Below, piece by piece: positions 1 through 38,820 of a DNA stretch of 38,820 bases. Within the stretch, counting starts at the first letter, position 1; every line of letters starts with the position of its first letter. The position numbers and the translations under genes were made by a program. The notes under the pieces were generated by a model, which was given only the letters and a program-made list of their open reading frames with translations, searched no databases and had not been told where the DNA came from. This DNA is from a virus (taxonomy: Duplodnaviria > Heunggongvirae > Uroviricota > Caudoviricetes). Where the stretch lies: the IMG/VR virus record IMGVR_UViG_2908572912_000003; one strand, 5' to 3'.

Positions 1-265
<265 letters not shown>

Positions 266-273
<8 letters not shown>

Positions 274-553
274 GCGTCCTGTCTCCCCGGTCTTTCTGCT
301 GGGCGAGAAAATCGCGGCACAGGCCTTTGGCTTTCAGCTCATTCAGCACAAAATCAATATCTTCATTCAGGTAGCTGAAAATATGCGGAATGTAGAGCTG
401 ATGCAGGCCGGAGAGTTCACGGTGAATCAAATCACCCCCAACAAACTGGGATACGGCGCTGGCGCGGTTGAGCTTATGGTAAGCCTCAATGCTGAGGTGT
501 TCACGGGCGTCATGACGCGCTGAGACGGTCTGAGGGGCTTTTTTATTACGCAC
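266..553 (-). CDS. Hypothetical small protein (95 aa) of the satellite leftward operon
   Basis: GTG start at 553-551 preceded by GGAGG at a 6-nt spacing; the start lies 5 nt upstream of the Icd-like stop, consistent with translational coupling; charged, protein-like composition. Confidence 0.45.
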
Positions 554-743
554 GGGACACCTCCACCACCGGCAGACGGGCAGCAAGGGAGAGCACATAG
601 TCACGGACAAGGGAACGGCGGGCACTGCGTTCATCACCGGCGACGGTGCGAAGCATGCAGATACGGGGATGACGGTCTGCGCGACGGACAGCCGCAAACA
701 CAAAGACAAATTCAGGGTGTGAGGGGGTAAGGGTTGTAGCCAT
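546..743 (-). CDS. icd: Host cell division inhibitor Icd-like protein (P1 Icd / P4 Kil-like)
   Basis: 65-aa [24 protein letters not shown]...; ATG at 743 preceded by AAGGAGG at an 8-nt spacing. The frame is open upstream to an ATG at 881 ([14 protein letters not shown]...), so a longer Ash-family product (546..881) is an alternative. Confidence 0.55.
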
Positions 744-1096
744 GATGGCAGCCTCCTTGAAGTAACAGTTACAGCTACCACTGGAGTTCCTACGCTCATG
801 GGTGGTAGCCCGGACGGGGGTAGGAATACCGGCCTTCAAGGAAACCGGCCAGCCCGAAGGCTGCCCCGCCCGGACCACCATTATCTGACAGAGGCTACGG
901 TTTAAAAAACACAGCCAGAAAAACAGGTGTGCCGAAGCAACGACGTAAAAAAAGACGCATGGCGCGTCATATGTCGCCTTGAAGTAACTCGGGTTCCTAC
1001 GCCCGGCTGCCGATTTTGCGGCAGCGGGAAAACTATATCCGCAAATGCCGGAAAAAGGCAAGCCAGAAAAAGGGACTTTTTGCAGGATGGGTATCA

Positions 1097-1363
1097 TCAC
1101 GCGTCGTACCCCCGTTTGCGTCCGGCAATGCGCCCGGCCATCCATGCGGTGACTTCAGAGTGCAGCCAGGCCACATTTTTACCGCCAAGACTCACCTGCG
1201 GCGGAAATTCCCCCTTACGGATGAGTTCATAGATGGTCGAGCGTGACAGGCCGCACAGGTGCATCACTTCCGGCAGACGTAAAAAACGCTCCTGCGTGAT
1301 GTCCGGCAGCGGCATCAGTGGCGTCACAGGGGCGGGAGACGGGGAAGAAAAAACAGCTTGCAT
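1097..1363 (-). CDS. alpA: AlpA-family phage transcriptional regulator (Vis/excisionase-like helix-turn-helix)
   Basis: 88-aa ORF containing ...[45 protein letters not shown]..., as recalled for AlpA/Vis-type regulators; ATG with GAGGT upstream. Confidence 0.8.
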
Positions 1364-1641
1364 CGGGCTACCTCGTTAATGTCCATACAGCACCGGATAA
1401 GTCCGTCCGGCTTCGGGTAGCGCTTTATTTTGTGAATATTTTCAGCAGACGCAACAGGGGGGATTTGTTCCGGCAGCCTTACAATGGCTGTGTGTTTTTT
1501 GCACATCAGCGCCAGATAGCTTTAAAACGCTCTGGAAGGAGCTGGAAAAAATTATAGTGAAATGCAAATTGTTTTTTCTTATTTATTTCAGTTAATTAAT
1601 AAAAATAAAAAGTAATAAACAGCACAAAAAGTCCATCCACG

Positions 1642-1746
1642 GGTGAACAGTGGTGAACAGACGGTGAACAGTCATTACTGCGATTGTTCACCCTTTAACT
1701 TACTGTATTACTTATCTTTTTTCTTAAGGTGAACAGAGGTGAACAG
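1642..1746. repeat. P4-type iteron cluster (ori/crr-like alpha-protein binding sites)
   Basis: Five direct copies of GGTGAACAG (1642-1671 and 1728-1746) plus one inverted copy (TGTTCACC at 1685-1692) in the AT-rich alpA-sid intergenic region; the core matches the recalled P4 type I iteron TGTTCACC. Confidence 0.6.
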
Positions 1747-1824
1747 TAAAATATAAAAAAACAAACAGTAAGCCGGTTTTTCCTGCGACCTTTTCCTGGC
1801 TTGCCGGTCTGAGGATGAGTCTCC

Positions 1825-1842
1825 TGTGTCAGGGCTGGCACA
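1825..1842 (+). promoter_or_regulatory. Putative Ogr/Delta activator site (TGT-N12-ACA) of the sid late promoter
   Basis: TGT gtcagggctggc ACA dyad lies about 80 bp upstream of the sid ATG, which would place the start site near 1888 if centred at -55; a TCACAAT -10-like element follows. Confidence 0.4.
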
Positions 1843-1914
1843 TCTGCAATGCGTCGTGTTGTTGTCCGGTGTACGTCACAATTTTCTTAACCTGAAGTGA
1901 CGAGGAGCCGGAAA

Positions 1915-2649
1915 ATGTCTGACAACACCATCCCTGAATATCTGCAACCCGCGCTGGCACAACTGGAAAAGGCCAGAGCCGCCCATCTTGAGAACGCCCG
2001 CCTGATGGATGAGACCGTCACGGCCATTGAACGGGCAGAGCAGGAAAAAAATGAGCTGGCGCAGGCCGACGGAAACGACGCTGACGACTGGCGCACGGCC
2101 TTTCGTGCAGCCGGTGGTGTCCTGAGCGACGAGCTGAAACAGCGCCACATTGAGCGCGTGGCACGCCGGGAGCTGGTACAGGAATATGACAATCTGGCCG
2201 TGGTGCTGAATTTTGAACGTGAACGCCTGAAAGGGGCGTGTGACAGCACGGCCACCGCCTACCGGAAGGCACATCATCACCTGCTGAGTCTGTATGCAGA
2301 GCATGAGCTGGAACACGCCCTGAATGAAACCTGTGAGGCGCTTGTCCGGGCAATGCATCTGAGCATCCTGGTACAGGAAAATCCGCTCGCCAACACCACC
2401 GGCCATCAGGGCTACGTCGCGCCGGAAAAGGCTGTCATGCAGCAGGTGAAATCATCGCTGGAACAGAAAATAAAACAGATGCAAATCAGCCTCACCGGCG
2501 AGCCGGTTCTCCGGCTGACCGGACTGTCAGCGGCAACACTCCCGCACATGGATTATGAGGTGGCAGGCACACCGGCACAGCGCAAGGTGTGGCAGGACAA
2601 AATAGACCAGCAGGCAGCAGAGCTGAAGGCCAGAGGGCTGCTGTCATGA
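1915..2649 (+). CDS. sid: Capsid size determination protein Sid (P4-like external scaffold)
   Basis: 244-aa ORF, matching the recalled P4 Sid length; ATG at 1915 with GAGGAG at an 8-nt spacing; stop overlaps the delta start (ATGA); sid-delta-psu order. Confidence 0.7.
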   Translation: MSDNTIPEYLQPALAQLEKARAAHLENARLMDETVTAIERAEQEKNELAQADGNDADDWRTAFRAAGGVLSDELKQRHIERVARRELVQEYDNLAVVLNFERERLKGACDSTATAYRKAHHHLLSLYAEHELEHALNETCEALVRAMHLSILVQENPLANTTGHQGYVAPEKAVMQQVKSSLEQKIKQMQISLTGEPVLRLTGLSAATLPHMDYEVAGTPAQRKVWQDKIDQQAAELKARGLLS

Positions 2650-3146
2650 TTTACTGCCCGTCGTGTGGACATGTTGCTCACACCCGTCGCGCACATTTCA
2701 TGGACGATGGCACCAAGATAATGATTGCACAGTGCCGGAATATTTATTGCTCTGCGACATTTGAAGCGAGTGAAAGCTTTTTCTCTGACTGTAAAGATTC
2801 AGGAATGGAATACATTTCAGGCAAACAGAGATACCGCGATTCACTGACGTCAGCCTCCGGCAGCATGAAACGCCCGAAAAGAATGCTTGTTACCGGATAT
2901 TGTTGTCGGAGATGTAAAGGCCTTGCACTGTCAAGAACATCGCGGCGTCTGTCTCAGGAAGTCACCGAGCGTTTTTATGTGTGCACGGATCCGGGCTGTG
3001 GTCTGGTGTTTAAAACGCTTCAGACCATCAACCGCTTCATTGTCCGCCCGGTCACGCCGGACGAACTGGCAGAAAGCCTGCATGAAAAACAGGAACTGCC
3101 GCCAGTACGCTTAAAAACACAATCATATTCGCTGCGTCTGGAATGA
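2646..3146 (+). CDS. delta: Late gene activator Delta (tandem Ogr-like zinc-finger domains)
   Basis: 166 aa with two Ogr-type zinc-finger modules (MIYCPSCGH...CRNIYC and YCCRRCKG...YVCTDPGCG). Confidence 0.85.
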   Translation: MIYCPSCGHVAHTRRAHFMDDGTKIMIAQCRNIYCSATFEASESFFSDCKDSGMEYISGKQRYRDSLTSASGSMKRPKRMLVTGYCCRRCKGLALSRTSRRLSQEVTERFYVCTDPGCGLVFKTLQTINRFIVRPVTPDELAESLHEKQELPPVRLKTQSYSLRLE

Positions 3147-3219
3147 GGGCTGCCGGTTAACACCGGCCGTCGCCGCACACCGTATTTTTATTCTTCAGCA
3201 TGATGAGAAAGAGATAACG

Positions 3220-3792
3220 ATGGAAAGCACAGCCTTACAGCAGGCCTTTGACACCTGTCAGAATAACAAAGCAGCATGGCTGCAACGCAAAAATGAGCTG
3301 GCAGCGGCCGAACAGGAATATCTGCGGCTTCTGTCAGGAGAAGGCAGAAACGTCAGTCGCCTGGACGAATTACGCAATATTATCGAAGTCAGAAAATGGC
3401 AGGTGAATCAGGCCGCCGGTCGTTATATTCGTTCGCATGAAGCCGTTCAGCACATCAGCATCCGCGACCGGCTGAATGATTTTATGCAGCAGCACGGCAC
3501 AGCACTGGCGGCGGCACTGGCACCGGAGCTGATGGGCTACAGTGAGCTGACGGCCATTGCCCGAAACTGTGCCATACAGCGTGCCACAGATGCCCTGCGT
3601 GAAGCCCTTCTGTCCTGGCTTGCGAAGGGGGAAAAAATTAATTATTCCGCACAGGATAGCGACATTTTAACGACCATCGGATTCAGGCCTGACGCGGCTT
3701 CGGTGGACGACAGCCGTGAAAAATTCACCCCTGCGCAGAACATGATTTTTTCGCGTAAAAGTGCGCAACTGGCATCACGTCAGTCTGTGTAA
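3220..3792 (+). CDS. psu: Polarity suppression protein Psu (capsid decoration / Rho antagonist)
   Basis: 190 aa, matching the recalled P4 Psu length; sits immediately after delta and before the cos-like site. Confidence 0.8.
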   Translation: MESTALQQAFDTCQNNKAAWLQRKNELAAAEQEYLRLLSGEGRNVSRLDELRNIIEVRKWQVNQAAGRYIRSHEAVQHISIRDRLNDFMQQHGTALAAALAPELMGYSELTAIARNCAIQRATDALREALLSWLAKGEKINYSAQDSDILTTIGFRPDAASVDDSREKFTPAQNMIFSRKSAQLASRQSV

Positions 3793-3828
3793 AATTTCCC
3801 GAAAATCCGCCTGTTTTTACTGAAAAAA

Positions 3829-3853
3829 GCCATGCATCGATAAGGTGCATGGC
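3829..3853 (+). terminator. Possible terminator hairpin after psu
   Basis: GCCATGCA...TGCATGGC inverted repeat followed by TTT; the U-tract is weak. Confidence 0.3.
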
Positions 3854-3956
3854 TTTGCATGCGTTTCCCTGCCTCATTTTCTGCAGACCGCGCCATTCCC
3901 GGCGCGGTCTGAGCGTGTCAGTGCAACTGCATTAAAACCGCCCCGCAAAGCGGGCG

Positions 3957-3975
3957 GGCGTGGCGGGGAGAGCAT
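3957..3975. other. P2/P4-type cohesive end (cos) site, variant
   Basis: GGCGTGGCGGGGAGAGCAT matches the recalled 19-nt P2/P4 cos GGCGAGGCGGGGAAAGCAC at 16 of 19 positions and lies downstream of psu as in P4. Confidence 0.4.
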
Positions 3976-4136
3976 TGCGCGCTGCCTGCAGAGCTAAATT
4001 ATTTTATTCATCCAATTTTAGTGATGGTTGGGACGGGCTGAATTTCGTGAATTTCCGAAAAAGAGTTAAAGTTTTCATCCCAATTAACATAAAACTATAT
4101 TGCGGATGTTTGCTTTAGCCCTTTCTCTCGTAAGAT

Positions 4137-6368
4137 TCATAAAAGTATTGGCCCTTTATTAAAATCATTGGTTTTGAAGTTTATTTCAAAGTGTTTGTAT
4201 ATTCGAGCCGGTTTTTCAGCAAAAAGTTCGTTTGCAGTTACGATGAATGCCGGGATATCCAGTTCTTTAGCATTAAGATACTCTATTGTTTTAATGATTC
4301 GCTCATCCTCCTTGCTGAGGAGACATGAAAACATAATAAAGTCACAATTCACCAGTGCGGCTATCTTGAGAAGTTCGTCGATTTGCTTGGTGCTGAATGT
4401 AGCATTAGACTTGCATTCGCATAGGCCCAATTTATGACCAATCTTCACAAAAACATCGATGTCAGATATTAGTTTTGTTTCTTTAAATACTTCATAGTTG
4501 GATTCATAACTAAAATGGTTATAGCCTTGTTTATTAATGTAATTTATTAATAATAAAGTGGCTAATTGACCTTGGTCTACCGCGCGGGCTACTAGTTGAT
4601 TTAACTTATAGTGGTCGTTTAGTACTTTCCCGTTATCGAATAAAGGTATGTTAATCACGTTCCCACATTCGACGCAGTGGTTTATCCGTTGTAAGGTTTC
4701 CAAGGGAAACCATAGCATTGCTGAACAATGCTCACATTGGAAATGCTTCCCTCTTAATAAAATGTTTGCATTATATAAGTTTTGCAACTTCCCTTGGTAG
4801 AGTGCGGGTGATGTGTTTTTGTCTTTTAATTTATTCTCTATGGTTTCCATAGGAATAATGGTGGATGATAACGATATGTCGCCTCGCTCTTTTAGAGTGC
4901 CAATGTGAGAAATTAAGTCATCGTGTGAAATATTATCTTCAAGATTAGGAAATGCCTTTTTAACAAGTCGTTCTGTCCTTGTATGCGGGGTCAGCGATAC
5001 CAATAAATCAAATATTTTTTTGTCGCTAATTAATTTAGCGTTATCAACTCCGCCGAGTAGTTGTATTAATTGCTCTAAAATAAACGTTTTTGCTGTTTGC
5101 TTTAATGTGAGACTATAATGGTGAAAATGTGAGTGTAGTAAATCAACAAATGAAGGTAGTTTGAATGTTTCAGTTATTCCTGATGTGCTGTAAGGAGAGA
5201 AATGTTTGAAGTACTTGGATAACCCCTTCTTGGATAAGCGTGTAAAGTGGTGCGAAAACATTGAGTTATCTACGAGGTTATCAGAAAAACAATGGCCTAA
5301 AAAATATTTTTTGGGATAGGATAGTTCTGCTGGCCCTCTAACTTCAAAAACAAATCCTCCTCCAAAACCTATATCAGCGAATGTCTTTTCATTAGGGTGA
5401 GTTAGGGTTTTGATGTCTGATGGGTCTGTGAGATATTGGTTATGTTCAAAATTGGTCCATCTTTCTTTATTACTTGGGAAGTAGTATTTGTCAGCAATAA
5501 TATATTCATTGCTTGAAAGGTTAGACGGTAATTTATTTATTTCGTTTTCATTGCTTACGACCAATATGGTTTCATTAGATATTATCTCTCCATATCTCTC
5601 AATTTCTTCAAGCGGCAACCAAGCTAATTTGGCATAGTTATAGCTGTTTCTGGTGTTCCAAAAGTAAAGAATGAAATTGAAGTCAGACGAGTGTGAGATA
5701 AACAGATAATCCTTGTCTTTATCTGCAAAAAAACCTTTATTATTATGGTTTTTGTCATAGATACTTGATGATGTATATGCAGAGCCTATAGCGTTGGTTA
5801 AATTGTGATATTTTGTTTTGTTTTCGAATATATTTGATTTTATTTTATTAGGGTCGGCGATGCATGAAATGGTTACATCTTGAAAAATTGATGGCATTCT
5901 CTTTAAGTGGACATAGTTTCTTTTATCTATTACACCAAAGTTTAAAGCGAGGAATAACGAGTTGGCAGTATATTCAATATTTGATGATGCATAAACTTTA
6001 CTAGGTATTAATGTTGGGTCTTTTGTGGCTAAATAAGGAGTGCTAGAGAACGTAAAAATTGGAGAGCAAAAGTTTAGTAAATTATAGTTAGTTGACTTGG
6101 AATTGTAAGTTATAGCATTAAAGAATTCTGAAATGGTTTCATCTTCAAGGTTTGAATAGTTGAGTACAACATCAGGATCATAGCTATCAACAAGTGTCTT
6201 GTTTATTTCTGAAAGCAATGAATTATCATTTTTTAAAATTAAATTTAGGATGCCATCAATATCTTGCATTAACGACATGAATATTGATAGGAATATTTCA
6301 TGATCATCTTCGATGATAAACAACTTTCGAATGGGACGGACTTTGGTTGTAACAAATGAATTATACAC
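4137..6368 (-). CDS. Large uncharacterised cargo protein (743 aa) with a C-terminal zinc ribbon and PD-(D/E)xK-like nuclease motifs; candidate anti-phage defence protein
   Basis: Uninterrupted 2.2-kb ORF, visibly AT-rich against GC-richer flanks; GTG start at 6368 with AAGGAA upstream, 25 bp downstream of the integrase stop; CEHC (4725-4736) and CVEC (4665-4676) cysteine pairs; DIDVFV followed by ECK (4410-4418). No Walker A motif seen. Confidence 0.75.
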   Translation of the reverse strand: MYNSFVTTKVRPIRKLFIIEDDHEIFLSIFMSLMQDIDGILNLILKNDNSLLSEINKTLVDSYDPDVVLNYSNLEDETISEFFNAITYNSKSTNYNLLNFCSPIFTFSSTPYLATKDPTLIPSKVYASSNIEYTANSLFLALNFGVIDKRNYVHLKRMPSIFQDVTISCIADPNKIKSNIFENKTKYHNLTNAIGSAYTSSSIYDKNHNNKGFFADKDKDYLFISHSSDFNFILYFWNTRNSYNYAKLAWLPLEEIERYGEIISNETILVVSNENEINKLPSNLSSNEYIIADKYYFPSNKERWTNFEHNQYLTDPSDIKTLTHPNEKTFADIGFGGGFVFEVRGPAELSYPKKYFLGHCFSDNLVDNSMFSHHFTRLSKKGLSKYFKHFSPYSTSGITETFKLPSFVDLLHSHFHHYSLTLKQTAKTFILEQLIQLLGGVDNAKLISDKKIFDLLVSLTPHTRTERLVKKAFPNLEDNISHDDLISHIGTLKERGDISLSSTIIPMETIENKLKDKNTSPALYQGKLQNLYNANILLRGKHFQCEHCSAMLWFPLETLQRINHCVECGNVINIPLFDNGKVLNDHYKLNQLVARAVDQGQLATLLLINYINKQGYNHFSYESNYEVFKETKLISDIDVFVKIGHKLGLCECKSNATFSTKQIDELLKIAALVNCDFIMFSCLLSKEDERIIKTIEYLNAKELDIPAFIVTANELFAEKPARIYKHFEINFKTNDFNKGPILL

Positions 6369-6393
6369 TTTTTCGCATTCCTTTTATTGTTTT

Positions 6394-7596
6394 TTAATTA
6401 CTGGCTGATAGTGACTTAACGTAATTCCCCCACCAACTCATTAGCTCTATCCTTTGTTCTAAATAAATTGAACGATTATAAGCTCTACGTACTTCATTTT
6501 TATCTGTGTGCGCTAATGCTGACTCTATGACATCCGCATTCATCCCCGCTTCATTCATCGCTGTACTCGCAATAGACCTTAAACCATGAGCAACAAGCTT
6601 TCCACCATATCCAATTCTCTTCAGCGCAGCATTAGCCGTCTGGCTATTCATTGGTTGCTTTGGGTCATTCCTGCTCGGAAAAACGTGCTCTCGATTGGCA
6701 CTAATAGGTTTCATCACTTCGAGAATCTCTAATGCCTGAGTTGAGAGAGGAACTATGTGCTCACGTTTAGCCTTCATTCGTTCGGCCGGAATCGTCCATA
6801 GCTTTGTTTCGAGATCGATTTCAGCCCACCGAGCACCGGAGGCCTCAGAAGGGCGCACAAGGGTCAGGAGTTGCCATTCGATTAGACAGCGAGTCGGAAC
6901 AGACAGATTTGACATGACTAAAGAACGCATCAGCTTCGGCAATTCTTCTGGCCGCAACGTCGGCATGTTTTGCTTTTTGGGCTTCTCAAAGGCCATGCCA
7001 ACACCGGATGCTGGATTGGCATCAATCAGACCAGTGTTTACGGCATAAATCATGATTTCGTTAATACGCTGCACCAGTCGACGTACAGTCTCAAGCGCCC
7101 CACGTGCTTTTATTGGCTCAAGGGCTTCAACCAAAGTTCGGGCTTTGATTTGCTGAACGGGGATCTCACCGATGGCAGGGAATACATCTTTCTCCAGTGA
7201 ACGCCAAATGTCTTTTGCGTAATCAGGGGTAACGCTTTTGCTTTTGAGATGGAACCAGTTAGCGGCGACCGTTGAAAAAATACTGTCCAGAGCGATTTGC
7301 TGCTGTTCCTCTGCAACTTCGGCCTGAATTTGTGGGTCAATTCCGTTGGCTAACAAGGCAAGGTAATCCGCTCTTAACCCTCGGGCGTCAGCAAGTGAAA
7401 GGGCGGGGAAAGCACCTAGCCCCATCATTGTCCGCTGTTTTGTCGCCGGACGTTGATAACGGAAACGCCAGAGCTTTTTCCCGCTGGTTTTCACTATCAG
7501 GAAAAGGCCATCGCCATCATGCAGCGTTAGATCCTTCTCTAACGCTTTAGCGCGCAGAACTTCGGTGTTGGTCAGGGGGCGTGTTGTCCGTGCCAC
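6394..7596 (-). CDS. int: P4-type tyrosine integrase
   Basis: 400 aa; N-terminal arm-binding region (GLFLIVKTSGKKLWRFRYQ) and C-terminal catalytic region (HGLRSIAST...AHTD...RAYNR); GTG start with AAGGAG upstream; adjacent to the att core. Confidence 0.9.
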   Translation of the reverse strand: MARTTRPLTNTEVLRAKALEKDLTLHDGDGLFLIVKTSGKKLWRFRYQRPATKQRTMMGLGAFPALSLADARGLRADYLALLANGIDPQIQAEVAEEQQQIALDSIFSTVAANWFHLKSKSVTPDYAKDIWRSLEKDVFPAIGEIPVQQIKARTLVEALEPIKARGALETVRRLVQRINEIMIYAVNTGLIDANPASGVGMAFEKPKKQNMPTLRPEELPKLMRSLVMSNLSVPTRCLIEWQLLTLVRPSEASGARWAEIDLETKLWTIPAERMKAKREHIVPLSTQALEILEVMKPISANREHVFPSRNDPKQPMNSQTANAALKRIGYGGKLVAHGLRSIASTAMNEAGMNADVIESALAHTDKNEVRRAYNRSIYLEQRIELMSWWGNYVKSLSASN

Positions 7597-7618
7597 TGTG
7601 GTCGCTCCTTCATGAATT

Positions 7619-7666
7619 GGTATACGCTTTTAGGTATACATCCTACCGTATACCTAAACGTATACC
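7619..7666. promoter_or_regulatory. Cluster of GTATAC-core repeats in the integrase upstream region (possible Int or regulator binding sites)
   Basis: GGTATAC at 7619-7625 and 7633-7639, and CGTATACC at 7647-7654 and 7659-7666, within 70 bp upstream of the int start. Confidence 0.3.
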
Positions 7667-7712
7667 AATAATCACCGGATTTAGCCGGATGTTCTCGGAC
7701 AACGACAGACAC

Positions 7713-7744
7713 AAAAAAGCCCGCAGGGCTTATGCCGTGCGGGC
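7713..7744 (-). terminator. Rho-independent terminator following the tmRNA-like 3' end
   Basis: GCCCGCA...TGCGGGC hairpin (7719-7744) with an A-run on the plus strand (7713-7718), giving a U-tract on the minus strand just downstream of the att core. Confidence 0.5.
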
Positions 7745-7780
7745 TTTCTGTACTTCACTGGACGTATCCGGATCATGATT

Positions 7781-7808
7781 TGGTGGGCTGGCGGGAGTTG
7801 AACCCGCG
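7781..7808 (-). other. Attachment-site core: 3'-terminal 28 nt of a tmRNA (ssrA)-like gene, not a complete RNA gene
   Basis: Minus strand reads CGCGGGTTCAACTCCCGCCAGCCCACCA, nearly identical to the recalled E. coli ssrA 3' end (GCGGGTTCAACTCCCGCCAGCTCCACCA); the sequence 5' of it is AT-rich and not RNA-like. Confidence 0.55.
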
Positions 7809-7937
7809 TTCTATTAATGGTAAATAACTGTAATTTATAGCTTTTATTTGAAGTAGATCACATGCGTATCCTTTGTGGATACTTGAGGTATATGTTATAT
7901 ATAAAACATATATTTACATGAAGTAAATGGATGTTTT

Positions 7938-8561
7938 ATGACAATACAGGAAATAATTCAGCAACGTAATATTCGTAGCTTGTTTCATTTTACACATAGC
8001 GATAATCTAACTTCCATTTTAGATAATGGCCTTATGTCTCGTTCAGAACTTGATAATGAAAATAATGAATATAATTATAATGATGAAGAAAGGATTGATG
8101 GTCATCCAGATGCGATTTGTTTGTCCGTAAGTTACCCTAATGCAAAAATGTTTTATAAATATAGATGTTTAAAGCCTGGGGACTGGGTTATATTAGAAAT
8201 CAATCCATCTGTTCTTTGGGCTAAGGATTGCGCTTTTTATCCTACCAACGCAGCTTCGAATAACGTTCGTTTTATAAATCTTGATTTGATGAAAGGAGCT
8301 GAGGCATTTAGTGCTTTGTTTTCAGAGAATGTTTTTGGGATTCAGAGAGATGTAAACCTTCCAAGTGAGTATACGACGGATGTTCAAGCTGAAATACTGG
8401 TATTTGAAAAAATTCCTCCCTCATATATTATAAGCACTTTTCACCCTAACAAAGAATCTGCTGAACATTTCAAGAGATTATATCCACAGACAATACAGAG
8501 ATCTTATGATAATCTTAATGCTAGAACATTTTATTCTCAGAGGCATTATTATTTAGGATAA
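7938..8561 (+). CDS. DarT-like DNA ADP-ribosyltransferase toxin (DUF4433-like)
   Basis: 207 aa, AT-rich; N-terminal LFHFTHSDNLTSILDNGLMS resembles the recalled DarT NAD-binding motif; candidate catalytic Glu in AEILVFE near residue 150-155; a partner ORF follows 4 bp downstream. Confidence 0.5.
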   Translation: MTIQEIIQQRNIRSLFHFTHSDNLTSILDNGLMSRSELDNENNEYNYNDEERIDGHPDAICLSVSYPNAKMFYKYRCLKPGDWVILEINPSVLWAKDCAFYPTNAASNNVRFINLDLMKGAEAFSALFSENVFGIQRDVNLPSEYTTDVQAEILVFEKIPPSYIISTFHPNKESAEHFKRLYPQTIQRSYDNLNARTFYSQRHYYLG

Positions 8562-8564
8562 GTT

Positions 8565-9254
8565 ATGGCCGTTAGACCTGTTTTCGTCCCTACAAACGCA
8601 GGGAACTTACTATCGATCACGAAGGATGTGGATTTTCCTTGGGCTCCTGGTATGTCTAAAACGCAAAAGCAAAAATCGATCAGGGCGTTACATACAGCAG
8701 CGAATGAGCAGGGATTGAACTCTTTGTTGGAAATTTCTAGTAAATCCGAAGATGCGCTGGGGGTAGCACTTAGTGCATTTAATCTAAGAATAAAGACGAA
8801 AAGACTTGGGAAAGAGTTTACAGTTGAATCTGCATTTCAAGCAAGTAAAGTATTTGAAATGGGAGGACCATATGTCGATATCTTAGATAAAAGCTCGATA
8901 GAAGCAAAAAAAGATATGAGATTAAAGGAATCTGGGGGATTAGTTAACTTCAAATTTTATAATACAATATGGCCCATTGTCCCCAGGACTGCTTTTTATG
9001 ATTGGTTATATTTGAGTGCGCTCAATCAAAACAAAAATCTAGCACTCCATCTATTAAATTTTGATGGATTTACTGATATTGAATTTAATCCAGCGAAATC
9101 TATTAATTGCCAAGCCAGAGCAGCTGCACTTTTTGTCTCTTTAGTAAGACGAAATATGTTAGATGATGTTTTATCTTCAAAGGATGGTTTTTTATCAAAA
9201 TTAGCATCTCATTATGGTGTTGAAAATTATTCTATTCAACATACATTGATATGA
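8565..9254 (+). CDS. Partner of the DarT-like gene; possible NADAR (YbiA-like) domain antitoxin
   Basis: 229 aa with AGGA ribosome-binding site; LSAFNLRIKTKRLGKEFTVESAFQASKVF resembles the YbiA/NADAR segment FSNFAAWPIKVDGKTWPTSEHYFQAQKF; no macrodomain motifs (NAAN/GGGV) found. Confidence 0.4.
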   Translation: MAVRPVFVPTNAGNLLSITKDVDFPWAPGMSKTQKQKSIRALHTAANEQGLNSLLEISSKSEDALGVALSAFNLRIKTKRLGKEFTVESAFQASKVFEMGGPYVDILDKSSIEAKKDMRLKESGGLVNFKFYNTIWPIVPRTAFYDWLYLSALNQNKNLALHLLNFDGFTDIEFNPAKSINCQARAAALFVSLVRRNMLDDVLSSKDGFLSKLASHYGVENYSIQHTLI

Positions 9255-9256
9255 AT

Positions 9257-9280
9257 AATGGCCTGTAAAGGCCATTTTTA
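9257..9280. terminator. Bidirectional terminator between the convergent DarT-partner and integrase genes
   Basis: AATGGCC tgtaaa GGCCATT hairpin flanked by T-runs, filling the 32-bp gap between the two stop codons. Confidence 0.5.
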
Positions 9281-9286
9281 TCTAAA

Positions 9287-10456
9287 TTAATATCTATTTT
9301 TTCTATTTAAAGATGTATTTCCATCATATTCTTTGAGGTATGAGCCATAATGTCTAAATAACATCTCTGGTCCTTTATGACCCATTTGAACCGCAAGCCA
9401 AAACAGGTTTGCTCCCCGGCTGATATGGCTGGTGGCGAATGTATGTCTGGTTTGATATGGGTTTCTGTAACGAATACCTGCTTTCCGCAATGTTGGCACC
9501 CATGCTTTTTTTCTAATTGCATCAGCACTTGCCCAAGGCTTATTGGTCTTTGGATCTTCAAAGACTGTAGCATCCTTCATGAATGTAAATGGCTTCTGAT
9601 TTATCAGCGCCAACATTGCATCTTCTGTCAGTTCAACTTTACGAGTACCGGCTTTTGTCTTTGTTCCTTTGATAACACCGACAACACTTGCGCTCTGGAC
9701 ATGGGCAGTTTTTCCAACAAAGTCGATATCACGCCATCGAAGGGCACATAATTCAGAACTACGCAGGCCTGTATGTATAGCGAACCGGAACAGATTCTCC
9801 CATTGTTTGTTTCCGGCTGCTGCTAGTAATGCATCAACTTCTGCTGGTGATAGCGGATCAACCACGTAGCTGCTTTCTGCTTCTGACTTATCACTTTGGT
9901 AGCGCGAAGCAGTTACCAACGATACGGGGTTAATTTGAAGTACCCCATCGGTTACGGCTTCATCAAGTGCTGACCGCAGGAAAGATAACTGGTTGCGAAT
10001 TGTTTTTAAGGTCGTTTTCTGGCTTTGAATCCACGCTTTCAGGATTGCTGGTGTTAATTCACTTGCAGGGCAAATGTGGAGTGAGGCTAACGCACTACGG
10101 CATTTTTTATAACCACCAATCGTAGATGGTGAAAGTTTTCTCGTTTCGCAGATTTCAAGGTATTCGTCCAGGTACATTTTTACCGTTTTGCCTGCAGCAG
10201 CATTACCAAAAATTTTCAAACGAGCAGAACGGGGAAAATATTCCGCATAAATGAATGTTCCCCTTTCGATCTTATTATGAATTTCGCCGAGTGTGCGCTC
10301 GGCGTATTTAATGTTCTTTGGTGTTACTTCCAGATTGGAAAGAGGCTCACGACATCTAACTCCTTTGTAGGTGAAAGTTATATTGATCGTTTCGCCCTGG
10401 CGGTGTTTCCTGATTGTTACGCCGCGCGGTAGTTTGAGCAGTTTTGTCTGGCCCAT
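9287..10456 (-). CDS. int: Prophage tyrosine integrase
   Basis: 389 aa; catalytic region motifs (HTGLRSSELCALRW, HTFATSHI, GHKGPEMLFRHYGSY). Confidence 0.9.
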   Translation of the reverse strand: MGQTKLLKLPRGVTIRKHRQGETINITFTYKGVRCREPLSNLEVTPKNIKYAERTLGEIHNKIERGTFIYAEYFPRSARLKIFGNAAAGKTVKMYLDEYLEICETRKLSPSTIGGYKKCRSALASLHICPASELTPAILKAWIQSQKTTLKTIRNQLSFLRSALDEAVTDGVLQINPVSLVTASRYQSDKSEAESSYVVDPLSPAEVDALLAAAGNKQWENLFRFAIHTGLRSSELCALRWRDIDFVGKTAHVQSASVVGVIKGTKTKAGTRKVELTEDAMLALINQKPFTFMKDATVFEDPKTNKPWASADAIRKKAWVPTLRKAGIRYRNPYQTRHTFATSHISRGANLFWLAVQMGHKGPEMLFRHYGSYLKEYDGNTSLNRKNRY

Positions 10457-10623
10457 TTTGCAACCTCACTAAGATCAATCCACCTCTCCTTAACGCCTTC
10501 AACCTTTAAAACCTGAACACCTTCACGCCAAACACCGCGCTGTACACGTTTGTTTATTGCTTCAGGAGTTTCGCCAGTTTCTTTGCAATAAGTTGAGATT
10601 GGAACACAATCGAGGTTCAGCAT
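10417..10623 (-). CDS. xis: Excisionase-like protein
   Basis: 68-aa ORF immediately upstream of and overlapping the integrase; ATG at 10623 with GGAG upstream; a GTG at 10635 is an alternative start. Confidence 0.45.
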   Translation of the reverse strand: MLNLDCVPISTYCKETGETPEAINKRVQRGVWREGVQVLKVEGVKERWIDLSEVAKWARQNCSNYRAA

Positions 10624-10682
10624 ATGTTTCTCCACTTAGCCCGCTGCACACGGGCAGTAATATCAAATTCCAGTCCTGATAA

Positions 10683-10898
10683 TTAATTTTGTTCCCTGGT
10701 TGCTACCTGTTTTATTGGCCTGATGCTGTCCAGTAGCAGACGGCGACGCATGTTAGGTGCCCCCCAACGGTAACCAGTCTTTTTGTCGTAGGATTCACAA
10801 CGTCCGGCAACCCAGGACGTTTCAGTGGAATGTAATTTCATCCGCTTTTCACCGTCTCGGGTGATAACAATTCCTGTATGAGTTTTTATCACGCTCAT
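10683..10898 (-). CDS. Hypothetical phage early protein
   Basis: 71-aa ORF; ATG overlaps the stop of the upstream gene (ATGA). Confidence 0.45.
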   Translation of the reverse strand: MSVIKTHTGIVITRDGEKRMKLHSTETSWVAGRCESYDKKTGYRWGAPNMRRRLLLDSIRPIKQVATREQN

Positions 10899-11257
10899 TT
10901 CTTAGTCTCTGGTGCTTTCGGCATTACTGCCCAGTGAGTGATATTGACGTTTTCAAGGTCCCCGACCTGAAATGTCCACTGCCATTCTCCGGTTTCTTTT
11001 TGCCCCCAGGTGTACCAGAGAGAACGCCAGCCAATTAGCCAGCCTTCTCCGTTAGCATCGAATAACAAAACACTTTCATTTGCTGGTGGCAGTTCAGTTG
11101 ACACTGGTATTGCTTTGTTTTCCTGTGCTGCACATTTAGCTTCAAGCGCATCGAATTTGCGCACCAGGTATTCAGCATCTGTTTCATTCACTTTCAGATC
11201 TCGCGGTACACATCTCCCACGAAGAAACCCTTCCATTTCGAAAACATTCATGCACAT
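10895..11257 (-). CDS. Hypothetical phage protein with Trp-rich C-terminus (DUF551-like)
   Basis: 120-aa ORF in an operonic chain with its neighbours; C-terminal GWRSLWYTWGQKETGEWQW segment. Confidence 0.45.
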   Translation of the reverse strand: MCMNVFEMEGFLRGRCVPRDLKVNETDAEYLVRKFDALEAKCAAQENKAIPVSTELPPANESVLLFDANGEGWLIGWRSLWYTWGQKETGEWQWTFQVGDLENVNITHWAVMPKAPETKK

Positions 11258-11784
11258 TTGCGTAACTCCGATAACTCGTTAAAACGTTCCATAAACATCC
11301 CGTAGGCATGGCCCGGTGCCAGTGGAATCACGTTGAACATCTCTGTTGCGGGGATGCCTTCCAGTACAGGCCAGAAAGAGCCATCATCAAGCCCGAGATC
11401 GCGGCGTTCGGTTGCCAGCATGATGAGATCGGCATATTTCACAGGCGTGCTCATAACCGGGGGTAACCCGTATTTCTCACGGATTACGGCGTCTATTTTT
11501 TCTTCCATCCGTTTATAGTCAGGAAGAAGGCGTTTCAGTGGCGCGGGGATGTCCTGACAATAAGCTTCTGTTGCATCATGCATTAACGCTTCAAAAGCAA
11601 ATTCCTGCGGCACCAACTGGCTGCAAAGAACCGCATGTTGGGCGACGCTGTAGAAGTGCGAAAGATGACCGGCAAAGCGACAGATATTTGAAAGGGAAAC
11701 CGCGATATCGTTAATATCGATGTCGTCTTTATTTATCCTGTCATAATAAAAATGCTTCCCGGAAAAAGTTTTAATAAATGACAT
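11248..11784 (-). CDS. HD-domain phosphohydrolase (YfbR-like 5'-deoxynucleotidase family)
   Basis: His...HD metal-binding pattern (SVAQHAVL...ALMHDATEAY); ATG at 11784 with GGAG upstream (the longer ORF from 11811 starts with GTG). Confidence 0.6.
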   Translation of the reverse strand: MSFIKTFSGKHFYYDRINKDDIDINDIAVSLSNICRFAGHLSHFYSVAQHAVLCSQLVPQEFAFEALMHDATEAYCQDIPAPLKRLLPDYKRMEEKIDAVIREKYGLPPVMSTPVKYADLIMLATERRDLGLDDGSFWPVLEGIPATEMFNVIPLAPGHAYGMFMERFNELSELRKCA

Positions 11785-11911
11785 TTTGTTCTCCACGTAT
11801 ATGCGCTGCACCGCGCTGAATTCTGGTAAAAAGAATCCCTCACCATCCGGCGATTATTGAGTAAATTACGTTTCCATAAATGCCCCCGCAGGGGCATTTG
11901 CAGTAATGAAA

Positions 11912-12736
11912 TCAGGCGGTGAAAGTACCAATAAAGGTTTCTACTTTGCTGTCCTTGAATTTCTCAACAAGCAGATCACGAAATTCGTTAGCCATTTCTT
12001 CCTGCACCGCCTCCAGCTGAATAATGCGCAGAACCAGTACAGGACGATCGCCAGTGATAATACTGAGGCGTAATTTAAACGGACGTTCTTTCAGACCTTC
12101 AAACGGAACGCATTTAAATTCAAATGCCACTGGCATAATGTCTTTGGTCTTCGCTTCGACAGACTCCATCAGGGAGCGTTTGCCGCTGAAGTCATTATCT
12201 TCAAAATCAGCGGTCTGGTTTGCTTCAATCGTGATTTTACGGACAGCCGCAGCCGCTTTTGTTGCCTGAATAGCGTCACCATTAGCATCAAAGCCCACAA
12301 GATAGTCGGCCCAGTCTTCAATCCATTCTGCCAGTGACTTCTGGGAGTTACGCTCGCCGTTAACAGACAACAGAGCAGAGAACGGTGCTGTCTTTTTCAG
12401 TTTGAGTGTGGCGGTGTTATCTGCGTGACCTGGTTCATCAATAGTACCCAGGTTAAGCACACTGACGGCACGCATATTATCAGCATCGATAAAGCAGCGG
12501 GTGCCTTCATCTGCAAGATCTTTAGAATAACGGGTAAAGTCATCGATGCTGGCAGTGGAAAGCGCACCACGGAAACGGAAGCGATTTAAATTAAATTTTT
12601 CCAGATCATGAATGCGGAAATTCTCAGGCAATGCCACAGCATCGGCACCAATCTTACTGATAATTTCATTAACACCCTGAGCAGAAATAAGGGCATGGAT
12701 TTGATTAATTGAGGTTGCGTCTAAGTTCTGAGACAT
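11912..12736 (-). CDS. Phage early protein, YfdQ-like (DUF2303)
   Basis: 274-aa ORF, ATG with GAGGA upstream; sequence recalled as similar to CPS-53 yfdQ-type prophage proteins. Confidence 0.5.
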
Positions 12737-12801
12737 AATAAGTCCTCACTATATAAAGATATTCAGTGATGAGATAAATAATCAGTTAATTAAAAACGAT
12801 A

Positions 12802-13164
12802 TTAACGACCTGCTGCGCGGAGTTTTCCGTCAGGTTCACCGGCAAGAGTCAGTAACTGTCCCTGGTCTTCCTGCAGAATAGTCAGGCGACCACCGCGATT
12901 GACATACATCGGCGTTTCGGTGGTGTCTTCTTCGGAAATTTTCCCGCGGTTAGTCGGGCGAACATATGAGAGTTTGTGTTTGATTTTCACACGGTTCTCA
13001 TCAAATGGTTCGATTTCCAGGTTGAGTGAGACCTTACCTTTGGTTTTCGTGTTCATCACACCGGAAGCGACTTCACTGAGAACTGCGCCGATTTTGGTTT
13101 CAAATACGCCGCCGTCCAGCTCCCCGATAAATGCCTGCACGTCAGTACTGCGTTCGCTAGCCAT
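12802..13164 (-). CDS. Hypothetical phage early protein
   Basis: 120-aa ORF starting MASERSTDVQ... with GAGGAG upstream; the longer upstream extension to 13482 has junk-like composition. Confidence 0.5.
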   Translation of the reverse strand: MASERSTDVQAFIGELDGGVFETKIGAVLSEVASGVMNTKTKGKVSLNLEIEPFDENRVKIKHKLSYVRPTNRGKISEEDTTETPMYVNRGGRLTILQEDQGQLLTLAGEPDGKLRAAGR

Positions 13165-13632
13165 TTTGCTGCTCCTCATCATATCGACCCTGCAAGGCCG
13201 ATTAGTTTCTCCACAAAACAGAGAAGAACACCTGCGGTGGCAGCCGCCCGGATGGATTGGGTTATGAGCCCGTCGTCCGGTGATGCTCTTCTCTGTTTTG
13301 TAAAAAGGACGGTACCAGCCGGAAGCAAGGGTACAAACTGGTACCGCCAGGACTACACACAGCATAAAGTTGTGGTGCCGGGTGCCTCCCGGTGCCTGGC
13401 GAAGGTTGCACACCAGGCGGGTGGGTATCCACAGAAGGTCGACTGTCAGCCTCAACCTTAACCCGCGTGCGCTGAGCCGCATTCACCACAACGCTAAGGA
13501 TTCTCTCTGGTTGAAAATACTTAGCTGTTATGTGCCTGCTTTTAGCCACATCAGGCGAGGTGGACCTAGTTATTCCCCAACAACAAGGATTCGGTTAATC
13601 TGGTTATCCCCAACAACGCAAAAGGAAAAGAA

Positions 13633-14067
13633 ATGTCCGGTAATATCTATACGCTGTACAAATCCCACTGTGAAAATGTTGGAAAGTATCGGGGCATTGA
13701 AATCAGTGGGGTAGTGTCATCAGCCGAAATAAGCAAAGTTGAATCAAGGGCAACATTACTTACTCTTTTGGACCTTGTCTTACATGAGCACCGGAAGAAA
13801 TTCGGCACTCCCTATAATCAGTTGAATGGGAAAAAGGCTCTGGTTCACCTTATTCTGATGAAGCATCACTGGATGCCAAAACAGATTAATGAGATGAAAT
13901 TTGATGAACTTCTTCTTTCAATTCAGGATGAACTCACACTTGATAAAATAAGCGTAACCGCCCAGAAATTTTTAGATTATCGAGACTGGAGATCACAAAT
14001 TCATCACTTTGATGATTTTGACGAAAATGAATGGGATCCTAATTTGTCTGCACAATATCTAAAGTAA
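13633..14067 (+). CDS. Hypothetical acidic protein (144 aa), opposite strand to the early operon
   Basis: AT-rich ORF with AAGGAAAAG ribosome-binding site; ends 5 bp before the IS1 left end; no recognisable motifs. Confidence 0.5.
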   Translation: MSGNIYTLYKSHCENVGKYRGIEISGVVSSAEISKVESRATLLTLLDLVLHEHRKKFGTPYNQLNGKKALVHLILMKHHWMPKQINEMKFDELLLSIQDELTLDKISVTAQKFLDYRDWRSQIHHFDDFDENEWDPNLSAQYLK

Positions 14068-14127
14068 CATCCGGTGATGCTGCCAACTTACTGATTTAGT
14101 GTATGATGGTGTTTTTGAGGTGCTCCA

Positions 14128-14403
14128 GTGGCTTCTGTTTCTATCAGCTGTCCCTCCTGTTCAGCTACTGACGGGGTGGTGCGTAACGGCAAAAGCACCG
14201 CCGGACATCAGCGCTATCTCTGCTCTCACTGCCGTAAAACATGGCAACTGCAGTTCACTTACACCGCTTCTCAACCCGGTACGCACCAGAAAATCATTGA
14301 TATGGCCATGAATGGCGTTGGATGCCGGGCAACTGCCCGCATTATGGGCGTTGGCCTCAACACGATTTTACGTCACTTAAAAAACTCAGGCCGCAGTCGG
14401 TAA
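14128..14403 (+). CDS. insA: IS1 InsA
   Basis: [43 protein letters not shown]... matches recalled IS1 InsA. Confidence 0.85.
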
Positions 14404-14825
14404 CCTCGCGCATACAGCCGGGCAGTGACGTCATCGTCTGCGCGGAAATGGACGAACAGTGGGGATACGTCGGGGCTAAATCGCGCCAGCGCTGGCTGTT
14501 TTACGCGTATGACAGGCTCCGGAAGACGGTTGTTGCGCACGTATTCGGTGAACGCACTATGGCGACGCTGGGGCGTCTTATGAGCCTGCTGTCACCCTTT
14601 GACGTGGTGATATGGATGACGGATGGCTGGCCGCTGTATGAATCCCGCCTGAAGGGAAAGCTGCACGTAATCAGTAAGCGATATACGCAGCGAATTGAGC
14701 GGCATAACCTGAATCTGAGGCAGCACCTGGCACGGCTGGGACGGAAGTCGCTGTCGTTCTCAAAATCGGTGGAGCTGCATGACAAAGTCATCGGGCATTA
14801 TCTGAACATAAAACACTATCAATAA
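14322..14825 (+). CDS. insB: IS1 InsB reading frame (expressed as the InsAB' transposase by -1 frameshift)
   Basis: ...[36 protein letters not shown]... matches recalled IS1 InsB. Confidence 0.8.
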
Positions 14826-14840
14826 GTTGGAGTCATTACC

Positions 14841-15011
14841 GGCAAAACCATTCCGGGTAACGATGATGTGGTGAAGCCCGTCAAAGAGCAGGCGGAAAAC
14901 AAAATCGATGGTGCAGTTGCGCTGATTATGGCGGTTGGCAGAGCCATGCTGTACGAGAAAGAAGACACGCTGTCTGACCACATTGAGTCCTATGGGATCC
15001 GCTCGCTTTAA
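14841..15011 (+). pseudogene. 3' remnant of a terminase large-subunit-like gene, truncated by IS1
   Basis: Frame is open from the first base after IS1 (…[24 protein letters not shown]…, 56 codons) and ends just before the portal gene; no start codon or N-terminal portion present. Confidence 0.4.
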
Positions 15012-15022
15012 CTGAGGTAATT

Positions 15023-15205
15023 ATGATCATGCTGATTCTCGCGCCTCTGGTGGGCGTGCTGGGGGCGCTTTTGCTGGCGTATGGTGCCTGGCTGATTTAT
15101 CCCCCGGCGGGGTTTGTTGTTGCCGGGGCGTTGTGCCTGTTCTGGTCGTGGCTGGTGGCGCGATATCTCGACCGTACACAGTCGTCTGTCGGCGGAGGTA
15201 AATAG
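15023..15205 (+). CDS. Small hydrophobic (membrane) protein
   Basis: 60-aa ORF with GAGGT ribosome-binding site; predominantly hydrophobic; abuts the portal start. Confidence 0.4.
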
Positions 15206-16446
15206 TGTTCTTTTCGGGATTATTTCAACGAAAAAGTGACGCACCGGTGACCACGCCAGCAGAGCTGGCGGATGCTATCGGGTTGTCCTACGACACCTAT
15301 ACCGGAAAGCAGATCAGCAGCCAGCGGGCCATGCGACTGACGGCGGTTTTTTCCTGTGTCAGGGTGCTGGCAGAGTCGGTCGGGATGTTGCCCTGCAATC
15401 TGTATCACCTGAACGGCAACCTGAAACAGAGAGCCACCGGCGAACGTCTGCATAAGCTGATCTCCACGCATCCCAATGGCTATATGACGCCGCAGGAGTT
15501 CTGGGAGCTGGTGGTCACCTGTCTGTGCCTGCGGGGCAACTTTTACGCCTACAAAGTGAAAGCATTTGGCGAAGTGGCTGAACTGCTGCCCGTCGATCCC
15601 GGTTGTGTGGTACCGAAGCTTAACAGTCGCTGGGAGCCGGTCTATCAGGTCACATTCCCGGACGGCTCCACGGATGTACTGAGCCAGGAAGATATCTGGC
15701 ATGTGCGCACGCTGACGCTGGACGGTCTGGTGGGACTGAATCCCATCGCCTATGCCCGCGAGGCAATATCGCTGGCAGCTGCGACCGAAGAGCACGGGGC
15801 CAGACTGTTCAGCAATGGTGCGGTGACGTCCGGTGTGTTGCGTACAGAGCAGACGCTGTCGGATCAGGCTTATGAGCGCCTGAAGAAAGATTTTGAGGAG
15901 CGTCACACCGGGCTTGGCAATGCTCACCGCCCGATGATCCTTGAGATGGGGCTGGACTGGAAGTCGATGGCGCTGAACGCCGAGGACAGCCAGTTCCTGG
16001 AAACCCGCAAGTTTCAGCTTGAAGAAATCTGTCGTCTGTTCCGGGTGCCATTGCACATGGTGCAGAACACCGATCGCGCCACCTTCAACAATATCGAAGA
16101 GCTGGGGCTGGGATTTATCAACTATTCACTGGTGCCGTATCTGACCCGCATCGAACAGCGGATCAACACCGGACTGGTACGAAAAAGTAAGCAGGGCGTT
16201 TATTACGCCAAATTTAACGCCGGGGCGTTACTGCGCGGGGATATGAAGTCCCGTTTTGAAGCCTACGCCACCGGGATCAACTGGGGAATTTACTCTCCCA
16301 ATGACTGCCGCGATCTGGAAGATATGAATCCGCGTCCCGGTGGTGATGTCTATCTCACACCGATGAACATGACCACGAAACCCTCCGATGGCAGTAAAGC
16401 CGGTAAGCAGAAGGATAACGCCAATGCAGACGAAACAACGTCTTGA
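15205..16446 (+). CDS. Phage portal protein (HK97 family)
   Basis: 413 aa; GTG start with GGAGG upstream; position upstream of the protease and major capsid genes. Confidence 0.8.
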   Translation: MFFSGLFQRKSDAPVTTPAELADAIGLSYDTYTGKQISSQRAMRLTAVFSCVRVLAESVGMLPCNLYHLNGNLKQRATGERLHKLISTHPNGYMTPQEFWELVVTCLCLRGNFYAYKVKAFGEVAELLPVDPGCVVPKLNSRWEPVYQVTFPDGSTDVLSQEDIWHVRTLTLDGLVGLNPIAYAREAISLAAATEEHGARLFSNGAVTSGVLRTEQTLSDQAYERLKKDFEERHTGLGNAHRPMILEMGLDWKSMALNAEDSQFLETRKFQLEEICRLFRVPLHMVQNTDRATFNNIEELGLGFINYSLVPYLTRIEQRINTGLVRKSKQGVYYAKFNAGALLRGDMKSRFEAYATGINWGIYSPNDCRDLEDMNPRPGGDVYLTPMNMTTKPSDGSKAGKQKDNANADETTS

Positions 16447-17074
16447 TGTACCGCTGAGTCTGAAGTCTGTCAGTGACTCCGGTGAGTTTGAAGGGTATGG
16501 CTCCGTCTTTGGTGTAAAGGACAGCCACGATGATGTGGTGATGTCCGGGGCATTTGCCGCCTCCCTGCGGGCGTGGAGTGACAGAAAAGCGTTACCTGCG
16601 CTGCTCTGGCAGCACCGCATGGATGAGCCCATCGGTGTTTACACCGAAATGAAGGAAGACGATGTCGGGCTTTACGTCAGGGGGCGGTTGCTCATTGATG
16701 ATGATCCCCTGGCAAAACGCGCACATGCACACATGAAGGCCGGTTCGTTAACCGGCCTTTCTATTGGGTACGTCCTGAAAGACTGGGAGTACGACCGGAC
16801 GAAAGAAGCCTTTCTGCTGAAAGAAATCGACCTCTGGGAAGTCAGTCTGGTGACGTTCCCGTCTAACGACGAGGCGCGGATCAGCGACGTCAAGAACGCG
16901 CTGGCCCGCGGGGAAATCCCCGAACAGAAAAAAATCGAAAGGGTCCTGCGTGATGTCGGACTCTCCCGTACCCAGGCCAAAGCATTCATGGCCGGGGGCT
17001 ATGGCGCACTGTCCCTGCGCGACGCTGAGGATGTGAGCTCTGCACTGAATGCACTGAAAAATCTGAACTTCTAA
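16424..17074 (+). CDS. Prohead protease (HK97 family)
   Basis: ATG at 16424 with AAGGA upstream, overlapping the portal 3' end; sits between portal and major capsid genes. Confidence 0.75.
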   Translation: MQTKQRLDVPLSLKSVSDSGEFEGYGSVFGVKDSHDDVVMSGAFAASLRAWSDRKALPALLWQHRMDEPIGVYTEMKEDDVGLYVRGRLLIDDDPLAKRAHAHMKAGSLTGLSIGYVLKDWEYDRTKEAFLLKEIDLWEVSLVTFPSNDEARISDVKNALARGEIPEQKKIERVLRDVGLSRTQAKAFMAGGYGALSLRDAEDVSSALNALKNLNF

Positions 17075-17088
17075 TCAGGAGAAATACG

Positions 17089-18294
17089 ATGGCGGTAGAT
17101 ATTAAAGATGTCGAACAGGTCGCGCAGGAGCTGCAGCAGAAGTTTGACGACTTCAAAGCAAAGAACGACAAGCGCGTGGATGCGATTGAGCAGGAAAAAA
17201 GCAAGCTTGCCGGGCAGGTGGAAACCCTGAACGGAAAACTCAGCGAGCTGGAAAACCTCAAAAGCGATCTTGAAAAAGAGCTGCTTGAGCTGAAACGTCC
17301 GGCAGGTGGTGCGCAAAATAAACTGACCACCGAGCATAAAGAAGCGTTTGTGGGCTTCCTGCGTAAAGGCCGTGAAGATGGTCTGCGCGATCTGGAGCGC
17401 AAGGCATTACAGGTGGGCACCGATGAAGACGGCGGCTATGCCGTGCCGGAAGCGCTGGATCGCAACATTCTGACCTTGCTGAAAGATGAAGTGGTGATGC
17501 GTCAGGAAGCCACGGTGATCACCATTGGTGGTTCCGACTACAAAAAACTGGTGAATCTGGGCGGCACGGCTTCCGGATGGGTTGGCGAGACTGACGCGCG
17601 CTCCCAGACTGCCACCTCAAAACTGGGCCTGATTGAACCTTTCATGGGGGAAATCTACGGTAACCCGCAGGCCACCCAGAAAATGCTGGATGATGCCTTT
17701 TTCAACGTGGAAGCATGGATCAACAGCGAGCTGGCAACCGAATTTGCCGAACAGGAAGAAATTGCCTTTACCACCGGCGATGGTACCAAGAAGCCGAAAG
17801 GGTTCCTGGCGTATGAATCCACTGATGAAACCGATAAGGTCCGGGCGTTCGGCAAACTTCAGCATATTGTATCCGGCGAAGCGACGGCGGTGACCGCAGA
17901 CGCCATTATCAAACTGATTTACACGCTGCGTAAGGCACACCGCATCGGCGCGAAGTTCATGATGAACAACAACAGCCTGTTTGCCATCCGTCTGCTTAAA
18001 GACAGCGAGGGTAACTATCTGTGGCGTCCGGGGCTGGAACTGGGGCAGCCGTCCTCTCTGGCGGGTTACGGTATCGCTGAAAACGAACAGATGCCGGATA
18101 TCGCCGCTGATGCGAAAGCCATTGCATTTGGTAACTTCAAACGGGGTTACACCATCGTTGACCGTATCGGCACCCGCATTCTGCGTGACCCGTACACCAA
18201 TAAACCGTTTGTCGGTTTTTATACCACCAAGCGCACCGGCGGGATGCTGGTCGATTCGCAGGCCATCAAACTGCTGAAGATTGCAGCGGCGTAA
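17089..18294 (+). CDS. Major capsid protein (HK97 fold) with N-terminal coiled-coil delta domain
   Basis: 401 aa; coiled-coil N-terminus (ELQQKFDDFKAKNDKRVDAIEQEK...) followed by the capsid domain; AGGAG ribosome-binding site. Confidence 0.85.
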   Translation: MAVDIKDVEQVAQELQQKFDDFKAKNDKRVDAIEQEKSKLAGQVETLNGKLSELENLKSDLEKELLELKRPAGGAQNKLTTEHKEAFVGFLRKGREDGLRDLERKALQVGTDEDGGYAVPEALDRNILTLLKDEVVMRQEATVITIGGSDYKKLVNLGGTASGWVGETDARSQTATSKLGLIEPFMGEIYGNPQATQKMLDDAFFNVEAWINSELATEFAEQEEIAFTTGDGTKKPKGFLAYESTDETDKVRAFGKLQHIVSGEATAVTADAIIKLIYTLRKAHRIGAKFMMNNNSLFAIRLLKDSEGNYLWRPGLELGQPSSLAGYGIAENEQMPDIAADAKAIAFGNFKRGYTIVDRIGTRILRDPYTNKPFVGFYTTKRTGGMLVDSQAIKLLKIAAA

Positions 18295-18301
18295 TCACTC
18301 A

Positions 18302-18322
18302 GGGGCGCGGAACCGCGCCCCC
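18302..18322 (+). terminator. GC-rich hairpin after the major capsid gene (possible attenuator)
   Basis: GGGGCGCGG aa CCGCGCCCC perfect palindrome directly after the capsid stop; the following T-tract is weak. Confidence 0.3.
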
Positions 18323-18343
18323 TGTTCTGACGGGTGAAGAATC

Positions 18344-18544
18344 ATGATCCTGAAACAAGATCTGAAATGGTCACCGGACGGTATGCGTGTTGAGGTCATT
18401 CGGGCCGGTGAGTATGACGACGGGGCGCTTCCTGCCCGGGTGCAGGAGATTGCACTTCAGGCCGGGTTAGCAGAGCGCGGAATCAGTGCAAAAAGCAGTA
18501 AAGCGGCAAAAGAGAAAAAAGCCACGACCAGTAAAGAGGGCTGA
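18344..18544 (+). CDS. Hypothetical small head-region protein
   Basis: 66-aa ORF between the capsid and connector genes. Confidence 0.4.
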   Translation: MILKQDLKWSPDGMRVEVIRAGEYDDGALPARVQEIALQAGLAERGISAKSSKAAKEKKATTSKEG

Positions 18545-18546
18545 GT

Positions 18547-18870
18547 ATGCTTCTGACAATGGAAGAGATTAAAGCCCAACTCCGGCTGGATGAGGATTTC
18601 GATGCTGATGACCGCCATCTGCAACTGCTGGCCTGTGCGGCACAAAAGCGGACGGAAACGTATCTGAACCGGAAGCTCTATGCACCGGATGAAACCATTC
18701 CGGACAGCGATCCGGACGGGCTGCACCTGCCGGATGATATTCGTCTGGGGATGCTGATGCTTATCAGCCATTTTTACGAAAACCGCTCGTCGGTTACGGA
18801 AGTGGAGAAACTCGACATGCCGCAGAGTTTTGGCTGGCTTGTCGGCCCGTACAGGTACTTTCCGCAATGA
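18547..18870 (+). CDS. Head-tail connector protein (gp6-like)
   Basis: 107-aa ORF with GAGGG ribosome-binding site in the expected position of the morphogenesis cluster. Confidence 0.55.
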   Translation: MLLTMEEIKAQLRLDEDFDADDRHLQLLACAAQKRTETYLNRKLYAPDETIPDSDPDGLHLPDDIRLGMLMLISHFYENRSSVTEVEKLDMPQSFGWLVGPYRYFPQ

Positions 18871-19277
18871 AAATTCGTCAGGCGCAGACCAGCGCAACCT
18901 ACATTCTGCCGGACCCCGGTGAACTGAATAAACGCGTCCTGATCCGCCTGCGGGTGGATATGCCCGCGGATAACTTTGGCGTGGAGCCTCAATACCCGGT
19001 TACGTTCCGGACATGGGCGAAGGTTATCCAGACCAGTGCCACCACCTGGCAGGAAACCGCGCAGACCGGGGACGCCATCACCCATTACATCACCATTCGT
19101 TACCGCCGGGGGATCACCGCTGATTATGAGGTGGTCTGCGGTGACAGTGTGTACCGGGTGAAACGTCAGCGCGATCTGAACGGGGCGCGGCGCTTTCTGC
19201 TGCTGGAGTGTACGGAGCTGGGCGAATGTAGGCAGAGTCACGGAGGCAACAATGACGACTTCCTTTTTGCACGTTGA
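18867..19277 (+). CDS. Head closure / head-tail adaptor protein
   Basis: 136-aa ORF, start overlapping the upstream stop; assignment by position. Confidence 0.45.
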   Translation: MKIRQAQTSATYILPDPGELNKRVLIRLRVDMPADNFGVEPQYPVTFRTWAKVIQTSATTWQETAQTGDAITHYITIRYRRGITADYEVVCGDSVYRVKRQRDLNGARRFLLLECTELGECRQSHGGNNDDFLFAR

Positions 19278-19758
19278 TTTTCAGCAGCCCGCGGAGATGC
19301 GCTTTAACCGCGCCCGTGTCCGGCGGGCGTTTGTCACGATTGGTCAGCGTCATATGCGTGATGCCCGTCGGCTGGTGATGCGCCGTGCGCGGTCGGCACC
19401 GGGTGAAAACCCCGGTTATCAGACCGGACGCCTGGCTCGTTCAATTGGTTACATGGTACCCAGAGCCAGTAAACATCGCCCTGGTTTTATGGCACGTATA
19501 GCCCCTAACCAGCGTAATGGAGAGGGAAACCGCCGTATCACCGGTGATTTTTATCCGGCTTTTTTGTTCTATGGCGTGAGGCGAGGGGCAAAGCGTCGTC
19601 GCAGCCATCATCGTGGTGCATCCGGTGGCAGCGGCTGGCGACTGGCTCCACGTAATAACTTCATGGTGGAAACTCTTGAAAAGAACCGCAGCTGGACACG
19701 CTATTTTCTGGCGCGGGAATTGCGTAAATCACTGAAGCCGGAGCGACGACACAGATGA
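19252..19758 (+). CDS. HK97 gp10-like neck / tail completion protein
   Basis: 168-aa basic protein with GGAGG ribosome-binding site; assignment by position. Confidence 0.45.
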   Translation: MTTSFLHVDFQQPAEMRFNRARVRRAFVTIGQRHMRDARRLVMRRARSAPGENPGYQTGRLARSIGYMVPRASKHRPGFMARIAPNQRNGEGNRRITGDFYPAFLFYGVRRGAKRRRSHHRGASGGSGWRLAPRNNFMVETLEKNRSWTRYFLARELRKSLKPERRHR

Positions 19759-20315
19759 AACTGACGCCTGTTATTGCTGCACTGCGTGCCCGCTGTCCGT
19801 ATTTTGAAAACCGGGTTGCAGGCGCGGCCCAGTTCAAAAATCTGCCGGAGGTCGGAAAGCTGAAACTCCCGGCGGCATATGTTGTACCGGGTGATGATTC
19901 TCCGGGAGAAAACAAAAGCCAGACCGACTACTGGCAGGAGCTGAAAGAGGGTTTCTCCGTGGTTGTCATACTGAGTAACGGGCGTGATGAGCGCGGTCAG
20001 TTTGCCTCGTATGATGTGGTGGACGATGTCCGGCAGATGCTCTTTAAGGCTCTGCTGGGCTGGAACCCGGAGGCGTGCGGTAACCCGATTACCTATGACG
20101 GCGGCACGCTGCTGGATCTGAATCGTCATGAGCTGATTTATCAGTTCGATTTTTCGGTCATCAGCGAGCTAACCGAAGACGATACCCGCCAGCAGGATGA
20201 GCTGAACAGTCTGGATGAACTGCGAACGCTGGCGATTGATGTTGATTATCTCGATCCCGGTAACGGGCCTGACGGCGATATCGAACATCACACCGAAATA
20301 CCCCTTCCTTCCTGA
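19755..20315 (+). CDS. Phage tail-proximal structural protein (tail terminator-like)
   Basis: 186-aa ORF, overlapping start, immediately upstream of the sheath gene. Confidence 0.4.
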   Translation: MKLTPVIAALRARCPYFENRVAGAAQFKNLPEVGKLKLPAAYVVPGDDSPGENKSQTDYWQELKEGFSVVVILSNGRDERGQFASYDVVDDVRQMLFKALLGWNPEACGNPITYDGGTLLDLNRHELIYQFDFSVISELTEDDTRQQDELNSLDELRTLAIDVDYLDPGNGPDGDIEHHTEIPLPS

Positions 20316-20323
20316 GGATCCTC

Positions 20324-20494
20324 ATGTTTGTTAAACCTGTTAAAGGGCGGTCAGTGCCTGACCCTGCCCGCGGCGACCTTTTGCCCGCCGAAGGGCGAAA
20401 TGTTGACGAGAACAACTACTGGCTGCGCCGTGAAGCAGCGGGTGATATCCGGCGCGTGAATAAAAAGGTGAATACCGATGACGATAAGCTTTAA
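20324..20494 (+). CDS. Small conserved phage protein (DUF2635-like), not in the supplied ORF track
   Basis: 56-codon ORF (MFVKPVKGRSVPDPARGDLLPAEGRNVDENNYW...) found by hand; its 3' end overlaps the sheath start. Confidence 0.35.
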   Translation: MFVKPVKGRSVPDPARGDLLPAEGRNVDENNYWLRREAAGDIRRVNKKVNTDDDKL

Positions 20495-21974
20495 CACCAT
20501 TCCGTCGAATACGCTGGTTCCGTTGTTTTATGCGGAAATGGATAACTCGGCGGCGAATACTGCACAGGACAGCGGAGCATCGCTGCTGATTGGTCATGCC
20601 AATAACGGTGCAGAGATTGTTGCCAACAGTCTGGTACTGATGCCGTCGGCAGACTATGCACGCCAGATTTGTGGTGCGGGAAGTCAGCTGGCGCGTATGG
20701 TCGAGGCTTATCGCCAGACTGACCCGTTTGGCGAGCTGTATGTGATTGCCGTTCCTGAATCCACCGGCGCGGCGGCAACGGTTACGCTGACGGTGACCGG
20801 GGCGGCAACCGAAACCGGCACGGTGAATGTGTATGTGGGACGTACCCGCGTGCAGGCACCGGTGACTAACGGCGATAACGTCACGATGATTGCCAGCAGT
20901 ATCCAGGATGCCATCAATGCCGTTCCGACCCTGCCGTTTACGGCTTCATCTTCGGCAGGCGTGGTCACACTGACCGCGCGTCATAAGGGGCTTTGCGGGA
21001 ATGAAATTCCTGTCAGCCTCAATTACTACGGCTTTGGTGGGGGCGAAGTGCTGCCAGCGGGCGTACAGATTGCCGTGGCGACGGGTACCGCCGGAACGGG
21101 TGCTCCGGTTCTCACCGGCGCGGTGGCTGCAATGGCGGATGAGCCGTTTGATTATATCGGCCTGCCGTTCAACGACACGGCCTCCGTTAACACGCTGGTG
21201 ACCGAGATGAACGATACCAGCGGTCGCTGGAGCTATGCGCGTCAGCTGTATGGTCATGTGTATACGGCAAAGATCGGCACGCTGTCAGAACTGGTGACCG
21301 CAGGTGACCAGTTTAACCAGCAGCACATTACCCTGGCGGGGTACGAAAAAGAGACCCAGACGCCTGCCGACGAGCTGGCGGCAAGCCGTACCGCCCGCGC
21401 GGCGGTGTTTATCCGCAACGATCCGGCACGTCCCACGCAGACCGGTGAGCTGGTGGGTATGCTGCCTGCGCCGAAGGGGAAACGGTTCACGATGACCGAA
21501 CAACAGACCCTGCTGTCTCATGGCGTGGCAACGGCGTATGTCGAAAGCGGGGTACTGCGCATTCAGCGTGATGTCACCACGTACAGGAAAAACGCTTACG
21601 GGGTTGCGGATAACAGCTACCTCGACAGCGAGACTCTGCATACCAGCGCGTATGTACTGCGCAAACTGAAATCCGTCATTACCAGTAAGTACGGGCGTCA
21701 CAAGCTTGCCAGTGACGGTACCCGCTTTGGGCCCGGTCAGGCGATTGTCACCCCGGCGATGATCAAAGGGGAACTGCTGGCAACCTACCGTCAGCTCGAG
21801 CGTGCGGGGATCGTGGAAAACTACGAACTGTTCAAGCAGTACCTGGTTGTGGAGCGTGATGCCAGCGATCCGAACCGCCTGAACACGCTGTTCCCGCCTG
21901 ACTATGTTAACCAGTTGCGTGTCTTTGCCGTGGTTAACCAGTTCCGTCTTCAGTATTCAGAGGAGTCTGCATAA
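20478..21974 (+). CDS. Contractile tail sheath protein (Mu gpL-like)
   Basis: 498 aa, Gly/Thr/Ala-rich; followed by tube, chaperone and tape measure genes in the Mu-like myovirus order. Confidence 0.8.
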   Translation: MTISFNTIPSNTLVPLFYAEMDNSAANTAQDSGASLLIGHANNGAEIVANSLVLMPSADYARQICGAGSQLARMVEAYRQTDPFGELYVIAVPESTGAAATVTLTVTGAATETGTVNVYVGRTRVQAPVTNGDNVTMIASSIQDAINAVPTLPFTASSSAGVVTLTARHKGLCGNEIPVSLNYYGFGGGEVLPAGVQIAVATGTAGTGAPVLTGAVAAMADEPFDYIGLPFNDTASVNTLVTEMNDTSGRWSYARQLYGHVYTAKIGTLSELVTAGDQFNQQHITLAGYEKETQTPADELAASRTARAAVFIRNDPARPTQTGELVGMLPAPKGKRFTMTEQQTLLSHGVATAYVESGVLRIQRDVTTYRKNAYGVADNSYLDSETLHTSAYVLRKLKSVITSKYGRHKLASDGTRFGPGQAIVTPAMIKGELLATYRQLERAGIVENYELFKQYLVVERDASDPNRLNTLFPPDYVNQLRVFAVVNQFRLQYSEESA

Positions 21975-22330
21975 TGGCCCGTATCGGGGGAACCTGTTAT
22001 TTCAAAATTGACGGTCAGCAGCTATCGCTGACCGGCGGCATTGAGGTGCCCATGAACAGGACGGTCAATGATGACATCATCGGCCTGGACGGTTCAGTGG
22101 ACCGCAAGGAAACTCACCGTGCGCCTTATGTCAAAGGGACCTTCAAGGTGCCGAAGAATTTTCCGGTGAGCAAAATCACCTCATCTGATGAGATGACCAT
22201 CACTGCCGAGCTGGCGAACGGTCAGGTCTATGTACTGTCGTCTGCCTGGCTGCACGGCGAAGCGAACCATAATGCCGAAGAAGGCACGGTCGATCTTGAG
22301 TTCCACGGTGAAGAAGGGGATTACCAGTAA
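21974..22330 (+). CDS. Tail tube protein
   Basis: 118-aa ORF directly after the sheath gene. Confidence 0.7.
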   Translation: MARIGGTCYFKIDGQQLSLTGGIEVPMNRTVNDDIIGLDGSVDRKETHRAPYVKGTFKVPKNFPVSKITSSDEMTITAELANGQVYVLSSAWLHGEANHNAEEGTVDLEFHGEEGDYQ

Positions 22331-22599
22331 TGAAAGAGCTTGAGTTAAAGAAACCGATTACCGCTCATGGCGAGACACTCTCCGTACTGGAGTTTGATGA
22401 GCCCACCGGGAAAGATGTCCGCGAGCTGGGGTATCCCTACCAGATGAATCAGGATGAGTCCGTCAGACTTCTGGCGCATGTGGTATCGAAATACATTGTG
22501 CGGCTGGCGAAAGTGCCGCAAAGCTCTGTCGACCAGATGTCTCCGGCAGACTTGAATGCAGCGGCGTGGCTTGTGGCTGGTTTTTTCCTCCAGGCCTGA
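22330..22599 (+). CDS. Tail assembly chaperone, with a probable -1 frameshifted extension to 22748
   Basis: 89-aa ORF upstream of the tape measure gene; T_TTT_TTC slippery heptamer near 22580-22587; the -1 frame stays open to 22748. Confidence 0.6.
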   Translation: MKELELKKPITAHGETLSVLEFDEPTGKDVRELGYPYQMNQDESVRLLAHVVSKYIVRLAKVPQSSVDQMSPADLNAAAWLVAGFFLQA

Positions 22600-22740
22600 C
22601 GGCTGAATACCTCACTGATCGCTTCTTTGACTGCGCCAGCTACTGGCGCATTAATCCCTTCGAATTGCTGAATATGCCGATCAGTGAAATTCCCTTGCTG
22701 GTCAGTCAGGCAAACAGGATAGAGCAGGAGAAACGCACAC

Positions 22741-24582
22741 ATGGCTGAATTTGAGCTTAAGGCGTTGATCACCGGTGTCGACAGGCTTTCTCCCGCGCTG
22801 TCGAAAATGCAAAAGAAAATCCGGGGATTTAAACGCCAGGCGGAAGAAGCGTCACAGGGTGGGCTGGCGCTTGGTGGCGGACTGGCAGCGGGTCTGACGC
22901 TTTCTCTGAAATCTTATGCCGATCAGGAAAACGCCGCCACCGGGCTGAAAGTCGCCATGATGGATGCGAACGGCGAGGTTGGAAAGAGCTTTCAGGACAT
23001 CAATAAACTGGCTATTGGCCTGGGTAACCAGCTACCCGGTACAACAGCTGATTTTCAGAACATGATGCAGATGCTGGTGCGTCAGGGGATCCCGGCAGAA
23101 AACATTCTTGGCGGTGTGGGTAAAGCGACAGCTTTTCTTGCGGTACAACTGAAAAAAACACCGGAAGCGGCTGCTGAGTTTGCCGCAAAGATGCAGGATG
23201 CTACCGGAACGGCGTCAGAAGACATGATGGGGCTGTTCGACACTATCCAGAAGGCGTTTTATCTGGGCGTTGACGATACCAACATGTTGTCCTTCTTCAC
23301 TAAAACCAGCTCTGTTCTGAAGATGGTGAACAAGGACGGTCTTCAGGCTGCACAGAGCCTTGCCCCCATCAGCGTCATGATGGATCAGATGGGGATGAAC
23401 GGGGAGTCGGCAGGTAATGCCCTGCGAAAAGTTATCCAGTCCGGATTAAGCGTTAAGAAAATCAGGGACGTCAATAAAGTTATGGCCCGTCAGAAACTCG
23501 GGGTACAGCTCGATTTTACTGACGGCAAAGGAAGTTTTGGCGGTCTTGATAACATGTTTAAGCAACTGGCAAAGCTGCGAAAACTTACCGACGTTAAGCG
23601 AACAGGTGTACTTAAGGCAATATTTGGTGATGATGCCGAAACCCTTCAGGTGGTCAATGCGCTGATCGATAAAGGAAAGGATGGTTACGATCAGATCCAG
23701 CAAAAGATGAATAAACAGGCCAGCCTGAATAAACGTGTTCAGGCACAGCTTGGTACGCTGTCCAACCTGTGGGAGGCAATGACGGGGACCGCAACTAACG
23801 GCCTTGCGGCTATTGGCGGCGCATTTTCTGGTGACGCCAAAAATATCACGCAATGGCTGGGGGAGTTGGGGGAAAAATTCACGAAGTTTGCGGATGAAAA
23901 TCCCCGGGTTATTCGCGGCGTCGTCGGGCTTGCTGCCGGTCTTGCGATTCTGAAACTGGGATTGATGGGCGTGGGCAGTGCCATCAGCATTGTCAGCAGG
24001 ATCATGTCGATGACGCCGATTGGCATGATTGCGACGGCGATAGCCCTGGCTGCGGGATTAATTATCACTAACTGGGATGTTGTCGGACCTTATTTCAAGA
24101 AGCTCTGGGAAACCATTGGTCCTTATTTTGAGGCTGGCTGGGAACTCCTTAAGAAAGTTTTTGCCTGGTCGCCGATGGGGATGGTGATCAATAACTGGGG
24201 GCCGGTTGTTAAGTGGTTTCAGGATATGTGGGACAAGCTGAAGCCAATTATTGAGTGGTTTACCGACAGTTCCGGTGACACGGTCGATGCCATTAACTCT
24301 GCGCAGTGGGGCGCGGGTGCTTATGATGCTTATGGGACGGGAATACCGGCACGGGGATACACTCCTTATCCGGCGGTGGATCCGGCTCAGGCAAACAACG
24401 CCTCCGATGCCACAGGCCCGAATCCCTTCATGATTAATAAAGCTTCTGCGCCAAAAGTTGATGGTGAGATCAAGGTATCTTTTGTGAATTCGCCTCCGGG
24501 TATGCGGGTTATGGAAACGCGATCCAGCGGTATCGACGTGAATCACGACGTTGGCTACACCCGATTTGGTATGGGGGGCTGA
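22741..24582 (+). CDS. Tail tape measure protein
   Basis: 613 aa; helical N-terminal part, hydrophobic Gly/Ala-rich central segment (GVVGLAAGLAILKLGLMGVGSAISIVS...). Confidence 0.85.
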   Translation: MAEFELKALITGVDRLSPALSKMQKKIRGFKRQAEEASQGGLALGGGLAAGLTLSLKSYADQENAATGLKVAMMDANGEVGKSFQDINKLAIGLGNQLPGTTADFQNMMQMLVRQGIPAENILGGVGKATAFLAVQLKKTPEAAAEFAAKMQDATGTASEDMMGLFDTIQKAFYLGVDDTNMLSFFTKTSSVLKMVNKDGLQAAQSLAPISVMMDQMGMNGESAGNALRKVIQSGLSVKKIRDVNKVMARQKLGVQLDFTDGKGSFGGLDNMFKQLAKLRKLTDVKRTGVLKAIFGDDAETLQVVNALIDKGKDGYDQIQQKMNKQASLNKRVQAQLGTLSNLWEAMTGTATNGLAAIGGAFSGDAKNITQWLGELGEKFTKFADENPRVIRGVVGLAAGLAILKLGLMGVGSAISIVSRIMSMTPIGMIATAIALAAGLIITNWDVVGPYFKKLWETIGPYFEAGWELLKKVFAWSPMGMVINNWGPVVKWFQDMWDKLKPIIEWFTDSSGDTVDAINSAQWGAGAYDAYGTGIPARGYTPYPAVDPAQANNASDATGPNPFMINKASAPKVDGEIKVSFVNSPPGMRVMETRSSGIDVNHDVGYTRFGMGG

Positions 24583-24586
24583 TACC

Positions 24587-25925
24587 CATAAGCGCTAACT
24601 TAAGGGTTGAACCATCTGAAGAATGCGACGCCTCGGTGCCTCGTTAAGACGATGCCTCGCGTTCTTCAATTGCGTTTTGTAGGCTGTCAGGGATACTGTC
24701 CCACGAATGGCCACCTGTAAGCTCCAGATGACCATTTTTGTTATTCTCCACAACGAGTTAGTTCTTCTTTTCGGATCCGGCACTTCTGGGGGGGAAATCC
24801 AGCGATGGCTGGATTATGTCGTCAATTAAAAATGCGGCGAGTAGATTAGCAAATATCCACGCTTTCGCGAGTTCAGGTTCCTTTGCACGCAAAGCATCCA
24901 GGTGCAGCAAACTTTTGAGCCGCTTAAAAGCCAGTTCAATTTGCCATCGCAGACGGTAACAATCAGCCACTTGCTCTGCTGAATATTCATCTTCCGGTAA
25001 TGATGTTAGCAATAGCACATGGCCCGCTGCTTCCAGCGTTTCCGCCTGAACTACTCGTCCTTTTCGACGATTCTCGCTGAGCAGTCGGGTTTTACTGATT
25101 AATGCTTTTTCGGGAGGAAGTGATACGGCAATGAGACGTGCCGGAAAGGGAGCTCCGGCTTTTTTATTACCTGAATTGCCTATCATTACAGTGGTTTCAC
25201 CGTTCTTACCGCAATCCAGCCCGCGCAGAAAACCCATCATGTCAAAGCGCATTCCTTCTGCAGTTAACCAGCGCAATCCTCGCCAGTGAACCCGGACGAT
25301 ATAATCAGCTTCTCCAAAAGCAAGTGAGCGGATACATTCGGGACGCGAACCGAATCCCCGGTCAGCAATGCGTATCTCGTCTGCCGTTTGCGCAAATCGG
25401 TCCAGCCGTTCAGCGTCTCTGCTGTCGGTTAGCTCAAAATCAGTGAACTGACAGGTATGAGGATCATATCCCATATGTAGTCGCCATTCAGCGCTGCCGC
25501 CCCCGGGCGCACTGATTGCTGTTCCATCGACAAGACGCAATCTCTTTCCGCTTGTACAACCCGTAACTGCGGCGCGTACAGCAAGTGTTTGTGCGGCAAG
25601 TATGCCAAACCAGTCGGCGGCATTCCGCAGCCGCTTCAGGAGAGCCACGTCAGATAATGTTGCAACGTCATGGAGCTGAGCCCATGCAGTGACTTCACGT
25701 AATGACATCCCCCCGGGGCCGTAAGCCAGCCCCAGACGTAGCAGAGTTGCAGCATCACGAATTTCGCGGCGGCGGGTTAGAGCCCCGGCATTACGTGCCG
25801 AAGTATCCAGTTCTTCGGGCTTACCAATATGGGCCAGAATTGCTGACCAGTTATCGTGAGAGTAATTCATCGGCACGTTAAATCATATCAGGCGTAATAC
25901 CACAACCCTTAAGTTAGCGCTTATG
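24587..25925 (-). mobile_element. IS186 (IS4 family) insertion
   Basis: Terminal inverted repeats CATAAGCGCTAACTTAAGGGTTG (24587-) and CAACCCTTAAGTTAGCGCTTATG (-25925); direct repeats GGCTGATACC(C) on both flanks; 1339 bp. Confidence 0.85.
24758..25876 (-). CDS. insL: IS186 transposase (InsL-like, IS4 family)
   Basis: 372 aa containing MNYSHDNWSAILAHIGKPEELDTSARNAG..., matching recalled IS186 transposase. Confidence 0.85.
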   Translation of the reverse strand: MPMNYSHDNWSAILAHIGKPEELDTSARNAGALTRRREIRDAATLLRLGLAYGPGGMSLREVTAWAQLHDVATLSDVALLKRLRNAADWFGILAAQTLAVRAAVTGCTSGKRLRLVDGTAISAPGGGSAEWRLHMGYDPHTCQFTDFELTDSRDAERLDRFAQTADEIRIADRGFGSRPECIRSLAFGEADYIVRVHWRGLRWLTAEGMRFDMMGFLRGLDCGKNGETTVMIGNSGNKKAGAPFPARLIAVSLPPEKALISKTRLLSENRRKGRVVQAETLEAAGHVLLLTSLPEDEYSAEQVADCYRLRWQIELAFKRLKSLLHLDALRAKEPELAKAWIFANLLAAFLIDDIIQPSLDFPPRSAGSEKKN

Positions 25926-26012
25926 GGCTGATACCCCGCTTAAACACGGGTTTTGTCGTTTAGCAGGTTCTTGGTAGGATTAGTCCGATACTTTAATGAT
26001 GGGAATAGGGAT

Positions 26013-26690
26013 ATGAAAGTCTTAACAATTTATTCAGTTGTCGGCATGGCTCTTTTACTCGGGGGATGTACCTCTCCGAAGTACAATTATTTACCAAAAA
26101 CAGAAAATTATAGTGAACCTCCTGTAGGAAGCATTAATACAGCTTATGTCGGTGATTCAATGATTAAGCAGGGGGTGTCACAGAGGTTTGAAGGTCTGAA
26201 GGTTAATGCTCCTGCGAGAATTTCCTGGGCGTATACGATCACTCCGGGGATGCTGAAAAAGGTTGGTGAGGATAACAAGGCTGATTATTACTTTCTCACA
26301 AACGGTGCTGATTCAGCCAATGTGGAAAAGGCAGCCCTTGCCGATATGTGGCAGGGCATCATGGTAGAAAAGAAAAAGAATGCCTTATGTGTAATAACAG
26401 TTTTCGGTGTTACCAACTGTGAAACTAACATGCCTATCGAAAAGGTTACTCTGAATATCAGTGGTGATTCATCTTTCCAGCAAGCTCTGCTTTACAACGG
26501 AAGGGTCGGAAACAAAATCAACATTGGATATCGTGAATTTTCATCGAATACAGCACGCCCGGCCTTCAACAACGATGTTGAGTATGATCTCGCGGAGTCT
26601 AAAACAATTGGCTATAAAGGGGCTAAATTCGAAGTACTTGATGCGAGTAACCAAAGCATAAGGTATCGGGTAATAAGTAACTTTAGATAA
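26013..26690 (+). CDS. Lipoprotein (phage accessory gene)
   Basis: 225 aa; signal peptide with lipobox (MKVLTIYSVVGMALLLGGC); AGGGA ribosome-binding site; its own terminator follows. Confidence 0.65.
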   Translation: MKVLTIYSVVGMALLLGGCTSPKYNYLPKTENYSEPPVGSINTAYVGDSMIKQGVSQRFEGLKVNAPARISWAYTITPGMLKKVGEDNKADYYFLTNGADSANVEKAALADMWQGIMVEKKKNALCVITVFGVTNCETNMPIEKVTLNISGDSSFQQALLYNGRVGNKINIGYREFSSNTARPAFNNDVEYDLAESKTIGYKGAKFEVLDASNQSIRYRVISNFR

Positions 26691-26704
26691 GCGATAATTT
26701 AATG

Positions 26705-26728
26705 AAACCCGCTTCGGCGGGTTTTTTT
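26705..26728 (+). terminator. Rho-independent terminator after the lipoprotein gene
   Basis: AAACCCGC ttcg GCGGGTTT hairpin followed by a T-run. Confidence 0.6.
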
Positions 26729-26743
26729 ATATCCGGAGTTTAT

Positions 26744-28072
26744 ATGACGTGGAAAGACAGACTTCAGGACGCGTCATTTCGCGGCGTGCCGTTTAAGGTT
26801 GAAGAAGAAAGTGCGGGAACCGGTCGCCGTGTGGAAACACACGAATACCCGAACCGCGACAAACCCTATACCGAAGACCTGGGGAAAATCACTTTCCGCC
26901 CGTCCATCACGGCTTATGTGGTGGGAGATGACTGCTTTGACCAGCGTGATCGCCTGATTGAAGCGCTGAATAAACCCGGTCCCGGCACGCTTGTCCACCC
27001 GACATACGGTGAGCTGAAAGTCTGTGTTGACGGGGAAGTTCGGGTCAGCACATCGAAGAGTGAAGGGCGTATTGTCCGCTTTGACCTGAAGTTTGTCGAA
27101 GCGGGAGAACTCTCTTACCCCACATCAGGCGCGGCGACGGCGCAGACGCTGATGTCATCCTGTTCTGCGCTGGATGACTGCATCAGTGACAGCTTCAGTG
27201 GTTTCAGTATCGATGGCGTGGCGGATTTCGTACAGAACGACGTTATTGGTAATGCCAGCACAATGCTGGGGTATGTTTCTGATGCGATGAAAGTGGTGGA
27301 TTCTGCCGTATCGGATGCCGCCAGGCTGTTGCAGGGGGATATCTCGGTACTTCTGCCGCCGCCATCGTCAGGAAAAAATTTCGTTGAGCAGGTGCAGAAA
27401 ATGTGGCGTACCGGGAAGCGCCTTTATGGTAACGCCAGCGACCTGGTCACCATGATCAAAACGCTTTCTGGTGTCAGCCTCGGCAGCGATCTGCAACCGC
27501 GCGGCGTCTGGAAAACGGACAGTAAAACCACCGTCACGGCGACGCAGCAGCGTAACGTGGTTGCCAGCACCCTTCGTACGACCGCAATCAGCGAAGCGGC
27601 GTATGCCATCACCCGATTGCCTGCGCCAACAATTTCCGCGGTGATGCAGAATGCCGCAGTGGGGCAGTCAACAACACCCGCGCAGAGCACCGGCTGGCCT
27701 TCCGTCATGCATCCGGCACTGAACAATGCACCGGCGGTGAAAAACACGGTTGACCTGCCGACGTGGGAAGAACTGACTGACATTCGCGACACACTGAATA
27801 CGGCAATTGATAAGGAGTTGTCCCGTACAACCAGTGATGCGCTGTTTCTGGCGCTGCGCCGGGTGAAAGCAGATCTGAATGCGGATATCAACACGCGCCT
27901 TGAACAGTCTGCACGGATCATTCAGCGCACGCCGGATGAGGTCTTACCCGCGCTGGTGCTGGCGGCGACCTGGTTTGATAACGCGGCGCGTGACGCGGAC
28001 ATTATCCGGCGTAATGCCATTACGCATCCCGGCTTTGTGCCGGTGATCCCTCTGAAGGTGCCAGTGCTATGA
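26744..28072 (+). CDS. DNA circulation protein (Mu gp43-like), N-terminal domain family
   Basis: 442 aa; ATG with GGAG upstream; follows the tape measure gene as in Mu-like tail modules. Confidence 0.65.
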   Translation: MTWKDRLQDASFRGVPFKVEEESAGTGRRVETHEYPNRDKPYTEDLGKITFRPSITAYVVGDDCFDQRDRLIEALNKPGPGTLVHPTYGELKVCVDGEVRVSTSKSEGRIVRFDLKFVEAGELSYPTSGAATAQTLMSSCSALDDCISDSFSGFSIDGVADFVQNDVIGNASTMLGYVSDAMKVVDSAVSDAARLLQGDISVLLPPPSSGKNFVEQVQKMWRTGKRLYGNASDLVTMIKTLSGVSLGSDLQPRGVWKTDSKTTVTATQQRNVVASTLRTTAISEAAYAITRLPAPTISAVMQNAAVGQSTTPAQSTGWPSVMHPALNNAPAVKNTVDLPTWEELTDIRDTLNTAIDKELSRTTSDALFLALRRVKADLNADINTRLEQSARIIQRTPDEVLPALVLAATWFDNAARDADIIRRNAITHPGFVPVIPLKVPVL

Positions 28073-29148
28073 ATGATAAAGTCACGCTACGGGTAAATGG
28101 CCGGGAGTGGAATGGCTGGACATCGGTGCGCATCGGTGCCGGTATTGAACGGCTGACGCGGGATTTCAGTGTGGAGATCACCCGCCAGTGGCCGGGAGAT
28201 GAGGGTATCACCACGCTTCAGCCGCGTATTAAAAACGGTTCAAAAGTGGAAGTGCTGATTGGTGATGAGCTGGTGATCACCGGCTGGGTGGAGGCGACTC
28301 CCGTTCGTTACGATGCCCGTTCGGTCAGCACCGGTATTGCTGGGCGTAGTCTGACCGCTGACCTGATTGACTGTGCAGCCGAACCGACACAGTTTAACGG
28401 ACGATCGCTGGTTCAGATTGCGCAGGCGCTTGCTGCGCCTTTCGGCATTGAGGTGGTGAACAGCGGTGCGCCGTCTGGTGTTATTCCTGATGTCCAGCCT
28501 GATCACGGTGAAACGGTGATTGAGGTGATCAACAAAATACTCGGTCAGCAGCAGGCGCTGGCTTACGACGACCCGCACGGCAGGCTAGTGATTGGCGGTA
28601 TTGGCTCAACGCGGGCACATACCGCGCTGGTACTTGGGGAAAACATCCTTTCCTGCGATACGGAGAAGAGTATCCGGGAGCGGTTTTCAGTTTACCAGGT
28701 GGCGGGGCAGCGTGCCGGAAATGACGATGATTTCGGTGAGGCCACCACCACCGCGCTGCGGGCCCGCACAGAAGACGCATTTATTGCCCGTTACCGTCCG
28801 ATGTATATCAGGCAGACAGGGCAGGCTACGGGGGCAGGCTGTATTGCCCGTGCGGACTTTGAAGCCCGGCAACGGGCGGCGCGGACGGATGAAACCACCT
28901 ATGTGGTGCAGGGCTGGCGACAGGGTAACGGTACGCTGTGGCAGCCCAACCAGCGGGTGATTGTCTTCGATCCGGTCTGTGGTTTCGACAATACCGAACT
29001 GCTTGTCTCGGAAGTCACGTTTACTCAGGACCAGAACGGCACCCTGACGGAAATCCGAGTCGGCCCACCTGATGCTTATCTGCCTGAACCCGAAGCCCCC
29101 GGCGCGCGGAAAAAGAAAAAAGCCAGAGTACAGGAGGACCCGTTCTGA
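28069..29148 (+). CDS. Baseplate hub protein (Mu gp44 / P2 gpD-like)
   Basis: 359 aa; start overlaps the upstream stop; assignment by position. Confidence 0.6.
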   Translation: MNDKVTLRVNGREWNGWTSVRIGAGIERLTRDFSVEITRQWPGDEGITTLQPRIKNGSKVEVLIGDELVITGWVEATPVRYDARSVSTGIAGRSLTADLIDCAAEPTQFNGRSLVQIAQALAAPFGIEVVNSGAPSGVIPDVQPDHGETVIEVINKILGQQQALAYDDPHGRLVIGGIGSTRAHTALVLGENILSCDTEKSIRERFSVYQVAGQRAGNDDDFGEATTTALRARTEDAFIARYRPMYIRQTGQATGAGCIARADFEARQRAARTDETTYVVQGWRQGNGTLWQPNQRVIVFDPVCGFDNTELLVSEVTFTQDQNGTLTEIRVGPPDAYLPEPEAPGARKKKKARVQEDPF

Positions 29149-29696
29149 TGAGGACGATTGAAGCCATGCAGCGACAACTCCTCGGCCTGATTGGGCGGGC
29201 CGTGGTGAAAAGCATCAGTGCCGCCACGAAATGTCAGACCGTGGATGTGTCCCTGATTGCCGGTGAACCCAAAGCCGGGGTTGAACATCTTGAACCCTAC
29301 GGTTTTACCGCAAGGGCAAACAGCGGTGCGGAAGCGGTGGTGTTGTTTCCGGATGGCGATCGTTCTCATGCGGTGGTTGTTACGGTGTCGGACCGGCGCT
29401 ACCGCCTGAAAGGGCTGCAGACGGGTGAGGTGGCTGTCTATGACGATCAGGGGCAGTCCGTGACGCTGACCCGGGAGGGGATCGTGGTGGACGGTGCAGG
29501 TAAAACGATCACGTTTCGCAATGCACCTGAAGCACGTTTTGAAATGGACCTTGAAGTGACCGGACAGGTGAAAGACCTGTGCGACTCCGGCACCACCACC
29601 ATGTCAGCGATGCGGCTTGCCTATAACGGGCATCGTCACAGAGAGAACGGTCAGGGCAGTAACACCGACAAACCTGATAAAGCGATGGAGGCATGA
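29148..29696 (+). CDS. Baseplate assembly protein V (spike, Mu gp45-like)
   Basis: 182 aa in conserved order. Confidence 0.6.
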   Translation: MRTIEAMQRQLLGLIGRAVVKSISAATKCQTVDVSLIAGEPKAGVEHLEPYGFTARANSGAEAVVLFPDGDRSHAVVVTVSDRRYRLKGLQTGEVAVYDDQGQSVTLTREGIVVDGAGKTITFRNAPEARFEMDLEVTGQVKDLCDSGTTTMSAMRLAYNGHRHRENGQGSNTDKPDKAMEA

Positions 29697-30121
29697 TGGA
29701 ACTGTGGCTGACGGTGAACGGTAAACGCACCTGCGCCAGCGCACCGCTGGATCCGCTGACCCGCGCCGTGGTGATTTCCCTGTTTACCTGGCGGCGGGCG
29801 GAGCCTGATGACAATGTCGACGTCCCGATGGGATGGTGGGGGGATACCTGGCCTACGGTACAGAATGACCGTTACGGCTCCCGACTGTGGCTGCTTCAGC
29901 GCAGCAAACTGACCAATCAACTGGTGCAGACGGTAAGGGGGTATATCCGCGAATGCCTGCAATGGATGATTGATGACGGCGTGGTGTCCCGCATTGATCT
30001 GGATATCCGCCGCACCGGGATTAATGAACTGGGTAACAGTATCGCTCTCTGGCGTCGTGACGGACCGGTAATGATTTCTTTTGATGATCTGTGGAGTGCG
30101 ATAACGCATGGCGGACAGTGA
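29693..30121 (+). CDS. GP46-family baseplate protein
   Basis: 142 aa in conserved order. Confidence 0.6.
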   Translation: MMELWLTVNGKRTCASAPLDPLTRAVVISLFTWRRAEPDDNVDVPMGWWGDTWPTVQNDRYGSRLWLLQRSKLTNQLVQTVRGYIRECLQWMIDDGVVSRIDLDIRRTGINELGNSIALWRRDGPVMISFDDLWSAITHGGQ

Positions 30122-31166
30122 ATTTCAGCGCCCGACGCTGGCAGAAAATATCAGTATGCTCCGTAACGATTTATTCGCCAGGCTGGACGTCAGCGACACG
30201 CTCCGGCGCATGGATGAAGACGTGCGGGCAAAGGTGTATGCGGCGGCGCTGCATACGGTTTACGGGTACATCGATTATCTGGCAATGAACATGCTGCCTG
30301 ACCTGTGCGATGAGTTCTGGCTGGCGCGACATGCTGCGATGAAACGGTGTCCGCGCAAGGGAGCCACGGTTGCCAGCGGGTATATGCGCTGGGAAGGTGT
30401 CAGCGATGGCCTGAAGGTGACTGCCGGGAGTGTTATTCAGCGCGATGACCTGGTGCAGTACACGACAACTGACGATGCAATCAGCTCCGGTGGTGTCCTG
30501 CGCGTGCCGATCGCCTGCTCAAGTGCAGGTGCGGTCGGTAACGCTGACGACGGTACGGCATTAATCCTGGTCACGCCGGTGAATGGTCTGCCGTCTTCCG
30601 GTGTGGCTGACACCCTGACAGGCGGATTTGATACTGAAGAGCTGGAAACGTGGCGCGCCCGCGTCATTGAGCGGTATTACTGGACGCCGCAGGGCGGGGC
30701 TGACGGGGACTATGTCGTCTGGGCTAAAGAAGTGCCTGGCATTACCCGCGCATGGACATACCGACACTGGATGGGAACGGGGACTGTCGGTGTGATGATT
30801 GCCAGCAGTGACCTGATTAATCCCATTCCGGAAGAATCAACGGAAACGGCGGCAAGACAACATATCGGGCCACTGGCCCCGGTGGCAGGCTCTGATTTGT
30901 ATGTGTTCAGGCCGGTGGCACATACGGTGGATTTTCATATCCGTGTGACGCCGGACACTCCGGAAATACGGGCTGCCATCACCGCGGAGTTGCGTTCGTT
31001 CCTGCTGCGTGATGGTTATCCGCAGGGAGAACTGAAGGTATCGCGTATCAGTGAGGCGATTTCCGGTGCGAACGGGGAATACAGCCATCAGTTGCTTGCA
31101 CCGGCAGACAATATCTCCATTGCAAAAAATGAACTGGCGGTACTGGGGACGATTTCATGGACGTGA
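30108..31166 (+). CDS. Baseplate J-like protein (Mu gp47)
   Basis: 352 aa in conserved order. Confidence 0.65.
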
Positions 31167-31741
31167 CAAACGATGATTACATCCGTCTGTTGTCGGCACT
31201 GTTGCCCCCCGGTCCGGCGTGGTCAGCCAGCGATCCGGCGATTGCCGGTGCGGCACCGTCATTAACCCGCGTTCATCAGCGTGCGGATGCCCTGATGCGG
31301 GAGCTGGATCCGCGCACCACCACCGAACTGATAAACCGCTGGGAGCGTCTGTGCGGCCTGCCGGATGAATGTATTCCGGCAGGGACGCAGACCCTTCGCC
31401 AGCGTCAGCAACGGCTGGATGCGAAGGTTAACCTGGCGGGCGGCATCAATGAGGATTTTTACCTTGCGCAGCTTGCTGCCCTGGGCAGACCAGATGCCAC
31501 CATCACGCGATACGACAAAAGCACGTTCACCTGCTCATCGGCCTGTACTGACGCGGTGAATGCGCCGGAATGGCGGTATTACTGGCAGGTCAATATGCCA
31601 GCTGCCACCAACACCACCTGGATGACATGTGGCGATCCCTGCGATTCCGCACTGCGTATCTGGGGGGACACCGTTATCGAGTGCGTGCTTAACAAACTCT
31701 GCCCGTCGCATACCTACGTAATTTTTAAATATCCGGAGTAA
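31157..31741 (+). CDS. Tail protein, Mu gp48 / YmfQ-like (DUF2313)
   Basis: 194 aa; N-terminal ...[15 protein letters not shown]... motif recalled from YmfQ-like proteins. Confidence 0.6.
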
Positions 31742-31744
31742 TCC

Positions 31745-32671
31745 ATGCATCGTATAGACACGAAAACCGCGCAAAAGGATAAGTTCGGCGCGGGTAAGAA
31801 CGGTTTTACCCGTGGTAACCCCCAGACAGGCACGCCTGCCACCGATCTGGATGATGACTACTTTGACATGTTGCAGGAGGAACTTTGCAGTGTTGTGGAG
31901 GCATCCGGTGCCAGTCTGGAGAAGGGGCGGCACGATCAGTTGCTTACCGCACTTCGCGCGCTGCTGTTAAGCCGCAAGAATCCGTTTGGCGATATCAAAT
32001 CGGACGGCACGGTGAAAACGGCTCTCGAAAACCTTGGTTTGGGAGATACAAGCGGATACGTGGGACGCTGGGTGAATACCCGGGTTTTCACGTCATCAGG
32101 TACGTACACCCCGACGCCAGGAACAAAACGGATCAGGGTCACAATAACGGGCGGCGGTGGCGGAGGGGGCGGCTGTAAGGCTATATCCAATAATGAAACG
32201 TTTTTCGGTGCTGGCGGCGGGGCAGGTGGGACAGTAATCACCACGCTGATCCTGACGAAGGATAGTTATCCTGTCACTATCGGCGCAGGTGGGGCCGGCG
32301 GCGTTAGTGCGACGAACGGCCTCAAGGGCGGTGATAGCTCGTTCGGATCGGTAATAGCCCCTGGTGGTGAAGGTGGTGGAAAATCAGGAGTCACAAACAC
32401 GAACGGTGGTAACGGCGGTGTGCCAAGTACTGGCGGTATCAACATCATTGGTGGAAATGGAGGCGACGGTCAGTCCGGAAATATCGGCGTCAGCGGTGAA
32501 GGCGGAACATCGTACTGGGGGGGCGGTGGACGCGCAGGCGCTGGCGGTGGTGTTAGTGGTAAGGCATATGGTTCAGGTGGCGGTGGCGCATACGATGCCG
32601 GTTATAGCGGAACCAGTATGACAGGCGGGAAAGGTGCTGCTGGGATTTGTATTATCGAGGAGTTTGCATAA
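31745..32671 (+). CDS. Tail fibre protein, glycine-rich C-terminal region
   Basis: 308 aa; conserved N-terminus ([22 protein letters not shown]) then GGxGG-rich repeats. Confidence 0.65.
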
Positions 32672-33087
32672 TGAATGCGTCATATGCAGTTATTGAAAAT
32701 GGGATGGTTGTGAATGTCATTGTCTGGGATGGCGAGGCTGAATTCACAGTGCCGGATAATCAGCAGCTCATTGATATTTCTGATATCAGTGAGCATCCCG
32801 GAATCGGCTGGGGGTATTCAGACGGGGTATTTACTGCGCCGCTCCCTCCGGAACGTTCTCATGATGAACTGGTAGCTGACGCTGAACAGAAAAAACAGTC
32901 GCTGATAGACGCAGCAATGGCCAATATCAGCGTGATTCAGTTAAAGCTGCAGGCCGGGCGCAAACTGACGCAAGAAGAAACTACCCGACTTAACGTTGTG
33001 CTGGATTATATCGAGGCTGTGACGGCAACAGATACCAGCATTGCACCGGATTTTGAGTGGCCGGATGAACCGTGCTTCGCTGAGTAA
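32671..33087 (+). CDS. Tail fibre assembly protein (Tfa-like)
   Basis: 138 aa; ATG overlaps the fibre stop; N-terminal AVIENGMVVNVIVWDG motif. Confidence 0.6.
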   Translation: MNASYAVIENGMVVNVIVWDGEAEFTVPDNQQLIDISDISEHPGIGWGYSDGVFTAPLPPERSHDELVADAEQKKQSLIDAAMANISVIQLKLQAGRKLTQEETTRLNVVLDYIEAVTATDTSIAPDFEWPDEPCFAE

Positions 33088-33347
33088 AGTCTGTTGAGGA
33101 GAAGCGGTTTAATTGTAACTCAATTCTTTTTGTGTAATAAAAGTAGGACAAAACTGTGACACATAAAGCCTCGCAATGGTTTGCAAGGCTTTGAACGCTT
33201 CTATATTGAGGATGTGACGCGGTTTCGTTTATTTCCATTCTATATATTGATGTCGATTTTTATGAATATAGAGCATACGGATAAACTGCAGTGTGATTAG
33301 AGTCAAAGTAATAGTTGTTGACTCTAATCATTGCAAAGTGACTTTAC

Positions 33348-34415
33348 TTAATGAAATTTATCTCGGATGAATTGTTGCGATGGTTTTTCAATGAATATAT
33401 ATGACATATAGCTAATTGCCATTAATGTAAGCATGAATAAAATGAATACCTTGGGGCTGTAAAAAAGATCGCGTCCATAGCCAATCTTGTCAGCTAAATA
33501 AACAACAATGATTTGCAAAGGAAAATGTAAAAGATAAGATGAATAACTGATATCGCCCAACCATTCAATTTTTTTCCCAAAATCGTTTCGTATTGCGCTA
33601 ATTGATACAAGGAAAAATATTATGGAGGTAAATCCGAATAAGATAATTGAGAATATATCTGCTACTTGCAGGGTAAATATAACTCCCCATGAGATCAATA
33701 GAAAAACACAAGCAAAAATAAAAAATAACTTTGCGCTAATATTTTTTATGGCCGCAATCGTAATTTTATAAGTCAGACCACCAATAAAGAAAGAGAATGC
33801 GCCGATCATTATGGGATTGTTAATTTTGAAAAAGTAGTACGATAATGCAACTATTAAAATTGATATGAATGTTGTTTTTGATGTGAACTTGCATAATATA
33901 AAAAATATCATGTACATAAGTACTTCAATCGACACGGACCATGTCGGGGCGTTGAAGGACCAACCTCGCTCAAATCCCCATGATTGAATCATCAATAAAT
34001 TCAGAATGGCATGGTAAATGTCATTCATAGGATAAACAAAAAAATAATTATGACTTTTAAAGAAAATAATTTGTAATATTGCCACGACAGCAAATGTAAA
34101 TATATAAAGTGGATATAATCTACTGACACGGTTAACTATAAAAGTTTTTGCTGAGGTTTTATTGCTGTGTATATTGTCAGCGTATAGATAAAAAAATATG
34201 AATCCAGAAATCATAAAAAATAATTCGACAGCATATAAACCGTAATGATAAAAGACGGAAAAAAATTCATAAAAAGGTTGGCGGTTTATGATTATGTCAG
34301 ATGCAGCATTCTTTTTCATAAAAAAATGTTGCCAATGCCATAACACAACGGAAAGTGCGGCAAATCCTCTCAGAACATCCAGGGTATATATTCTCTTCCC
34401 AAAAACATTCGTCAC
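33348..34415 (-). CDS. Acyltransferase family 3 membrane protein (probable O-antigen/LPS acetyltransferase)
   Basis: 355 aa, polytopic membrane protein with N-terminal DVLRGFAALSVVLWH motif; strongly AT-rich; GTG start with GAGG upstream; located after the tail fibre genes. Confidence 0.8.
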   Translation of the reverse strand: MTNVFGKRIYTLDVLRGFAALSVVLWHWQHFFMKKNAASDIIINRQPFYEFFSVFYHYGLYAVELFFMISGFIFFYLYADNIHSNKTSAKTFIVNRVSRLYPLYIFTFAVVAILQIIFFKSHNYFFVYPMNDIYHAILNLLMIQSWGFERGWSFNAPTWSVSIEVLMYMIFFILCKFTSKTTFISILIVALSYYFFKINNPIMIGAFSFFIGGLTYKITIAAIKNISAKLFFIFACVFLLISWGVIFTLQVADIFSIILFGFTSIIFFLVSISAIRNDFGKKIEWLGDISYSSYLLHFPLQIIVVYLADKIGYGRDLFYSPKVFILFMLTLMAISYMSYIFIEKPSQQFIRDKFH

Positions 34416-34886
34416 AACGAACCTCTTTTAATAAAGTCAAGTGATAATGAAAGATAAATATTGTAAACGAAAAAACACTGGACTGGAACATATATCTCTG
34501 CCTGTAATTTAACCAGGATAATTTTACTAACGCAGTCATAATTCGTTCATGTATACCAGATGAAAGTACATGTTCTATGAAATAGGGTTTTGCCTGGAGT
34601 TTGAAGGTTTTTAACGATTATACCTGTTTAATCGACTCCCCATGTTTTTTGACATTATCCACCGCACACGATACTGGATGCCAGGTAAACTGATTTGCTG
34701 GCATAAAGTCACTGAGAATTTTTTACCAACAATATCTTGCCACATCTTTTCCCGCACAGTTTCGGCAATAGAATCAGCGGGCAGCGGACATCAATATTCA
34801 CCAGACATTGATCTGCCGCACTATCTGACCGGTGTCCTGCTGAGAATACTAATTTCTTTTTTTTGCAAGTGCTGTCCAATCATGAT

Positions 34887-34916
34887 TGGGGGGGGCCGGC
34901 GGAGTTGAAACCGCAG
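34887..34916 (-). other. Degenerate tmRNA 3'-end-like sequence (possible older att remnant)
   Basis: Minus strand CTGCGGTTTCAACTCCGCCGGCCCCCCCA shares the GGCGG(G)AGTTGAA(C)CCGC core with the att core at 7781-7808. Confidence 0.3.
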
Positions 34917-34966
34917 ACACGTTGTATGCAATAACGTGCTGCGGTTTAATCTTATCAATTGAATAC

Positions 34967-35836
<870 letters not shown>

Positions 35837-36143
35837 CTAAGCCTTTGAATTTACAGAGTACAAAAAAGATACTTTTCCTCATAATGTGAGCTAATTTTAT
35901 GTTTCGTTTGATGATTGGACCGGTCTCGAAAACCGTAGGCACGTAGTATGCGTTAATTTATGAACAAACTACTTGTCTGCTGTTTTTCTGTCATTAGTCG
36001 TATATAGAATGATTCTCTATGCCTAACAAAGCATCACCAGTGCTAGATTACGTTGTAGTCACTGTTTAAATATCCAGATAAAACATTTCCTTCTGGGTTG
36101 AATGAGTGATAAAGTTTCACCCATTAGACCCCTTGGAGGAATT

Positions 36144-37577
36144 ATGTCTGAATTTGAAGTGTTGGCACAGCATCTGCTGAAGGAAGCCGAGGCGGAAGAA
36201 AAGCTGCGACAGGAAAATGATAAAAAGCTTATCGAGAAAGTGCTGGAAATCTATGATCAGAAGTATGTGGCTGAATTACTGAGAAAAGTCGGAAAAAATG
36301 AGTGGAGCCGTGAAACCATTAACCGCTGGATTAATGGCAAGTGTTTACCAAAATCGTTGACTTCAGTAGAAGAGTCTCTTCTGCGTAAGATGCTACCAGA
36401 ACCACCTGCAAACCATCCGGAATATGCTTTCCGCTTCATTGACTTATTTGCTGGAATTGGAGGGATACGGAAAGGTTTTGAGGCCATTGGAGGCCAGTGT
36501 GTTTTTACCAGTGAATGGAATAAAGATGCTGTGCGTACATACAAGGCCAACTGGTTTAACGATGAACAGGTGCATAAATTCAATCTCGATATTCGGGAAG
36601 TCACGCTGAGTGATAAAACCGATGTATTGGAAACGGATGCTTATGCATATATTGATGAGCATGTGCCGGATCATGATGTGCTTCTTGCGGGGTTCCCGTG
36701 CCAGCCATTTAGCCTTGCTGGTGTTAGTAAGAAAAACTCACTTGGTCGTGCGCATGGTTTTGAATGTGAAGCACAAGGAACACTTTTTTTTGACGTGGCA
36801 CGTATTATACGAGCAAAAAAACCGGCAATTTTTGTGCTGGAAAATGTCAAAAATCTGAAGAGCCATGATAAGGGTAAAACTTTCAAAGTCATTATGGAGA
36901 CCCTTGACGAGCTGGGCTACGAAGTTGCCGATGCTGCAGAAATGGGAAAAAACGATCCAAAGATTATCGATGGGAAGCATTTTTTGCCTCAGCATCGTGA
37001 ACGCATTGTTCTGGTCGGATTTAGACGAGATCTGAATATTCACAAGGGGTTTACCTTGCGTGATATCAGTCGTTTTTATCCGGAACACCGCCCATCATTT
37101 GGTGAATTGCTGGAGCCTGTAGTCGACAGTAAATATATACTTACGCCAAAACTATGGGAGTACCTTTATAACTACGCCAAAAAGCATGCAGCCAAGGGGA
37201 ATGGTTTTGGCTTTGGGTTGGTCAATCCTGAGAATAAGGAAAGCATTGCACGCACACTTTCTGCCAGATATCACAAAGACGGATCAGAAATTCTTATTGA
37301 TCGTGGTTGGGATATGGCAACGGGAGAGGCTGACTTTATGAATGAGAGTAACCAGGCTCGTCGACCACGCAGGCTGACTCCCCGAGAGTGCGCACGCCTT
37401 ATGGGGTTTGAAAAACCTGGAGGGAAACCATTCCGTATTCCGGTTTCAGATACTCAGTCATATCGGCAGTTCGGTAACTCCGTTGTGGTGCCAGTATTTG
37501 AAGCCGTTGCCAGACTTCTGGAACCCTATATCCTCAAAGCTGTTTCTGCTGATGCTGGTAAGACTGGGCAGCCTTGA
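36144..37577 (+). CDS. ecoRIIM: DNA cytosine-5 methyltransferase, M.EcoRII/Dcm type (CCWGG)
   Basis: Motif [14 protein letters not shown] catalytic motif ([10 protein letters not shown]), ENV motif (FVLENVKNL); closely resembles recalled Dcm/M.EcoRII; ATG at 36144 with GGAGGA upstream (the track ORF starts 42 nt earlier). Confidence 0.9.
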
Positions 37578-37611
37578 GAACACCTCCCGGCCTTTTAAGC
37601 CGGGAGTCAGC

Positions 37612-38820
37612 CTATGATAGTTCAGTGTAAAGTTCTATCAGCTCAGTAATGAATGCTCCGAGCGTTATTAATTCTTCTCTAACTGCTTCTGGGTATTTTT
37701 TATGTAAAGTTGATGGTACAACGAGTCTGACACCCGCATCTTTCATTTCTCGGTATTGTGCTGAAGAAACACCTTCTTGCAGCGTAAATAAATGTACCTG
37801 ATGGATTTTATCTGCTTCATTCAGTATCTGACGCCAGCGATCTTTGCAGGTGGTCTTTACTGCCAGCATACGTAAGTTTTCTACAGGAAATTCAGCGTTA
37901 TGATATGCCTCTGCTGAAGGAAACAGGAAATCTGGTTTTTTATTACCTTCAGTAACTGCCTGAGTGGAGAAATGCCGTAGTCCGTGCTCGATAAAAAGCT
38001 TCTCTAGGTGAAGTTCAAGTGATTTACCTGCCCTTGATTTACGTCGATTACTGACAGAGTTGGCTAATGCAATAAACTCATCTACAGAATCGAACCCTTT
38101 CTTAATAATATCAAGAACATGTAATTCCTCGACGAGTAGAAAAATATCATACTCGACACGCCGACGGTCAATCAGTTGCTCATCTGGATCCTTGGAGTTT
38201 TTAGCATAATGGCCAGCAGCATATTGAATAATTTCGTTTCCAGAAGGAAAACGCTTCTTCCAGTCTTCAGGAATAACATATTTATGATTTACTGGAGTTT
38301 GCTGAAGAGACAATCCGCCCAAAATTTGTCCGGCAGGGCCGGAAATTAGGGTTCCAGGTATGATTTCGCCAATAGCAGACTCGATGATATCCTCTTCATC
38401 GGGATTGACGCAGACCCATATATCTACCTCGGAACAGTCAGTGTTCTGTTCGTTTAACCTGAAAGCAAGAATTGTGAGGGCTCCTGTATTTTCAGGGTTC
38501 TGTAATGGACTTCCTCTCCCCCAGCGCGTAATTCTTTTTTCGTTTCGGGTCTTACCAAAATAACGGTTGTTGTAATAAATTGCGCGTGCTTGGGTATCAG
38601 GGCAATCATGGGATGATACATGCGCAGTAAGGAAGACTGAAGGGTTCAGTTCGCGAGTATGATTGATAGATGGAAAAAGCTTTTCAACGATATTTGAGGG
38701 GATATAAAGTCCGACCTGATGGCCACCTGTTGCGCCTGTGTCGTTTGCAGAAAGGCGTTTGATGTAGATAAAGTAATTCCCGCTTGCGATATCAAGCAGC
38801 CAGTTATGAAAAACCGACAT
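37612..38820 (-). CDS. ecoRIIR: Type II restriction endonuclease EcoRII
   Basis: 402 aa starting MSVFHNWLLDIASGNYFIYIKRLSANDTGATGGHQVGLYIPS..., near-identical over long stretches to recalled R.EcoRII; convergent with the methyltransferase; the start codon is the last three bases of the window. Confidence 0.9.
   Translation of the reverse strand: MSVFHNWLLDIASGNYFIYIKRLSANDTGATGGHQVGLYIPSNIVEKLFPSINHTRELNPSVFLTAHVSSHDCPDTQARAIYYNNRYFGKTRNEKRITRWGRGSPLQNPENTGALTILAFRLNEQNTDCSEVDIWVCVNPDEEDIIESAIGEIIPGTLISGPAGQILGGLSLQQTPVNHKYVIPEDWKKRFPSGNEIIQYAAGHYAKNSKDPDEQLIDRRRVEYDIFLLVEELHVLDIIKKGFDSVDEFIALANSVSNRRKSRAGKSLELHLEKLFIEHGLRHFSTQAVTEGNKKPDFLFPSAEAYHNAEFPVENLRMLAVKTTCKDRWRQILNEADKIHQVHLFTLQEGVSSAQYREMKDAGVRLVVPSTLHKKYPEAVREELITLGAFITELIELYTELS

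What the first reader, a model, noticed from the sequence alone, without database searches (positions are those of the whole stretch)
24576..25936. IS186 inserted exactly at the tape measure stop codon, upstream of a lipoprotein gene
IS186 sits with a 10-11 bp duplication (GGCTGATACC(C)) that includes the TGA stop of the tape measure gene. The tape measure protein is therefore intact, but the late operon is interrupted between it and the downstream lipoprotein and baseplate genes, probably decoupling or re-driving their expression from IS-borne promoters.
Basis: seen in the sequence. Interest (0 to 1): 0.4.

Follow-up and report, generated by a model that had tools for sequence, protein, structure and literature searches.

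The report
IS186 in its preferred target site
An ordinary, intact copy of the E. coli jumping gene IS186 sits in its textbook preferred target sequence just after the tape-measure gene of an already dead SfV-like prophage; the same spot has been hit repeatedly in other strains, and nothing suggests that the element drives the genes downstream.

Summary
A complete IS186 (IS186B/IS421 type) lies at 24587-25925, with perfect 23-nt terminal inverted repeats, an intact 370-aa transposase on the minus strand, and a 10-bp target duplication GGCTGATACC (12 nt identical if ambiguous end bases are counted). The left copy holds the TGA of the 613-aa tape-measure gene, so that protein is unchanged.

Removing the IS restores GGGGGGCTGATACCCC, the published IS186 target GGGG(N6/N7)CCCC and the only such site in the window.

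Among complete E. coli genomes, 22 carry the empty site and 6 carry IS186 at exactly this position. Five have the window's orientation and one the opposite. They lie on flank haplotypes 1.3-2.2% apart. One occupied group differs by 1 SNP in 10 kb from an empty allele. This is a recurrent hot spot with at least three independent events. About 857 genomes have a related allele; the one read lacks the CCCC half, and none carries the IS there.

The "IS-borne promoter" idea finds no support. No promoter-like site reads out of the IS. In this window an IS1-linked deletion has removed the Q antiterminator, lysis genes and most terminase genes.

The downstream lipoprotein is a mobile accessory gene of unknown function, absent from phage SfV. 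This is a known phenomenon of low interest.

The parts
22741..24582 (+). Tail tape-measure gene, 613 aa, intact; its stop TGA is at 24580-24582
   Evidence: ORF list. Pfam PhageMin_Tail, E 1e-25. Translation ends ...RFGMGG*. Same length and same end in IS-free alleles.
24577..24586 (.). Left copy of the target-site duplication GGCTGATACC; it contains the tape-measure stop codon
   Evidence: Repeat family D1; sequence read directly.
24587..25925 (-). IS186 (IS186B/IS421 type), 1339-bp core; the transposase reads against the tail operon
   Evidence: 100% identical to annotated IS186B/IS421 copies. Identical to the copies at the same site in six other genomes.
24587..24609 (.). Terminal inverted repeat at the 3' end of the transposase gene
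   Evidence: Inverted repeat I1, 100% complementary.
24758..25870 (-). insL transposase gene, 370 aa, uninterrupted
   Evidence: Pfam DDE_Tnp_1, E 2e-26. Translation has no internal stop.
25140..25169 (+). Terminator-like hairpin plus T-run inside IS186, on the strand that a tail-operon transcript would copy
   Evidence: Consensus scan. RNA fold -13.2 kcal/mol, z -2.2. Function not tested.
25903..25925 (.). Terminal inverted repeat at the 5' (promoter) end of the transposase gene; this end faces the lipoprotein gene
   Evidence: Inverted repeat I1.
25926..25935 (.). Right copy of the target-site duplication GGCTGATACC
   Evidence: Repeat family D1.
25953..25980 (+). Weak candidate native promoter of the lipoprotein gene (TTGTCG, 16 nt, TGgTAGGAT); it lies downstream of the IS and is untouched by it
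   Evidence: Read from the sequence. It scores 8 of 12, below the scan threshold. Both hexamers are conserved in the 90%-identity allele. This is an inference only.
26013..26690 (+). Accessory lipoprotein gene, 225 aa, family phrog_1353, function unknown
   Evidence: Lipobox LLGGC. phrog_1353, E 1e-98. No Pfam or PADLOC match. Absent from SfV at this position.
26704..26732 (+). Hairpin plus T-run between the lipoprotein gene and the DNA-circularization gene; SfV has a counterpart directly after its tape-measure gene
   Evidence: (-14.9 kcal/mol, z -4.4).
26744..28072 (+). DNA-circularization (Mu N-like) gene, the first of the baseplate genes
   Evidence: Pfam DNA_circ_N, E 8e-34. Annotated the same way in related genomes.
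14073..14840 (+). IS1 without a target duplication, flanked by deletions that removed the prophage's early-right, Q, lysis and terminase regions
   Evidence: Comparison with the MSI001 prophage. IS1 transposase hit. IS1 ends and unlike flanks.

Best explanation
This is a routine, target-directed transposition of IS186 into a natural hot spot.

The last codons of the tape-measure gene (GGG GGC TGA) plus the first bases of an adjoining accessory cassette spell GGGGGGCTGATACCCC. That is a perfect GGGG-N6-CCCC, the sequence IS186 prefers. The transposase made a staggered cut of 10-11 bp across the site. Repair duplicated GGCTGATACC(C), so one copy with the stop codon stays attached to the tape-measure gene, which is unchanged.

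The same site has been hit independently several times in E. coli prophages of this family, in both orientations.

In this window the insertion is most likely neutral, because the prophage had already lost its late-gene activator, lysis genes and terminase genes. In more complete relatives the IS puts 1.35 kb, including a terminator-like hairpin, between the tape-measure gene and the downstream tail genes. Q-modified RNA polymerase would be expected to read through it.

Shown here: the identity, ends, duplication and target motif of the IS, the recurrence of the insertion, the intact tape-measure gene and the defective prophage. Inferred only: neutrality, read-through and the absence of outward promoter activity.
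For: - Anatomy and identity.
- Reconstructed empty site GGGGGGCTGATACCCC. It is found uninterrupted in 22 complete E. coli genomes at 98.5-98.9% identity.
- Published target preference 5'-GGGG(N6/N7)CCCC (PMC6925257). An 11-bp G/C-rich duplication is reported for IS186B (PMC12102499).
- No other intact GGGG-N6/7-CCCC exists in the 38.8-kb window; chance expectation is 0.34 and 0.45.
- Recurrence, same orientation: IS186 sits at the identical position with the identical duplication in 5 genomes.
- Recurrence, opposite orientation: 1 genome, GCUET01.
- Flank haplotypes of IS-bearing alleles differ by 125-214 sites in about 9.9 kb, while the IS copies show 0 differences.
- The AST262/WP8/10035776-3 alleles differ from the empty PRO_A-1551 allele by 1-3 sites in 10 kb. 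They are nested in an otherwise IS-free clade and sit at argW, whereas the window-like prophages sit elsewhere.
- HCM-21C-2 and GCUET01 differ by 3 sites in 10 kb but carry the IS in opposite orientations.
- Natural negative control: the roughly 857 genomes with a 90%-identity allele include none with IS186 at this site. The one read has GGGGGGCTAATAGCCAGC, which lacks the CCCC half.
- Parallel IS186 hits at fixed sites, in both orientations, are documented experimentally (PMC3045373; PMC12107188).
- Defective prophage.
Against: - Prophage tail modules recombine freely. Some of the IS-bearing alleles (window, MSI001, HCM-21C-2), which share the nearest left-flank variants at -109 and -124, could descend from one insertion followed by flank exchange.
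- The zero divergence of the IS copies is weak evidence on its own, because most IS186 copies in E. coli are at least 99% identical anyway.
- The orientation change in GCUET01 could in principle be an in-place inversion between the element's own 23-nt inverted repeats rather than a new insertion.
- The absence of an outward promoter rests on a consensus scan and a limited literature search, not on transcript data.
- Only one of the roughly 857 non-consensus alleles was read base by base.
Confidence: 0.85

Rival explanations
1. There was one ancient insertion. The IS-bearing segment then spread among related prophages by homologous recombination, and the empty alleles either never received it or lost it by precise excision. 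On this view the site is not a hot spot.
For: All forward-orientation copies have the same duplication and an identical IS. Window, MSI001 and HCM-21C-2 share the nearest left-flank variants and lie in a similar chromosomal neighbourhood.
Against: - The opposite-orientation copy lies on a haplotype only 3 SNPs per 10 kb from a forward one.
- The AST262 group is nested within an IS-free clade, 1 SNP per 10 kb from an empty allele, and at a different attachment site.
- No flank haplotype is specific to IS-bearing alleles. Identical tracts around the IS are only 130-170 bp between several IS-bearing pairs.
- The site is a perfect match to the known target consensus, and the one non-consensus allele that was read is empty, as are all the others of that group.
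Confidence: 0.08
2. The insertion is functional and selected. On this view IS186 uncouples the lipoprotein and baseplate genes from the late operon, or drives them from a promoter carried by the IS, and that is why it recurs.
For: The site is occupied in 6 of 28 complete genomes that carry the consensus allele. The forward orientation predominates. A terminator-like hairpin on the + strand inside the IS could be polar.
Against: - No promoter-like site reads out of the IS toward the lipoprotein gene.
- The transposase end that faces the lipoprotein points inward.
- Counting likely independent events gives about 4 forward to 1 reverse, which is not significant.
- Several IS-bearing prophages are already crippled in other ways, consistent with neutral decay: a truncated Q gene in MSI001, an internal stop in the sheath gene in the AST262 group, and the IS1-linked deletion in the window.
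- Target preference alone explains the recurrence.
- I found no report of an outward IS186 promoter.
Confidence: 0.06
3. It is an assembly artefact, or the IS ends were misassigned so that the tape-measure frame is in fact broken.
For: IS copies are a common source of misassembly in draft genomes.
Against: Both junctions are clean and carry the expected duplication. The identical structure appears in six independently sequenced complete genomes. The tape-measure ORF has the same length and end as in empty alleles.
Confidence: 0.01

Closest known systems
IS186 insertion at the lon promoter hot spot of E. coli (SaiSree, Reddy and Gowrishankar 2001, as cited in PMC3045373 and PMC6925257)
   Same: The element is the same. 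The target is the same kind of G-run, 6-7 nt, C-run sequence, with a G/C-rich duplication of 10-11 bp. Independent hits recur at one exact position and occur in both orientations.
   Different: The lon insertions destroy a promoter and give a selectable phenotype. Here the site lies in the 3'-flanking bases of a prophage tail gene, no coding sequence is broken, and no phenotype is known. The evidence for recurrence here is comparative, not experimental.
Recurrent IS186 insertions in laboratory evolution: serV and ygcE-queE (PMC12107188), the repF gene of an IncQ plasmid (PMC6925257), and the oriV-ori2 spacer of pBACpAK (PMC12102499)
   Same: The same site is struck in parallel populations, which those authors explain by target preference.
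   Different: Those events were seen to arise in the laboratory. The events here are natural alleles in sequenced isolates.
Shigella/E. coli temperate phages SfV, SfI and SfII (HK97-type head, Mu-type contractile tail, lambdoid early genes, O-antigen modification cargo)
   Same: The window's portal-to-tail-fibre gene order matches that of SfV-like prophages. The last 300 nt of the tape-measure gene are about 94% identical to SfV, and the hairpin and start of the DNA-circularization gene are 91% identical over 202 nt.
   Different: In SfV the tape-measure gene is followed directly by the hairpin and the DNA-circularization gene. The window's family has an extra insert of about 780 bp carrying the lipoprotein gene, and that insert also creates the IS186 target. 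SfV ends ...RFGR* and has no GGGG-N6-CCCC there.

Membership tests
IS186 (IS4 family insertion sequence) | Nucleotide identity to reference copies, with a length of about 1338 bp | tested here: met
   The 1339-bp core is 100% identical to copies annotated IS186B/IS421 in many E. coli genomes. The repeat spacing of 1349 equals the IS length plus the duplication.
IS186 (IS4 family insertion sequence) | Perfect terminal inverted repeats of 23 bp | tested here: met
   CATAAGCGCTAACTTAAGGGTTG at both ends, 100% complementary.
IS186 (IS4 family insertion sequence) | A single DDE transposase gene (InsL, about 370 aa) | tested here: met
   An uninterrupted 370-aa ORF with Pfam DDE_Tnp_1, E 2e-26.
IS186 (IS4 family insertion sequence) | A G/C-rich target duplication of about 10-11 bp | tested here: met
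   GGCTGATACC, 10 bp (11-12 bp if ambiguous end bases are counted). An 11-bp duplication is reported in PMC12102499.
IS186 (IS4 family insertion sequence) | Insertion into the preferred target 5'-GGGG(N6/N7)CCCC | tested here: met
   The empty site is GGGG-CTGATA-CCCC. The consensus is as quoted in PMC6925257. It is the only such motif in the window.
IS186 insertion hot spot | Independent insertions at the same nucleotide position | tested here: met
   Both orientations occur on near-identical haplotypes. An IS-bearing subclade is nested in an IS-free clade, 1 SNP per 10 kb from an empty allele. This is comparative evidence only.
IS186 insertion hot spot | Raised insertion frequency measured experimentally | not testable with these tools
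   This needs a transposition trap assay with the cloned site.
IS that activates a neighbouring gene through an outward or hybrid promoter | A promoter at the IS end that reads into the neighbouring gene | tested here: not met
   No sigma-70-like site on the + strand in the IS or across the right junction. No supporting report was found. A consensus scan is weak evidence and transcript mapping was not possible.
SfV-like temperate phage (prophage) | HK97-type portal/protease/capsid genes followed by Mu-type sheath, tube, tape-measure, DNA-circularization and baseplate genes | tested here: met
   One search shows the window collinear with related prophages whose genes are annotated this way. There is a portal_HK97 hit and about 94% DNA identity to SfV in the tape-measure 3' end.
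SfV-like temperate phage (prophage) | A complete, inducible genome with repressor, replication, Q, lysis and terminase genes | tested here: not met
   These regions are replaced by an IS1 with flanking deletions.
Moron (accessory gene cassette in a phage late operon) | Absent at the same position in the closest phages and found in unrelated contexts elsewhere | tested here: met
   Absent from SfV, SfI and SfII. Homologues lie in a Geobacter island, on a Photobacterium chromosome and in a Klebsiella siphovirus prophage.
Moron (accessory gene cassette in a phage late operon) | Its own promoter and terminator | tested here: inconclusive
   Only a weak promoter-like site, 8 of 12 with a TGn extension. 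The downstream hairpin is also present in SfV, which lacks the cassette.

The most novel reading that the evidence does not exclude
The most novel reading not excluded is that the recurrent IS186 insertions are selected rather than merely target-driven. On this view, occupying the site (in either orientation) changes the expression of the widespread, uncharacterized lipoprotein gene or silences the downstream baseplate genes. It would then act as a repeatable route to taming SfV-like prophages.
Probability: 0.06. Interest if true: 0.45.

Novelty: already known. Interest (0 to 1): 0.15.

Why it matters
It matters little beyond annotation. It gives a clean natural example of IS186's GGGG-N6-CCCC preference, and relatives provide a built-in control: the one diverged allele that was read lacks the CCCC half, and none of the roughly 857 genomes in that group carries the IS at this site. 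The site could serve as a strain-typing marker. It also warns against reading regulatory meaning into IS positions that target preference already explains.

The more open question lies next door. The lipoprotein is very widespread and strongly conserved, yet it has no family annotation and no recognizable fold relative among solved or viral structures.

Tried and rejected
- The primary paper on the IS186 consensus (PMC95536) is not held, so the consensus is cited second-hand from PMC6925257.
- Exact-junction scans of the species-representative genomes and of the metagenome contigs found nothing. That is unsurprising: only one genome per species is held, and IS junctions rarely assemble in metagenomes.
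- Literature searches for an outward IS186 promoter or for IS186-driven gene activation gave nothing relevant.
- I considered using the zero divergence of the IS copies as proof of recent insertion. I gave it little weight because nearly all IS186 copies are at least 99% identical.
- The private SNPs at +22 (shared by HCM-21C-2 and GCUET01) and +25 (MSI001) just right of the IS could be taken as recombination breakpoints. I treated them as uninformative, because each is confined to one flank lineage.
Full report
**1. What is in the sequence**

A 23-nt sequence, CATAAGCGCTAACTTAAGGGTTG, starts at 24587, and its exact reverse complement ends at 25925. The two arms are 100% complementary and occur only once each in the window.

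Outside them lies a direct repeat. GGGCTGATACCC occurs at 24576-24587 and again at 25925-25936, with a start-to-start spacing of 1349. The first G and last C of that repeat could belong either to the element or to the target. The duplication is therefore 10 bp (GGCTGATACC, element 1339 bp) or 11 bp (element 1338 bp, the length given for IS186B in PMC12102499).

The 1339-bp core is 100% identical to copies annotated as IS186B/IS421-family elements in many complete E. coli genomes; 2,220 of 5,426 genomes carry the element. Its only long ORF runs on the minus strand from ATG 25870 to 24758. It encodes an uninterrupted 370-aa DDE transposase.

The tape-measure ORF (22741-24582, 613 aa, Pfam PhageMin_Tail) ends ...RFGMGG followed by TGA at 24580-24582. 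That stop is inside the left repeat copy, and the IS begins 4 nt later. The tape-measure protein is therefore untouched. IS-free alleles have a gene of the same length with the same end.

**2. Why it is exactly there**

Removing the IS and one repeat copy gives ...TTTGGTATGGGGGGCTGATACCCCGCTTAAAC. The core, GGGG-CTGATA-CCCC, is a perfect match to the preferred IS186 target 5'-GGGG(N6/N7)CCCC, as quoted in PMC6925257 from SaiSree et al. 2001 and others. The primary paper is not in the library.

No other intact GGGG-N6-CCCC or GGGG-N7-CCCC exists anywhere in the 38.8-kb window; chance expectation is 0.34 and 0.45. The element therefore occupies the one consensus site available.

**3. Empty and occupied alleles elsewhere**

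The reconstructed empty site is found uninterrupted in 22 complete E. coli genomes at 98.5-98.9% identity. A query spanning flank-IS-flank finds 5 genomes with the IS at the same place and in the same orientation: MSI001, AST262, WP8-S18-ESBL-07, 10035776-3 and HCM-21C-2. All five have the same duplication and an IS identical in all 1339 bases.

A synthetic query with the IS reversed finds one genome, GCUET01. It carries the IS at the same nucleotide with the same duplication but in the opposite orientation.

About 857 further genomes carry a roughly 90%-identical allele. The one I read has GGGGGGCTAATAGCCAGC, which lacks the CCCC half and uses TAA as its stop. None of these genomes shows IS186 at the site in either orientation. 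This serves as a natural negative control, although only one of these alleles was read base by base.

Strain 90-9281 has TGA changed to TGG. This lengthens the tape-measure protein by four residues but keeps the motif.

**4. One event or several?**

I aligned 5 kb on each side of the site from the window and 14 genomes.

- *Group A (AST262, WP8, 10035776-3).* These are identical or nearly identical to one another. They differ from the empty PRO_A-1551 allele by only 1-3 sites in 10 kb, and they are nested in a clade that is otherwise IS-free (M7424, T-HYM1, C4, GN06156, AST217). They also share a private stop codon in the sheath gene. Their prophage sits at the argW tRNA gene, whereas the HCM-21C-2, MSI001 and window prophages lie elsewhere. 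This is a recent gain within that clade.
- *HCM-21C-2 and GCUET01.* They differ by 3 sites in 10 kb yet carry the IS in opposite orientations. The same argument was used experimentally at the lon promoter to show spontaneous new insertion (PMC3045373).
- *The window and MSI001.* They lie on two further haplotypes, 125-214 differences from one another and from the rest in about 9.9 kb (1.3-2.2%).

No flank haplotype is specific to IS-bearing alleles. Identical tracts around the IS are only 130-170 bp between several IS-bearing pairs.

I conclude there were at least three independent events, and probably five. Two reservations remain. The window, MSI001 and HCM-21C-2 share the nearest left-flank variants, so part of that group could stem from one insertion followed by flank recombination. 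In addition, the zero divergence of the IS copies is weak evidence, because IS186 copies are nearly identical everywhere.

**5. The surroundings**

The related prophages have lambdoid early genes with a Q antiterminator, an HK97-type head and a Mu-type contractile tail. Most of them also carry O-antigen-modifying cargo: gtr genes in M7424 and the AST262 group, an acyltransferase in MSI001. This is the architecture of phage SfV. SfV, SfI and SfII match the last 300 nt of the tape-measure gene at about 94%.

In SfV the tape-measure gene ends ...RFGR*. It is followed at once by a hairpin with a T-run and then the DNA-circularization gene. The window's family has about 780 extra bases between those points. 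These bases carry the lipoprotein gene (26013-26690), and their left edge creates the GGGG-N6-CCCC site.

The lipoprotein belongs to phrog_1353, a family of unknown function. It has no Pfam or PADLOC match. More than 1,000 homologues exist, still about 50% identical in Vibrio, Photobacterium and Geobacter. They occur in unrelated settings: beside an integrase in a Geobacter island, on a Photobacterium chromosome with a divergently oriented neighbour, and among accessory genes of a Klebsiella siphovirus prophage. The gene is therefore mobile cargo, not a tail part.

**6. Consequences for expression**

The transposase reads against the tail operon, and its 5' end faces the lipoprotein gene. A sigma-70 consensus scan of 24300-26900 finds no promoter-like site on the + strand within the IS or across its right junction. 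I found no paper describing an outward IS186 promoter.

The only promoter-like element upstream of the lipoprotein gene is a weak TTGTCG, 16 nt, TGgTAGGAT at 25953-25980. It lies downstream of the IS, is present in empty alleles too, and is conserved in the 90% allele. It falls below the scan threshold and is only a suggestion.

On the + strand the IS carries a terminator-like hairpin with a U-run at 25140-25169 (-13.2 kcal/mol). This could be polar on ordinary transcription. In intact relatives, late transcription is expected to depend on the Q antiterminator. From established knowledge of lambdoid phages, Q makes RNA polymerase resistant to such terminators. The conserved native hairpin at 26704-26725 (-14.9 kcal/mol), which SfV tolerates at the same junction, points the same way. 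These are inferences, not results.

In the window itself the question is moot. An IS1 at 14073-14840, without a target duplication, replaces everything between an early-left gene (ECs1072 family) and the last part of the large terminase gene. Repressor, replication genes, Q, lysis genes and the small terminase gene are all gone. Other IS-bearing relatives are damaged as well: MSI001 has a truncated Q gene and the AST262 group has a stop codon in the sheath gene. This pattern fits neutral decay.

**7. Comparison with what is known, and verdict**

Every defining feature of IS186 that can be tested in silico is met: identity, length, inverted repeats, transposase, duplication and target motif. 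The behaviour matches the lon-promoter hot spot and the recurrent IS186 sites seen in laboratory evolution (PMC3045373, PMC12107188, PMC6925257, PMC12102499).

What is specific here is only the location. The site is created at the seam between a tape-measure gene and an accessory lipoprotein cassette, and the evidence for recurrence comes from natural alleles.

The claim of an intact tape-measure protein is correct. The idea that IS-borne promoters re-drive the downstream genes is unsupported. The finding is an ordinary, already understood phenomenon, so I score interest at 0.15. The most novel reading still open is that the recurrent insertions are selected because they alter lipoprotein or baseplate expression; I give that about 6%.

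Noticed in passing
window 26013-26690: The 225-aa lipoprotein (phrog_1353) has more than 1,000 homologues that are still about 50% identical across Gamma- and Deltaproteobacteria, with 42 invariant alignment columns. It has no Pfam or PADLOC match, and a confident all-beta model finds no fold relative in the PDB or among viral predicted structures. It travels as cargo in unrelated prophages and islands.
   Followed up: partly
window 25936-26770, compared with loci L001-L010: The lipoprotein protein is 100% identical (WP_000866660.1) in every genome of this 98-99%-identity prophage group that was examined, although the flanking tail genes differ by 1-2%. Only 4 variable nucleotide sites occur in about 830 bp, against dozens per kb on the left. 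This suggests recent spread of the cassette or strong constraint.
   Followed up: partly
window 14073-14840: An IS1 (768 bp) has no target duplication and has deletions on both sides. It joins an early-left phage gene directly to the 3' end of the large terminase gene, which makes the prophage defective. MSI001 has an IS1 in its Q gene, matched at about 99% identity.
   Followed up: partly
window 3220-3792 and 6394-7596: A P4-type polarity-suppression protein (Psu, Pfam E 1e-88) and a P4-type integrase indicate a P4-like satellite next to the SfV-like prophage. Psu inhibits Rho, so if it were expressed it could relieve Rho-dependent polarity of IS insertions. That link is speculative.
   Followed up: no
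window 7938-9254: A DarT1 ssDNA ADP-ribosyltransferase with its NADAR antitoxin (a DarTG1-type toxin-antitoxin/defence pair) lies between the two integrase genes.
   Followed up: no
window 33348-38820: Prophage-end cargo: an Acyl_transf_3 family acyltransferase, here in place of the gtr genes seen in relatives; a LEM-3-like GIY-YIG protein; and a Dcm methylase with an EcoRII-type restriction endonuclease.
   Followed up: no
L010 (strain 90-9281), site equivalent to window 24580-24582: The tape-measure stop TGA is mutated to TGG. The protein is extended by four residues, and the IS186 target motif is kept.
   Followed up: yes
window 26704-26732 and L012 (SfV) about 3320-3350: A strong hairpin with a T-run lies between the tape-measure region and the DNA-circularization gene in both the window and the functional phage SfV. 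An intrinsic-terminator-like structure in the middle of the tail operon is therefore a native, tolerated feature.
   Followed up: partly
window 4137-6368 (minus strand): A 743-aa ORF in the P4-like region has no Pfam or NCBIfam match.
   Followed up: no

What the first reader, a model, noticed from the sequence alone, without database searches (positions are those of the whole stretch)
26013..26728. Lipoprotein accessory gene between the tape measure and DNA-circulation genes
A 225-aa protein with a clear lipobox signal peptide and its own strong terminator is embedded in the tail module, where no structural gene is expected in Mu-type tails. Lipoprotein genes in this position in other phages act in superinfection exclusion by blocking outer-membrane receptors.
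Basis: partly seen in the sequence, partly recalled or inferred. Interest (0 to 1): 0.5.

Follow-up and report, generated by a model that had tools for sequence, protein, structure and literature searches.

The report
Lipoprotein cargo gene beside tape-measure gene
A decaying E. coli prophage carries, between two tail genes, a self-contained add-on gene for an outer-membrane lipoprotein of a large, uncharacterised family that also travels on other prophages, integrons and conjugative elements; it is not a tail part, and its function (most likely envelope protection, perhaps against incoming phages) is untested.

Summary
ORF 26013-26690 encodes a 225-aa protein with a lipobox (LLGG|C19), followed by a strong hairpin terminator, between the tape-measure gene and the Mu N-type DNA-circulation gene.

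It is accessory, not structural. SfI, SfII, SfV and most related E. coli prophages have this junction empty, and at least four other unrelated genes occupy it in other strains. GC is 0.41 against 0.53-0.60 in the flanks, and dN/dS is 0.06-0.12.

One correction: the terminator belongs to the phage backbone and is present at the empty site of SfII. What the gene carries with it is a conserved extended -10 promoter (TTGTCG-16 nt-TGgTAGGAT), 32 nt upstream of the ATG.

The protein belongs to phrog_1353, with about 3,000 clusters across diderm phyla. It has no Pfam, PADLOC or PDB match, and its confident all-beta model has no fold relative. Relatives recur next to tape-measure genes in unrelated prophages. 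They also occur in the P2 gpA-gpQ defence hotspot, on an ICE beside Shedu, and as a Vibrio integron cassette.

It is unrelated to Cor, and it differs from Llp and Rtp45 in size and in carrier type. Superinfection exclusion is plausible but unproven, and masking of the phage's own receptor is unlikely.

The parts
25935..25954 (+). Weak upstream hairpin (CCCG-8 nt-CGGG) plus TTTT, at the left edge of the cassette
   Evidence: Read from the sequence. The homologous position in relatives L012 and L029 holds a full ACCCGC/GCGGGT terminator-like hairpin directly before the promoter.
25953..25980 (+). Predicted sigma-70 promoter that travels with the gene: -35 TTGTCG (25953-25958), 16-nt spacer, extended -10 TGgTAGGAT (25972-25980), 32 nt before the ATG
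   Evidence: TGnTAGGAT, with n variable, is conserved 30-33 nt (16 nt in two regions where my start call may be off) before the called ATG in 16 unique enterobacterial upstream regions in different phage contexts. Acinetobacter copies have GTGACA-17 nt-TGtTAAAGT. 28 of 67 dereplicated upstream regions have TGnTAnnnT 15-40 nt before the ATG, against 3.0 +/- 1.6 in shuffles (maximum 10 in 1000) and 3 on the reverse strand. The generic scan missed it because it matches only 8 of 12 consensus positions. No transcript data.
26013..26069 (+). Signal peptide and lipobox (residues 1-19, LLGG|C19); residue +2 is Thr
   Evidence: Residue +2 in the family is A, V, T or S in 100 of 118 representatives, with a few other residues and never Asp. 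By the E. coli +2 rule (established knowledge) this predicts outer-membrane sorting.
26013..26690 (+). Lipoprotein gene, 225 aa, family phrog_1353
   Evidence: phrog_1353 matches full length, E = 1.5e-98, annotated 'unknown function'. No Pfam family. AF2 model has pLDDT 88.6 and is all-beta. Invariant C126 and C136 flank a beta-hairpin, which I read as a disulphide. Conserved motif INIGYREFSxNxARPAFNNDVEYD. dN/dS 0.06-0.12. GC about 0.41.
26704..26731 (+). Intrinsic terminator hairpin plus T-run, shared with the phage backbone
   Evidence: Equivalent hairpins sit at the same place in SfII (empty site) and in SKA5 (different cargo).
24587..25925 (-). IS4-family IS421/IS186-type insertion sequence (context, not part of the cassette). 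23-bp inverted ends CATAAGCGCTAACTTAAGGGTTG. Target duplications GGCTGATACC at 24577-24586 and 25926-25935.
   Evidence: Transposase ORF 24758-25876 (-) matches PF01609. Annotated IS421 in an identical E. coli locus. Ends and duplication were read. IS-free alleles exist. The insertion lies 17 bp upstream of the predicted -35 and leaves the promoter intact.
22741..24582 (+). Tail tape-measure gene (left flank of the cargo site)
   Evidence: PF10145, E = 1.2e-25. Annotation of relatives.
26744..28072 (+). Mu N-type DNA-circulation / tail gene (right flank of the cargo site)
   Evidence: PF07157, E = 8e-34. Annotation of relatives.

Best explanation
This is a moron, meaning a horizontally acquired, self-contained accessory cassette. 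It sits in a cargo hotspot between the tape-measure gene and gene N of an SfV/SfII-like, Mu-tailed E. coli prophage.

Shown: it is dispensable for the virion; it is one of several alternative cargoes at this junction; it brings a conserved extended -10 promoter with it; and it encodes a lipoprotein under strong purifying selection from a very large uncharacterised family that circulates as a single gene on many kinds of mobile element.

Inferred: the protein is lipidated at Cys19 and sorted by Lol to the inner leaflet of the outer membrane. Its compact beta-sandwich domain starts only a few residues after the lipid anchor, so it would sit against the periplasmic face of the outer membrane. It is made constitutively in the lysogen from its own promoter.

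Most likely, but not shown: it protects the carrier cell at the envelope, with exclusion of incoming phage at adsorption or genome delivery across the periplasm as the leading candidate. It would act on a broadly conserved envelope component or on a conserved step of tail penetration, not on the specific receptor of its own phage.
For: Accessory status:
- The site is empty in SfI, SfII and SfV.
- 863 E. coli genomes carry both flanks in one place. In an evenly spaced sample of 60 records the span is mostly 854 bp (empty). Alternatives are 1612 bp (this gene), about 1474 bp (a 170-aa signal-peptide protein), 1237/1380 bp (a membrane-anchored OB-fold protein on the opposite strand), 1287 bp (a bPH_1 protein) and 1203 bp (a 176-aa protein with an N-terminal transmembrane segment).
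- The lipoprotein cassette is present in 53 of 5426 genomes.
- GC is 0.41 against 0.53-0.60 in the flanks.

Autonomy:
- The promoter is conserved with the gene in unrelated contexts.
- No partner gene is conserved. The tape-measure gene is the only recurrent neighbour.

Real, constrained protein:
- dN/dS 0.06-0.12.
- 41 invariant columns in the family alignment.
- 3047 clusters at 50% identity.

Envelope location:
- Lipobox and +2 residue.
- Conserved Cys pair C126/C136.

Mobile-element cargo in defence-rich places:
- Upstream of the tape-measure gene beside mnt/arc/antirepressor genes in Klebsiella prophages.
- Downstream of the tape-measure gene beside HicAB in a Providencia prophage.
- After a toxin-antitoxin pair in Acinetobacter phage Ab1656-2.
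- In the gpA-gpQ hotspot of Fels-2 and of a Klebsiella P2-like phage, next to a reverse transcriptase. That locus is a documented defence hotspot (PMC9122126).
- As ICE cargo next to Shedu.
- In a Geobacter island after an integrase, with reverse-transcriptase and PRTase genes.
- Next to a type I restriction-modification system and ArdA.
- As a single Vibrio parahaemolyticus integron cassette between attC repeats. Integron cassettes are reported to encode phage defence (abstracts listed).

Other points:
- All 33 phage-database carriers are prophage-derived or belong to groups I know to be temperate, judged from record names and taxonomy and not checked.
- Positional precedent: the HK97 gp15 moron next to the tape-measure gene is a superinfection-exclusion protein (PMC3594210).
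- Four of the five cargoes found at this junction, this one included, carry a signal peptide or membrane anchor (read from the sequences).

Against: Proteins that bind phage parts usually evolve fast. This family is strongly conserved, at 45-50% identity between E. coli and Geobacter or Vibrio. That fits a conserved cellular ligand or an enzymatic role at least as well.

Several more distant members lie between housekeeping genes: nrdAB-glnD, dnaG-rpoD, next to parC, ppc and gshA. PADLOC hits among 150 neighbouring proteins were few and scattered; the most frequent families matched only two proteins each.

Adjacency to tape-measure genes may only reflect permissive insertion sites.

The promoter is predicted, not measured. 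In this window the prophage is a remnant, so selection on phage-related functions cannot be assumed.
Confidence: 0.4

Rival explanations
1. General envelope-protection or fitness factor unrelated to phage. The lipoprotein would bind or modify a conserved periplasmic or outer-membrane component. Examples: shielding peptidoglycan or the outer membrane from lysozymes, type VI amidases, colicins, predatory bacteria or serum, as lambda Bor does for serum resistance. Mobile elements would carry it because it benefits any diderm host.
For: The family spans Proteobacteria, Planctomycetes, Omnitrophica, Verrucomicrobia, Gemmatimonadetes and Bacteroidetes, with high conservation and many invariant polar residues (K83, D111, Y161, K168, R174, E175, R182, N187, E190, Y191, D192) that suggest a fixed ligand or active site. 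Some members sit between housekeeping genes. Integron cassettes and ICE cargo carry many non-defence adaptive genes. No defence-database hit.
Confidence: 0.27
2. A Cor/Llp/Rtp45-type exclusion lipoprotein binds the periplasmic face of the outer-membrane receptor used by its own phage and thereby blocks adsorption.
For: It is a predicted outer-membrane, periplasm-facing lipoprotein with almost no tether between the lipid anchor and the folded domain. Llp and Rtp45 act from that position (PMC12685063). It is encoded in a tail operon, as cor is.
Against: It is three times larger than Cor (77 aa precursor), Llp or Rtp45 (about 6-8 kDa). BLASTP against Cor gives E = 35. It is not next to the receptor-binding or tail-fibre genes, which lie at 31745-33087 according to the ORF list and the annotation of a relative. 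The same protein family is carried by phages with unrelated tails and hosts (Mu-type myophage, lambda-J-type siphophages of Klebsiella and Providencia, Acinetobacter and Moraxella phages, P2-like phages) and by elements with no receptor-binding protein at all (integron, ICE, islands). So it cannot be matched to its carrier's receptor. No virulent-phage carriers were found.
Confidence: 0.12
3. A late-expressed factor serving the phage's own lytic cycle. It would prevent progeny from re-adsorbing to debris, or assist tail or tape-measure function, and would be transcribed only with the tail operon.
For: It lies in the same orientation inside the late tail operon. In many phages it is directly adjacent to the tape-measure gene. 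A backbone terminator follows it, which antiterminated late transcription would read through; a Q-family antiterminator is annotated in a close relative.
Against: It has its own conserved promoter, preceded in relatives by a terminator that would insulate it from upstream transcription. It is absent from SfI, SfII, SfV and most relatives. It occurs outside phages. In this window it persists intact in a prophage remnant that has lost its terminase-to-regulatory half.
Confidence: 0.06
4. A structural or assembly component of the Mu-type tail.
For: Position inside the tail module only.
Against: The junction is empty in SfI, SfII, SfV and most sampled E. coli relatives and holds unrelated genes in others. 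The product has a Sec/SPase II signal, so it would be exported away from the cytoplasmic site of tail assembly. It is found in non-phage elements. GC is atypical.
Confidence: 0.02

Closest known systems
HK97 gp15 moron (superinfection exclusion; Cumby et al. 2012, summarised in PMC3594210)
   Same: An AT-rich add-on gene in the tail operon directly next to the tape-measure gene, with its own expression signals. It is expressed from the prophage, encodes an envelope protein, and has bacterial homologues outside prophages.
   Different: gp15 is a small single-pass inner-membrane protein of the YebO family restricted to Enterobacteriaceae. This is a 225-aa outer-membrane-type lipoprotein of an unrelated, phylum-spanning family. 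gp15's exclusion activity was demonstrated; nothing has been tested here.
Cor (HK022, phi80, N15), a lipoprotein that inactivates FhuA
   Same: A moron-encoded lipoprotein in the tail region of a temperate coliphage.
   Different: Cor is 77 aa and lies downstream of the J-type tail-tip gene. There is no sequence similarity (E = 35). Cor is matched to its phage's receptor, and this family is not tied to any receptor-binding protein.
T5 Llp and Rtp Rtp45, periplasmic outer-membrane lipoproteins that block FhuA or LptDE
   Same: Predicted location: the inner leaflet of the outer membrane, facing the periplasm, with a short tether (PMC12685063).
   Different: They are about 6-8 kDa, belong to virulent siphophages, and serve the lytic cycle. 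This protein is about 22 kDa, has a different fold class and size, and was found only in temperate or mobile-element contexts.
Lambda Bor (Iss family), a moron lipoprotein conferring serum resistance
   Same: A prophage-expressed outer-membrane lipoprotein encoded by a moron (PMC3594210).
   Different: No Pfam match to any family. Different size and predicted fold. Bor's role is host virulence, not phage exclusion.
TP-J34 Ltp, a lipoprotein that targets the incoming tape-measure protein (PMC3952083 abstract; the tape-measure target is from my own knowledge of Bebeacua et al. 2013)
   Same: A prophage lipoprotein acting at genome entry. It is a possible functional analogue, given how often this gene sits next to tape-measure genes.
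   Different: Ltp is from a Gram-positive phage, is encoded in the lysogeny module, and is built of helical repeats. This protein is all-beta and from diderm bacteria. The resemblance is conceptual only.
PHROG family phrog_1353
   Same: Full-length match, E = 1.5e-98. This is the family the protein belongs to.
   Different: The family has no annotated function, so membership does not explain the protein.

Membership tests
Moron (Juhala/Hendrix definition, as restated in PMC3594210) | Extra gene inserted between two genes that are adjacent in related phages | tested here: met
   The tape-measure gene and gene N are adjacent in SfI, SfII and SfV and in most E. coli relatives (854-bp span against 1612 bp with the gene).
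Moron (Juhala/Hendrix definition, as restated in PMC3594210) | Base composition different from the neighbouring genes | tested here: met
   GC 0.40-0.44 across 25950-26700 against 0.53-0.60 in the flanking tail genes.
Moron (Juhala/Hendrix definition, as restated in PMC3594210) | Own promoter | tested here: met
   TTGTCG-16 nt-TGgTAGGAT is conserved with the gene across different genomic contexts and is enriched against shuffles and against the reverse strand. This is a sequence prediction only.
Moron (Juhala/Hendrix definition, as restated in PMC3594210) | Own terminator | tested here: inconclusive
   A strong terminator follows the gene, but an equivalent hairpin is present at the empty site of SfII. 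It is therefore shared with, or inherited from, the backbone.
Moron (Juhala/Hendrix definition, as restated in PMC3594210) | Expressed from the repressed prophage | not testable with these tools
   No transcript or proteome data were available. Literature searches for the accession, the family and the Fels-2 homologue found nothing useful.
Bacterial lipoprotein (SPase II substrate), outer-membrane sorted | n-region, hydrophobic core and lipobox [LVI][ASTVI][GAS]C | tested here: met
   MK...LLGG|C19. Cys is invariant in 42 sequences. The lipobox is present in 118 of 136 representatives, and most of the rest have near-canonical boxes.
Bacterial lipoprotein (SPase II substrate), outer-membrane sorted | No Asp at position +2 (Lol avoidance signal absent) | tested here: met
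   +2 is Thr here. In the family it is A, V, T or S in 100 of 118 representatives and never D. This is a rule-based inference, valid for Enterobacteriaceae.
Cor superinfection-exclusion family | Sequence similarity to Cor; precursor of about 77 aa | tested here: not met
   BLASTP against HK022 Cor gives E = 35. The lengths are 225 aa against 77 aa.
Cor superinfection-exclusion family | Inactivates FhuA | not testable with these tools
   Requires adsorption, ferrichrome or colicin M assays.
Llp / Rtp45-type exclusion lipoproteins | Small (about 6-8 kDa) lipoprotein of a virulent siphophage | tested here: not met
   The mature protein is about 206 aa. All 33 phage-database carriers are prophage-derived or belong to groups I know to be temperate. 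Sizes of Llp and Rtp45 are from PMC12685063. The gene here is about 5 kb from the tail-fibre genes. I did not compare the sequence directly with Llp or Rtp45.
Lambda Bor / Iss and TraT lipoprotein families | Match to the Pfam family model | tested here: not met
   No Pfam-A family at E <= 0.1. That Pfam holds models for these families is from my own knowledge.
Known or candidate anti-phage defence proteins (PADLOC-DB 2.0) | Match to any of the 5027 models | tested here: not met
   No hit at E <= 1.
Mu-type tail structural or assembly gene | Conserved presence and position in phages sharing the tail module | tested here: not met
   Absent from SfI, SfII, SfV and most relatives, and replaced by unrelated genes in others.
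phrog_1353 | Full-length profile match | tested here: met
   E = 1.5e-98, residues 1-225 on profile positions 1-227 of 230.
Integron gene cassette (applies to relatives, not to this window) | Single ORF bounded by attC recombination sites inside a cassette array | tested here: met
   In V. parahaemolyticus locus L185 the gene (7001-7681) lies between attC-type repeats of about 125 nt at 6785-6910 and 7691-7782, within an array of 17 such repeats.

The most novel reading that the evidence does not exclude
phrog_1353 is a new, very widespread class of single-gene, envelope-level protection factor with a fold unlike any solved structure. It would be an outer-membrane-anchored periplasmic beta-sandwich lipoprotein that blocks phage genome delivery or adsorption through a conserved envelope component or a conserved tail-penetration step. 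Prophage morons (preferentially beside tape-measure genes), P2 hotspots, ICEs and integron cassettes would spread it across diderm bacteria.
Probability: 0.3. Interest if true: 0.7.

Novelty: new variant of a known kind. Interest (0 to 1): 0.45.

Why it matters
Morons that encode envelope proteins are a main route by which prophages change host phenotype and block rival phages, but only a few have known mechanisms (Cor, Llp, Rtp45, gp15, SieA, Bor).

This gene belongs to a family of about 3,000 sequence clusters that has no Pfam model, no solved or predicted fold relative and no literature. Yet at least five kinds of mobile element carry it as a stand-alone, promoter-equipped unit.

If it is a defence or exclusion factor, it would add a common, easily transferable, single-gene mechanism acting at the outer membrane or periplasm. 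That would bear on phage-therapy host range in E. coli, Klebsiella, Acinetobacter and Vibrio.

The work also defines the tape-measure/gene-N junction of SfV-like prophages as a cargo hotspot with at least five alternative genes, a compact set for functional screening.

If the function proves unrelated to phage, the result is an ordinary uncharacterised moron.

Tried and rejected
- Sequence families. Pfam, NCBIfam, PADLOC and a PDB sequence profile gave nothing usable. The NCBIfam pilin hit (17 bits against a cutoff of 138) and the PDB thioesterase hit (E = 0.34) are noise.
- Literature. WP_000866660 and phrog_1353 returned no papers. STM2726 appears in one microarray paper, which I did not open. 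The prophage-transcriptome paper, the LptDE paper and the two P2/P4 hotspot papers do not mention the family.
- Conserved operon partner. None was found among 76 species-level loci. Only the tape-measure gene (10 loci by clustering, plus L147 where Pfam identified a tape-measure gene) and integrases (6 loci) recur.
- Defence enrichment among neighbours. PADLOC hits among 150 flanking proteins were scattered, with no family matching more than two proteins, so they do not amount to a usable enrichment test.
- Alternative cargoes at the same junction. None is a known defence gene.
- The generic promoter scan found no promoter upstream. Comparative alignment did.
- The UniRef name 'DKNYY family protein' on one homologue was not reproduced by the Pfam scan of the window protein.
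- I first called the insertion sequence IS186. RefSeq names the identical copy IS421, of the same IS4 family.
Full report
**1. What is in the sequence**

The ORF at 26013-26690 (+) starts with ATG, ends with TAA and encodes 225 aa. Its N-terminus, MKVLTIYSVVGMALLLGG|C, is a textbook SPase II signal with Cys19 as the lipidated residue.

A 9-bp GC-rich hairpin with a T-run follows at 26704-26731. It folds at -14.9 kcal/mol, z = -2.6.

The tape-measure gene (22741-24582, PF10145) lies upstream. The Mu N-type DNA-circulation gene (26744-28072, PF07157) lies downstream. GC falls to 0.40-0.44 over the gene, against 0.53-0.60 in the tail genes.

Comparison with alleles 95% and 88% identical in protein gives dN/dS of 0.115 and 0.057.

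RefSeq annotates an identical copy as IS421, an IS186 relative. It inserted exactly at the tape-measure stop codon with a 10-bp duplication, GGCTGATACC. IS-free alleles are common.

**2. It is cargo, not a tail part**

The tail module is that of the SfV/SfI/SfII group. In those three phages the tape-measure gene is followed, after about 50 bp, by gene N.

I built a query from the last 400 nt of the tape-measure gene joined to the first 400 nt of gene N. It finds both flanks together in 863 E. coli genomes. In an evenly spaced sample of 60 records the span is mostly 854 bp, which is the empty site. The other spans are:

| Span (bp) | Occupant |
|---|---|
| 1612 | this gene |
| about 1474 | a 170-aa signal-peptide protein, as in phage SKA5 |
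| 1237 / 1380 | a membrane-anchored tRNA_anti-like OB-fold protein, on the opposite strand |
| 1287 | a bPH_1 protein |
| 1203 | a 176-aa protein with an N-terminal transmembrane segment |

. The lipoprotein cassette itself is in 53 of 5426 complete E. coli genomes. The junction is therefore a cargo hotspot, and this gene is one of at least five alternatives.

**3. The terminator is the backbone's; the promoter is the gene's**

SfII has an empty site. Aligning the right junction shows that SfII has a hairpin at the same position after the same TTAATGA. Its stem carries compensatory changes (TCCCAC/GTGGGA against ACCCGC/GCGGGT), and the T-run and gene-N ribosome-binding region are identical. 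SKA5, with a different cargo, shares the 3' arm. So 'its own terminator' is not correct.

The gene does bring an upstream element with it. In E. coli, Pseudocitrobacter, Citrobacter, Klebsiella/Enterobacter-type and other enterobacterial copies that sit in different phage contexts, the flanks are unrelated. Nevertheless TGnTAGGAT, with n variable, lies 30-33 nt before the called ATG (16 nt in two regions where my start call may be off), and a TTGnnn hexamer lies 16 nt further upstream. Acinetobacter copies have GTGACA-17 nt-TGtTAAAGT.

In the window this reads TTGTCG (25953-25958), a 16-nt spacer, and TGgTAGGAT (25972-25980).

Across 67 dereplicated upstream regions, 28 carry an extended -10 motif 15-40 nt before the ATG. 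Shuffles give 3.0 +/- 1.6 (maximum 10 in 1000), and the reverse strand gives 3. Related sequences inflate such counts, but six different hexamers are involved.

In several relatives a terminator-like hairpin directly precedes this promoter. In the window it is reduced to a 4-bp stem at 25935-25954.

The IS421 insertion is 17 bp upstream of the -35 and leaves the unit intact.

This is the classic moron layout, and it predicts expression in the lysogen. The prediction is not measured.

**4. The protein**

It matches phrog_1353 ('unknown function') over its full length, E = 1.5e-98. It matches nothing in Pfam, NCBIfam above cutoff, PADLOC or PDB sequences.

The word-indexed search of the 90%-identity protein clusters found 1067 relatives. 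The profile search of the 50%-identity representatives found 3047, of which 1889 have E <= 1e-10. Nearly all are single-domain proteins of 215-240 aa.

Species-level hits cover alpha-, beta-, gamma- and delta-Proteobacteria, Planctomycetes, Omnitrophica, Verrucomicrobia, Gemmatimonadetes and Bacteroidetes. Every source calls it 'hypothetical' or 'lipoprotein'.

Conservation is high, at 45-53% identity between the E. coli copy and copies from Vibrio, Geobacter or Desulfuromusa. The alignment has 41 invariant columns. These include Cys19, a second Cys pair (C126, C136) and the block INIGYREFSxNxARPAFNNDVEYD.

A lipobox is present in 118 of 136 full-length representatives. Residue +2 is never Asp, which in enterobacteria predicts outer-membrane sorting.

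The AlphaFold2 model is confident (pLDDT 88.6) and all-beta, with 17 strands and a long central hairpin. The fold begins within a few residues of the lipid anchor.

**5. Where relatives live**

Among the phage and virus loci, one neighbour recurs: the tape-measure gene.

- The gene lies directly after it in the SfV-like myophages and in a Providencia siphophage.
- It lies directly before it, or one small ORF before it, in Klebsiella/Enterobacter-type, Citrobacter, Erwinia, Rouxiella, Acinetobacter, Psychrobacter and other siphophage prophages.
- At least 51 of 97 loci in the first set have it within two genes.
- So do 10 of the 76 species-level genome loci by clustering, plus L147, where Pfam identified a tape-measure gene on the opposite strand.

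Many of these loci are related to each other, so the number of independent insertions is smaller. I did not count it.

The gene's companions at these sites are other accessory genes: mnt/arc/antirepressor sets, HicAB, and a DUF4258-HTH pair.

Outside tail operons the family occurs in these places:

- The gpA-gpQ region of Fels-2, RE2010 and Klebsiella P2-like phages, beside a reverse transcriptase. That locus is a documented defence hotspot (PMC9122126).
- An ICE variable region, next to Shedu.
- A Geobacter island, directly after the integrase, with reverse-transcriptase and PRTase genes.
- A locus beside a type I restriction-modification system and ArdA.
- A locus next to TelA/PLD/AAA genes in Photobacterium.
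- V. parahaemolyticus, where it is a single integron cassette bounded by attC repeats of about 125 nt, in an array of 17 repeats.

More distant members also lie between housekeeping genes: nrdAB-glnD, dnaG-rpoD, and near parC, ppc and gshA.

No partner gene is conserved. PADLOC hits among 150 flanking proteins were scattered, with no family matching more than two proteins, which does not give a usable enrichment test.

**6. Interpretation**

Shown: this is an autonomous, dispensable, horizontally mobile, single-gene unit. It encodes a conserved exported lipoprotein.

Inferred: the protein is anchored in the outer membrane, faces the periplasm, and is expressed in the lysogen.

Most likely function, which I put at about 0.4: protection of the carrier cell at the envelope, with exclusion of incoming phage as the leading version. 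The reasons are these:

- The gene sits in prophage cargo sites and defence hotspots.
- Four of the five cargoes at this junction, this one included, are envelope-targeted.
- All 33 phage-database carriers are prophage-derived or belong to groups I know to be temperate.
- The one characterised gene at the equivalent position, HK97 gp15, is an exclusion protein that blocks genome entry (PMC3594210).

- Those proteins are 6-8 kDa and unrelated. Cor gives E = 35.
- They are encoded beside receptor-binding genes.
- This family keeps 45-80% identity while being carried by phages with unrelated tails and hosts, and by elements that have no receptor-binding protein at all.

The strong conservation, the many invariant polar residues and the housekeeping-type contexts keep a non-phage envelope role alive, such as a Bor-like fitness factor or protection against muralytic or membrane attack (about 0.27). 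A structural role is effectively excluded.

**7. Comparison, novelty and score**

In architecture this is an ordinary moron. The one caveat is that its terminator is shared with the backbone.

The protein is not a member of any characterised exclusion or defence family. It has no Pfam model, no literature and no fold relative, despite about 3,000 clusters and carriage on at least five kinds of mobile element. I therefore rate it a new variant of a known kind.

Interest is moderate (0.45). Tail-operon morons of unknown function are common. What lifts this one are the breadth and mobility of the family, its conserved portable promoter, its apparently new fold, its recurrent position next to tape-measure genes, and the ease of an experimental test.

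**8. State of the host prophage**

The window's prophage is a remnant. Homology to an intact relative starts at 14840, inside the end of the large terminase gene, directly after an IS1 copy (14128-14825). To the left lie two integrases and unrelated genes.

With the late promoter region gone on that side, any expression of the lipoprotein here must come from its own promoter. The ORF is 100% identical to copies in other strains.

Noticed in passing
window 24587-25925 (duplications at 24577-24586 and 25926-25935): An IS4-family IS421/IS186-type element inserted exactly at the tape-measure stop codon. It duplicates GGCTGATACC, so the stop codon is retained. It separates the tape-measure gene from all downstream tail genes and lies 17 bp upstream of the lipoprotein promoter. 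At least two of the listed E. coli genomes carrying the cassette also carry this insertion; most listed copies do not.
   Followed up: partly
window about 14128-14840: An IS1 copy (InsA-like ORF 14128-14403, InsB 14322-14825, PF03400) marks the left end of homology to an intact relative. That homology begins at 14840, inside the 3' end of the large terminase gene. The small terminase, lysis, Q antiterminator and early regions are absent on this side, so the prophage is a remnant.
   Followed up: partly
window 4137-10456: Two tyrosine integrases on the minus strand (6394-7596 and 9287-10456), a 743-aa ORF with no Pfam match (4137-6368) and a DUF2303 protein (11912-12736). This is a separate mosaic of integrative elements to the left of the prophage remnant. 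Relatives annotate DUF262 and YfdQ genes there.
   Followed up: no
window 33348-37577: To the right of the tail-fibre genes lie an Acyl_transf_3 protein (33348-34415, minus strand; possibly an O-antigen acetyltransferase of the serotype-converting type), a GIY-YIG protein (34967-35791, minus strand) and a C-5 cytosine methyltransferase with a DNA_meth_N domain (36102-37577). Close relative H14 instead has gtrA, gtrB and a gtrC-like gene plus intS at tRNA-Arg.
   Followed up: no
E. coli loci L004, L179, L180, L181, L182 (tape-measure/gene-N junction): The same junction holds at least four other cargoes: a 170-aa signal-peptide protein, a membrane-anchored tRNA_anti-like OB-fold protein on the opposite strand, a bPH_1 protein, and a 176-aa protein with an N-terminal transmembrane segment. 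None matches PADLOC. Three of these four are envelope-targeted.
   Followed up: partly
L185 6785-7782 (Vibrio parahaemolyticus): A 50%-identical homologue is a single gene cassette of a chromosomal integron, flanked by attC-type repeats of about 125 nt in an array of 17 repeats. The other cassettes encode acetyltransferases, an RDD protein and similar products.
   Followed up: yes
L012 7796-8164; L003 5683-5946: In siphophage prophages a small ORF sits between the lipoprotein gene and the tape-measure gene. In the Klebsiella type it is 122-143 aa with a zinc ribbon. In the Acinetobacter type it is 87 aa with no Pfam match. The two are not homologous to each other, and no such ORF is present in the window.
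   Followed up: partly
L009 9547-16213 (Photobacterium): Next to a homologue lies a TelA - PLDc_2 - 1623-aa DUF3686/DUF7902/AAA gene set on the opposite strand. It looks like a defence-type module. I did not identify it.
   Followed up: no
protein collection, cluster of the Fels-2 homologue: The 90%-identity cluster that holds the Fels-2 STM2726 protein also contains branched-chain amino-acid transaminases and has one as its representative. This is apparently a clustering artefact, and names taken from that cluster should not be trusted.
   Followed up: no

What the first reader, a model, noticed from the sequence alone, without database searches (positions are those of the whole stretch)
33348..34415. 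AT-rich acyltransferase-3 gene after the tail fibre genes (candidate serotype-conversion gene)
An integral-membrane acyltransferase on the opposite strand, with much lower GC than the tail genes, sits between the tail fibre assembly gene and the att-like remnant. This is the classic position of phage O-antigen acetyltransferase genes, which alter LPS and can block superinfection.
Basis: partly seen in the sequence, partly recalled or inferred. Interest (0 to 1): 0.45.

Follow-up and report, generated by a model that had tools for sequence, protein, structure and literature searches.

The report
Prophage acyltransferase linked to O8 antigen
A defective E. coli prophage carries an intact membrane acyltransferase gene behind its tail-fibre genes that most likely acetylates the host's O antigen (apparently the O8 polymannan), an ordinary kind of phage "serotype-conversion" gene with an unreported likely target.

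Summary
Window 33348-34415 (-) is an intact 355-aa ORF with a GTG start and a good Shine-Dalgarno sequence. GC is 0.32, against 0.55-0.60 in the tail genes. It is convergent with the tail-fibre assembly gene.

It is not a close homologue of any characterised O-antigen acetylase: 26.5% identity to the TL-2011b O-acetyltransferase (which I take, from memory, to be phiV10-type) and E=0.12 against Sf6 Oac. Three other lines of evidence point to O-polysaccharide:
- Its 42-44% identical non-phage relatives sit inside Wzm/Wzt O-polysaccharide clusters in Pseudomonas, Xanthomonas and Massilia.
- Its enterobacterial relatives sit in prophage tail-fibre or tailspike modules.
- In E. coli the gene occurs in 48 of 5426 complete genomes. 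At least 18 of these are serogroup O8, although only about half of the O8 genomes were sampled (background O8 frequency about 6%; P about 1e-6 to 1e-8 per sample).

dN/dS is about 0.17. The gene stays intact in this IS-riddled prophage remnant. Its neighbours are defence cargo (PD-T4-3, an EcoRII-type restriction-modification system).

Verdict: a new member of a known kind. O-acetylation of the O8 mannan is inferred, not shown.

The parts
33348..34415 (-). AT3-only integral-membrane O-acyltransferase CDS (355 aa, GTG start)
34422..34427 (-). Shine-Dalgarno AAGAGG, 6 nt before the GTG start
   Evidence: Read from the sequence.
34416..34534 (-). Upstream 119 bp that travels with the gene; a promoter is presumed here (possible -10 TACAAT), which is inference only
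   Evidence: The Citrobacter freundii copy shares only window 33148-34534 at 85.7%. The consensus promoter scan found nothing above chance.
33294..33330 (.). Perfect 13-bp inverted repeat (TGATTAGAGTCAA / TTGACTCTAATCA, 11-nt loop) between the convergent TAP and AT3 genes; a possible transcription stop without a T-run
   Evidence: the repeat finder pair I13. It lies inside the block shared with Citrobacter.
32033..34939 (.). 2.9-kb block (fibre tip + chaperone + AT3 + upstream spacer) shared at 94-95% with a different prophage backbone in E. coli IAI1 and JNEC-KY175
   Evidence: blastn of the window against L013 and L014. Annotation of those loci.
32023..32046 (+). Single near-palindromic site (TCTCGAAAACCTTGGTTTGGGAGA) inside the fibre gene, read as a Gin/Pin-type invertase crossover site from my recollection of such sites; the left end of the shared block falls in it
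   Evidence: One match in the window, none in 100 shuffles. There is no second site. AT3-negative relatives have an inverted second fibre/TAP set plus a recombinase here.
31745..32671 (+). Tail fibre with a C-terminal glycine-rich domain
   Evidence: Gly_rich_2 at 4.4e-15. PHROG tail-fibre families down to 2e-92.
32647..33087 (+). Tail-fibre assembly protein (chaperone), convergent with the AT3 gene
   Evidence: Caudo_TAP at 2.1e-19. PHROG 188.
34816..34946 (.). ~130-bp repeated element ending in a hairpin; right end of the shared block. In the complete phage a second direct copy lies between dinI and the endonuclease gene
   Evidence: blastn. Alignment A2. Rfam has only a sub-threshold CssrB hit (19.9 bits against a gathering score of 76).
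34967..35791 (-). Neighbouring cargo: PD-T4-3 GIY-YIG anti-phage protein (RefSeq start gives 257 aa, 34967-35740)
   Evidence: PADLOC PD-T4-3 at 4.1e-140. LEM-3_GIY-YIG.
36102..38820 (.). Neighbouring cargo: EcoRII-type C5-cytosine methyltransferase (36102-37577 +) and endonuclease (37612-38820 -)
   Evidence: Pfam DNA_methylase, EcoRII-N and EcoRII-C. PADLOC MTase_II and REase_II.

Best explanation
The gene encodes a stand-alone (AT3-only) transmembrane O-acyltransferase. It is carried as an accessory gene (a 'moron') behind the tail-fibre and chaperone genes of an e14/SfV-like prophage with a Mu-type baseplate. In this window the prophage is an IS-disrupted remnant.

Proposed mechanism, by analogy with modelled AT3 proteins: acetyl-CoA enters from the cytoplasm through a pore lined by R16, R96 and R99. 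The acetyl group is presented near H27 at the periplasmic face. It is then transferred to a hydroxyl of an undecaprenyl-linked O-polysaccharide after export and before ligation to lipid A-core.

The most likely acceptor in E. coli is the O8 polymannan, an O antigen made by the ABC-transporter (Wzm/Wzt) pathway. The expected consequence is an altered O8 epitope and altered recognition by phages or tailocins that use the O antigen, that is, lysogenic conversion and superinfection protection.

Shown here: AT3 membership, fold, motifs, purifying selection, genomic contexts, and O8 enrichment.
Inferred: the donor, the acceptor, the site of action and the phenotype.
For: Family and fold:
- PF01757 full length.
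- R-X10-H and RXXR motifs present (motif definitions from PMC9558356).
- D13, R16, H27, R96, R99, H135, E164, H297 and E343 are invariant across 36 subfamily members.
- AF2 model pLDDT 90.5, pTM 0.89.
- The acetyl-CoA pore model comes from PMC9833829.

Acceptor class:
- Relatives at 42-44% identity over the full length lie inside Wzm/Wzt(Wzt_C) O-polysaccharide clusters, with double-GT4 polymerases (all four), a terminal methyltransferase and nucleotide-sugar (rhamnose-type) genes (three of four). These are P. savastanoi, a Pseudomonas sp., X. albilineans and Massilia. BLASTP E-values reach 8e-107.
- Enterobacterial relatives (47-86%) lie in prophage tail modules next to fibres or beta-helix tailspikes: Citrobacter, Serratia, K. 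aerogenes and a metagenome contig.

O8 link:
- The gene is in 48 of 5426 complete E. coli genomes.
- O8 wzt/wbdD is in 302 genomes.
- Samples of 60 O8 records contained 7, 8 and 8 carriers against 0.53 expected. Hypergeometric P is 7e-7 and 4e-8 for the two evenly spread samples. The third list is the best-scoring 60 records, so it is biased towards relatives of IAI1, the genome the query was taken from.
- At least 18 of the 48 carriers are O8 after viewing about half of the O8 genomes.
- Carriers span O8-cluster identity bands from 99.1 to 100%, two prophage backbones and at least three chromosomal contexts.

Selection and layout:
- dN/dS is 0.16-0.2, and the ORF is intact in a defective prophage.
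- The layout matches Sf6 oac.
Against: - No characterised enzyme is close: 26.5% to the TL-2011b O-acetyltransferase, E=0.12 to Sf6 Oac. There is no NCBIfam equivalog and no PDB sequence hit.
- The O8 association was estimated from samples, not from a full census. It is not corrected for phylogeny, and it could reflect phage host range rather than enzyme substrate. The same fibre tip without the AT3 gene is also enriched in O8 hosts (7 of about 46 confirmed, roughly 29% estimated).
- I found no report of O-acetyl groups on the O8 antigen.
- Some family members are solitary chromosomal genes with no polysaccharide context: Kluyvera and Pseudochelatococcus.
- No promoter was detected above chance, and expression is unknown.
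Confidence: 0.6

Rival explanations
1. The enzyme acylates a different envelope glycan of its host: a group 1/4 capsular K antigen or colanic acid, enterobacterial common antigen, LPS core, or periplasmic glucans. Under this view the O8 association only reflects the host range of the carrier phages, or capsule types linked to O8.
For: - AT3 proteins act on many glycans (review PMC9558356).
- E. coli itself has WecH (ECA) and OpgC (OPG).
- The fibre tip alone is also enriched in O8 hosts, so host range contributes to the association.
- K. aerogenes relatives sit next to pectate-lyase-like tailspikes, which could be capsule depolymerases.
- From my own knowledge, O8/O9 strains often carry group 1 capsules.
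Against: - Similarity to WecH is limited to 69 N-terminal residues (1e-5), and to OpgC it is nil (E=1).
- Four of five non-enteric, non-phage relatives examined are in Wzm/Wzt O-polysaccharide clusters, none in capsule, ECA or OPG loci.
- The O8 enrichment of the AT3 gene (at least 38% confirmed, about 75-85% estimated) is much stronger than that of the fibre tip (about 29%).
- K types among O8 strains are diverse, whereas the O8 mannan is the constant feature (own knowledge).
Confidence: 0.2
2. The gene is a silent or decaying passenger: horizontally acquired AT-rich DNA that is not expressed (for example H-NS-silenced), with no current function in E. coli.
For: - GC is 0.32 in a genome of about 0.51, and no promoter was detected above chance.
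- The prophage around it is defective here: IS1 truncates the terminase gene and an IS4-family element sits in the tail region.
- Three of 50 matches are 1067 nt rather than 1068 nt, and one genome keeps only 32% of the gene.
Against: - dN/dS is 0.16-0.2 between E. coli alleles and to the Citrobacter allele at dS about 0.4.
- All motif and invariant residues are retained.
- The gene is full length in 47 of 48 genomes, including degraded prophages.
- There is a good Shine-Dalgarno sequence.
Confidence: 0.07
3. The protein acts on a non-glycan or non-envelope substrate (a lipid or small molecule, as AT3 enzymes do in antibiotic pathways), or works as an intracellular anti-phage effector like its neighbours.
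For: - It lies in a cargo region with PD-T4-3 and an EcoRII-type restriction-modification system.
- Some AT3 proteins acylate macrolides and similar compounds (PMC9833829).
Against: - There is no PADLOC match.
- There are no biosynthetic-cluster neighbours.
- The recurrent contexts are O-polysaccharide clusters and phage receptor-binding modules.
Confidence: 0.05

Closest known systems
Oac (OacA) of Shigella phage Sf6, the serotype-converting O-antigen 2-O-acetyltransferase of rhamnose I
   Same: AT3-only architecture. Prophage accessory gene on the opposite strand, convergent with the receptor-binding gene, in the tail-to-integrase cargo region. The proposed role in receptor masking follows PMC9558356.
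   Different: No significant pairwise similarity (E=0.12 over 86 residues). The Sf6 host O antigen is Wzy-dependent, whereas the presumed target here is the ABC-transporter-dependent O8 mannan. Here defence genes separate the AT3 gene from the integrase.
O-acetyltransferase of Escherichia phage TL-2011b, which I take from memory to be of the phiV10 type (phiV10 Oac modifies the O157 antigen and blocks adsorption)
   Same: E. coli temperate-phage AT3-only protein placed beside the tail gene. It aligns over the full length. The phiV10 function is reported in the review PMC9558356.
   Different: Only 26.5% identity (5e-14). Different phage type and a different host serogroup (O103/O157 against O8). 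The relation of TL-2011b to phiV10 was not checked here.
Uncharacterised AT3 genes inside Wzm/Wzt O-polysaccharide clusters of Pseudomonas syringae-group, Xanthomonas albilineans and Massilia
   Same: Same subfamily: 42-44% identity end to end, with a shared N-terminal signature LDVLRGxAALSVVxWHWQHFF and about 65 invariant residues. Same biosynthetic logic as the E. coli O8 cluster (Wzm, Wzt with Wzt_C, terminal methyltransferase in three of four, multi-domain GT4 polymerase).
   Different: Chromosomal, part of the O-polysaccharide cluster rather than phage cargo. The likely sugar is rhamnose rather than mannose (rml/GDP-sugar genes present). None is experimentally characterised to my knowledge.
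OafA/OafB (Salmonella) and OatA, AT3-SGNH fusion acetyltransferases
   Same: Same AT3 membrane domain with R/K-X10-H and RXXR motifs. The pore model for acetyl-CoA comes from OafB.
   Different: No SGNH domain here (355 aa, a single Pfam domain). No cluster of GATC sites upstream like the one I recall for the phase-variable gtr/oafB promoters: only one GATC in 550 bp.
Opposite-strand AT3 gene in the tail module of Serratia temperate phage vB_SspM_BZS1
   Same: An AT3 gene embedded in reverse orientation among tail genes of a temperate myovirus of Enterobacterales, proposed by the authors to modify O antigen (PMC7556043). The Serratia prophage relatives found here have the same layout.
   Different: The BZS1 protein was described as 26% identical to Sf6 Oac, so it is probably in another AT3 clade. 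It was not compared directly here.

Membership tests
Acyltransferase-3 (AT3, PF01757) / TmAT superfamily | Match to the family profile above the curated threshold over most of its length | tested here: met
   87.3 bits against a cutoff of 31, E=1.4e-24, profile positions 2-320 of 326.
Acyltransferase-3 (AT3, PF01757) / TmAT superfamily | R/K-X10-H motif in TM helix 1 and RXXR motif after TM helix 3 (PMC9558356) | tested here: met
   R16-X10-H27 and R96-V-S-R99. All four residues are invariant in 36 subfamily members. Motif definitions.
Acyltransferase-3 (AT3, PF01757) / TmAT superfamily | Ten-helix transmembrane fold shared with acetyl-CoA-dependent transmembrane acyltransferases | tested here: met
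Acyltransferase-3 (AT3, PF01757) / TmAT superfamily | Acyl-CoA-dependent acyl transfer to an extracytoplasmic acceptor | not testable with these tools
   Requires biochemistry.
AT3-only (Oac/WbaK/Lag1-type) as opposed to AT3-SGNH (OafA/OafB/OatA-type) | No fused periplasmic SGNH/GDSL domain | tested here: met
   355 aa with a single Pfam domain spanning residues 10-334. No SGNH-like ORF in the 260-bp and 550-bp flanks.
Phage-encoded serotype-converting O-antigen acetyltransferases (Oac class) | Carried by a temperate phage in the cargo region beside the receptor-binding genes | tested here: met
   It follows the fibre and chaperone genes and is convergent with them. The carrier phage also exists as a 43.7-kb circular form with integrase and attP. 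Sf6 has the same layout.
Phage-encoded serotype-converting O-antigen acetyltransferases (Oac class) | Close sequence relationship to an experimentally characterised O-antigen acetylase | tested here: not met
   Best is 26.5% (5e-14) to the TL-2011b O-acetyltransferase. Sf6 Oac gives E=0.12. The best hit in the phage collection is 38% to an unannotated faecal contig. OacB, OacC, OacD, WbaK and Lag1 were not compared.
Phage-encoded serotype-converting O-antigen acetyltransferases (Oac class) | Restriction to hosts of one O-antigen type (substrate specificity) | tested here: met
   Strong enrichment in O8: 7, 8 and 8 carriers in three lists of 60 O8 genomes against 0.53 expected. At least 18 of 48 carriers are confirmed O8. 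This is sampled, not exhaustive, and not corrected for phylogeny.
Phage-encoded serotype-converting O-antigen acetyltransferases (Oac class) | Gene-dependent O-acetylation of LPS, change of serotype, block of phage adsorption | not testable with these tools
   Requires LPS chemistry, serology and phage assays.
Gtr-type O-antigen glucosylation cassette (considered) | GtrA flippase, GtrB bactoprenol glucosyltransferase and a serotype-specific GtrC | tested here: not met
   No such ORFs or domains between the chaperone gene and the end of the window.
WecH (ECA O-acetyltransferase) / OpgC (OPG succinyltransferase) orthologue (considered) | Full-length similarity to the E. coli K-12 protein | tested here: not met
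   WecH: 36% over 69 N-terminal residues only (1e-5). OpgC: E=1.
Catalogued anti-phage defence protein (PADLOC) (considered) | Match to a PADLOC model | tested here: not met
   No hit for the AT3 protein, whereas its neighbours hit PD-T4-3, MTase_II and REase_II.

The most novel reading that the evidence does not exclude
A distinct AT3 clade is specialised for homopolymeric O-polysaccharides made by the ABC-transporter (Wzm/Wzt) pathway, and it moves between chromosomal O-polysaccharide clusters and phage tail modules. In E. coli it would O-acetylate the O8 polymannan. That would split the textbook 'unmodified' O8 serogroup into acetylated carriers (roughly 12-15% of O8 genomes) and non-acetylated strains. 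It would have been installed in place of the alternative tail-fibre cassette and invertase of a Mu/e14-type invertible segment.
Probability: 0.45. Interest if true: 0.5.

Novelty: new member of a known kind. Interest (0 to 1): 0.36.

Why it matters
O8 is a common E. coli serogroup (about 6% of complete genomes here). It includes livestock and ETEC strains and, from my own knowledge, the ST410 lineage. Its polymannan is also the model for ABC-transporter-dependent O-antigen assembly. A prophage-borne acetylation of this polymer would be an unrecognised source of antigenic and phage-receptor heterogeneity. That is relevant to serotyping, to O-antigen vaccines and diagnostics, and to phage or tailocin therapy. 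It would also give a tractable AT3-only enzyme that acts on a fully polymerised, exported glycan. If the target turns out to be something else, this is simply one more uncharacterised phage accessory acyltransferase.

Tried and rejected
1. Nucleotide search of the phage collection with 32600-35000 gave no match. tblastn found only distant phage AT3 genes.
2. NCBIfam gave no model.
4. Rfam on 32900-36200 gave only a sub-threshold CssrB hit, rejected as a match.
5. The promoter/terminator consensus scan gave counts no higher than in shuffles (10 promoter-like sites against 11.1 expected, 1 terminator-like site against 2.5). No promoter is claimed.
6. I looked for a gtr/oafB-style Dam/OxyR phase-variation signature, as I recall it. 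There is a single GATC in the 550-bp upstream region, so this was rejected.
7. I looked for a second invertase crossover site or an invertase that would make the fibre-AT3 block invertible. There is none in the window, so the 'invertible AT3' idea was rejected.
8. Xanthomonas oryzae wxoD as a characterised relative: it is 327 aa and Oac-like judging by its published primer sequence, so probably another clade, and the one paper citing it conflates it with phiV10 Oac. It was not used as evidence.
9. Literature searches for O-acetylated O8, or for a prophage acetyltransferase in O8, found nothing.
Sampling was used instead.
11. One call failed on a range limit and one on a term that was too short.
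Full report
**1. What is in the sequence**

- The ORF list gives a 355-aa ORF at 33348-34415 on the minus strand with a GTG start.
- The sequence shows AAGAGG six bases upstream of that GTG.
- RefSeq annotates the same 1068-nt CDS in near-identical E. coli loci as 'acyltransferase family protein'.
- GC falls from 0.53-0.62 in the tail genes to 0.30-0.33 across the gene. Gene GC is 0.316 and GC3 is 0.323.
- Upstream on the plus strand are a tail fibre with a glycine-rich C-terminal domain (31745-32671) and a Caudo_TAP chaperone (32647-33087), so the AT3 gene is convergent with them.
- A perfect 13-bp inverted repeat lies in the 260-bp gap between the two stop codons.
- No att site or integrase follows within the window. 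Next come a 550-bp spacer, a GIY-YIG protein that is the PD-T4-3 defence protein (4.1e-140), and an EcoRII-type methyltransferase and endonuclease.
- A 43,680-bp circular record from E. coli AH02 is the excised form of a 98% identical phage. It shows the full order: chaperone, AT3, PD-T4-3, methyltransferase, endonuclease, DinI, integrase, dusA fragment (attP).

**2. What the protein is**

- It matches Pfam Acyl_transf_3 end to end (E=1.4e-24) and PHROG 3333 'O-acetyltransferase' (1.4e-40).
- It has no NCBIfam model and no PADLOC model.
- The two motifs that the AT3 review names as hallmarks are present as R16-X10-H27 and R96-VS-R99 (motifs from PMC9558356). They are invariant in an alignment of 36 subfamily members, together with D13, H135, E164, H297, E343 and others.
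- An AlphaFold model built on that alignment is confident (pLDDT 90.5, pTM 0.89) and all-helical.
- Foldseek finds no solved relative.
- There is no SGNH domain, so the protein is AT3-only like Oac, WbaK and Lag1.
- The mechanism I propose is taken by analogy from the OafB model (PMC9833829): cytoplasmic acetyl-CoA is threaded through an arginine-lined pore and the acetyl group is delivered near the TM1 histidine at the periplasmic face.

**3. Is it a homologue of characterised O-antigen acetylases?**

Only at family level. BLASTP results:

| Comparison | Result |
|---|---|
| O-acetyltransferase of Escherichia phage TL-2011b (from memory a phiV10 relative) | 26.5% identity, 5e-14 |
| Sf6 Oac | E=0.12 |
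| WecH | 1e-5, over 69 N-terminal residues only |
| OpgC | E=1 |

The best hit in the phage collection is 38% to an unannotated faecal contig.

**4. Evidence from relatives**

The large protein search found 2033 relatives. I examined their genomic contexts.

In prophages:
- Citrobacter freundii (86% identity): the gene is the last gene of the same kind of Mu-baseplate prophage, again opposite to the chaperone gene. Only the AT3 unit (window 33148-34534) is shared; the fibre is different.
- Serratia marcescens, a metagenome contig and Klebsiella aerogenes (47-51%): the gene lies on the opposite strand inside prophage tail modules, between a Gp53-like fibre and large fibres or beta-helix tailspikes.
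- A paper on Serratia phage BZS1 notes the same kind of arrangement (PMC7556043).

Outside phages:
- Relatives at 42-44% identity in P. savastanoi, another Pseudomonas, X. albilineans and Massilia all lie inside ABC-transporter O-polysaccharide clusters.
- All four clusters have Wzt with the Wzt_C carbohydrate-binding domain and double-GT4 polymerases; Wzm is visible within the fetched stretch in the X. albilineans and Massilia loci. The first three also have a terminal methyltransferase and rhamnose-type nucleotide-sugar genes.
- Two relatives are solitary: Kluyvera and Pseudochelatococcus.

The recurrent partners of this clade are therefore O-polysaccharide assembly genes and phage receptor-binding proteins.

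**5. The O8 association**

- The gene is present in 48 of 5426 complete E. coli genomes at 97-99.6% identity. These include IAI1 and a strain named O8:H8.
- I took the O8 cluster from IAI1 and searched with O8-specific genes.
- wbdD+wzt is present in 302 genomes. In an evenly spread sample of 60 of them, 7 carry the AT3 gene.
- wbdA is present in 346 genomes. In a spread sample of 60, 8 carry it, one of them a partial copy.
- The best-scoring 60 records for wzt+wzm include 8 carriers. This list is biased towards relatives of the query genome, IAI1.
- The expectation under independence is 0.53 per 60. Hypergeometric P is 7e-7 and 4e-8 for the two spread samples.
- By my count, the three lists cover about 152 distinct O8 genomes and confirm 18 of the 48 carriers as O8. 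This extrapolates to roughly 36-41 of 48.
- Carriers occur across O8-cluster identity bands (99.1-100%), in two unrelated prophage backbones and in at least three chromosomal contexts: dusA, next to yfhH, and near fdeC.
- The same fibre tip plus chaperone occurs without the AT3 gene in about 210 further genomes. It is enriched in O8 hosts more weakly: 7 of about 46 sampled genomes confirmed, about 29% estimated.
- The E. coli O8 cluster has the same architecture as the clusters that host the non-phage relatives: Wzm, Wzt, a terminal methyltransferase and a multi-domain GT4 polymerase. This makes the O8 polymannan the most economical candidate acceptor.
- Caveats: the census is sampled, it is not corrected for phylogeny, and phage host range alone could create part of the signal. 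I found no report of O-acetylated O8.

**6. How the gene got there**

- IAI1 and JNEC-KY175 carry the gene in a different prophage backbone (wedge-1/DUF2612 baseplate).
- They share a 2.9-kb block with the window at 94-95% identity, covering 32033-34939. It holds the glycine-rich fibre tip, the chaperone gene, the AT3 gene and its upstream spacer.
- The left breakpoint falls in a unique near-palindrome, TCTCGAAAACCTTGGTTTGGGAGA (32023-32046; no matches in 100 shuffles). From memory, it has the form of a Gin/Pin/Cin invertase crossover site.
- In AT3-negative relatives the fibre tip and chaperone are followed by an inverted second chaperone and fibre-tip set and a recombinase gene. This is the classical invertible host-range segment.
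- The window has no second crossover site and no invertase.
- The AT3 gene therefore occupies the place of the alternative fibre cassette and invertase. This also explains its opposite orientation.
- The right end of the shared block is a ~130-bp element with a terminal hairpin (34816-34946). In the complete phage a second direct copy flanks the PD-T4-3 and restriction-modification block.

**7. Is it functional?**

- Pairwise dN/dS is 0.16-0.2 among E. coli alleles and to the Citrobacter allele (dS about 0.4).
- The prophage in this window cannot be viable. An IS1 transposase gene (14322-14825) abuts the last ~170 nt of the large terminase gene, an IS4-family element sits in the tail region (24758-25876), and unrelated integrase-bearing DNA lies to the left.
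- Even so, the AT3 ORF is intact. The same holds in the degraded MSI001 copy.
- Expression signals were not established.

**8. Verdict**

This is a real, intact, selectively maintained AT3-only acyltransferase in the cargo region of a prophage. It is a well-known kind of gene. The added value is the specific, testable prediction that it acetylates the O8 polymannan. That prediction rests on a strong statistical association and on clade context, and it has not been demonstrated.

My confidence levels:

| Claim | Confidence |
|---|---|
| AT3 acyltransferase | about 0.97 |
| Acts on a surface glycan | about 0.85 |
| Acts on O antigen | about 0.6 |
| Acts on O8 mannan specifically | about 0.45-0.5 |

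Noticed in passing
window 34967-35791 (-), 36102-37577 (+), 37612-38820 (-): The cargo next to the AT3 gene is a stack of anti-phage systems: a PD-T4-3 GIY-YIG protein (4.1e-140) and a complete EcoRII-type methyltransferase/endonuclease pair. The tail-to-integrase region of this phage therefore acts as a defence hotspot.
   Followed up: partly
window 32023-32046 (+): A single site of the Gin/Pin crossover form (as I recall such sites), TCTCGAAAACCTTGGTTTGGGAGA, lies inside the tail-fibre gene with no partner site and no invertase. AT3-negative relatives (L027, L028) keep the inverted second fibre/chaperone set and a recombinase. The fibre here is locked in one orientation.
   Followed up: yes
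window 34816-34946; L002 19400-19538: A ~130-bp element contains the palindrome CCAATCATGATTGG and ends in a hairpin. In the complete phage it is present as two direct copies (76% identity) flanking the PD-T4-3 and restriction-modification block. It also marks the right end of the block shared with the IAI1 prophage. Its nature is unknown; Rfam gives only a sub-threshold CssrB hit.
   Followed up: partly
window 14322-14840 and 24758-25876: An IS1 transposase ORF directly precedes the last ~170 nt of the large terminase gene, and an IS4-family (IS421-like) transposase sits between the tape-measure gene and the DNA-circularisation gene. The prophage is a defective remnant.
   Followed up: partly
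window 1-14000: The left third of the window is not part of this prophage. It carries two tyrosine integrases (6394-7596 and 9287-10456, both -), a 743-aa ORF with no Pfam hit (4137-6368 -) and a 'Derepression' family protein (266-799 -). Bases 1-165 match the IS5/ISKpn26 region of locus L001.
   Followed up: no
L002 (NZ_CP081704.1) and NZ_CP081794.1: Strains AH02 and CT01 each have a chromosomal copy and a ~43.7-kb circular 'plasmid' record of the AT3-bearing phage. This suggests spontaneous excision or replication of an active phage, although its terminase gene is annotated as frameshifted.
   Followed up: no
AT3 alleles in NZ_CP081794.1, NZ_CP035879.1, NZ_CP063503.1: Three of the 50 matches span 1067 nt rather than 1068 nt. 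This could be a real homopolymer frameshift (the gene has several T7 runs) or a sequencing error.
   Followed up: no
one search hits on ~90-kb plasmids (e.g. NZ_CP195583.1, NZ_CP158325.1): The same glycine-rich fibre tip and chaperone occur at 88-89% identity on ~90-kb plasmids, which from their size and fibre genes I take to be P1-like phage-plasmids. This receptor-binding module is therefore exchanged among several temperate phage types. Genomes carrying it are themselves enriched in O8.
   Followed up: partly
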